Below are positions 1-64,000 of a stretch of DNA of 64,000 bases, in pieces; position 1 is the stretch's first letter, and the number at the start of each line of letters is the position of its first letter. The notes under the pieces were generated by a model, which saw only the letters and a list, made by a program, of their open reading frames with translations, searched no databases and was not told the origin of the DNA. This DNA is from Rhodococcus sp. (in: high G+C Gram-positive bacteria). GTDB lineage: Bacteria > Actinomycetota > Actinomycetes > Mycobacteriales > Mycobacteriaceae. Where the stretch lies: positions 756-64,755 of the forward strand of contig JBCEBZ010000111.1 in the NCBI GenBank assembly GCA_039206675.1. The letters run 5' to 3'. Position numbers and translations under genes: made by a program.

Positions 1-404
1 ACGGGTCCACGCTGTCGGTGGTGATCGACGGCCGCCGCGAAACGTACCGCGTCGCCCAGACCGACGGGCACATCTGGCTCGCCGGGACCGACGGCACCAC
101 CATGCTGCGTGAGGTCCGCGAACTCAGTGTCCGCACCGGCGACGTCCACGCAGGCGAGGCGGAGATCACCAGCCCCATGCCCGGATCCGTCATCGCGGTC
201 GGCGCCGAGGCGGGCGCTCACGTCACCGCCGGCCAGACGCTCGTCGTCGTCGAGGCGATGAAGATGGAGCATTCGCTCACCGCGCCCGTCGACGGCGTCG
301 TCGACATCCTCGTCGCACCCGGTGACCAGGTGATGGTCGACCAACTGCTCGCCCGGGTCACCCCGCACACCGACACCACCGACACGAAAGAAGACGCGTC
401 ATGA
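1..404 (+). CDS. Biotin-dependent acyl-CoA carboxylase alpha subunit, C-terminal biotinyl (BCCP) domain; the 5' end lies outside the window
   Basis: The frame of ORF 18..404 stays open to the window edge. It contains the biotin attachment motif EAMKMEH in the usual context ([19 protein letters not shown]). Its stop overlaps the next start (ATGA, 401-404). The order carboxylase-alpha / FadE / MaoC / CitE matches the M. tuberculosis accA1-fadE19-Rv2499c-citE block as I recall it. Confidence 0.85.
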
Positions 405-1561
405 CCGAATTCCTTGCCACCGGACAGCTTCCGGACGAGTACCAGCAGTTGGCGAAGACCGTCGCCGACTTCGCCAAGAACGTGGTGGCACCGGTCGCGG
501 CGGAACACGACGCCAACCACACGTTCCCGTACGAGGTGGTGTCGGGGATGGCCGACATGGGCCTGTTCGGTCTGCCGTTCCCCGAGGAGTACGGCGGAAT
601 GGGCGGTGATTACTTCGCCCTGTGCCTGGCACTCGAAGAACTCGGCAAGGTCGACCAGAGCGTCGCGATCACCCTCGAAGCGGGCGTCTCGCTGGGTGCG
701 ATGCCGATCTACCGGTTCGGCAACGAGGAGCAGAAGCAGGAGTGGCTGCCGCAGCTGACGAGCGGCAAGAGCCTGGCCGCGTTCGGGCTCACCGAACCGG
801 GTGCGGGCAGCGACGCCGGCGGCACGAAGACCACCGCGAAGTTCGACAGCGGCGAATGGATCATCAACGGCAACAAGCAGTTCATCACCAACTCCGGAAC
901 CGACATCACCACGCTCGTCACCGTCACCGCGGTCACCGGGACGAAGGACGGCAAGAAGGAGATCTCCACCATCCTCGTGCCGACGTCGACTCCGGGTTTC
1001 ACCGCCGAACCGGCGTACAACAAGGTCGGCTGGAACGCTTCCGACACGCATCCGCTGACATTCTCGGACGTGCGCGTTCCCGAGGAGAACCTGCTCGGTG
1101 AGCGTGGTCGCGGGTACGCGAACTTCCTGCGGATCCTCGACGAGGGCCGCATCGCCATCGCCGCGCTCAGCGTCGGCGCCGCCCAGGGATGCGTCGACGA
1201 GTCGATCAAGTACGCCAAGGAACGCGAGGCGTTCGGACGGCCCATCGGACACAACCAGGCCATCGCGTTCAAGATCGCCCGCATGGAGGCGCGTGCCCAC
1301 ACCGCCCGCACGGCGTACTACGACGCCGCCGCCCGGATGCTGTCGGGCAAGCCGTTCAAGAAGCAGGCCGCCATCGCCAAGCTCGTCGCCTCCGAGGCCG
1401 CGATGGACAACGCCCGGGACGCCACCCAGATCCACGGCGGCTACGGATTCATGAACGAGTACACCGTGGCTCGGCACTACCGCGACAGCAAGATCCTGGA
1501 GATCGGCGAGGGCACCACCGAGGTGCAGCTGATGCTGATCGCGCGGGAGGCGGGACTGTGA
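401..1561 (+). CDS. Acyl-CoA dehydrogenase (isovaleryl-CoA dehydrogenase / FadE19-like)
   Basis: 386-aa ORF with typical ACAD features: [10 protein letters not shown], a C-terminal [28 protein letters not shown], and the catalytic Glu in the EIGEGT context. It is coupled to both neighbours by 4-nt overlaps. Confidence 0.9.
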
Positions 1562-2043
1562 CCGAACCCGACTCCGTGACACGGATCGTCCAGCGCGGCC
1601 TGTGGTTCGAGGAGTTCGAGCTGGGCGCGGTGTACGAGCACCGTCCCGGCCGGACCGTCACCGAGGCCGACAACGTCCTGTTCACGACGCAGACGATGAA
1701 CACCCAGGCCCTGCACCTGGACGCGGCGTACAGCGAGGGCACGCAGTTCGGCGAGCGACTCGTCAATTCGATGTTCACCCTGTCCACGCTGGTCGGGCTG
1801 TCGGTGGCGCAGCTGACACAGGGGACCATCGTCGCGAACCTGGGATTCTCGGAGATCAGTTTCCCGAAGCCGCTGTTCCACGGGGACACGCTCTACGCGG
1901 AGACGAAGATCGCGGACAAGCGTGAATCGAAGAGTCGCCCCGGCGAGGGCATCGTCACGCTCGAGCACACCGGCCGCAATCAGAACGGTGACGTGGTGGC
2001 GATCGCGGTCCGCAAGACCCTCGTCCAGAAGAAGCCGTCGTGA
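1558..2043 (+). CDS. MaoC-family (R)-specific enoyl-CoA hydratase/dehydratase
   Basis: GTG at 1558 overlaps the upstream stop (GTGA). The 161-aa product has a hot-dog-fold MaoC signature (RTVTEADNVLFTTQTMNTQALHLD...GDTLYAE). The ORF-track start at 1189 is an out-of-frame extension across the upstream gene. Confidence 0.85.
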   Translation: MTEPDSVTRIVQRGLWFEEFELGAVYEHRPGRTVTEADNVLFTTQTMNTQALHLDAAYSEGTQFGERLVNSMFTLSTLVGLSVAQLTQGTIVANLGFSEISFPKPLFHGDTLYAETKIADKRESKSRPGEGIVTLEHTGRNQNGDVVAIAVRKTLVQKKPS

Positions 2044-2873
2044 GCTGGGAACTGCCCGGTCCCGCCTGGTTGTTCTGCCCGGCCGACCGGCCCGAGCGGT
2101 ATGCGAAAGCGGCCGCGGCCGCCGACGTCGTGATCCTCGACCTCGAGGACGGGGTGGCGCCGGGCGACAAGGAGGCGGCCCGGGTTGCCCTCATCGACAC
2201 GCCGCTGGATCCCGATCGCACCGTCGTGCGGGTCAACCCGGTCGGTACCGAAGACCACGAACGCGACCTGCTCGCGCTCGACGGCACCCGCTACACCCGG
2301 CTCATGCTGGCCAAGTGCGAGTCGGCCGACCAGGTGCTGTCGCTGGCTCCGCGCGAGGTGATCGCCCTGGTCGAGTCGCCGCTGGGTGCGCTCGCGGTCA
2401 CCGAGATCGCGTTGGCGGCCAGCACCATCGGTGTGATGTGGGGAGCCGAGGACCTCGTCGCCGCGATGGGCGGCAACTCCAGCCGCCGCGAAGACGGCAG
2501 CTACCGCGACGTCGCCACCCAGGTGCGGTCGTCGACGCTACTGGCGGCCAAGGGGTATCACCGGCTCGCGCTGGACTCCGTCTACCTCGACATCAAGGAC
2601 CTCGGTGGGTTGCGCGCCGAGGCGCTCGACGCCGTCGCCGTCGGATTCGACGTCAAGGTCGCCATCCATCCGAGCCAGGTGACGGTGATCCGCGAGGCGT
2701 ACGCGCCGTCCGACGAGGACGTCGACTGGGCGACCCGGGTTCTCGCCGCCGTCGCCGACCAGCGCGGGGTCTTCGCGTTCGAGGGGAAGATGGTGGACGC
2801 GCCGGTCCTGCGGCACGCCGAGGCGATCCTGCGCCGCTCGCAGGTCGGTTCGGCGGGGGACACGCCGGTCTGA
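2040..2873 (+). CDS. citE: CitE-like HpcH/HpaI-family acyl-CoA lyase (citryl-/HMG-CoA lyase-like beta subunit)
   Basis: 277 aa, with a GTG start overlapping the MaoC stop. The N-terminus PAWLFCPADRPERYAKA...DVVILDLEDGVAP and the later ESP.G motif are typical of CitE family proteins. Confidence 0.85.
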   Translation: MSWELPGPAWLFCPADRPERYAKAAAAADVVILDLEDGVAPGDKEAARVALIDTPLDPDRTVVRVNPVGTEDHERDLLALDGTRYTRLMLAKCESADQVLSLAPREVIALVESPLGALAVTEIALAASTIGVMWGAEDLVAAMGGNSSRREDGSYRDVATQVRSSTLLAAKGYHRLALDSVYLDIKDLGGLRAEALDAVAVGFDVKVAIHPSQVTVIREAYAPSDEDVDWATRVLAAVADQRGVFAFEGKMVDAPVLRHAEAILRRSQVGSAGDTPV

Positions 2874-2924
2874 CGTCGGCGGTAGGCGGCGAAAGAGCGC
2901 GGAAGGCTCGCGCTCTCGGGGAAG

Positions 2925-4874
2925 ATGGTGCCCATGACTGCCGATCCGCAATGGGTTCCCACCGAAACCGACGTGCGCGACGCGGTGATCACCGATTTCG
3001 CCGCGTTCGTCGCCCGGCGCCACAGTGTCACGGTCGACGACTACCGGTCGCTGTGGCGCTGGTCGGTGGCGGCGCCGGGGGAGTTCTGGCAGGACGTGTG
3101 GGACTACTTCGACGTCCGGTCCGCCACCGATCCCGGGCCCGCCCTCGCCGACGCCGCGATGCCGGGCGCCGTGTGGTTTCCGGGGGCGACGCTCAACTAC
3201 GTCGACCACGTCTTCCGGAACGCGCGCCCCGGCAGTCCGGCGATCCTGTACGCGGGTGAGGGTTCCACCGACGCCTCCCTCGGATGGGACGAGTTGCGTT
3301 CCGCGGTGGCGGGACTCGCCGCGACGCTCCGCGAGCACGGGGTCGGGGTCGGCGATCGCGTGGTCGGCTACCTTCCGAACATCCCCGAGGCGGTCGTCGC
3401 GTTCCTCGCGACGGCGTCGCTCGGCGCCGTGTGGGCCGCGTGCGGGCAGGACTATTCCGCGCCGGCCGCGCTTAATCGGCTGGGTCAACTGGAACCGGCG
3501 GCGCTGATCACCGCGGACGGGTACCGGTTCGGGGGCAAGGAACACGACCGGCTGGGGGCGGTGGCCGAGCTGCGCGCCGGGTTGTCGCCGGCCCTCACCG
3601 TGGTGGTGCCCCACCTCGACCCGGACGCCGCCGTCGACGGCACCGTCACCTGGGCGGAGGCCACCGCCGCGGGCGGCGCACTCGAGCCCGTTCCCGTCCC
3701 GTTCGACCACCCGTTGTGGGTGGTGTTCTCCTCGGGGACCACCGGCCTGCCGAAGGGCATCGTGCACGGTCACGGCGGCGTTCTCCTCGAACACGTGAAG
3801 TCGCTCGCGCTCCAGCTCGACATCGGCCGCGACGACATCCTCTTCTGGTACACCAGTCCCAGTTGGATGATGTGGAACTTCCAGACGGCGGGCCTGCTCG
3901 TGGGAGCCACGATCGTCTGCTACGACGGAAGTCCGTCCCATCCGACTCCGGACGCGTTGTGGGCCTTGGCGTCACGATTGGGTGTGACGGTGGCCGGAAC
4001 CAGTCCCGGCTACGTCCTCGCGTGCGACAAGGCGGGTGTGGTCCCCGTCCGCGACCACGATCTGAGCGCGCTCCGCGCGGTGGGGGTCACGGGATCGACG
4101 CTGCCGGCGGCCTCGTCGCTGTGGCTGTCCGAGAACGTCGGCCGCCATGTTCCCGTCGTGTCGATCACCGGTGGGACCGACGTGGTGTCCGCGTTCATCG
4201 GGGGAGCGCGCACCGTTCCGGTCTGGCCGGGGGAGCTGTCCGCCCCCTGCCTCGGGGTCGCCGTCGAGGCGTACGACGAGTCGGGACGGCCGGTGCGCGA
4301 CGAGGTGGGCGAACTCGTCGTCACCGCGCCGATGCCGTCCATGCCGGTGTCGTTCTGGAACGACCCGGACGGAAAGCGTTACCACGAAGCCTATTTCGAG
4401 GTATTCCCCGGAGTGTGGAGGCACGGTGACTGGATCACGATCACCGGCCGCGGGACCGTCCTCATGCACGGAAGGTCCGATTCGACGTTGAACCGCAATG
4501 GAATTCGCATGGGCAGCGCCGACATCTACCAGGTGGTGGAGAAGCTCCCGGAGGTCGCCGAGGCGCTCGTCGTCGGGGTCGATCAGGCGGACGGCGGATA
4601 CTGGATGCCGCTGTTCGTGGTCCTCTCGGAGGGTGCGGTACTCGACGACGGACTGAAGCAGCGGATCCGCGGCGCGATCCGGGAGCAGGCCTCTCCGCGG
4701 CACGTGCCCGACGACATCATCGAGGCGCCGGGGATCCCGCACACCCGTACCGGCAAGAAACTCGAGGTGCCGCTCAAGCGGATCTTCCAGGGTGCGGACG
4801 CGGGGCGGACGGTGGACCGCAGCGCGGTCGACGACCCCGGACTTCTCGACTGGTTCGCGCGGCACGGCCGCTGA
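2925..4874 (+). CDS. Acetoacetyl-CoA synthetase (acetoacetate--CoA ligase)
   Basis: 649 aa. It has the N-terminal region typical of acetoacetyl-CoA synthetases (YRSLWRWSV..PGEFWQDVWDYF), the AMP-binding core [14 protein letters not shown], and HGRSDSTLNRNGIRMG. The start could instead be the ATG at 2934, which has better spacing from GGGGAAG. Confidence 0.9.
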   Translation: MVPMTADPQWVPTETDVRDAVITDFAAFVARRHSVTVDDYRSLWRWSVAAPGEFWQDVWDYFDVRSATDPGPALADAAMPGAVWFPGATLNYVDHVFRNARPGSPAILYAGEGSTDASLGWDELRSAVAGLAATLREHGVGVGDRVVGYLPNIPEAVVAFLATASLGAVWAACGQDYSAPAALNRLGQLEPAALITADGYRFGGKEHDRLGAVAELRAGLSPALTVVVPHLDPDAAVDGTVTWAEATAAGGALEPVPVPFDHPLWVVFSSGTTGLPKGIVHGHGGVLLEHVKSLALQLDIGRDDILFWYTSPSWMMWNFQTAGLLVGATIVCYDGSPSHPTPDALWALASRLGVTVAGTSPGYVLACDKAGVVPVRDHDLSALRAVGVTGSTLPAASSLWLSENVGRHVPVVSITGGTDVVSAFIGGARTVPVWPGELSAPCLGVAVEAYDESGRPVRDEVGELVVTAPMPSMPVSFWNDPDGKRYHEAYFEVFPGVWRHGDWITITGRGTVLMHGRSDSTLNRNGIRMGSADIYQVVEKLPEVAEALVVGVDQADGGYWMPLFVVLSEGAVLDDGLKQRIRGAIREQASPRHVPDDIIEAPGIPHTRTGKKLEVPLKRIFQGADAGRTVDRSAVDDPGLLDWFARHGR

Positions 4875-6114
4875 GCAGCGACCCCGCAGATCTCAGTGTC
4901 CTTGGGGCGACAGCACTTAGGGGAGCCTTACTTTTGTTACCGACGGGTAGTGATCGTGGCTTCCGGTGATCGCACGACGGCGAATGTGACATATCTCCCG
5001 TCGGCTTCCGCGCGGTCGCGTCGCCGCAATTACGACTAATCGGACATCGGAAGCGTCGCGTCGCGAGAGGGCGTCTCAAATGCTGGGATGGGGTCGCGAT
5101 GTCGCCGCCCCGTCCCGCCCGCGCCGCGATGGCGCCCGCGCTTCCCGTGGCAGGTCAGCGGTCGATCTGCCACCATTCCGATGTGCGCATCGCGGTGGTC
5201 GGGCGTCCAGTTTTCCGCTCGTTGCCGAGGGGCGACGGACCTGGTCGGTTATTCCCTGCACGCAACCTCGGGTGTTTGCCGTTTTGAGACCTGCGCGGGG
5301 CTTTGGTAGACACGGTGGTTGGCAAAAACTGCGGTCACGGGGGGCAGTGGGTGTTCAACGCCGCGGTCGATCACCGGATCGGCCGCACCGTGCACGGAGA
5401 CAGTCGGGAGGCGGAACATGAAACTGGATACGACAGTTGTACACCTAGCGAAATTCCGACTCTCGGTACGGTATCCGCGTTCGGGTTGGACGCGACGCCC
5501 GGAATGTGGTTCTGCCTGTTGAATATGAGCGCGTCGAAGGTCGAATTCAGGCCTGGTTCTGGAAGTATCGAGGGTTGGGTACGTCACACCAGCGTCGGTA
5601 ACGGTACTGGATCTGACACCGATGTAATTCCCGGCGTTGCCGCGGAACCGTACGAACCGAGATCGTCACCACCGAGCGAGAGGAGGCCGAAGCGATGATC
5701 GCGACGATGTTTCGTTCCCTCACCAGCGCCGTAGACTCGGCTCTCGACTCGGAGGATGACGAGCACCGATTGGGTGGCCGCTTGTTGGATCGATGAGAGA
5801 ACGGAGCCACGTATGAACCCGCTCACCGCAAGTAGTTCGGGATGTAAGGGCCTTGGAGTGTTCAGCGTCGCAGGCAATCGGGTTTCGGACGATCGTCTGA
5901 CATCGACTCCGAGTGTGGTGGAACTCTTCGATCAGCGCAGGTCGTCCCGCGCTCGGCACGTCCCTGTTCCGCGAAAAGCTTCGAACCGGCAAGGCCCGTC
6001 CATGTGATGGCGTTCATCGGAAGACCGGCCCCCGGCGCAGTCCGCGGGACCGAGAGCTACGAATCACCAAAGACACAGGCGGCAGTCGCCACGCGTTCGA
6101 GAACGGAGTAACCC

Positions 6115-39930
<33,816 letters not shown>

Positions 39931-39939
39931 TCTCCGAGC

Positions 39940-39978
39940 GACCGTGGTGGGGAGGGTCCTCGCCTTCCCACCACGGTC
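39940..39978. terminator. Strong GC-rich hairpin between the convergent NRPS and sigma-factor genes (candidate bidirectional terminator)
   Basis: 39940-39955 (GACCGTGGTGGGGAGG) pairs with 39963-39978 (CCTTCCCACCACGGTC): 16 bp with one G-U and a 7-nt loop. It lies 10 nt after the NRPS stop and 5 nt before the sigma stop. There is no U-tract, which is common in actinobacteria. Confidence 0.6.
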
Positions 39979-39982
39979 CGCC

Positions 39983-40918
39983 TCAGCGGCTCACCGCCGT
40001 TTCCCTCTCGACCCGCGACAGTTTCTCGGGGTTGCGCACGATGTAGAGCCCGGTGATCAGGCCGTCGTCGATCCGTACGGCCACGACGTCGTCGATCTCC
40101 CCGTCGAGTCGGACGATCAGCGCGGGGGAGCCGTTCATCTGCACGGGTTCGACCGACACCTCGCCGCCGATCCGGGGCAGGCCGGCCGCCAGCAGACGTC
40201 CGACCTTGTCGGCCCCGACGATGGGTCGCAGCACGGCCTGCTTGACTCCGCCGCCGTCACCGAGGAGGACGACGTCCGGTGCGAGCTGATCGAGCAGGCT
40301 CTGCAGGTCGCCTGTCTCGAGCGCCCGTGTGAACGCGTCGAGCGCATTCCGGGACTCGGCCGGAGTGACGGCGCCCCGCGGCCGGCGCGCCGCGACGTGG
40401 GCCCGGGCCCGGTGCGCGATCTGACGGACGGCGTCGGTGCTCTTGTCGACGGCGGCCGCGATCTCCCCGTACTCCAGATCGAACACCTCACGCAGCACGA
40501 ACACCGCCCGCTCGGTCGGTGCGAGCGTCTCGAGCACCAGCATCATCGCCATCGAGACGCTGTCGGCCAACTCGACGTCCTCGGCCACGTCGGGCGCGGT
40601 CAGCAACGGTTCGGGTAGCCAGGGGCCGACATAGGACTCCCTGCGCCTGCCGAGCGTGCGCAGCCGGACCAGGGCCTGGCGGGTGGTGATCCGGACCAGG
40701 TACGCCCGCTGATTCCGCACCGTGCCCAGATCGACGCCCGCCCACCGCAGCCACGTCTCCTGGAGGACGTCCTCCGCGTCGGCGGCCGAGCCGAGCATCT
40801 CGTAGGCGACGGTGAACAGCAGATTGCGGTGGGTGACGAAGGCGTCGGTGGCGGGATCGGAACGGGCATCACCGGTTCCGCTGCGATCGCCGGGAGTGGT
40901 CTGCGACGTGCCTGCCAT
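39983..40918 (-). CDS. ECF sigma factor, group ECF41 (SigJ-like) with a fused SnoaL-like C-terminal regulatory domain
   Basis: Sigma-2/sigma-4 regions are present (LLFTVAYEMLGSAADAEDVLQETWLRW; ERAVFVLREVFDLEYGEIAAAVDKSTDAVRQIAHRAR). A ~100-aa extension carries the two ECF41 hallmark motifs as I recall them (DGGGxK: LGDGGGVKQ; NPDKL-like: NPEKL). The preferred start is the ATG at 40918, 7 nt after AGGAG. The ORF-track start at 40984 adds 22 implausible residues. Confidence 0.85.
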   Translation of the reverse strand: MAGTSQTTPGDRSGTGDARSDPATDAFVTHRNLLFTVAYEMLGSAADAEDVLQETWLRWAGVDLGTVRNQRAYLVRITTRQALVRLRTLGRRRESYVGPWLPEPLLTAPDVAEDVELADSVSMAMMLVLETLAPTERAVFVLREVFDLEYGEIAAAVDKSTDAVRQIAHRARAHVAARRPRGAVTPAESRNALDAFTRALETGDLQSLLDQLAPDVVLLGDGGGVKQAVLRPIVGADKVGRLLAAGLPRIGGEVSVEPVQMNGSPALIVRLDGEIDDVVAVRIDDGLITGLYIVRNPEKLSRVERETAVSR

Positions 40919-40956
40919 GGGTGGCTCCTGTTCGTTCTCGACGGTGTCACACACCA

Positions 40957-40983
40957 GACACCGCGACCCGCTGTTTTGTGACA
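40957..40983 (-). promoter_or_regulatory. ECF41-type promoter candidate upstream of the sigma gene (TGTCACA-N16-TGTC on the minus strand)
   Basis: The plus-strand TGTGACA at 40977-40983 reads TGTCACA on the minus strand. Sixteen nt downstream on that strand lies TGTC (40957-40960). The ECF41 consensus as I recall it is TGTCACA-N16-CGTC. The start codon is about 40 nt further on. Confidence 0.4.
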
Positions 40984-41006
40984 ACTGACAACCGGACGGG
41001 AGCGAC

Positions 41007-41033
41007 TGTCACAGAAATCGGGCGGCCGGCATC
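41007..41033 (+). promoter_or_regulatory. ECF41-type promoter candidate upstream of the CMD gene (TGTCACA-N16-CATC)
   Basis: TGTCACA at 41007-41013, a 16-nt spacer, then CATC at 41030-41033. The CMD start codon is at 41082, preceded by GAGGA. Confidence 0.45.
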
Positions 41034-41081
41034 TCATGTTCGTTCAGTGCAGCACACGACACCACGAGTGAGGACGAAGTC

Positions 41082-41567
41082 ATGGACGCTCGATTCAATC
41101 TGTTCGCCAACGAGATCGCCCTGAAGTTCGGCAAGCGGTTCGCCAACGCCGCCCAGGCAATCGACCAGTCGCCGCTGCCGAGGACTACCCGGACACTGGT
41201 CGAGATCCGGGCCAGCCAGATCAACGGCTGCGGCTTCTGTACCGACATGCACACGAAGGATGCCGCGGCCGCCGGCGAAACCCCGGTGCGGCTCAACCTG
41301 GTCGCCGCCTGGCGCGAGGCCACCGTGTTCACCGAGGCGGAGCGGGCGGCGCTCGCTCTCGCCGAGGAGGGAACCCGGCTCGCCGACGCTCACCACGGCG
41401 TTTCCGAGGACACCTGGGACCAGGTGCGGGGGCACTACGACGACGACCAGATCGCCGCCCTGGTCTGCCTGGTCGCCCTGATCAACGCCGCCAACCGGAT
41501 CAACGTGATCGTGCGCAACCCGGCGGGAACCTACGAGCCCGGCATGTTCGCGAGCATGACGAGCTGA
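41082..41567 (+). CDS. Carboxymuconolactone decarboxylase-family (AhpD-like) protein
   Basis: 161 aa with the AhpD/CMD CxxC-type motif in context (RASQINGCGFCTDMHTKDA) and the usual helical repeat. CMD genes are the classic conserved neighbours of ECF41 sigma factors. Confidence 0.85.
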   Translation: MDARFNLFANEIALKFGKRFANAAQAIDQSPLPRTTRTLVEIRASQINGCGFCTDMHTKDAAAAGETPVRLNLVAAWREATVFTEAERAALALAEEGTRLADAHHGVSEDTWDQVRGHYDDDQIAALVCLVALINAANRINVIVRNPAGTYEPGMFASMTS

Positions 41568-41577
41568 CCGGAAGGGG

Positions 41578-41595
41578 TCGTGGGCGAGCCCACGA
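41578..41595. terminator. Short GC hairpin between the convergent CMD and N-oxygenase genes
   Basis: TCGTGGG-cgag-CCCACGA: a 7-bp stem and a 4-nt loop, located between stop codons at 41565-41567 and 41616-41618. Confidence 0.3.
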
Positions 41596-41615
41596 GAGCC
41601 GACTTCCCCGCGGAG

Positions 41616-42575
41616 TCAGGCCCACTCGTACGACATCTCGCCCGCGACCCCGAGGTGCTTGCACAGTTTGTGGATGCCCCCGAAATCCTGGACCAGCGCG
41701 GATCGGCGGGTGTCGTGTTCGGCGTCGTCGATCATCGCCTGACCGCCGTCCAAGTCCAGGATGTCGACGATGGTGCGCCAGGTCGAGTAGTCGTTGCTGC
41801 TGAATGCGGTCATCGCGTCGACGAGCCCGTCGAGGAAGAGCCGCCGGTCGCCGGGGTCGAGGGTGTCGTAGACGACGCCCGCGATGTCGTCGGCGATCGA
41901 GGCGTGACAGTACTCGTCGCGATTGTGCAGCCGGACCGTCGCCCGATTGACCGGCTGGATGGCGTCGTTCTCCGAGATCAGGTCGAGGTAGGAGCTGATC
42001 GAGATCTCCGCCACCGTCATGAAGGCGAACGTCGTGATCGCCCGCTGCCTCGGGTCGGCGGCGTCGGCCGTCGCCGCGCGTTGGCGGCGCAACGTCAGGA
42101 CGTCGGGAAGGGCGTTATTCGGCATCGCCCAACCGCGTTTGCGGCGCGTGACCGCGCTCGCGTTCAGGTGCATGAGGGTGTGGTACTGCTCGTCCACCAT
42201 CGCCTGGTGGACGGCCACCGCGAACGTGTCTCCGAGCCCGGTGTCCAGGGCGTCGTGCGCGACGAGGTCGAATCCGGGATTGACCACGTACTGCTCGATG
42301 TCCATCACGTTCTTGTTGAACGCGATCCAGGCCCACGCCCGCAGCTGGTTCCGTTGCTCCTCGCCCATGCGGAGGAACCGGTCGTGATCGGCGAACGGCA
42401 GCAACTCGTTCGGGTAGTCCTGCTTGCCGAGGTCGAACAGCGCGTCGAGGTCCGGTTCCGGCTTCTTCACGGTCGCCCGCTGCCCCCAGTTGCGGGCGAG
42501 CCGCGTCACGACGGCACTCTCCACCGGATCGGACGGGTCGTATTCCGGGAGCGAGGGAATGTTCTGGGTCGTCAT
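41616..42575 (-). CDS. AurF/CmlI-family diiron arylamine N-oxygenase
   Basis: 319 aa from the ATG at 42575 (GGAG 7-10 nt upstream; this ATG overlaps the papC stop as ATGA). The ligand pattern is E94, E129-x-x-H132 (DEQYH), E190, and H217-x3-E221-x2-H224 (HNRDEYCH). It mirrors AurF E101/E136/H139/E196/H223/E227/H230 with a constant 6-7 residue offset. The ORF-track N-terminal 155 aa is an Arg/Pro-rich out-of-frame overlap with papC. Confidence 0.85.
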   Translation of the reverse strand: MTTQNIPSLPEYDPSDPVESAVVTRLARNWGQRATVKKPEPDLDALFDLGKQDYPNELLPFADHDRFLRMGEEQRNQLRAWAWIAFNKNVMDIEQYVVNPGFDLVAHDALDTGLGDTFAVAVHQAMVDEQYHTLMHLNASAVTRRKRGWAMPNNALPDVLTLRRQRAATADAADPRQRAITTFAFMTVAEISISSYLDLISENDAIQPVNRATVRLHNRDEYCHASIADDIAGVVYDTLDPGDRRLFLDGLVDAMTAFSSNDYSTWRTIVDILDLDGGQAMIDDAEHDTRRSALVQDFGGIHKLCKHLGVAGEMSYEWA

Positions 42576-43492
42576 GACGCATCTCCGTTCCGCGGCTGTC
42601 GGTGAACGAGATCGGTGAAGAGGTCGGCGCACAGACGGGCGAGGGGTTCGTGCCGGTCGCCGAGAGGGGACGTCGCGCGGGACATGAGCGCGGCGAAATC
42701 GTCCTCCGAGCCGTGCTCGACGGTGTCGGCGAGAGTGGCGAGCGCGGCGGCGAGCGCGCGGCGGGCGTCGCCGGCGTAGGGATTGCCGGCCTGGATGTCC
42801 CGGTAGACCTCGGGGACGCCGCCGCCGACCCGTGCGAGGAGGGCGAGCGAGACGAGATGCGGAGGGGTGCCCACCGCGGTGAGTTCGGCGCCGTCGACAC
42901 CGAGTTCCGCGAGGGCGAGACCGAAGGCGAGGACGCCGGCGTGTGTCAGTGCCTGGGTCGCAGCCGTGAGCCGGTCGTGGTGTTCGGCGTCCAGGCGAAC
43001 CACCGAGGATCCCCAGCCGGACAGCGTCGAGAGGAACCATTCGACCCCGCCGCCGTCCCGGTAGGTCACGGCCGCGACGGGACGGCCCTCCGGTCCGAGG
43101 GACGGCGCGAACATCGGGTTGATGCCCACCGCGCCGCCCCGCAGTGCGCTCTCCCGCAGGGCCGCATCGAACCGGGACTTCACGGACAGCGTGTCGACCA
43201 GCAGTGCGTGGTCGCGCAACCCTGCGACGACGAACGGAATCGACTCCAGCGCGACGCTTTCCGGTATCGCCAGGATCACCACGTCGGCGGCCTGCACCAC
43301 CGCGCGCAGCTCCGGCGACGGGTCGGTGACGTCGCCCTTCATCTGATCGGCGTCGGACCGGTCGGTGAATCGGATGTCGATGGTGCGCACCGTGTTTCCG
43401 TCGGAGCGGAGCCGGGTGGCGAGCATCCGGCCGACATCGCCCGAACCGCCGATCAGTGCGACGGTCCGGGTGGACGCGGCCGGGACGTTCAC
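42572..43492 (-). CDS. papC: Prephenate-dehydrogenase-family enzyme (PapC-like 4-amino-4-deoxyprephenate dehydrogenase)
   Basis: 306 aa from the GTG at 43492, which overlaps the papA stop as GTGA. N-terminal Rossmann motif VALIGGSGDVG. TyrA-like INPMFAPSLG and DAEHHDRLTAATQALTHA. Its position in a papB-papA-papC operon supports the call. Confidence 0.8.
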   Translation of the reverse strand: MNVPAASTRTVALIGGSGDVGRMLATRLRSDGNTVRTIDIRFTDRSDADQMKGDVTDPSPELRAVVQAADVVILAIPESVALESIPFVVAGLRDHALLVDTLSVKSRFDAALRESALRGGAVGINPMFAPSLGPEGRPVAAVTYRDGGGVEWFLSTLSGWGSSVVRLDAEHHDRLTAATQALTHAGVLAFGLALAELGVDGAELTAVGTPPHLVSLALLARVGGGVPEVYRDIQAGNPYAGDARRALAAALATLADTVEHGSEDDFAALMSRATSPLGDRHEPLARLCADLFTDLVHRQPRNGDAS

Positions 43493-45561
43493 TGCCCGAT
43501 CTCGTTCGGCCGGTCGGCCGTCACCGACAGCGCCCGCAACATGGTGGCCGCCTTGACCATTGCCTCGTCGAACTCCTCCTCCGGGTCCGACAGCGCAGTG
43601 ATCGCACCGCCGATGCCGAACGTCACCTCGCTGTCGGTGGCGACGATCGTGCGGATGACGATGGACAGGTCGGCCGTCCCCGTGAGGGAGAAGTACCCGA
43701 TCGAACCGGAATACACCCCGCGCGGGCCGGACTCGAGCCGGTCGATGATCTCCATGGTCCGGATCTTCGGGGCGCCCGTCATCGATCCGCCGGGGAAGGC
43801 GGCACGGACGCACTCGACGACGGAGGCGTCGGCGCTGAGGGTTCCGCGCACGGTCGACACGAGTTGATGCACGGCGGCGTACGTTTCGACGTCGAACAGC
43901 TTCGGAACGTGCACCGAGCCGGGAACGCACACCCGGGCCAGATCGTTTCGCGTCAGATCGACGATCATCAGGTTCTCGGCGCGATCCTTTTCGCTGTCGA
44001 GCAGATCCTGCCGCAGCGCCGCATCCTTCGCGGGGGTGGCGCCGCGCGGACGGGTCCCCTTGATGGGTTTGGACTCCACCACCCGGTCCGCGCCGATCCT
44101 CAGGAACCGTTCGGGGGAGGCGCTGAGAACGGACAGCCCGGCGAACTGCAGGTACGCGCTGTACGGGGTGGGGCTGATGGAGCGCAGCAGTTCGAACGTG
44201 TGCAGGGGATCGATCGACTGGTCCACGGTCGCCATGTTGGTCAGGCACACCTCGTAGGACTCGCCGGTCCGGATCTCGCCGAGCGACGACGCGATGTGGT
44301 CGAGGTACTTGTCGTGGTCGTGGCGCAGAGCCAGTTCGGCGGATTCCGGCTTCCGGATCGGCGGCACCGCGGTCGGCGGCTGATCCGGTTCGGCCAGCCG
44401 GTGCAGCGCCGCCTCCATCTCGTCGAGCCAGCGGCGCAATTCCGGATCGTCCGGGTGGTCGCTCAGGCACAGCGCGTAGGTGCGCTCGTTCGAATGGTCG
44501 ATGACCACGGCGCGGTCCGCGAACACCAGTGCGGCGTCCGGGGTGGGCGACTTGTGTGCGGCCGCTCCGCCGGTTTCGGCCTTCAGTTCGTAGCCGAGGT
44601 AGCCCACGTAGCCGAGGCCGAACGGCACACCCGGCAGCCCGGGCACGGACCGTGCCTGCAGTTGCCGTTCGAGGTAGTCGAAGAACGGTGCGTGCACCTG
44701 TTCGACCGGCAATCCCTCGCGCGTGATCCGGACGATCGCTTCGCTGACGTCGTACGTGATGTACTCGGCGCGAGGACCGGAACAGTTGCCCATGATCGTG
44801 AAACGCGAAGTCGGCTCGGACGCCGACGTCCCGTCGAGCCAGAACGCGTTGGGACCGGACGCGAACAGATCCTCGAACGTGGTGCGGGGGTCGACCTCGT
44901 GGTCGACGCGCACCTGCTGGACCACGTACGGCGCGTGGGGGATCGGGATTCTGAGCAGGGAGCCGTGTGTGGGTGTCCCGGAATGCGTCTGCGTGAGGTC
45001 GCGGAAGTTCGCGAGCAGTTCGTGGCCGAAGGCGGTGCTGATCGATTCGGGGTGGAACTGGACGCCCCACAGCGGGCGAGTGCGGTGCCGCACGCCCATC
45101 AGGAGTCCGTCGGCCGTCCAGGCGGTGGCCTCGAGATCGTCGGGGAGATCCTCGACGATCAGCGAGTGGTAGCGGACCGTCGGGAACGGTGACGGAATGC
45201 CGGCGAAGAGTTCGGAACCGTCGTGGTCGACGAGGGACACGCGGCCGTGCATCGGTTCGGGCGCGAGCACCACCTTGCCCCCGAACAGCTGGCACAGCCC
45301 CTGGTGGCCGAGGCAGACGCCGAGCACGGGGAGTTCGGTCTCCCGGATGATGCGCGCACTGATCCCGAAGTCGCGTTTCCGGTCCGGCCTGCCGGGGCCG
45401 GGGGAGATGACGATGTTGTCGAAGTCGGACCAGGGGATCGAACCCCATTCCACATCGTTGTGCACGACCGTGGGCGGTTCGCCGTTCACCTCGGCGAGCA
45501 GGGTGAACAGGTTGTAGGTGAAGGAGTCGTAATTGTCGACCAGCAGCGTCCGGGTACTCAT
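43489..45561 (-). CDS. papA: Fused PabA-PabB-type 4-amino-4-deoxychorismate synthase (PapA-like)
   Basis: 690 aa from the ATG at 45561. The N-terminal class-I glutamine amidotransferase has LLVDNYDSFTYNL and the GVCLGHQ catalytic Cys. The C-terminal chorismate-binding domain has SPERFL, PIKGTRPRG and GSMTGAPK. Confidence 0.9.
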   Translation of the reverse strand: MSTRTLLVDNYDSFTYNLFTLLAEVNGEPPTVVHNDVEWGSIPWSDFDNIVISPGPGRPDRKRDFGISARIIRETELPVLGVCLGHQGLCQLFGGKVVLAPEPMHGRVSLVDHDGSELFAGIPSPFPTVRYHSLIVEDLPDDLEATAWTADGLLMGVRHRTRPLWGVQFHPESISTAFGHELLANFRDLTQTHSGTPTHGSLLRIPIPHAPYVVQQVRVDHEVDPRTTFEDLFASGPNAFWLDGTSASEPTSRFTIMGNCSGPRAEYITYDVSEAIVRITREGLPVEQVHAPFFDYLERQLQARSVPGLPGVPFGLGYVGYLGYELKAETGGAAAHKSPTPDAALVFADRAVVIDHSNERTYALCLSDHPDDPELRRWLDEMEAALHRLAEPDQPPTAVPPIRKPESAELALRHDHDKYLDHIASSLGEIRTGESYEVCLTNMATVDQSIDPLHTFELLRSISPTPYSAYLQFAGLSVLSASPERFLRIGADRVVESKPIKGTRPRGATPAKDAALRQDLLDSEKDRAENLMIVDLTRNDLARVCVPGSVHVPKLFDVETYAAVHQLVSTVRGTLSADASVVECVRAAFPGGSMTGAPKIRTMEIIDRLESGPRGVYSGSIGYFSLTGTADLSIVIRTIVATDSEVTFGIGGAITALSDPEEEFDEAMVKAATMLRALSVTADRPNEIGQ

Positions 45562-46025
45562 CACGACTCGACATTCGCAGACGGCACGGAACCGTGCCGA
45601 ACCTGGTGGTTGCCGGCGTGGCTGTGGCTGCCGTGGTGGTTGCCGTTGTGGCGAGGGCCCTCGTCGGCGGCCTCCGCGTTGATCACGAGGTCCTCGAGCC
45701 GGCACGTCTCGGCGATGAGGAGGTCGTAGAGCGAATCGAAGAACTCGGGGGAGAGGGAATGGCTGTCGGCGTACTGACGCGCCCGTTCGTGGACGATGTG
45801 GATCCGGCCCGGCTGCATCATGGCGATGTGCTCGCGCCGCTTCAGTTCACCGATCCGCAGGCACACTTCCAAACGCTGCCGGACCGTTTCGAGCAGGGTC
45901 GCGTCGACGGCGTCGAGTTCCGCGCGCAGACCCTCGAGTGCGTGCTGCGCCGAGGCGTCAGAATGCTCTCCGGAATCGTCGCCGTTCCGCTGTTCTACGG
46001 AGAAGTACATAGTCGCCCCACTCAC
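45561..46025 (-). CDS. papB: AroQ-type chorismate-mutase-like protein (PapB-like 4-amino-4-deoxychorismate mutase) with a His-rich C-terminal tail
   Basis: CM_2 signature LRAELDAVDATLLETVRQRLEVCLRIGELKR..............ERARQYA. The stop TGA shares one nt with the papA ATG (TGATG). The start is either the GTG at 46025 or the ATG at 46010 (MYFSV). The C-terminal ~38 aa contain 7 His. Confidence 0.75.
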   Translation of the reverse strand: MSGATMYFSVEQRNGDDSGEHSDASAQHALEGLRAELDAVDATLLETVRQRLEVCLRIGELKRREHIAMMQPGRIHIVHERARQYADSHSLSPEFFDSLYDLLIAETCRLEDLVINAEAADEGPRHNGNHHGSHSHAGNHQVRHGSVPSANVES

Positions 46026-46241
46026 TCGATCGGCAGTAGCTTTCTCATCCCGACTATCGTGTGTCGTTGGTGGTTCGTTTCCACGAGCCTTCCGGATGGC
46101 CGGGAGTGCCGTGGTCGATCGGCCGAAAAACGAACCAGGTGGGTTATCACCCCCGGAGTCTCGATCTCAGGTTGAGACTTTGGTGGACGGTTGGCTAACG
46201 TAACCTGAAGTCTATTTCCGCAAACTCAGGATACGAGGAAT

Positions 46242-47177
46242 ATGCGTATATCGTCGGCCACTAGGGCTCTGTTGTGTGCGCTGGCAGGCATCGTGATGCT
46301 GTGCAGTGCGGCACCGGCGGCAGCGGATCCCGTGGAAGCGGAACCCGCGCCCGTGGTCGATCCGTCCGCGCTGCCCGGGGCGAACGACTGGAGCTGTACG
46401 CCGTCCGCGGCGCATCCACGTCCCGTCGTGCTGGTGCACGGCACCTGGACCGGCATGGTGGGGACGTGGAAGGACCTCGCTCCGGCGCTGAGCGCGGAGG
46501 GCTACTGCGTCTTCGCCCTCAACTACGGGCAGGCCGCCGGTCTGACCAAGGGCAACATGATGCGCATGTTCGGCGGCGCCGACATCGAGGAGTCCGCTCG
46601 GCAGCTCGCCGGGTTCGTCGAGCTGGTCCGCACGGCCACAGGTGCTCCGCAGGTCGACATGATCGGGCATTCGCTCGGCGGCACGGTATCCCGCCAGTAC
46701 CTGCGATTCGAAGGTGGCGCCGACCGGGCGAATCCCGCGCTGAACAAGGTGCACTCGCTGGTCACGCTCGGCGCCACCAACCACGGCACCAGCTTCGGGG
46801 ACGTCCAGTCGCTCGGCGCGATCGCGCAGGCACTGGGTGTGCCGGTCACGACGCTCGCCGGTGTCGCGGTCGGGCCGTCGTACATCCAGCAGATGGTGGG
46901 CTCGCCCTTCCTGCAGCTCCTCAACGCGGCAGGCGACACCGATCCGGGCATCGACTACACGGTGGTCGCCAGTCGCAGCGACACCGTGTCGACCCCGCCG
47001 GAGAATACGTTCCTGACGGCCGGCCCGTGGGCGACCGTGCACAACATCTGGCTTCAGGACGGCTGCGACACCAACACCGCGGAACACGACCAGCTGACGA
47101 CCGACCCGCGGGCCGTGTACATCATCCAGCGGGCACTGGACCCCGCCTACGGAGACCGCAATCCCGCGCCGTGCTGA
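46242..47177 (+). CDS. Secreted alpha/beta-hydrolase lipase/esterase (lipase class 2-like)
   Basis: Signal peptide MRISSATRALLCALAGIVMLCSAAPAAA-DP. PVVLVHGTW oxyanion region. Nucleophile elbow GHSLGG. AGGAA-type RBS before the ATG. Confidence 0.7.
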   Translation: MRISSATRALLCALAGIVMLCSAAPAAADPVEAEPAPVVDPSALPGANDWSCTPSAAHPRPVVLVHGTWTGMVGTWKDLAPALSAEGYCVFALNYGQAAGLTKGNMMRMFGGADIEESARQLAGFVELVRTATGAPQVDMIGHSLGGTVSRQYLRFEGGADRANPALNKVHSLVTLGATNHGTSFGDVQSLGAIAQALGVPVTTLAGVAVGPSYIQQMVGSPFLQLLNAAGDTDPGIDYTVVASRSDTVSTPPENTFLTAGPWATVHNIWLQDGCDTNTAEHDQLTTDPRAVYIIQRALDPAYGDRNPAPC

Positions 47178-47204
47178 CCCGGCGCGGACGATCGGCGGCG
47201 CCGC

Positions 47205-47900
47205 TCAGTCCCAGATGCCGACCTCGTCGAGATGCGCGACCAGTCGCTGGGCGCCGTCGATGAAGTGGGCCTTGTTCTCGGCGCCGACCACGTCGGCCTT
47301 CCCGTCGGCGAGCGCGGCGATGAGGCGGCGGTGGCTCTCGACCGCGGCCTCGCCCCAGGCCGGATCGGACGAATAGAACTGCACCGGCGTGTACCGGGTG
47401 GCGCTGAGCAGGAACCACGACAGCTTGCTCGCGTCGGCGAGGTGATTGATGACACGGTGGAACGAGAACTCGAGATCCTCGATGCGGTCGGCCTCGCCGT
47501 CCGCGACGGCCCGCCGCAGCTTCTCGTTGATCGCGGTCAGCTCGTCCACGGCCTCCGGGGTGACGGACCTCGTTGCGCGGATCGCGAGTTCCTCCGCGAT
47601 CTGGCCCTGCAGCCAGAAGAGGTCGTGGATGTCGTCCCGGCTGAGCGGGGCGACCACGTACCCGCGGTGGGGAACCAGTTCGACGAGCCCCTCGCCGCGC
47701 AGGGTCAGGAGCGCCTCGCGGACGGGTGTGACGCTGACCCCGAGGTCCGCCGCCGTCTCGTCGAGGCGGATGAAGTCACCCGGGCGAACGCCCCCGGACA
47801 TGATCAGGTTGCGGACGTGCACGGCGACGTCGTCCGACAACTGGGGTCGGCGGCGCAGCGTGCGGCCCGCGGGGGATCGTGACACGGAGGGCGATGCCAT
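47205..47900 (-). CDS. GntR-family (FadR/VanR-subclass) transcriptional regulator
   Basis: 231 aa from the ATG at 47900 (GGAG upstream). N-terminal winged HTH (LSDDVAVHVRNLIMSGGVRPGDFIRLDETAADLGVSVTPVREALLTLRGEGLV) and an all-helical FCD-type C-terminal domain. The ORF-track 555-aa version is an out-of-frame run into the upstream gene. Confidence 0.85.
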   Translation of the reverse strand: MASPSVSRSPAGRTLRRRPQLSDDVAVHVRNLIMSGGVRPGDFIRLDETAADLGVSVTPVREALLTLRGEGLVELVPHRGYVVAPLSRDDIHDLFWLQGQIAEELAIRATRSVTPEAVDELTAINEKLRRAVADGEADRIEDLEFSFHRVINHLADASKLSWFLLSATRYTPVQFYSSDPAWGEAAVESHRRLIAALADGKADVVGAENKAHFIDGAQRLVAHLDEVGIWD

Positions 47901-47947
47901 GGAGAACTCCTTCGATGCGGCAAACCAGCATAAACCGCAGTGGATGC

Positions 47948-49090
47948 TTACAAGCCGTAGGTCTTGCCGATGATGTCTCGCTGAATCTCGTTGGTACCGC
48001 CGTAGATGCTCGAGACGATGGTGGAGCGGACGTGCTTCTCCATGTCGAACTCGGTGGCGTAGCCGTACCCGCCCATCATCTGCATGCCCTCGAGCGCGAC
48101 CTTCTTCGCCGTCTCCGTGACCTTCAGCTTGGCCATCGAGGCTTCGCGGGCCAGCATCTTGCCGGGGTTCGCGTCGACGTCCCTGGCGACGCTGTACACG
48201 AGCAGTTTGCAGCACTCGATCTCCGTCGCGAGATCGGCGATCCGGTGGCGCAGCGCCTGGAACGATCCGACGGGGCGCCCGAACTGCTTGCGCTGGGTGA
48301 CGAAATCGAGGGTGTCGGCGAACGCGCGCTGCGCGGTGCCGAGCATCATGGCGGCGAGGATCAGGCGCTCGAAGTTCAGTCCGGTCATCAGTTGGCGCCA
48401 GCCGTTGCCGACCTCGCCCACCACTGCGTCCTCGGGGAGGACGCAGTCGGTGAAGTAGAGATCGTTGACCTCCTTGCCGCCCATCGTGTCGATGCCGCTG
48501 ATCTTCAGTCCGGCGGTACCCGCGGGAACGTGGAACATCGTGAGGCCTTCGTGCTTGCCGTCGCCGCGCCCGGTGCGGGCCACGAGCAGGATGTTGTCGG
48601 CGAAGTGGGCGTTGGAGCACCACGTCTTCTGGCCGTTGATCACCCAGCCGTCGGCGGTCTTCTCCGCGCGGGTGCTGAGGTTGCCGACGTCGGAACCGGC
48701 CTCCGGCTCGGACATCGAGATGGACTGCGACCGGCCTGCCACGATGCCGCGTAGCACGACGTCCTTCTGCGCGTCGGTTCCGAACTTCGCGTAGGCGCCG
48801 CCCGTGATCAGGGTGGGCCCGATCCCGCCGATGGGTGCCATCCCCTTGGCGGCTTCCTCGAGCAGGATGCACATGTCGACGTGGCTCGCGGCGGAGCCGT
48901 CGTATTCCTCGGGGATGGTGATGCCCAGCCAGCCCAGCTTCGCCATCTTCTCGTAGAGGTCCTGATTGTGGTTGTGCTCGCCGTGATTCGTCAGCCTGTC
49001 CCGTTGCTCGCGGGTGCCGCTCTCGCGCTTGCAGAAATCGGCGATCGCCGCCGCGAAGTCCTTCTGTTCACTGGTGAATTCGACGCTCAT
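47948..49090 (-). CDS. Acyl-CoA dehydrogenase
   Basis: 380 aa with MSEPEAGSD, GQKTWCSN and a C-terminal GGYGYATEFDMEKHVRSTIVSSIYGGTNEIQ. GAGGAG RBS upstream of the ATG at 49090. Confidence 0.9.
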   Translation of the reverse strand: MSVEFTSEQKDFAAAIADFCKRESGTREQRDRLTNHGEHNHNQDLYEKMAKLGWLGITIPEEYDGSAASHVDMCILLEEAAKGMAPIGGIGPTLITGGAYAKFGTDAQKDVVLRGIVAGRSQSISMSEPEAGSDVGNLSTRAEKTADGWVINGQKTWCSNAHFADNILLVARTGRGDGKHEGLTMFHVPAGTAGLKISGIDTMGGKEVNDLYFTDCVLPEDAVVGEVGNGWRQLMTGLNFERLILAAMMLGTAQRAFADTLDFVTQRKQFGRPVGSFQALRHRIADLATEIECCKLLVYSVARDVDANPGKMLAREASMAKLKVTETAKKVALEGMQMMGGYGYATEFDMEKHVRSTIVSSIYGGTNEIQRDIIGKTYGL

Positions 49091-49201
49091 GTCCGGGGAA
49101 CTCCTCGTGGGTGATTCCGGCAGGCGAAGGGCCGGCCGGGGTGACTGTGTGGGGCTTGCCGCGATGGGGTGGGCCGCATACTGTGATGTCCACTACATTA
49201 C

Positions 49202-49227
49202 ATCACATCACATATATTTGATGTGAT
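49202..49227. promoter_or_regulatory. Perfect 9-bp inverted repeat ATCACATCA-N8-TGATGTGAT (candidate GntR operator overlapping a TATATT -10-like box)
   Basis: Arms at 49202-49210 and 49219-49227 with spacer CATATATT. A related GTGATGT lies at 49183-49189. This is the most AT-rich spot of the divergent acyl-CoA dehydrogenase / aldehyde dehydrogenase intergenic region (49091-49247). Confidence 0.5.
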
Positions 49228-49247
49228 CTCGAGGGAGGACATCGACC

Positions 49248-50780
49248 ATGCCCCAGCAGGCGGAGACGACCGAACCGACGGCAGGCGCGCAGCCCGCGGC
49301 CCCGACGGAGCCGGCGCCGAAGACGTTCGCGTCCCTGGACCCGCGCGACGGCACCGTGCTGGCCGAGTACCCGGTCCAGGGGGAGCGGGAGGTGCGCGCC
49401 GCCGTCGACGCGGCCCGGTCGGCCGCGCAGTGGTGGAACGCTCTCGGCTTCGACGGCCGCAAGCAGTGGCTCCTCGACTGGAAGAAGTCGGTGGCCCGGG
49501 ACGGCGAGCAGCTCGCCGCCCTCGTCGCCGCCGAGACCGGCAAGCCGTACGACGACGCGCTCCTCGAGGTGATGCTCGCCATCGAGCATCTCGACTGGGC
49601 CGCGAAGAACGCGGGCAAGGTCCTGAAGCGGCGCAAGGTGCCCTCCGGTCTGGTCAGTGCGAACCAGGCCGGCAGCGTCGGGTACGAGCCGATGGGTGTG
49701 GTCGGTGTGATCGGGCCGTGGAACTATCCCGTCTACACGCCGATGGGCTCCATCTCCTATGCGCTCGCCGCGGGCAACACCGTCGTCTTCAAGCCCAGCG
49801 AACTGACCCCCGGGGTCGCGGTGTGGCTCGCCGAGAAGTGGACGGCGCTCATTCCCAATCAGCCTGTCCTGCAGGTGGTCACCGGCGACGGATCGACGGG
49901 TTCCGCGCTCGTGTCCGCCGGTGTCGACAAGATCGCCTTCACCGGGTCCGCCGCCACCGGCAAGCGTGTCATGGCCGCCTGCGCCGACACACTCACGCCG
50001 CTGGTCGTCGAGGCGGGAGGCAAGGACGCCATGCTCGTCGACGCCGACGCGAATCTGGACGAGGCGGCCGGTTTCGCCGTGTTCGGGGCGATGGGCAACG
50101 CCGGACAGACGTGCGCGGGCGTCGAGCGCATCTACGTCGTCGACTCCGTCTACGACGAGTTCGTCCGACTGGTCGCGGAGAAGTCGAAGGTCCTGCGCCC
50201 GGGACCGCGGGACGCGGCGTACGGCCCCATGACGATGGCCGGCCAGTCCGACGTGGTCCGCAGGCACGTCCAGGACGCGCTCGACAAGGGCGGATCCGCG
50301 GTGGTCGGCGGACTCGAGTCCATCGCGGACGGGTACGTCGGGCCGATCGTGCTGACCGGCGTTCCCGAGGACAGCACCGCGATCCGCGAGGAAACGTTCG
50401 GCCCCACCGTGGTCGTCAACAAGGTCGCGAGCCTCGACGAGGCGGTCGCGAAGGCCAACGGCACCACGTTCGGTCTCGGCGCGTCCATCTTCACCAAGGA
50501 CGCGACCAGGGCGATGCAGGCTGCCGAGAAGCTGAGGGCCGGCGTCGTGACGATCGGCTCGGTGCTCGGATTCGCCGGTGTCGCGGCGTTGCCGTTCGGC
50601 GGTGTCGGAGACTCGGGCTTCGGCCGCATTCACGGAGCGGACGGGCTGCGGGAATTCAGCCGGGTCAAGTCCATCACCCGCCAGAAGTTCGCGGCGCCAC
50701 TGAATCTGCTGACCATGCAGCGCAAGTCGCGGGACATGAAGATTTCCGCCTGGATGTTGAAGAACCGGCACGGACGCTGA
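49248..50780 (+). CDS. NAD(P)-dependent aldehyde dehydrogenase
   Basis: 510 aa. ALDH signatures are FKPSELTP, the catalytic-Cys region GNAGQTCAGVERIYV, and EETFGP. GGGAGG RBS before the ATG. Confidence 0.9.
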   Translation: MPQQAETTEPTAGAQPAAPTEPAPKTFASLDPRDGTVLAEYPVQGEREVRAAVDAARSAAQWWNALGFDGRKQWLLDWKKSVARDGEQLAALVAAETGKPYDDALLEVMLAIEHLDWAAKNAGKVLKRRKVPSGLVSANQAGSVGYEPMGVVGVIGPWNYPVYTPMGSISYALAAGNTVVFKPSELTPGVAVWLAEKWTALIPNQPVLQVVTGDGSTGSALVSAGVDKIAFTGSAATGKRVMAACADTLTPLVVEAGGKDAMLVDADANLDEAAGFAVFGAMGNAGQTCAGVERIYVVDSVYDEFVRLVAEKSKVLRPGPRDAAYGPMTMAGQSDVVRRHVQDALDKGGSAVVGGLESIADGYVGPIVLTGVPEDSTAIREETFGPTVVVNKVASLDEAVAKANGTTFGLGASIFTKDATRAMQAAEKLRAGVVTIGSVLGFAGVAALPFGGVGDSGFGRIHGADGLREFSRVKSITRQKFAAPLNLLTMQRKSRDMKISAWMLKNRHGR

Positions 50781-50797
50781 TCACGGGAGGGCATTAC

Positions 50798-51730
50798 ATG
50801 CTGACGAAGACCACGCGCACCGGCACCGCTGCGCCGGGTGGGGTTCCGCGGGGCAGGCACGGCTGGCGGCGCCGGATCGAGGAACTCGACCCGGTCCGGG
50901 ACCACCAGGAAATCCACCGCATCACGGCAGGCTACGAATTTCCGTGGGACTACCAGCGGTCGCTCGAGTTCGCGTTGTTCCGAACGTATTGCGTCCCCAC
51001 GATTTCGGAACTGCTGCAGCGCACCGGTGAGTTCGAGCGGCGGCCGCAGAAGCGATACGACGACACCGCGCTGCTGATGGCCGAACTCGTCGAACACGGC
51101 TACGACTCCGAACGCGGCATCGAGTCGCTGCGCGTCGTGAACCGCATGCACGGCAAGTACGACATCGACAACGACGACATGCTGTACGTGCTGACCACCT
51201 TCATCTACGAGCCGATCGACTGGATCGACCGCTTCGGGTGGCGGCGGCTCACCCCGAACGAGCGGCTCGCGTGCTTCCATTTCTACCGTCAGGTGGGGGT
51301 TCGCATGGGGATTCGGAACATCCCCGAGACGTTCGAGGACTTCTACCGGTCCAAGACCGAGTACGAGCGGACACACTTCCGGTACACCGACGACAACCAT
51401 CGGGTCGGCACCTACACGCTGACGCTGTTCTGTTCCTGGTTTCCGGCGCCACTCCGGCCTCTCGTCGCGCACGGGGTCTACGCCCTACTCGACCCGATGA
51501 TGCTGGCGGCGTTCGGATTCCCCGCGGCCCCGCCCTGGTTGCAGAACGCGTCCCGCCGTGCGCTGCGGGTCCGGGCGCGGTTCGTGCGCGTCCTGCCGCC
51601 GCGCCGCGAGTCGAAGGCCGCTCGGGATCCGCGCAACCGCACCTACCCCGGATACCCGGTGGGCTACCGCCCACGGGACCTGGGAGCGGACAACGACCGT
51701 CAGCGCAGGGGTCGTCGCCACGCAGCCTGA
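50798..51730 (+). CDS. MpaB-family oxygenase (DUF2236-type)
   Basis: 310 aa from the ATG at 50798 (GGGAGGG RBS), 18 nt after the ALDH stop. Recognised from the pattern YEFPWDYQRSLEFALFRTYCVPTISELLQRTGEF...RYDDTALLM...VNRMH. This family assignment is from memory. Confidence 0.55.
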   Translation: MLTKTTRTGTAAPGGVPRGRHGWRRRIEELDPVRDHQEIHRITAGYEFPWDYQRSLEFALFRTYCVPTISELLQRTGEFERRPQKRYDDTALLMAELVEHGYDSERGIESLRVVNRMHGKYDIDNDDMLYVLTTFIYEPIDWIDRFGWRRLTPNERLACFHFYRQVGVRMGIRNIPETFEDFYRSKTEYERTHFRYTDDNHRVGTYTLTLFCSWFPAPLRPLVAHGVYALLDPMMLAAFGFPAAPPWLQNASRRALRVRARFVRVLPPRRESKAARDPRNRTYPGYPVGYRPRDLGADNDRQRRGRRHAA

Positions 51731-51738
51731 TGTTTCCG

Positions 51739-51765
51739 TGCCCCCGGGCGGACCGTCCGGGGGCA
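51739..51765. terminator. GC-rich hairpin between the convergent MpaB-family and TetR genes
   Basis: TGCCCCCGG (51739-51747) pairs with CCGGGGGCA (51757-51765). The 9-bp perfect stem can extend inward by 2-3 pairs. It lies between stops at 51728-51730 and 51775-51777. Confidence 0.5.
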
Positions 51766-51774
51766 GGCACGGGC

Positions 51775-53052
51775 TCAGTGCCCCAGGAGCACGGCCGTCA
51801 TCAGGGTGTGGAGGCGGGCGCGCGACTCCTCGCGGGTGTCGAAGTGGACCAGTCGGCCGATGTCGAGCACCAGTCCCAGTGCCGCGTGCACCAGGAACCG
51901 TGCCTCCGGCGCCGAGAGCTCGGTCCGCACGGCGGTCACCAGGTGGACCCATTCCTCGACGTGCAGGCGCTGCACGTTACGGAGATTCGTCCGCTCGTTC
52001 TTCGGGAGGTTCCCGATCTCCGCGAAGTAGACCGACAGCACTTCCGGGTTCCCGAACGACAGTTCCAGGTACGACTCGGCGAGCTTGCGGAGGGCGTCCT
52101 CGGGGTCGGTGGCGGTGGACAGCGCCGCCGACGTGGCCACGGCCAGACGGTCGGACGCGCGGTAGAACACCGCCGCCAGAAGGTCTGCCTTGCTGGGGAA
52201 GTGGCGGTACACGCTCGACGCGTTGATGCCGGCGGCGGCGCCGATCTCCTCGATGCTCGAATCGTGGTAGCCGTGCCGGTCGAAGATCTTGACGGCCTCG
52301 TTGATCAGCAATTCGCGCTTGGACGTCACGGCCAGTCCCCGCACCGGGCCGGCGCCGCCCCTGCCCGCGTTCGGGACGGCGGGCGGAAGTGTCGCGTTCA
52401 GGACCGACCCGCACGCCGACTTCAGGAGTGTGTCGAGTCTGCGGGTGGCGAGGGTGGTCCGGTGTGCGCTGATGCTGCCCAGCACGCTCAGTGTCGACGC
52501 CCCCAGCGTCGTCGCGTCGACGGCGGTGAGTTCGGGGCGAATCTCGCGCAGCGGCGCGGCCACGCACTGGGTGACGTGGACGAAGACGGCACGAATCCGC
52601 TTGCGGTCCTCGGCCTCGAGGTACCGGCCCTCCCAGCGGTAGAGCCCGGCGACCTTGCGGTTCTCGATGCTGTTGGCGACGAGCGCGGCGATCAGGTGTT
52701 CGAGGCGGTCGCCGGGGTCGAGTTCGGCGACCCCGCCGAGTGCGCCGTCCGCGGTTGCCTGGAGCGCGTCGGCCGTCGTCGTCGCCGCGTGGACGAGCAG
52801 GGCGTACTTGTTGGGATAGTGCCGGTACAGGGCGGGGCCGGAAATGCCGATGGTGGCGGCGATTTCGTCGACACCGACCGCGTGGTAGCCGCGCTCGCTG
52901 AAGGCTTCGGCTGCGACGTTCGCGATCTGGGCCTTGCGATTCTTGGGGCGGCGGCGGATCGGCCGGTCGGTGGCGGCACCGGCCGCCGTGCTGGTCCGGG
53001 CCACGGTCACCTCCAGTAGTGGCAGTCGCCTGCCGGCTTCTTTGTCAGTCAT
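51775..53052 (-). CDS. Tandem (duplicated) TetR-family regulator, Mce3R-like
   Basis: About 425 aa from the ATG at 53052. It has two complete TetR HTH units in one chain (IANVAAEAFSERGYHAVGVDEIAATIGISGPALYRHYPNKYAL and LINEAVKIFDRHGYHDSSIEEIGAAAGINASSVYRHFPSKADL). It is divergent from an echA-fadD-yrbE-mce operon, as Mce3R is in M. tuberculosis. The exact start is uncertain. Confidence 0.8.
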   Translation of the reverse strand: MTDKEAGRRLPLLEVTVARTSTAAGAATDRPIRRRPKNRKAQIANVAAEAFSERGYHAVGVDEIAATIGISGPALYRHYPNKYALLVHAATTTADALQATADGALGGVAELDPGDRLEHLIAALVANSIENRKVAGLYRWEGRYLEAEDRKRIRAVFVHVTQCVAAPLREIRPELTAVDATTLGASTLSVLGSISAHRTTLATRRLDTLLKSACGSVLNATLPPAVPNAGRGGAGPVRGLAVTSKRELLINEAVKIFDRHGYHDSSIEEIGAAAGINASSVYRHFPSKADLLAAVFYRASDRLAVATSAALSTATDPEDALRKLAESYLELSFGNPEVLSVYFAEIGNLPKNERTNLRNVQRLHVEEWVHLVTAVRTELSAPEARFLVHAALGLVLDIGRLVHFDTREESRARLHTLMTAVLLGH

Positions 53053-53166
53053 CTTAACCGAGACTCCCGCGCCGAAGACCCTCGGATGGTCCTCGTGCGC
53101 CGGAGTGTTCCCCCGGCGTCTCGATGAACTGCCAGCAAGACAGTGCGAAATGTGTTCCGGGAGGTA

Positions 53167-53196
53167 TTGACACGCATGGAACGTGGCCAATAAGTT
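53167..53196 (+). promoter_or_regulatory. SigA-like promoter candidate TTGACA-N18-TAAGTT for the echA-fadD-mce operon, with -10 overlapped by a GTTAAC motif
   Basis: TTGACA at 53167-53172 and TAAGTT at 53191-53196. GTTAAC at 53194-53199 belongs to the repeated motif described in the findings. Confidence 0.4.
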
Positions 53197-53287
53197 AACA
53201 GAAATTCGCGTTCGGCTGATGGTGTCTTCCATCGCCTCGACCCATCCCCGGCCTCGCCGGTCGATTCCCTCGGAGGTAGCTGGCTTC

Positions 53288-54106
53288 ATGAGTTCACCAC
53301 GGCAACCGTCGACCACCCCCACCGTCGCAGCAGACGGTCTGCGAGTGGTGGTGGACGGCGGGATCCTCCGGATCACGATCGACCGGCAAGACCGGATGAA
53401 TGCGCTCGATCTGGCTCACATGACCGCACTCGGCGACGTGCTCACCGGCGCCGCGGCGGATCCTGCCGTCCGCGTCGTCGTCCTCTCGGGTGCGGGCGCG
53501 GCATTCTGCACCGGCGCGGATCTCGCCGCGGCGGCCGCCGCGGGCGGCCGGGCGGCGCCGCCGGCGGTGGTGATGGATTCGGCCAACCGCGTGATCCGCG
53601 CGATCGTCGACCTCCCGATCCCGGTGATCGCGCAGGTGCGCGGCGCGGCTGTCGGTGTCGGGGCCTCCATCGCCCTGGCGGCGGACCTGACGTACGCCGC
53701 CGAGGACGCATATCTGCTCCTCGCGTTCGTCAACGTCGGTCTCATGCCCGACGGCGGGTCCAGTGCGTTGATCGCCGCCTCGATCGGCAGGGCGCGGGCC
53801 ACTCGGATGGCGCTGCTCGGCGAACGGCTGCCCGCCGATCGCGCGGCGGGGGAGGGCCTGATCGCCGGTGTGCTCGCGGCCGGCGACCTCGCGGCCCACG
53901 TCGATGCCGTCGCGGCGAGGCTGGCGCGTGGCCCGAGGCGGGCCGTCGCACTGACCAAACAGGCGCTCACGGAGTCCACGCTGACGGAGTTGGACCGGGC
54001 GCTGGGTCGTGAGAAGGCCGGCCAGGCCGAATTGCTCCGGTCTCCGGACTTCGCCGAAGGGGTCACGGCCATGCTCACGAAACGTGCTCCGAACTTCCGG
54101 AGCTGA
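53288..54106 (+). CDS. Enoyl-CoA hydratase/isomerase (crotonase) family protein
   Basis: 272 aa from the ATG at 53288 (GGAGG at 53272-53276). Crotonase hallmarks: ITIDRQDRMNAL, VVVLSGAGAAFCTGADL, FVNVGLMPDGG. The ORF-track start at 53183 adds an unlikely leader. Confidence 0.85.
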   Translation: MSSPRQPSTTPTVAADGLRVVVDGGILRITIDRQDRMNALDLAHMTALGDVLTGAAADPAVRVVVLSGAGAAFCTGADLAAAAAAGGRAAPPAVVMDSANRVIRAIVDLPIPVIAQVRGAAVGVGASIALAADLTYAAEDAYLLLAFVNVGLMPDGGSSALIAASIGRARATRMALLGERLPADRAAGEGLIAGVLAAGDLAAHVDAVAARLARGPRRAVALTKQALTESTLTELDRALGREKAGQAELLRSPDFAEGVTAMLTKRAPNFRS

Positions 54107-54219
54107 TGCGAATTGCGGTTAACAAGACTGTTCCGATCGACGTCGACATCTGTAATACTCGTCACAGCCTCCGTGCGGGGCCCGAGGGGCGAACGCGAGT
54201 ACAGCGAAGGGACCACCAC

Positions 54220-55812
54220 ATGTCATCACGTAGCGAGCCGCTCACGCAGCCACTGCAATCCCGCCGAAACCACTGGAACAACTGGGTTGCCACCCACGCG
54301 CAGGCGAAGCCCGACCACCCCGCGTTCCGCCATCTCGGGCAGAGCACGTCGTGGCGCGAACTGCACGAGCGCTCGCAGGCCCTCGCGGCGGCGCTGTCGC
54401 GGCGCGGGGTGAACTTCGGCGACCGCGTCCTGCTGCTCACACTCAACCGCACCGAATTCTTCGAGGCGGTGCTCGCGATCAATGCGCTGGGTGCGATCGC
54501 GGTCCCGGTCAACTTCCGGCTGACACCGCCCGAGGTCGCCTTCATCGCCCGGGACTCGGGCGCACGAGCCGTCTTCACCGAGCCCGCGCTCGCGCCCCTC
54601 GTTTCCGCTGTGCGGCAGGATGTTCCCGATCTCGGCCTCGCGATCGTCATGGGCGCGCAGACCGAGGGCGACGTTCTCGGCTACGAGGACCTCGTCGCGG
54701 AAGACGGTCCCGCCTTCGCCCCCGTCGACCTGCCGGAGGACACGCCGTCGCTCATCCTCTACACCTCCGGCACGACCGGCACACCCAAGGGTGCGGTGCT
54801 GTCGCACTCGAACATGGTCGGGCAGTCCATCACCTGCATCCGGGCGATGCGCTACGACAGGGGCGACGACGTCGGGTTCCTCGCGTCCCCGGTGTTCCAC
54901 GTCGCCGCGCTCGGTTCGGTGGCCCCCATGCTGATGCTCGGTGCCACGACAGTGATCCACCCCCTCAAGGCGTTCGACCCCACCGAGATGCTCGACGTGT
55001 GGGAGCGCGAGCGCATCACCACGGTGTTCCTCGTTCCGGTGCAGTGGCAGGCCGTCTGCGCCGATCCCACCGCCGCGGGCCGCGACCTGGCCCTCCGCGT
55101 CATCAGCTGGGGCGCCGCGCCCGCATCGGACACCGTGCTGCGCGCCATGGCGGACACCTTCCCGAAGGCGCTCGTCGTGGCGGTGTTCGGGCAGACCGAG
55201 ATGTCCCCGATCACGTGCGTGCTCGACGGCGACGACGCGATCCGCAAGCTGGGCTCGGTGGGTAAGCCCGTCCCGACCATTCAGACGCGGATCGTCGACG
55301 ACGAGATGAACGACGTCGCCCCCGGCACCGTCGGCGAGATCGTGTACCGCGGCCCGACCATGATGCAGGGTTACTGGCAGAACCCGGCCGCAACGGCGGA
55401 CGCGTTCGCCGGCGGGTGGTTCCACTCGGGGGACCTGGTGCGGCGGGACGAGGAGGGCTTCGTCTACGTGGTGGATCGCAAGAAGGACATGATCATCTCC
55501 GGCGGCGAGAACATCTACTGCGCCGAGGTGGAGAACGTCCTGTTCGGACATCCGAGGATCCGGGAGGCCGCCGTGGTCGGCAGGCCCCACCCCAAGTGGA
55601 CCGAGGTGCCCGTCGCGATCGTGGCTCTCGACGACGACGGCGACGATCTGACGGTCGACGAACTCGCCACGTGGCTCGAAGACAAATTGGCCCGGTACAA
55701 GCATCCGAAAGACGTCGTCGTCGTCGACGCCCTCCCGCGGAACGCCAGCGGCAAGGTCGTCAAGGGTGAGCTTCGAAAAGCCCACGGCGCGAACGACGTC
55801 GCGGTCGTCTGA
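54220..55812 (+). CDS. fadD: Acyl-CoA synthetase / long-chain fatty acid--CoA ligase (FadD-type)
   Basis: 530 aa from the ATG at 54220. AMP-binding core LYTSGTTGTPKGAVLSH, then YGQTE-like FGQTEMSP, GWFHSGDL and SGGENIY. It sits directly upstream of yrbEA, as fadD5 does in the Mtb mce1 locus. Confidence 0.85.
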   Translation: MSSRSEPLTQPLQSRRNHWNNWVATHAQAKPDHPAFRHLGQSTSWRELHERSQALAAALSRRGVNFGDRVLLLTLNRTEFFEAVLAINALGAIAVPVNFRLTPPEVAFIARDSGARAVFTEPALAPLVSAVRQDVPDLGLAIVMGAQTEGDVLGYEDLVAEDGPAFAPVDLPEDTPSLILYTSGTTGTPKGAVLSHSNMVGQSITCIRAMRYDRGDDVGFLASPVFHVAALGSVAPMLMLGATTVIHPLKAFDPTEMLDVWERERITTVFLVPVQWQAVCADPTAAGRDLALRVISWGAAPASDTVLRAMADTFPKALVVAVFGQTEMSPITCVLDGDDAIRKLGSVGKPVPTIQTRIVDDEMNDVAPGTVGEIVYRGPTMMQGYWQNPAATADAFAGGWFHSGDLVRRDEEGFVYVVDRKKDMIISGGENIYCAEVENVLFGHPRIREAAVVGRPHPKWTEVPVAIVALDDDGDDLTVDELATWLEDKLARYKHPKDVVVVDALPRNASGKVVKGELRKAHGANDVAVV

Positions 55813-55818
55813 CCCAGC

Positions 55819-56628
55819 GTGACATTCCAGCTGCCACCCGCCAAGGGGCCCGTCGGCCATTTCGCCAACGAAGTCGGTGCACTCATCGGGTTCTCGATCG
55901 CGACCACGGTGGCCGCCGTACGAGTTCTGGTGCGGCGCAAACTGGCCTGGCGGGAACTGCTGGACCAGGCCTGGCGGATCGCCTCGGTCACGTCGGCGCC
56001 GGCCCTGCTGCTGATGATCCCCATCGGGGTCCTCATCGCCGTCACGATCGGCAGCCTCGCCGGCCAGCTCGGCGCCGAGGGGTACACGGGTGCGGTCGTC
56101 GGGTTCGTGATCGTCGGGCAGGCGTCCGCGCTGGTCTGTGCGCTGATGCTGGCCGGGGTCGGCGGCTCCGCGATCTGCGCGGACCTCGGCTCGCGCACGA
56201 TCCGCGAAGAAGTCGAGGCCATGGAAGTCCTCGGACTCGATGTGATCGAGCGGCTCGTGGTTCCGCGAGTGCTCGCCGCGGTGCTCGTCGGCGTCGCACT
56301 GTGCGCAATGGTCACCGCCGTCGGAGTGTCGGCGTGCTTCCTCTTCCAGGTGGTCGTCCAGAACAGTTCGGCGGGAAGCTTTCTCGCGGCACTGTCCCAG
56401 TACACGCGGCTGTCGGACTTCGTGGTCGCCCTCGTCAAGTCGATGGCGTTCGCGGTGACGTCGGCGCTCGTCGCCAGTTTCAAGGGCCTGCACGCGAAGG
56501 GGGGACCCAGCGGTGTCGCCGACGCCGTCAACGAGGCCGTGGTGCTGGCCTTCATCCTCGTGTTCATCGTCAACACCGTGCTCAGTCAGCTCTATTCCGT
56601 TCTCGTCGTCCCGGTAGGTGGTTACTGA
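55819..56628 (+). CDS. yrbEA: Mce-system ABC permease YrbEA (MlaE family)
   Basis: 269 aa, polytopic and hydrophobic, with MlaE-type motifs (REEVEAMEVLGLD...). GTG start 7 nt after the fadD stop. Confidence 0.85.
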   Translation: MTFQLPPAKGPVGHFANEVGALIGFSIATTVAAVRVLVRRKLAWRELLDQAWRIASVTSAPALLLMIPIGVLIAVTIGSLAGQLGAEGYTGAVVGFVIVGQASALVCALMLAGVGGSAICADLGSRTIREEVEAMEVLGLDVIERLVVPRVLAAVLVGVALCAMVTAVGVSACFLFQVVVQNSSAGSFLAALSQYTRLSDFVVALVKSMAFAVTSALVASFKGLHAKGGPSGVADAVNEAVVLAFILVFIVNTVLSQLYSVLVVPVGGY

Positions 56629-57488
56629 TGGTCGTGAGCACCCGATGGCCCGCAGCGCACTGGGTGCGGGCCAGGGTCCGTCAGCCCCTCGGGCTGATGA
56701 CCGGGCTGGGCCGGGAATTCACGTTCTACGGCAGCGTGATCGCCGGAGTTCCCCTCGCGGTGGTGAAGTACTGGCGGCATGTCATGCGGCAGATCGGCGA
56801 CATCAGTTTCGGCGGCGCGACCCTGCTCGCCGGCGGCGGAGCGATCGGAGTCGTCTTCGCGATGTCCGCGGTCGCGGCGACGCAGGTGGGCATCGAGGGG
56901 TTGCGCGGACTGGACCTGCTCGGCATGGGGTCGCTGTCCGGGCTCCTGTCCGCGATCCTCAACACCCGCGAACTCGCACCCGTCATCGCCAGCATCGCGC
57001 TCGCCGCCAAGGTCGGGACGGGGTTCACCGCGCAGCTCGGCGCCATGCGCATCTCGGAGGAGATCAACGCGCTGGACGCGATGGCGATCCCGTCGCTGCC
57101 GTTCCTCGCGAGCACCAGGCTGGTCTCGTGCCTGATCTGTGTGGTGCCGCTGTACGTCGTGGGGCTGCTGTCGTCCTATCTGGCTTCGCGCCTGGTGATC
57201 GTCACGTTCAGTGGGCAGTCGGCCGGAACCTACGACTACTACTTCCATCTCATGCTCACGCCCACCGACGTCGTGTACTCGTTCGTGAAGGCGGTCGTGT
57301 TCGCGACGATCATCGCGCTGGTGCACTGCTCGTACGGCTACCACGCGTACGGCGGGCCCGAGGGCGTCGGCCGGGCGGCCGGGCGCGCACTGCGCACCAG
57401 CATTCTCGCCATCGGCATCGTCGACCTGCTGCTGACCCTCACCCTGTGGGGCCTCGTCCCGTCCGCTCCCGCTCTGGGGTTGCCGTGA
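56628..57488 (+). CDS. yrbEB: Mce-system ABC permease YrbEB (MlaE family)
   Basis: 286 aa from the ATG at 56628, which shares one nt with the yrbEA stop (TGATG). It has the MlaE signature ISEEINALDAMAI. Confidence 0.85.
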   Translation: MVVSTRWPAAHWVRARVRQPLGLMTGLGREFTFYGSVIAGVPLAVVKYWRHVMRQIGDISFGGATLLAGGGAIGVVFAMSAVAATQVGIEGLRGLDLLGMGSLSGLLSAILNTRELAPVIASIALAAKVGTGFTAQLGAMRISEEINALDAMAIPSLPFLASTRLVSCLICVVPLYVVGLLSSYLASRLVIVTFSGQSAGTYDYYFHLMLTPTDVVYSFVKAVVFATIIALVHCSYGYHAYGGPEGVGRAAGRALRTSILAIGIVDLLLTLTLWGLVPSAPALGLP

Positions 57489-58540
57489 TGCGCGGCCGCC
57501 CGGGAGGTCCGGGCAACGCGGCCCTCGCGGTGCGGGGAGTCGTCGGAGTGGCGGTCCTGGCTCTGGGATCGGCGCTTCTGGTCGGTTTCGGCACCGGTGC
57601 GATCGTCACCGACCCCGTGGTGACGGCGACGCTTCCGGCGAATGCCGGCGTGGTGAAGGCGCACACCACGGTGTCGTACAAGGGCGCGACCGTCGGCACC
57701 GTGTCGAGCGTCGACCCCGGACAGGACGAGACGGGCATGGACATCGGTCTCCGCGCCGAACAGATGCAGCACATCCCGGCGTCCGTCCAGGTTCGGGTGG
57801 TGCCCCGGACGTTGTTCGGCGACCAGACCGTCGAGCTGGTGTCCACCGCGGGAACCGGCGGTGCGCGGCTCGAAGCCGGTGCCCGGCTGCAACCCGACAC
57901 GTCGGCCGAGACCGTCCAGATGTACGACCTGTACTCGCGGGTCTACGACCTGGTGTCCCGGGTGAAACCCGAGCAGATGCAGGCCGCGCTCAGCGCCGTC
58001 GCGGACGCATTACGCGGGCGCGGCGAACAATTGGGCCGCACCATCGACAGCCTCCACACGGTGGCGCAGTCGACCGCGCCTCTCGTCGACTCCATCGCGG
58101 AGCGCGCGCCGCAGATCGCACGGATCAGCGAACAGCTCGCCACGGCCGCACCCGACGTCCTCGCGACCATGGACGCGGCGGTGTCTCTGTCGAACACCCT
58201 CGTCGAGAACACCGACAGCTTCACCGGTTTCCTCGCCGCCTCCCTGGTGGTGTCGAGGAACTCCGGCGACGTCCTGGAGCAGAACGCGGACAACATGATC
58301 GCGGTGGCACTCAATGTCTCGCCGACCCTGGGCACCATGGCCAGCGAGTCCGACCTGCTGCGGGCGACGCTGGACGAGGCGGGCCCGTTCGGTGAGGCCG
58401 GCGCCGCCGTCTTCTCCACCGGCAAGTTCGCGGTGCGGGTCGCAGCCGACCTGTCGAACCCGCGGCCCTACACCTCGTCCGACTGCCCGCGGTACCCGGG
58501 CCTGAACGGACCGAACTGCGGGGGCGGTGGCGGAGGATGA
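57488..58540 (+). CDS. mceA: Mce-family substrate-binding protein MceA
   Basis: 350 aa from the ATG at 57488 (TGATG overlap with yrbEB). N-terminal TM helix, then an MlaD/Mce domain (VSYKGATVGTVSSVD...RVVPRTLFGDQTVELV). Gly-rich C-terminus. Confidence 0.8.
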   Translation: MRGRPGGPGNAALAVRGVVGVAVLALGSALLVGFGTGAIVTDPVVTATLPANAGVVKAHTTVSYKGATVGTVSSVDPGQDETGMDIGLRAEQMQHIPASVQVRVVPRTLFGDQTVELVSTAGTGGARLEAGARLQPDTSAETVQMYDLYSRVYDLVSRVKPEQMQAALSAVADALRGRGEQLGRTIDSLHTVAQSTAPLVDSIAERAPQIARISEQLATAAPDVLATMDAAVSLSNTLVENTDSFTGFLAASLVVSRNSGDVLEQNADNMIAVALNVSPTLGTMASESDLLRATLDEAGPFGEAGAAVFSTGKFAVRVAADLSNPRPYTSSDCPRYPGLNGPNCGGGGGG

Positions 58541-59556
58541 GCGTCCGGAACTCGGCAATCAAACTGGCGGTCTTCGCCGTCTTCGGGATGCTCTCCGCGG
58601 TCCTCGTGGTGAACACACTGCGGGTGCCGGTCGACGGACCGACCGTCGCGTACAAGGCGTTGTTCACCGACGCCCAGGGGGTGACTCCCGGCAGTGACGT
58701 CACCATCGCCGGTGTGCGGGTGGGACGGGTGGCTTCGGTCGACATCGTCGACGGCGATGCCGGAAGCGCCGCCGCCCTGGTGAACTTCGAGGTGCAGCGC
58801 GATCAGGCACTGCCCGCCGACACGACCGTCGCGATCCGGTACGGCGACCTGCTCGGGATCCGGTATCTCGATCTCGCGGCCGGCCCGTCGGGGGACGAGG
58901 GCACCCTCGCGGAGGGCGACACCATTCCGCTCGACCGGACGTCGCCCGCACTCGATCTCACCAGTCTCTTCAACGGATTCAAGCCGCTGTTCGACGCGAT
59001 CGACCCGAAGCAGGTCAACGAACTCGCCACCGAGGTCGTCGCCGTGTTCGACGGCCGGAAGACGAGCATGGAAACGCTGCTGCGCAGGGTCGCGGACGTC
59101 ACCGGCAACCTCGCGAATCACGATCAGCTGATCGGTGATCTCATCGCACACCTCGAGGTGGTGGTGGGAACGGCGGCCGCCCACGGTCCGGAACTGTCCC
59201 ACCTCGTCGACAGCCTCACCCAGTTCACCGGAATGCTCGCCGAGAACAACGACGTTCTCCTGGACACCCTCGATCAGAGTGCGGCGGTGAGCCGCTCGGC
59301 GCTGCAGATCGTCGACGGGCGGGTCCCGGAACTCGGACGCACGGTGAACCGACTCGAATCGCTGACGGGGGCGATGGTCGGTGCCGACCCCGAATTCGAC
59401 CACCTGATGGTGGCCATGCCGCAATTCTTCTCCTCCGTCGACCGTTCGGGCTCGTACGGTTCCTGGCTCAACATCTACCTGTGCACCTTCATCGTCAACG
59501 TCGACGGTCGTGAAGGCGCGCTAGGTCCCGACCTGCATTCGAGGTACTGCCGATGA
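58537..59556 (+). CDS. mceB: Mce-family protein MceB
   Basis: 339 aa, ATGA overlap. TM helix plus Mce domain (VTIAGVRVGRVASVD..IRYGDLLGIRYLDL). Confidence 0.85.
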   Translation: MSVRNSAIKLAVFAVFGMLSAVLVVNTLRVPVDGPTVAYKALFTDAQGVTPGSDVTIAGVRVGRVASVDIVDGDAGSAAALVNFEVQRDQALPADTTVAIRYGDLLGIRYLDLAAGPSGDEGTLAEGDTIPLDRTSPALDLTSLFNGFKPLFDAIDPKQVNELATEVVAVFDGRKTSMETLLRRVADVTGNLANHDQLIGDLIAHLEVVVGTAAAHGPELSHLVDSLTQFTGMLAENNDVLLDTLDQSAAVSRSALQIVDGRVPELGRTVNRLESLTGAMVGADPEFDHLMVAMPQFFSSVDRSGSYGSWLNIYLCTFIVNVDGREGALGPDLHSRYCR

Positions 59557-60593
59557 GTGTCGCCGACAAGGTGCGCGACGTGTGGGACTCGCTCGCCGGA
59601 AACCAGCGGGTGCGGCCCGTCAACCCGCTGATCGTCGGAACCGTGGGCATTCTCGCCGCGACGCTGGCGCTGGCACTGGTTCTCGTGATTCCGCGGGTGA
59701 GCTTCGATGTGCGAACCGACGGCTACACCGCCGAACTCGCAAACGCCGCAGGCCTGACCGATTCCGACTACGTCTACGTGGCCGGGGTTCCCGCCGGCCG
59801 GGTGACCGCGGTCGACCTGGCGGGCGATCACGTGGTCGTGCACTTCCGGCTCGACGGTGGCCGTCACCTCGGGTCGACGACGTCCGCGGGCGTCAAGCTG
59901 TCGACCATCCTCGGCAAGCGGTACCTGGACGTGTCGCCGTCGGGGCCCGGCGACCTGGGCGGCGACGGGGTGATTCCGCTGAGCCGCACCAGTGTTCCGT
60001 ACTCGCTCGACGACATCGGCTCGTCCGCGATCGAGACGGCGGACGGCCTCGACCTCGGCGGACTGCAGGAGATGCTCACCGTCGTGACGGACACGGTGCC
60101 GCAGGACGCGACCCTCAATCGGGAGGCGCTGTCGGGGGTGAGTGCGGCGTCCGCGATCCTGGCGAAGAATGCGGATCAGGTCACGCAACTGCTCGACAGC
60201 TCGCGAACCCTCACCGACGTGCTGGTCGGTCAGCAGGATCAGCTCACCACCCTGCTCGGCAACGCCGACGTCGTCATGAACACGCTCGCCACCCGGCGCG
60301 AGGCCATCCGCCGGATGGTCGACGACCTGCAGGCCCTGATCGCGCAGGCGTCCCAGTTCCTGGGCGAGAACACCGCCGAACTCGACTCACTGCTCGCCAA
60401 CGCGCGGCAGGTGACGGATCGACTCGACGCGAACCTCGCCAACCTCGACGCACTGCTGACGACGGGTGCACCGGCCGCGAGGGCGCTCGTCAACGCGACC
60501 GGTAACGGCGACTGGGCCGACGTGTCGGCGCCGTCGGCCGTGATCGCCGACAACCTGCTCTGCGTTGTCGGACTGATCACGGGGTGCTCGTGA
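59553..60593 (+). CDS. mceC: Mce-family protein MceC
   Basis: 346 aa, ATGA overlap. TM helix plus Mce domain (VYVAGVPAGRVTAVDL...STILGKRYLDV). Confidence 0.85.
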   Translation: MSVADKVRDVWDSLAGNQRVRPVNPLIVGTVGILAATLALALVLVIPRVSFDVRTDGYTAELANAAGLTDSDYVYVAGVPAGRVTAVDLAGDHVVVHFRLDGGRHLGSTTSAGVKLSTILGKRYLDVSPSGPGDLGGDGVIPLSRTSVPYSLDDIGSSAIETADGLDLGGLQEMLTVVTDTVPQDATLNREALSGVSAASAILAKNADQVTQLLDSSRTLTDVLVGQQDQLTTLLGNADVVMNTLATRREAIRRMVDDLQALIAQASQFLGENTAELDSLLANARQVTDRLDANLANLDALLTTGAPAARALVNATGNGDWADVSAPSAVIADNLLCVVGLITGCS

Positions 60594-61681
60594 ACGCGGT
60601 CACCGCGCGCCGGATCGTCGGGATCGGCGGCGTGCTCGCCCTCGTGGTGGCGATCGTCGTGGCCGGGTGGCTGCTGATCTTCCGCACCTCCTCCACCGTG
60701 GTGCACTCCGAATTCGCCTACGTCAACGGCGTGTTCCCCGGCACCGAGGTGACCGTGCTCGGCGTGCCCGTCGGCATCGTCGAGTCCGTCGAACCGCGGG
60801 GCGCGACGGTGATGGTCACGATGTCGATCGCGGCCGACGTCGTGGTGCCCGCCGACGCGCACGCGTACGTGCTGGTGTCCTCCGCGATCGGGGAGCGTTT
60901 CGTCGAACTCGGTCCCGCGTACACCGGCGGTCCGGTGCTGGAGAGCGGGCAGACCATTCCTCCCGAACGCAGTCATTCGCCCATCACCTGGGACCAGTTG
61001 ATGGACAGCGTCGACACCGTCGTCGAGACTCTCGGCCCCGACGGCGGCGACGCCGGTGCCGCGATCTCGGCCGCCGCGGCGTCCACGGACGGGCTCGGCC
61101 CCGCGATGAACGACGCCATCCGCACACTGTCGCAGGCGAGTTCGGTGATCGCGGGCAACAGTGCCGATGTCGGAGCCCTCGTCGACAACCTCGCGATCCT
61201 GGTCGACACGATCTCGGCGCGTCAGGCGCAGGTCGATTCCCTCGCCGGTTCACTCACCGCGATCGGAGACGAATTCGCCGGGCAGCGGTTCGCGATCGGC
61301 GACACGGTGAACCAGCTGTCCGCCTTGCTGAATCAGATCGACCACCTCGTGTCCGCCCGGGGCGGCGACCTCGCCGCCGGCATCGACGATCTGGCGGGAG
61401 TGAGCGAGGTGCTGCAGAGACACGACACCGACCTCGCCGAGATCATGGACCTGGTGCCGTTGCTGATCGACAACATCGCGCGCGCGGTCACTCCCGACCA
61501 GCGTGCCCGCATCCGGCTGAACATCTCCACCAACCTGGCGCAGGCCGAGCCGACGTCCCCGCTCTGCGCGGTCGTGGATCCGATCCTCTGCCGGGGAGCG
61601 GGAATCACGAACCCGATTCAGTTTCCGCCCAGCATGTCCGACCCGTTCGGGCTGCGCGAACTCATGGTCGGAGGACGATGA
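60584..61681 (+). CDS. mceD: Mce-family protein MceD
   Basis: About 363-365 aa. The start is either the GTG at 60584 or, more likely, the GTG at 60590, which forms a GTGA overlap with the mceC stop. TM helix plus Mce domain (VTVLGVPVGIVESVEP...SSAIGERFVEL). Confidence 0.85.
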   Translation: MLVNAVTARRIVGIGGVLALVVAIVVAGWLLIFRTSSTVVHSEFAYVNGVFPGTEVTVLGVPVGIVESVEPRGATVMVTMSIAADVVVPADAHAYVLVSSAIGERFVELGPAYTGGPVLESGQTIPPERSHSPITWDQLMDSVDTVVETLGPDGGDAGAAISAAAASTDGLGPAMNDAIRTLSQASSVIAGNSADVGALVDNLAILVDTISARQAQVDSLAGSLTAIGDEFAGQRFAIGDTVNQLSALLNQIDHLVSARGGDLAAGIDDLAGVSEVLQRHDTDLAEIMDLVPLLIDNIARAVTPDQRARIRLNISTNLAQAEPTSPLCAVVDPILCRGAGITNPIQFPPSMSDPFGLRELMVGGR

Positions 61682-62724
61682 CGATCCGCACGAGAACGAC
61701 GTCGCTGACGGCGGCTCTGATCGTCGCGACGCTACCCGCCGCCGGTTGTTCGCTGAGCCTGCAGGAACTGTCGGTGGGCCGCTCACCGGAGGGTCCGTCC
61801 TACGAGATCACCGCGCGGTTCGACGGCGTCGATCGCGTCGTGCCCGGCGCCGAGGTCCGGGTGGGACAGGAGGTGGTGGGCCGCGTCGCGGACGTGTCGA
61901 CCCGCGACTTCACTGCAGAGGTCGAGATGCGGATCCGCGACGACGTCCCGATTCCGCGGGACGCGACGGCACGCATCGAATTGCCCACGGCCCTCGGCAA
62001 TCCCTTCATCCGACTCGACGTCGCGGAGGCGGCGGGCGCACCGATGAGCGAGGGCGACGTGCTCCCGCTGGAGCAGACGTCCCGCGGCCCCGACATCGAG
62101 AGCGGGCTGGCCGCGCTGGCCACGGTGCTCAACGGCAGCGGCATCGACCAGATACACGCCATCATGAACGAATTGACGGTCGCCTTCACCGGCCGCTCCG
62201 ACAAGATCCGGGAACTGGTGGACATGCTGAACGCCACGCTGGGCGTCGTCGACGACCACCGGGACGAACTCGACCGGGCAATGGTGGCGTCCTCCGCGTT
62301 CGCAGCGGAACTCGCCGCGGGCCAACCCGTCCTCGACCGGGCGATGACCGACCTGGCGCCGGTGGTGGATCTCCTGGTGTCGCAACGAGATCAGATCACC
62401 GCGCTGATGGGGGAGGCGTCCCGGCTCAGCCGCGAGGCGGAATATGTCCTCGGCAGCGCCGGATCCGCCTTGTCGACCGAGATCAGCGACGCCGGGACCG
62501 TGCTCGCCGCCCTCGACGGCTTCGAGTCGGAACTCGCCCCCACCCTGAACTCGGTGGCGACGTTCCTCGGCGGATTCGCCGCGGCCACACCCGGTGACTA
62601 CACGACATTCGACGGGACGTTCGACGTCACCGCCGTCATCGCGAAGCTGCTCACCGGCTCGGCTCCGCTCGAGGTGCCCGAGGCCCGCACGCTGCCCGAG
62701 GTTCTCGGCGGAGGCGTCCGATGA
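61678..62724 (+). CDS. mceE: Mce-family lipoprotein MceE (Lpr-type)
   Basis: 348 aa from the ATG at 61678 (ATGA overlap). Lipobox LPAAG-C at the end of the signal peptide (MTIRTRTTSLTAALIVATLPAAGCS). Mce domain (EVRVGQEVVGRVADVS). Confidence 0.85.
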   Translation: MTIRTRTTSLTAALIVATLPAAGCSLSLQELSVGRSPEGPSYEITARFDGVDRVVPGAEVRVGQEVVGRVADVSTRDFTAEVEMRIRDDVPIPRDATARIELPTALGNPFIRLDVAEAAGAPMSEGDVLPLEQTSRGPDIESGLAALATVLNGSGIDQIHAIMNELTVAFTGRSDKIRELVDMLNATLGVVDDHRDELDRAMVASSAFAAELAAGQPVLDRAMTDLAPVVDLLVSQRDQITALMGEASRLSREAEYVLGSAGSALSTEISDAGTVLAALDGFESELAPTLNSVATFLGGFAAATPGDYTTFDGTFDVTAVIAKLLTGSAPLEVPEARTLPEVLGGGVR

Positions 62725-63908
62725 TGACACGCCACGTCGTGGCGCAGCTGGTGCTGTTCCTCGTCATCTCGCTCGCCGCGATCCTGTTCGGGCTGCGGTA
62801 CGTCACCGGCCCGGACACGTTCGGAAACCCCGTCCACCTGACCGCCCGGCTCGACAACGCCGCCGGCCTCGCGCAGGGAGCAGCCGTCAACTACCGCGGA
62901 GTCGGCGTGGGAAAGATCAGCTCCGTCGACGTGAACGAGGAGGGGACGGGCATCGTCCTCGGCATCGAACTGCACCCCGGCACACAGGTGTCCGCCGGTT
63001 CGACCGCGAAGATCACCACCGAGAACGCCATCGGCATCCAGGCACTCGACATCATGCCCGGCAGCGCGGATCCGCCGTACCTCGTGGACGGGGACCTCAT
63101 CGAGGTCCCACCGGACGGAATTCCGCGATCGCTCGACGCGACGCTCGTCCAGACGACGGACCTGGTGAACTCGATGGACGTCACCGCCCTGTCCTCGCTC
63201 GCGGACACATTCGGCACCGCCTTCGGGGGTACGGGACCCGACCTACAGAACATGCTCGACGGTTCCGCCGAGATTGCCCGGACCCTCGAAACCCGCACCG
63301 ACGCACTGTCGACCATCGTGAACAGGGGCCTGCCGCTTCTGGACACCGTCGACGGGCTCACCGCGGCCCTTCCCGAATCGGCGAGCACCGCTCGCAGCGT
63401 GCTCGAACAGTTGCGTGCCCACGACTCCGCACTCGTCGACCTGCTCGGACGCTCGCCGCAGACGATGGCGAGCCTCGACGCGCTGCTGTCGGGGAACCGC
63501 GACTCCCTGGGCGCCCTGATGGCGAATCTGGTTCTCCCCACCGGGATCGTCGGTGACCGGACCCCCTCCCTGGAGTACGGCCTGACCATCATGCCCGGCG
63601 CACTACCGAAGATCGCGTCGATCGAGAAGGGCGGCCTCGCCGACCTGCTCCTCGTCGGAACGCAGGGGCCGATGTGCGTGTACGACGCCCCACGCCGTCT
63701 GGTGACCGACGCGGAACCGAGCACGCCCGCCCTGGACTGGACCTGCCAGTCGCAGCAGTACCTCGAACAGCGCGGCGCCGTGAACGTCCCTCGACCCGAC
63801 GACCTCGGCCAGGAGAACGCAACCAGGAACGGCGGTGTCTACGGTCCGCCCGCCGCGGACGATCCGCTGGTCGTCGAACCCCCGCTGACGGGGCGCACCC
63901 CACGCTGA
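62721..63908 (+). CDS. mceF: Mce-family protein MceF
   Basis: 395 aa, ATGA overlap. TM helix plus Mce domain (VNYRGVGVGKISSVD...TENAIGIQALDI). Confidence 0.85.
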   Translation: MMTRHVVAQLVLFLVISLAAILFGLRYVTGPDTFGNPVHLTARLDNAAGLAQGAAVNYRGVGVGKISSVDVNEEGTGIVLGIELHPGTQVSAGSTAKITTENAIGIQALDIMPGSADPPYLVDGDLIEVPPDGIPRSLDATLVQTTDLVNSMDVTALSSLADTFGTAFGGTGPDLQNMLDGSAEIARTLETRTDALSTIVNRGLPLLDTVDGLTAALPESASTARSVLEQLRAHDSALVDLLGRSPQTMASLDALLSGNRDSLGALMANLVLPTGIVGDRTPSLEYGLTIMPGALPKIASIEKGGLADLLLVGTQGPMCVYDAPRRLVTDAEPSTPALDWTCQSQQYLEQRGAVNVPRPDDLGQENATRNGGVYGPPAADDPLVVEPPLTGRTPR

Positions 63909-64000
63909 GAACGGTTGCTACGCCGGATTGCCCGCGGCCCGACGGTACCCGCGCACCGCGGGGTAGGTGAAGATCAGCAGGCCGCCGACCGACCACGCGA

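Follow-up and report, generated by a model that had tools for sequence, protein, structure and literature searches.

Few natural products are nitro-aromatic, and production of PAPA and p-nitrophenylalanine has been engineered with the help of pap pathways. Among described systems, PapA, PapB and PapC of pristinamycin I biosynthesis in Streptomyces pristinaespiralis belong to the same enzyme families as the proteins studied here (54%, 57% and 51% identity, respectively), and we take CmlB, CmlD and CmlC of the S. venezuelae chloramphenicol pathway to be orthologues of PapA, PapB and PapC. The S. pristinaespiralis locus has papC divergent from papB-papM, with papA on the other side, and also contains a PapM-like methyltransferase, an NRPS, a lysine-cyclodeaminase-family gene and a P450. 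The obafluorin system of Pseudomonas fluorescens (ObaC/ObiL with ObaDEF), to which we liken the present locus by description, joins a pap-type pathway to a diiron N-oxygenase to give an early p-nitrophenyl unit, in another taxon and with other downstream chemistry; ObaC acts on 4-aminophenylpyruvate/PAPA (10.1101/2021.09.29.462267). Within Rhodococcus, a four-gene pap/N-oxygenase block identical in make-up to the present one is already known as ra7-ra10 of the most widespread NRPS cluster family of the genus (Undabarrena 2021, PMC8477407), the 'GCF-1 / NRPS #5' family (MIBiG/antiSMASH 'corynecin'), in which it is accompanied by NRPS genes and a lipase. The corresponding proteins of Rhodococcus sp. 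H-CA8f are 48-54% identical to SVEN_0918-0920 (PMC8477407).

The window analysed here, a 64,000-nucleotide stretch of DNA from Rhodococcus sp., belongs to the Rhodococcus koreensis/opacus/jostii group, and its block is a local copy of the conserved pap/N-oxygenase 'arm' of this widespread family (Table 1). The four genes very probably form one transcription unit for an alternative shikimate branch to PAPA together with an aryl-amine N-oxygenase, likely feeding an NRPS. As in the pristinamycin and chloramphenicol pap systems, no dedicated aminotransferase accompanies them, and PapC shares the NPMF signature of its pristinamycin counterpart. Unlike in S. pristinaespiralis, the three pap genes are co-linear and overlapping with the N-oxygenase as fourth gene, PapM is lacking, and the NRPS that probably uses the product has nine modules and is of lipopeptide type, in place of SnbDE or CmlP. 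Mce and acyl-CoA genes lie near the block, and the GCF-1 'left arm' is matched upstream by genes for an acyl-CoA carboxylase, an ACAD, a dehydratase and a CoA-ester lyase. Subclade 4a is described as having 'one large nrps gene' adjoining ra7-ra10 (PMC8477407), and the window shows the same arrangement. Compared with the GCF-1 family, the window has an ECF sigma and CMD insertion between NRPS and N-oxygenase, all nine modules of its NRPS lie in one protein with T-E at the end, and the glycosyltransferase, ABC transporter and esterase of the erythropolis and fascians clades are missing.

Table 1. Coordinates of the pap/N-oxygenase block and neighbouring features in the window
Feature	Coordinates	Strand	Basis or remark
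papB, AroQ-class 4-amino-4-deoxychorismate mutase homologue	45561-46025	-	CM_2, TIGR01803, PapB identity
papA, fused glutamine amidotransferase + aminodeoxychorismate synthase	43489-45561	-	Pfam, TIGR00553, 8hx6
papC, 4-amino-4-deoxyprephenate dehydrogenase homologue, TyrA fold	42572-43492	-	PDH_N + PDH_C, PapC identity
Diiron arylamine N-oxygenase, AurF/CmlI family	41616-42575	-	PF11583, CmlI/AurF structures, metal ligands
Divergent intergenic region papB/lipase, 216 bp	46026-46241	.	Presumed promoter region of operon
NRPS, nine modules, 11,271 aa, convergent to pap operon	6115-39930	+	Motif map, Pfam, domain identities
ECF sigma factor, SnoaL-like C-terminus	39983-40984	-	Pfam; between NRPS and N-oxygenase
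CMD-family gene	41082-41567	+	Pfam; between NRPS and N-oxygenase
Lipase_2/DUF7379 alpha/beta-hydrolase	46242-47177	+	Pfam; conserved neighbour of pap block and NRPS

The first-pass annotation had placed four minus-strand genes in the order papB-papA-papC-N-oxygenase between 41616 and 46025, and open reading frames of coding-type composition (GC3 of 0.83-0.92 in each) were located exactly there, the 5' end of papB being ambiguous between a GTG at 46025 and an ATG at 46010. Direct reading of the sequence also agreed with the junctions that it had described: the papB (mutase) stop and papA ATG share 1 nt in TGATG (gagtcgTGATGagt), the papA stop and papC GTG overlap by 4 nt in GTGA (gggcaGTGAacg), and the papC stop and N-oxygenase ATG overlap by 4 nt in ATGA (gcgtcATGAcga). 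The GTG start call for papC is supported by R. tibetensis (locus L011), since ATGA stands at the start of papC there. Junctions in the opacus/jostii/koreensis-clade loci are identical (-1/-4/-4 nt), the overlapping stop and start codons of these same-strand genes being kept in relatives; those in other clades range from -4 to +9 nt. Overlaps of 1 and 4 nt are nonetheless commonplace in Rhodococcus operons, occurring at six of the 10 junctions of the S10 ribosomal-protein operon used for comparison and, in one Rhodococcus locus, at both of those within an ABC transporter operon. Of the proposal that every junction is translationally coupled, the overlaps stand, and coupling itself is plausible from the sequence; stoichiometric co-expression, which had been said to follow, is not implied by overlaps so ordinary in the genus.

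The operon is flanked by the divergent lipase gene upstream (46242) and the convergent CMD gene downstream (41567), and on this basis the four genes are taken as a complete unit. No match to the sigma-70 consensus was found in the papB/lipase intergenic region, a scan of 39800-46400 for promoter and terminator consensus sequences returned nothing above shuffle expectation, and Rfam gave no matches at the gathering threshold across the whole window.

Profile searches set the mutase apart from the primary chorismate mutases: it matches Pfam PF01817 (CM_2, 4.2e-16) and passes the TIGR01803 CM-like model (80.7 bits, cutoff 73.35), and it falls below the cutoffs of 11 other CM/IPL models, all primary chorismate-mutase equivalogs among them. 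Its identity to S. pristinaespiralis PapB extends over 65 aa, including the MMQP.RI and ETCRLED motifs, and its C-terminal tail is His-rich and clade-specific. It is thus assigned to the PapB (TIGR01803 CM-like) family as a predicted 4-amino-4-deoxychorismate mutase. The synthase combines GATase (residues 6-186), Anth_synt_I_N and Chorismate_bind (416-670) domains, and its top PDB match is 8hx6, annotated as '4-amino-4-deoxychorismate synthase', over its full length (E=3.6e-248). The translation contains GVCLGHQ, FHPES and KPIKGTRPRG, and so both the catalytic-Lys PIKGT motif and the GATase Cys-His-Glu triad; we take the PIKGT Lys to be the ADCS-type catalytic residue (K274 in the PabB literature), TrpE-type enzymes presumably having PIAGT. 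These features indicate a putative fused PapA/PabAB-type aminodeoxychorismate synthase. Its placement, for which separation from both TrpE and PabB had been proposed as a check, came out clear on one side: all TrpE models scored below cutoff, and TIGR00553 pabB was passed (363.6, cutoff 328.4). 'PapA versus PabB' is not a functional distinction, as both are ADC synthases whose pathways are told apart only by gene context.

The dehydrogenase has PDH_N and PDH_C domains and fell below every TyrA equivalog cutoff (99 bits at most, where the lowest cutoff is 273), with scores under 30 bits against PRK06545-type models whose cutoffs exceed 400. Its closest characterised relative is S. pristinaespiralis PapC (identity over 275 aa), the gene of which adjoins PapB, PapM and PapA homologue genes. 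At the position of the TyrA catalytic His it carries Asn125, within NPMF, where solved TyrA enzymes have HPMF or HPMA; this Asn is common to 119 of the 120 closest homologues. The window protein is 100% identical to one from a Rhodococcus MAG. Judged by these sequence features, it would be a PapC, distinct from housekeeping TyrA.

The same placements bear on whether the genes might be primary-metabolism paralogues, of folate PABA and tyrosine biosynthesis, brought together by chance. The PapA reaction is that of folate PabAB, and AroQ and TyrA have the CM_2 and PDH Pfam domains too. Against such an origin, the secondary-metabolism 'CM-like' model is the only one that the mutase passes, the dehydrogenase scores below all TyrA equivalog cutoffs and has Asn where TyrA has its catalytic His, the N-oxygenase gene overlaps papC, the best characterised relatives of PapA, PapB and PapC all lie in the pristinamycin pap locus, and an ADC lyase is absent from the window ORFs scanned. 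We regard a chance assembly of paralogues as very improbable.

The window ORFs scanned include neither an ADC lyase (Aminotran_4) nor an aminotransferase, and for this reason the reading of the locus as a branch to PAPA, and not to PABA, holds. The first-pass annotation had drawn this conclusion from the combination of a mutase and a dehydrogenase without an ADC lyase, and had remarked on the missing aminotransferase; both points are borne out, the former also by the identities to the pristinamycin pap proteins. We infer the following route. PapA would convert chorismate and glutamine to 4-amino-4-deoxychorismate, which PapB would rearrange to 4-amino-4-deoxyprephenate and PapC would oxidatively decarboxylate to 4-aminophenylpyruvate. 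A housekeeping aromatic aminotransferase encoded elsewhere would then yield L-PAPA, and the diiron enzyme would oxidise the aryl amine towards a nitro group at some stage of the pathway. In E. coli, the pap pathway is reportedly completed by the host's own aminotransferases (10.1101/2021.09.29.462267).

The fourth gene encodes a member of the AurF family (PF11583, 5.6e-50), which shares its fold and seven metal ligands with CmlI of S. venezuelae (5hyg/5hyh) and AurF of S. thioluteus (3chh/2jcd). It is closer to CmlI (5hyg, 2.5e-77, 263.6 bits) than to AurF (3chh, 1.6e-43, 152.6 bits), although only 43% and 32% identical to them. Residues E94, E129, H132, E190, H217, E221 and H224 align to the seven AurF diiron ligands (E101, E136, H139, E196, H223, E227 and H230) and are all invariant in our alignment (A1). 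With the NCBIfam AurF model NF045603 it scored 173 bits, far short of the cutoff of 620, and Asn89 aligns to AurF Arg96, a position also occupied by Asn in CmlI; the enzyme is therefore an AurF-family member but not an AurF orthologue. AurF Arg96 presumably binds the PABA carboxylate, and this position was considered as a discriminator between PAPA- and PABA-type enzymes. It was dropped because the closest Streptomyces relative (57% identity), which adjoins an ADCS gene, a PabC-like Aminotran_4 gene and type II PKS genes, also has Asn; an Asn found in Streptomyces relatives in a PABA context is not diagnostic, and the substrate of the N-oxygenase cannot be read from its sequence.

The orthologue in R. 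jostii NBRC 16295 is 91-92% identical to the window enzyme, and 10.1101/2021.09.29.462267 names the R. jostii orthologue as one of the characterised N-oxygenases ('AurF(RJ), Indest et al. 2015'). According to the same source, free PAPA is not efficiently converted by CmlI or AurF, which makes early oxidation by the CmlI-like window enzyme uncertain. Identities of 43% and 32% do not fix the oxidation state of the product, and the AurF family includes AzoC, which gives a nitroso intermediate for azoxy formation (PMC6783550). The window enzyme could accordingly stop at the hydroxylamine or nitroso stage and so lead a PAPA-derived scaffold into azoxy, N-hydroxy or other N-N/N-O chemistry. This is improbable, given that the corynecins from a strain with an orthologous block are nitro compounds and that the R. 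jostii orthologue is cited as noted among characterised N-oxygenases, and oxidation towards the nitro group is preferred.

Conservation of the block extends across the genus. Its four-gene order is kept, with tight junctions, in 36 species-level loci from three Rhodococcus/Prescottella clades, and a further 28 loci keep only papC and the N-oxygenase. In 57 of the 64 loci, papC and the N-oxygenase have an NRPS no more than 10 kb away, whilst the genomic context varies, the S10 ribosomal operon adjoining the block in R. qingshengii and fascians-type loci. The proximity of an NRPS across such differing contexts argues for a functional link between the pap genes and the NRPS. According to PMC8477407, the NRPS part is highly variable between clades and the pap arm is conserved; the lipase is listed there as 'ra1', and we detected a homologue of it in 41 of the 64 loci, R. 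qingshengii and fascians-type loci included. The ECF sigma and CMD insertion is probably not biosynthetic. Both genes are absent from that position in R. opacus (locus L001), where the gap is 74 bp; the ECF sigma factor is present in three loci (L003-L005), and the CMD gene had no match in any Rhodococcus locus compared.

The window NRPS is the probable consumer of the pap pathway product. Its layout is Cstarter-A-T-E, six C-A-T modules, C-A-T-E and C-A-T-E, with no TE or R release domain. The terminal domain had been a candidate release condensation domain, which was ruled out by its 50-51% identity to the two internal E domains and by its E-domain motifs EGHGRE, RTVGWFT, GIGYG and FNYIGR. 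Since no release domain follows the final T-E, the window may not hold the whole assembly line. Ten-residue A-domain codes were extracted by our own motif mapping, the validation of which is that A9 gives a known code (DAWQFGLINK, which we take to be Gln and the only one of the nine recognised). By this mapping none of the nine A domains carries a canonical aromatic code; the code of A3 (DQKNLGNVTK) is odd, and the only code type shared across clades is D[VL]W[DH][FL]ILVSK, Ser-like in appearance. The pap/N-oxygenase block would most likely supply a p-amino- or p-nitro-phenyl unit to this convergent nine-module NRPS, and to possible partners encoded elsewhere. Points against this role are the missing aromatic codes and release domain, the variability of the NRPS part between clades, and the 28 loci reduced to papC and the N-oxygenase.

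The product of the block can be read in more than one way. One is that the operon serves to make corynecin-type chloramphenicol analogues (N-acyl p-nitrophenylserinols) and that the giant NRPS belongs to a merely neighbouring cluster. In Rhodococcus sp. H-CA8f, a carrier of the same four-gene block, LC-HRMS dereplication revealed corynecins I-III (PMC8477407), and 'corynecin' is the antiSMASH/MIBiG label for this cluster type (PMC10819586). That LC-MS match, to small N-acyl p-nitrophenylserinols and not long peptides, is the only chemistry tied to the block so far, and the missing aromatic A-domain codes and the CmlI-like character of the N-oxygenase fit it as well. If chloramphenicol biosynthesis is the guide, p-nitrophenylserinol would require a CmlP-like A-T-R NRPS, a CmlA-like beta-hydroxylase and an N-acyltransferase. 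Among the window ORFs scanned there is neither an NAD_binding_4/R domain nor a Lactamase_B-type hydroxylase, and the R. qingshengii, fascians-type and R. hoagii loci have neither within 10 kb of the block; CmlP-like and CmlA-like genes could lie elsewhere in the genome. The recurrent NRPS association, moreover, argues against mere neighbourhood. We consider a corynecin-only role for the operon unlikely.

Another reading, which we regard as less likely than not, is an undescribed N-acylated nonribosomal peptide of at least nine residues, with D-residues and a p-nitro- or p-amino-phenyl unit, which the CmlI-like oxygenase would oxidise late, once it had been assembled. The aryl unit would in that case be loaded by a non-canonical A domain (e.g. 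A3) or by a partner NRPS docking on the T-E terminus. As a byproduct of the same reading, the His-to-Asn change in PapC would be a mechanistic switch fitting the TyrA scaffold to a 4-amino substrate. A literature search for Rhodococcus peptides with nitro- or amino-phenylalanine found nothing relevant.

The window adds one orthologous copy to a known block and no new kind of system. Rhodococcus has this block in dozens of species, yet the product evidence stops at an LC-MS match to corynecins, and a locus without CmlP/CmlA equivalents, an aromatic A-domain code or a release domain sharpens the question of what its true product is.

All four minus-strand ORFs and the three junctions described in the first-pass annotation were confirmed by direct reading of the sequence: TGATG between papB and papA (1-nt overlap), GTGA between papA and papC (4-nt overlap) and ATGA between papC and the N-oxygenase gene (4-nt overlap). 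Third-position GC of the four ORFs was 0.83-0.92 in a window of roughly 69% GC, which is typical of real genes, whilst the papB start is ambiguous (GTG at 46025 or ATG at 46010). On its 5' side 216 bp separate the unit from a divergent lipase gene, and on its 3' side it meets a convergent CMD-family gene; it is therefore a complete four-gene operon. The overlaps make translational coupling plausible, but the stoichiometric co-expression also claimed does not follow from overlap alone. Overlaps of 1 or 4 nt were found at six of ten S10-operon junctions and at both ABC-transporter junctions of one Rhodococcus locus, and are no special feature in this genus.

Genes of the pap operon and its neighbourhood, in window positions
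Feature	Position	Strand	Basis or location
NRPS, single protein, 11,271 aa	6115-39930	+ (convergent with operon)	Domain layout
ECF sigma factor with SnoaL-like C-terminal extension	within 39983-41567	-	Between NRPS and N-oxygenase
CMD-family gene, divergent from sigma gene	within 39983-41567	+	Between NRPS and N-oxygenase
N-oxygenase	41616-42575	-	ORF, Pfam AurF
papC, dehydrogenase	42572-43492	-	ORF, Pfam PDH_N + PDH_C
papA, fused synthase	43489-45561	-	ORF, Pfam GATase + Anth_synt_I_N + Chorismate_bind
papB, chorismate-mutase-like	45561-46025	-	ORF, Pfam CM_2

Placement of the three pap proteins, a check proposed alongside the original call, was carried out using curated NCBIfam cutoffs. The mutase exceeded the cutoff only in TIGR01803 'CM-like' (80.7 bits vs 73.35) and fell below it in 11 chorismate-mutase and isochorismate-lyase models. 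The synthase passed TIGR00553 pabB (363.6 vs 328.4) and no TrpE model, and the dehydrogenase fell below the cutoff of every TyrA model (best 99 bits vs 273), scoring <30 bits against PRK06545-type models with cutoffs >400. The nearest solved structure to PapA was 8hx6, a 702-aa '4-amino-4-deoxychorismate synthase' (E=3.6e-248). In the PapA translation, a KPIKGT motif accompanies the Cys and His-Glu motifs of the GATase part. A homologue search with PapC recovered P0215, a 296-aa Streptomyces pristinaespiralis protein flanked on one side by a CM_2 gene and a methyltransferase and on the other by a 719-aa synthase, a P450, a lysine-cyclodeaminase-family gene and an adenylating enzyme, with a 5,166-aa NRPS close by. 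From this context and the pristinamycin literature, we take this to be the pristinamycin locus and P0215 to be its PapC; the window proteins are 51% (PapC), 57% (PapB) and 54% (PapA) identical to the trio. PapC carries Asn125 (GINPMF; window 43118-43120, minus strand), whereas Haemophilus influenzae TyrA, soybean PDH1 and the solved prephenate dehydrogenase 3dzb have the His of HPMF/HPMA, the catalytic residue of TyrA. This Asn was common to 119 of the 120 best PapC homologues, including that of S. pristinaespiralis, and may serve as a simple sequence marker telling PapC from TyrA. Separately, PapB ends in a His-rich low-complexity tail, HNGNHHGSHSHAGNHQVRH (window 45561-45690), C-terminal to the CM_2 domain, which is variable in sequence and confined to the opacus/jostii/koreensis clade.

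Gene context, with PapB and PapC encoded and no ADC lyase in the set of window ORFs that was scanned, points to a PAPA-derived substrate for the N-oxygenase, and the earlier preference for the PAPA over the PABA branch was correct in substance. The window likewise contains no aminotransferase gene, as first described; in Escherichia coli the pap pathway reportedly relies on host aminotransferases for its completion (10.1101/2021.09.29.462267). The N-oxygenase is closer to CmlI (5hyg; 2.5e-77, 43% identity) than to AurF (3chh; 1.6e-43, 32% identity), and scored far under the NCBIfam AurF cutoff (173 vs 620 bits), indicating a family member rather than an AurF orthologue. Residues E94, E129, H132, E190, H217, E221 and H224 align with the seven AurF metal ligands and were invariant across a 14-sequence alignment. 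The site aligned to AurF Arg96 is Asn in both this protein and CmlI; as a sign of a non-PABA substrate it was rejected, as the closest Streptomyces relative (57% identity) also has Asn, yet adjoins an ADC synthase, a PabC-like Aminotran_4 gene and type II PKS genes. The closest Streptomyces relatives of the N-oxygenase thus belong to another type of cluster: in Streptomyces lincolnensis, locus L087 (8673-19139) encodes DAHP synthase II, an N-oxygenase, ADC synthase, PabC-like Aminotran_4 and KS/CLF/ACP type II PKS genes, a cluster that suggests a p-nitrobenzoate-primed polyketide.

Within Rhodococcus, identity of the N-oxygenase is 97% with its counterparts in R. koreensis DSM 44498 and two further strains, and 91-95% with the orthologues of R. 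opacus, R. wratislaviensis and R. jostii; a Rhodococcus MAG encodes a 100%-identical PapC. The R. jostii orthologue is counted among previously characterised enzymes in 10.1101/2021.09.29.462267. Across 80 species-representative loci, papC lay immediately 5' of the N-oxygenase gene in 64. All four genes were kept in order in 36 loci, spanning the opacus/jostii/koreensis, erythropolis/qingshengii and Prescottella clades, with junctions of -1/-4/-4 in the first and -4 to +9 nt in the others. Only papC and the N-oxygenase gene were kept in 28 loci of the Rhodococcoides fascians clade (entered as L016-L043, L056 and L084), where papB and papA were not found within 10 kb, a DUF4442 gene precedes papC, and the NRPS, lipase, glycosyltransferase and ABC transporter are retained. 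An NRPS condensation-family match occurred within 10 kb in 57 of the 64 loci and a lipase homologue in 41. In R. qingshengii and fascians-type genomes the locus adjoins the S10 ribosomal operon, but in the window it adjoins Mce genes; persistence of the association despite these differing positions supports a functional link between the pap block and the NRPS. In R. opacus DSM 44188 (L009, 7006-9072), the papA match ends at about 280 residues, with 650 nt to the next in-frame start, which suggests a disrupted gene or an assembly error.

The adjacent NRPS comprises nine modules (Cstarter-A-T-E, six C-A-T, C-A-T-E and C-A-T-E). Its terminal domain (window 38500-39930) has E-domain motifs and shares 50-51% identity with both internal epimerisation domains. 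The protein ends T-E and lacks a thioesterase, a reductase and a terminal condensation domain; release or continuation would therefore occur in trans, and on domain content this ending implies a partner synthetase or trans-acting release enzyme probably encoded elsewhere. The nine extracted A-domain codes were DVWSLALVHK (twice), DALFVGGVMK, DALFVGGIMK, DQKNLGNVTK, DTGVVGAVIK, DLWHLILVSK, DAFFSALIWK and DAWQFGLINK (Gln), with no canonical aromatic code among them. Module 3 (window 14400-17500) has an unusually long C-to-A spacing (~130 extra residues) and an atypical A domain, with PTMVPMLG after the A3 motif, FDQTQKN in the A4 region and the code DQKNLGNVTK.

The sigma and CMD genes form a pairing that resembles ECF41-type sigma/COE modules. 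R. opacus has only 74 bp and no such insertion at this gap. R. koreensis and two closely related strains also carry the sigma gene; the Rhodococcus loci fetched gave no CMD match. Genes of acyl-CoA metabolism and an operon for an Mce transporter occupy the window flanks. The 1.2 kb 5' of the NRPS start (4875-6114) is ORF-poor and lower in GC (about 0.65), with no Pfam match in its short ORFs and no Rfam match. A TetR-family ORF (51775-53376, minus strand) has two TetR_N and two TetR_C matches and is thus a duplicated, tandem regulator, an arrangement also seen in the R. opacus (L001) orthologue.

The operon is orthologous to a Rhodococcus gene block that has been described before and whose enzyme families are well understood. 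Genes ra7-ra10 of Undabarrena et al. 2021 (PMC8477407) encode an AurF-like N-oxygenase, TyrA-like dehydrogenase, ADC synthase and chorismate mutase, make up the conserved 'right arm' of the NRPS gene-cluster family most abundant in Rhodococcus, and are 43-54% identical to chloramphenicol genes SVEN_0918-0920 and SVEN_0924. As in the window, subclade 4a of that study has ra7-ra10 contiguous with one large nrps gene. The same work proposed a link to corynecins, N-acyl p-nitrophenylserinols, from LC-HRMS dereplication alone, and antiSMASH now labels the cluster type 'corynecin' (PMC10819586). Neither a CmlP-like A-T-R module nor a CmlA-like hydroxylase was found in the window, or in the 10 kb around the block in three other clades, so gene content lends the corynecin assignment weak support. 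Possible entry points for the aryl unit are one of the nine A domains, a partner NRPS docking on the terminal T-E, or a separate small-molecule route. A lipopeptide bearing a p-nitro- or p-amino-phenyl group, made with trans-acting partners, is a tentative candidate for the product.

Follow-up and report, generated by a model that had tools for sequence, protein, structure and literature searches.

Enzymes that form nitro groups are few in number and are wanted as biocatalysts. Described members of the AurF/CmlI family of ferritin-like diiron enzymes include CmlI of Streptomyces venezuelae (PDB 5HYG/5HYH), the arylamine oxygenase of chloramphenicol biosynthesis, and AurF of Streptomyces thioluteus (PDB 3CHH/2JCD), a 4-aminobenzoate N-oxygenase whose Fe1/Fe2 ligands are given as E101, E136, H139, E196, H223, E227 and H230 in a review, which refers to the crystal structure (PMC11775713). 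ObaC, encoded alongside PAPA-pathway genes in the obafluorin system of Pseudomonas fluorescens, is proposed to convert 4-aminophenylpyruvate to 4-nitrophenylpyruvate before incorporation, and shares 25% and 19% identity with AurF and CmlI, respectively (PMC5490192). Dob3 of Nocardia ninae, a ferritin-like diiron enzyme with seven ligands, is a hydrazone-to-diazo oxidase (Nature 2026, PMC13061610).

Within Rhodococcus, Undabarrena et al. 2021 (PMC8477407) described the genes ra7-ra10 in the 'right arm' of the NRPS family GCF-1/GCF-5 and tentatively linked them to corynecins I-III, N-acyl p-nitrophenylserinols which were detected by LC-HRMS in a cassette-bearing Rhodococcus. That study combined comparative genomics with LC-HRMS dereplication of one erythropolis-clade strain, and the link between corynecins and cassette is correlative. 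For the orthologues in Rhodococcus sp. H-CA8f, identities of 43-54% with the S. venezuelae proteins CmlI, CmlC, PabAB and CmlD were reported (PMC8477407). The ra7-ra10 cassette now appears as a 'corynecin' cluster match in antiSMASH outputs.

Here we analysed a 64-kb stretch of DNA, referred to as the window, which derives from a Rhodococcus MAG. It contains the same four genes as ra7-ra10, encoding AurF-like, TyrA-like, ADC synthase and chorismate mutase proteins, as a contiguous cassette beside an NRPS gene (Table 1). Judged from its sequence, the cassette probably represents a PAPA operon ending in an intact CmlI/AurF-type diiron N-oxygenase, which would oxidise a para-amino to a nitro group.

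Table 1. Coordinates of the features of the window discussed in the text
Feature	Position	Strand	Basis and remarks
NRPS, single ORF, 11,271 aa, nine modules	6115..39930	+	Motif map, A-domain codes, Pfam on termini
Sigma-70-family gene	39983-41008	-	Pfam; between NRPS and oxygenase
CMD-family gene	41082-41567	+	Pfam; between NRPS and oxygenase
N-oxygenase gene, AurF/CmlI ferritin-like diiron family	41616..42575	-	319 aa + stop
HNRDEYCH codons, H217-H224	41904..41927	-	H217 = AurF H223 (seventh ligand), E221 = E227, H224 = H230
E190 codon	42006..42008	-	= AurF E196 (Fe2 ligand); alignment; invariant in 80 homologues
DEQYH codons, D128-H132	42180..42194	-	E129 = bridging AurF E136, H132 = AurF H139
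E94 codon	42294..42296	-	= AurF E101 (Fe1 ligand); alignment; invariant in 80 homologues
papC/cmlC-like 4-amino-4-deoxyprephenate dehydrogenase, 306 aa	42572..43492	-	Pfam PDH_N, PDH_C
papA/pabAB-like fused aminodeoxychorismate synthase, 690 aa	43489..45561	-	Pfam GATase and chorismate-binding domains
papB/cmlD-like chorismate-mutase-family gene, 149-154 aa	45561..46025	-	Start at 46010 or 46025; Pfam CM_2, E = 4.2e-16
Secreted lipase / alpha-beta hydrolase	46242..47177	+	Pfam Lipase_2; divergent from papB

The oxygenase and its predicted diiron site

ORF calling and translation place the oxygenase on the minus strand, from an ATG at 42575 to a stop codon at 41616-41618. The exact protein is present at NCBI (MEN0134837.1), titled 'MAG: diiron oxygenase [Rhodococcus sp.]', so that its annotation as a diiron oxygenase is not new. 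The Pfam AurF profile (PF11583) matches residues 17-309 over profile positions 2-282 of 282 (E = 5.6e-50; 170.5 bits; cut-off 29.6), while a phmmer search of the PDB recovers CmlI (E = 2.5e-77) and AurF (E = 1.6e-43), strengths at which the predicted family membership lies far beyond chance. An AlphaFold comparison with the AurF and CmlI structures had been proposed as a check on the original prediction, and the AF2 model (pLDDT 89.3) matches both in Foldseek, with TM values of 0.94 for CmlI and 0.87 for AurF; the highest values among RNR-R2 and R2lox structures are 0.41-0.49.

The original prediction located seven metal ligands at particular codons, with AurF spacing shifted by 6-7 residues. 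Translation of the ORF finds every coordinate exact, and the phmmer alignment with AurF (3chh, full-length numbering) pairs the residues one-to-one, with an offset of 7 at E94, E129 and H132 that falls to 6 from E190 onwards; the gaps between successive ligands are 35/3/58/27/4/3 residues in the oxygenase versus 35/3/57/27/4/3 in AurF. CmlI aligns without gaps and carries the same seven ligands. The canonical ferritin-like six (E, ExxH, E, ExxH) correspond to E94, E129/H132, E190 and E221/H224, which align with the ligands of both AurF and CmlI, and the seventh, the histidine four residues before the last glutamate (AurF H223), is present as the invariant H217. D128, which pairs with AurF D135 in the alignment, is a second-sphere residue; it is invariant, together with R219, D220 and all seven ligands, across 80 homologues of 50-94% identity. 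Alignment, the PF11583 match and this invariance thus bear out the claim of a complete seven-ligand site in a full-length AurF/CmlI-family protein. In the predicted structure four core helices would supply E94, E129-x2-H132, E190 and H217-x3-E221-x2-H224, and residue equivalence with two crystal structures, along with the global fold match, suggests that the seven residues converge on a dimetal site.

One part of the original prediction did not survive, namely that the third histidine marks arylamine N-oxygenases, as Dob3, a hydrazone-to-diazo oxidase, carries the same seven ligands (PMC13061610). The site consequently denotes an N-oxidising diiron enzyme without specifying its substrate. A Nocardia Dob3 orthologue (P0079), encoded in a dob-like cluster and with its ligands numbered as published for Dob3, shares 53% identity and identical DEQYH and HNRDEYCH motifs with the oxygenase, and is thereby closer to it than CmlI (43%) or AurF (32%). 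Among the matches listed, no functionally characterised relative has a higher identity than the Dob3 orthologue, and Dob3 is not an arylamine oxygenase. An arylamine substrate is therefore suggested by the pap genes and not by the metal site.

The ligands, the second sphere, the codon usage, which is native (GC3 0.925), and the coupling to papC show no signs of inactivation in the sequence, and we reasonably infer that the oxygenase is catalytically competent.

The papB-papA-papC-oxygenase operon and its conservation

The four genes of the cassette are joined end to end. The papB stop and papA ATG share one base (TGATG), while papC overlaps both of its neighbours, at GTGA (GTG start of papC, stop of papA) and at ATGA (TGA stop of papC, ATG of the oxygenase gene), an arrangement which identifies the oxygenase as the last cistron of a translationally coupled papB-papA-papC-oxygenase operon. 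A promoter and terminator scan of positions 39800-46400 returned nothing informative. The PapB-like and PapA-like proteins exceed the cut-offs of the NCBIfam models TIGR01803 (CM-like; 80.7 bits; cut-off 73.35) and TIGR00553 (pabB; 363.6 bits; cut-off 328.4), respectively, while the PapC-like protein scores below the cut-off of every NCBIfam prephenate dehydrogenase model.

A pair of genes supplying PABA would encode an ADC synthase and an ADC lyase, whereas the operon carries chorismate-mutase-like and prephenate-dehydrogenase-like genes rather than a lyase. The oxygenase furthermore scores 173 bits against the exception-level NCBIfam AurF model NF045603, which has a cut-off of 620, and the positions of AurF Y93 and R96 are occupied by F86 and N89 (Y and N in CmlI). 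We take the Tyr93/Arg96 pair of AurF to hold the PABA carboxylate. An identity as AurF proper was ruled out on this score, these substitutions and the non-PABA context.

A papC-like gene lies immediately upstream of the oxygenase gene in 66/66 Rhodococcus/Prescottella species loci, and the pairing is kept even where papA and papB are not local and where the adjacent NRPSs differ. The full four-gene cassette is common to 36 species loci. In 30 R. fascians-type loci, papC and the oxygenase are retained with papA and papB absent within 10 kb, and the arylamine supply is therefore not always encoded locally.

We propose that PapA, PapB and PapC would convert chorismate to 4-aminophenylpyruvate, from which a general aminotransferase could form 4-aminophenylalanine. 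With electrons from a non-dedicated donor, the oxygenase would then bind O2 as a diferric-peroxo species and take the para-amino group stepwise to nitro, as AurF and CmlI do. A different outcome would be that oxidation stops at the hydroxylamine or nitroso stage, leading to an azoxy group in an AzoC-like manner, or that the enzyme oxidises another nitrogen function as Dob3 does. The Dob3 orthologue with its identical site and motifs speaks for this reading, as do the R. fascians-type loci and AzoC, a family member described in PMC6783550 as stopping at nitroso. In all of the Rhodococcus loci, however, papC and the oxygenase are directly coupled, nitro-bearing corynecins are known from Rhodococcus (PMC8477407), and hydrazine- or hydrazone-forming genes, including those of the hydrazine-synthetase type, are absent among the annotated genes of the 64-kb window, which leaves such chemistry only a slim chance.

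The neighbouring NRPS and the timing of oxidation

The operon is convergent with the NRPS gene, the modules of which are ordered C-A-T-E, six C-A-T, C-A-T-E and C-A-T. The terminal domain is C/E-like, and Pfam identifies it as condensation-family and not reductase. Five of the nine A-domain codes were matched: M1, M5 and M7 to Ala, resting on code identity with the rhodamide synthetase (PMC11586506), M2 and M4 to Leu/Ile-like residues, and the M9 code looks Gln-like. Code matching gave no substrate for M3 (DQKNLGNVTK), M6 (DTGVVGAVIK) or M8 (DAFFSALIWK), and 4-amino- or 4-nitrophenylalanine could be assigned to none of the nine codes. A full-text literature search for the code strings returned nothing useful, and no Rhodococcus peptides with amino- or nitrophenylalanine were found in the literature searched. 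The sigma-70 and CMD genes of the interval 39976..41607 are missing by blastn synteny at the orthologous R. opacus, R. jostii and R. wratislaviensis loci, and are therefore probably outside the pathway. On the other side of the operon, the lipase gene, which corresponds to 'ra1' of PMC8477407, recurs next to the cassette in other clades.

The NRPS is possibly the consumer of the pap/oxygenase product. Gene order suggests, tentatively, an early oxidation of a small free substrate, either the PapC product or free 4-aminophenylalanine, which would yield a p-nitrophenyl building block to be taken up either by the neighbouring NRPS or by a route to corynecin-type p-nitrophenylserinol amides.

Oxidation could instead come late, as in the action of CmlI on the amino precursor of chloramphenicol, with the finished amide N-acyl-D-threo-p-aminophenylserinol being converted to corynecin. 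CmlI is the top solved-structure match by both E-value and TM, F86/N89 resemble the Y/N of CmlI and not the carboxylate-binding pair of AurF, and corynecins were detected in a Rhodococcus strain with the cassette (PMC8477407). N89 is, however, nearly invariant over the whole alignment, Dob3-like sequences included, and so does not discriminate between substrates. The identity of 43% also counts against a late step, as does a rough NJ distance tree, lacking support values, in which CmlI belongs neither to the Rhodococcus clade nor to its Streptomyces/Nocardia sister clade; both led us to reject orthology with CmlI. Furthermore, CmlP-like A-T-reductase and CmlA-like beta-hydroxylase genes are absent from the annotated genes of the window, leaving the corynecin route incomplete there, and the window and the inspected flanks yielded neither cmlP and cmlA nor genes for acyl transfer. 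Given also that the corynecin-cassette link is correlative, we consider late oxidation possible but rather unlikely.

A carrier-bound residue or a finished peptide is the least likely substrate. This would have a 4-aminophenylalanyl residue oxidised on an NRPS carrier or within the nonapeptide, which would accord with the NRPS domains that 57/66 related loci carry less than 10 kb from the oxygenase, with the opacus clade, where oxygenase and NRPS are convergent neighbours 74 bp apart, and with the M3, M6 and M8 domains that matched no substrate. Between clades, the NRPSs nevertheless vary in their size, in the number of their genes and in their terminal A-domain codes, while the papC-oxygenase pair does not change. 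An aromatic-type A domain common to the NRPS flanks of 80 related loci was sought over the approximately 10 kb of each NRPS that was visible, and the terminal codes differ by clade. The oxygenase is, moreover, a single AurF domain with no docking or carrier-binding extension apparent in Pfam or the AF2 model, and we consider this timing improbable. We know of no CmlI/AurF-clade enzyme that acts on a carrier-bound aryl amine. In the erythropolis clade, the neighbouring NRPS was not equated with the rhodamide synthetase, as its last A-domain code (DIWHFAWVVK; locus L003) differs from that of RmdD_A14 (DLWHLIVVSK).

A more speculative reading, which we regard as doubtful, concerns the papC-oxygenase pair, which is conserved throughout Rhodococcus and Prescottella and in most cases adjoins a large, clade-variable lipopeptide NRPS. 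The pair would provide a unit, p-nitrophenyl or another N-oxidised form of aminophenyl, which is built into the product of that NRPS. If so, the nonapeptide of the opacus/jostii clade would be the first nitroaryl-containing NRPS lipopeptide of such kind, and the M6 or M3 code would represent a new specificity, for p-nitro- or p-aminophenylalanine.

Comparison with described systems

The E/ExxH/E/HxxxExxH signature marks a diiron N-oxidising enzyme, and arylamine-to-nitro chemistry is no longer predictable from it, since diazo groups are the product of a relative which shares 53% identity and the very same motifs. Function is to be read from gene context, which here is papC. An intact candidate in R. 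jostii/opacus-type genomes, beside an orphan NRPS, is a reasonable target for assay, and its natural product might explain the origin of the nitro group of the Rhodococcus corynecins.

By alignment, fold and gene context, the oxygenase is an intact, ordinary-looking member of the CmlI/AurF family and an orthologue of neither namesake. CmlI is its best match among solved structures and shares its fold, and the CmlI pathway, like the Rhodococcus operon, contains papA/B/C-type genes. In S. venezuelae, however, cmlI and cmlC are five genes apart (SVEN_0924 and SVEN_0919, respectively; PMC8477407), whereas the Rhodococcus oxygenase gene is translationally coupled to papC, and the CmlP A-T-reductase, CmlA hydroxylase and halogenation genes of the chloramphenicol route are absent from the window. 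AurF is set in a PABA pathway, whereas the operon, with its mutase and dehydrogenase, is of the PAPA type. This association with PAPA-pathway genes is shared with ObaC, a very distant protein which is not among the best 120 of the 371 homologue matches of the oxygenase. The surroundings of Dob3 (locus L006) comprise genes for hydrazine/hydrazone formation, for a type I PKS and for an MFS transporter, with no adjoining pap genes; the Rhodococcus oxygenase has pap genes, and neither this transporter nor a Dob3-type context of cupin-MetRS-like synthetase, other hydrazine/hydrazone genes and PKS was found in the window. The closest likeness in layout is to 'subclade 4a' of PMC8477407, in which a single large nrps gene stands beside ra7-ra10, as in the window, which differs from the ra right arm in lacking its glycosyltransferase, ABC-transporter and esterase genes.

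Metal site and fold of the oxygenase

The open reading frame encoding the 319-residue diiron oxygenase is preceded by a GGAG sequence 8 nt 5′ of its ATG and has a GC3 value of 0.925, which is usual for this window of 69% G+C; the gene is real and native. Its translation gives an end-to-end match to the Pfam AurF family (PF11583; e-value: 5.6e-50), while its only solved-structure matches are CmlI (5HYG/5HYH; e-value: 2.5e-77) and AurF (3CHH/2JCD; e-value: 1.6e-43). The original prediction of a complete AurF-type site with a constant shift of 6-7 residues agrees with the parsed structure-sequence alignments, where E94/E129/H132/E190/H217/E221/H224 pair with AurF E101/E136/H139/E196/H223/E227/H230 at an offset of 7 and then 6, and all of its ligand coordinates were exact on translation. 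According to a review of the AurF crystal structure, E136 is bridging, with E101/H139/H223 binding Fe1 and E196/E227/H230 binding Fe2 (PMC11775713), and each of the seven residues corresponds to a ligand named there. All seven, together with the adjacent D128, R219 and D220, are invariant across 80 aligned homologues of 50-94% identity.

In an AlphaFold2 model derived from this alignment (mean pLDDT: 89.3), four long helices (residues 72-106, 115-147, 175-201 and 208-238) carry the ligands. Foldseek comparison against the PDB matched the model to CmlI (TM: 0.94) and AurF (TM: 0.87), the two structures with which comparison had been proposed, while RNR R2 and R2lox, the best of the other ferritin-like proteins, reached only 0.41-0.49. 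From their equivalence with two crystal structures, we infer that the seven residues converge on a dimetal site. Alignment and model together predict a CmlI/AurF fold that holds an intact diiron site with all seven ligands.

Features of the oxygenase locus, its surroundings and a related Nocardia locus
Feature	Position	Strand	Remark
Methylcrotonyl-CoA carboxylase alpha C-terminus, acyl-CoA dehydrogenase, HpcH-type lyase, acetoacetyl-CoA-synthetase-like ligase	3-4874		left flank
NRPS, single ORF of 11,271 aa	6115-39930	plus	nine modules; convergent with pap operon
A-domain code, M1 and M5			DVWSLALVHK
A-domain code, M2 and M4			DALFVGG(V/I)MK
A-domain code, M3			DQKNLGNVTK
A-domain code, M6			DTGVVGAVIK
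A-domain code, M7			DLWHLILVSK
A-domain code, M8			DAFFSALIWK
A-domain code, M9			DAWQFGLINK
Sigma-70-family gene and divergent CMD (AhpD-like) gene	39976-41607		inserted between NRPS and oxygenase genes
Oxygenase ORF	ATG 42575, stop 41616-41618	minus	319 aa, translation
HNRDEYCH (H217-H224) codons	41927-41904	minus	ORF translation
E190 codon	42008-42006	minus	ORF translation
DEQYH (D128-H132) codons	42194-42180	minus	ORF translation
E94 codon	42296-42294	minus	ORF translation
papC/cmlC-like prephenate-dehydrogenase-family gene	42572-43492	minus	operon member
papA/pabAB-like fused ADC synthase gene	43489-45561	minus	operon member
papB/cmlD-like CM_2 gene	45561-46025	minus	operon member
ACAD, aldehyde dehydrogenase, double TetR, enoyl-CoA hydratase, acyl-CoA ligase, Mce (MlaE/MlaD) transport operon	47948-63908		right flank
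dob-like diazo-metabolite cluster, Nocardia sp. NPDC051321 (L006)	1-12207		home of P0079

The pap operon and the convergent synthetase

The oxygenase gene ends a four-gene operon in which all three junctions overlap (TGATG, GTGA and ATGA), the last uniting the papC-like stop codon with the oxygenase ATG, and it is translationally coupled to this PAPA-pathway operon. The genes of both flanks resemble those of primary or lipid metabolism and seem to lie outside the cluster. The sigma-70/CMD pair is absent at the R. opacus, R. jostii and R. wratislaviensis loci, with only ~74 bp separating the NRPS and oxygenase stops in R. opacus, while R. koreensis and one other genome carry the sigma gene without the CMD gene. 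A G+C-rich inverted repeat lacking a T tract (CCGTGGTGGGGAGGG...CCCACCACGG; 39931-39975) directly follows the NRPS stop and is likely a transcription-terminator hairpin.

The NRPS starts with a condensation domain and finishes in a condensation/epimerase-like domain (motif HHLVIDS, around 38923), with neither a thioesterase nor a reductase at its end; modules 1 and 8 are each followed by an epimerisation domain. The codes of M1, M5 and M7 are identical to those of Ala-loading domains of the rhodamide synthetase, whose Leu/Ile code resembles M2 and M4 (PMC11586506), while no substrate could be assigned to M3, M6 and M8. The M3 A domain (16261 onward) has an unusually polar code (Q236, K239, N278, N322, T331) and the A10 motif NLKIDR. 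In M6, Gly at 239 and 301 suggests a deep and hydrophobic pocket; no published code matching either domain was found. The C-A linkers of modules 3 and 5 each contain a stretch of ~100 aa (15412-15720 and 22216-22521, plus strand) that resembles a duplicated N-terminal adenylation-domain fragment, with two Pfam AMP-binding stretches per linker, and that may represent a module-recombination scar.

Distribution and the functionally mixed sister clade

The exact protein is deposited as MEN0134837.1 ('MAG: diiron oxygenase [Rhodococcus sp.]'), and orthologues from R. jostii RHA1, R. opacus and R. koreensis share its 90% cluster. The locus family was described as NRPS GCF-1/GCF-5 by Undabarrena et al. 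2021 (PMC8477407). Genes ra7-ra10 of its 'right arm' encode an AurF-like oxygenase, a TyrA-like dehydrogenase, an ADC synthase and a chorismate mutase; in one subclade that study found them next to one large nrps gene, the arrangement also seen in the window.

The proteins of the window were compared by tblastn against 80 loci from species-representative genomes. The oxygenase is immediately preceded by a papC-like gene in 66/66 Rhodococcus/Prescottella loci, and papC is absent from all 14 Streptomyces, Nocardia or other loci. The complete papB-papA-papC set is present in 36/66, while the other 30, of R. fascians type, hold only DUF4442-papC-oxygenase adjoining the S10 ribosomal operon, with no papA or papB within 10 kb. 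NRPS domains occur within 10 kb in 57/66 loci, and the terminal A-domain codes of these neighbouring NRPSs vary by clade. The R. fascians-type order (L021-L050; e.g. L034, 8532-10939) is S10 operon, DUF4442 (a family without annotated function), papC-like, oxygenase, ABC transporter, GT2, lipase and NRPS, and the pair may have another role there.

In a rough neighbour-joining tree rooted on AurF, CmlI branches at the base, ahead of two groups: one of Streptomyces and Nocardia homologues, and a monophyletic one of Rhodococcus and Prescottella that follows taxonomy. The Streptomyces/Nocardia clade is functionally mixed. In its Streptomyces members (56-57% identical to the oxygenase), the neighbouring genes encode an ADC synthase and a type II PKS. 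In S. lincolnensis (L005) and S. chartreusis (L007), the homologue is flanked by DAHP and ADC synthases, with KS alpha/beta, ACP and MaoC dehydratase neighbours and, in the former, a class IV aminotransferase (ADC-lyase-like) gene; these loci may encode an uncharacterised nitrobenzoate-primed polyketide pathway. The Nocardia homologue P0079 (53% identical) is the diiron oxidase of a cluster that also encodes a hydrazine synthetase of the cupin-MetRS-like type, an AMP-ligase, a carrier protein, an acetyltransferase, a type I PKS and an MFS transporter. Its ligands, E101/E137/H140/E198/H225/E229/H232, are numbered identically to those of Dob3 of Nocardia ninae, a ferritin-like diiron enzyme shown to turn hydrazones into diazo groups (PMC13061610), and both DEQYH and HNRDEYCH recur letter for letter in P0079. 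The third histidine had been taken as a hallmark of arylamine N-oxygenases; since the Dob3-type P0079 carries the same site and strings, this seventh ligand marks diiron N-oxidising enzymes at large, in agreement with the Dob3 paper (PMC13061610), and is not specific to arylamine-to-nitro chemistry. The original prediction thus holds for the completeness and position of the site, but not for its arylamine-specific meaning.

Substrate, timing and relation to known enzymes

The complete site does not settle the chemistry or substrate of the oxygenase. By analogy with the family, the diferrous enzyme would bind O2 to give a peroxo-diferric species and N-oxygenate a para-amino group stepwise to nitro, on a substrate that gene context suggests would come from 4-aminophenylpyruvate or 4-aminophenylalanine. 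A nitroso product or a non-aryl substrate is also conceivable, for which Dob3 and AzoC provide precedents. The papC-oxygenase pair is invariant amid varying surroundings, and a small, free substrate is therefore favoured over a carrier-bound residue or finished peptide, the least supported reading. For a free substrate, early oxidation yielding a p-nitrophenyl building block, as proposed for ObaC (PMC5490192), is slightly favoured. Nearly as likely is late oxidation of aminophenylserinol amides (corynecins) in the manner of CmlI. Corynecins I-III (N-acyl p-nitrophenylserinols) were detected by LC-HRMS in strain H-CA8f, whose oxygenase shares 43.2% identity with CmlI, and the ra7-ra10 cassette was proposed, without genetics, as their maker (PMC8477407). 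Later genome papers report an antiSMASH 'corynecin' match for the region.

The oxygenase shares 43% identity with CmlI and 32% with AurF, and scores 173 bits against the 620-bit cut-off of the NCBIfam model of AurF proper. Y93 and R96, which hold the PABA carboxylate in AurF, are replaced by F86 and N89; CmlI likewise has Asn at the latter position, but N89 says little about substrate because it is nearly invariant throughout the 80-homologue alignment. The complete site is already implied by the existing annotation, and more interesting leads are offered by the orphan NRPS and by the pairing of papC with the oxygenase across the genus. The oxygenase itself adds a new, uncharacterised protein to an established enzyme family, within a locus family that has already been published.
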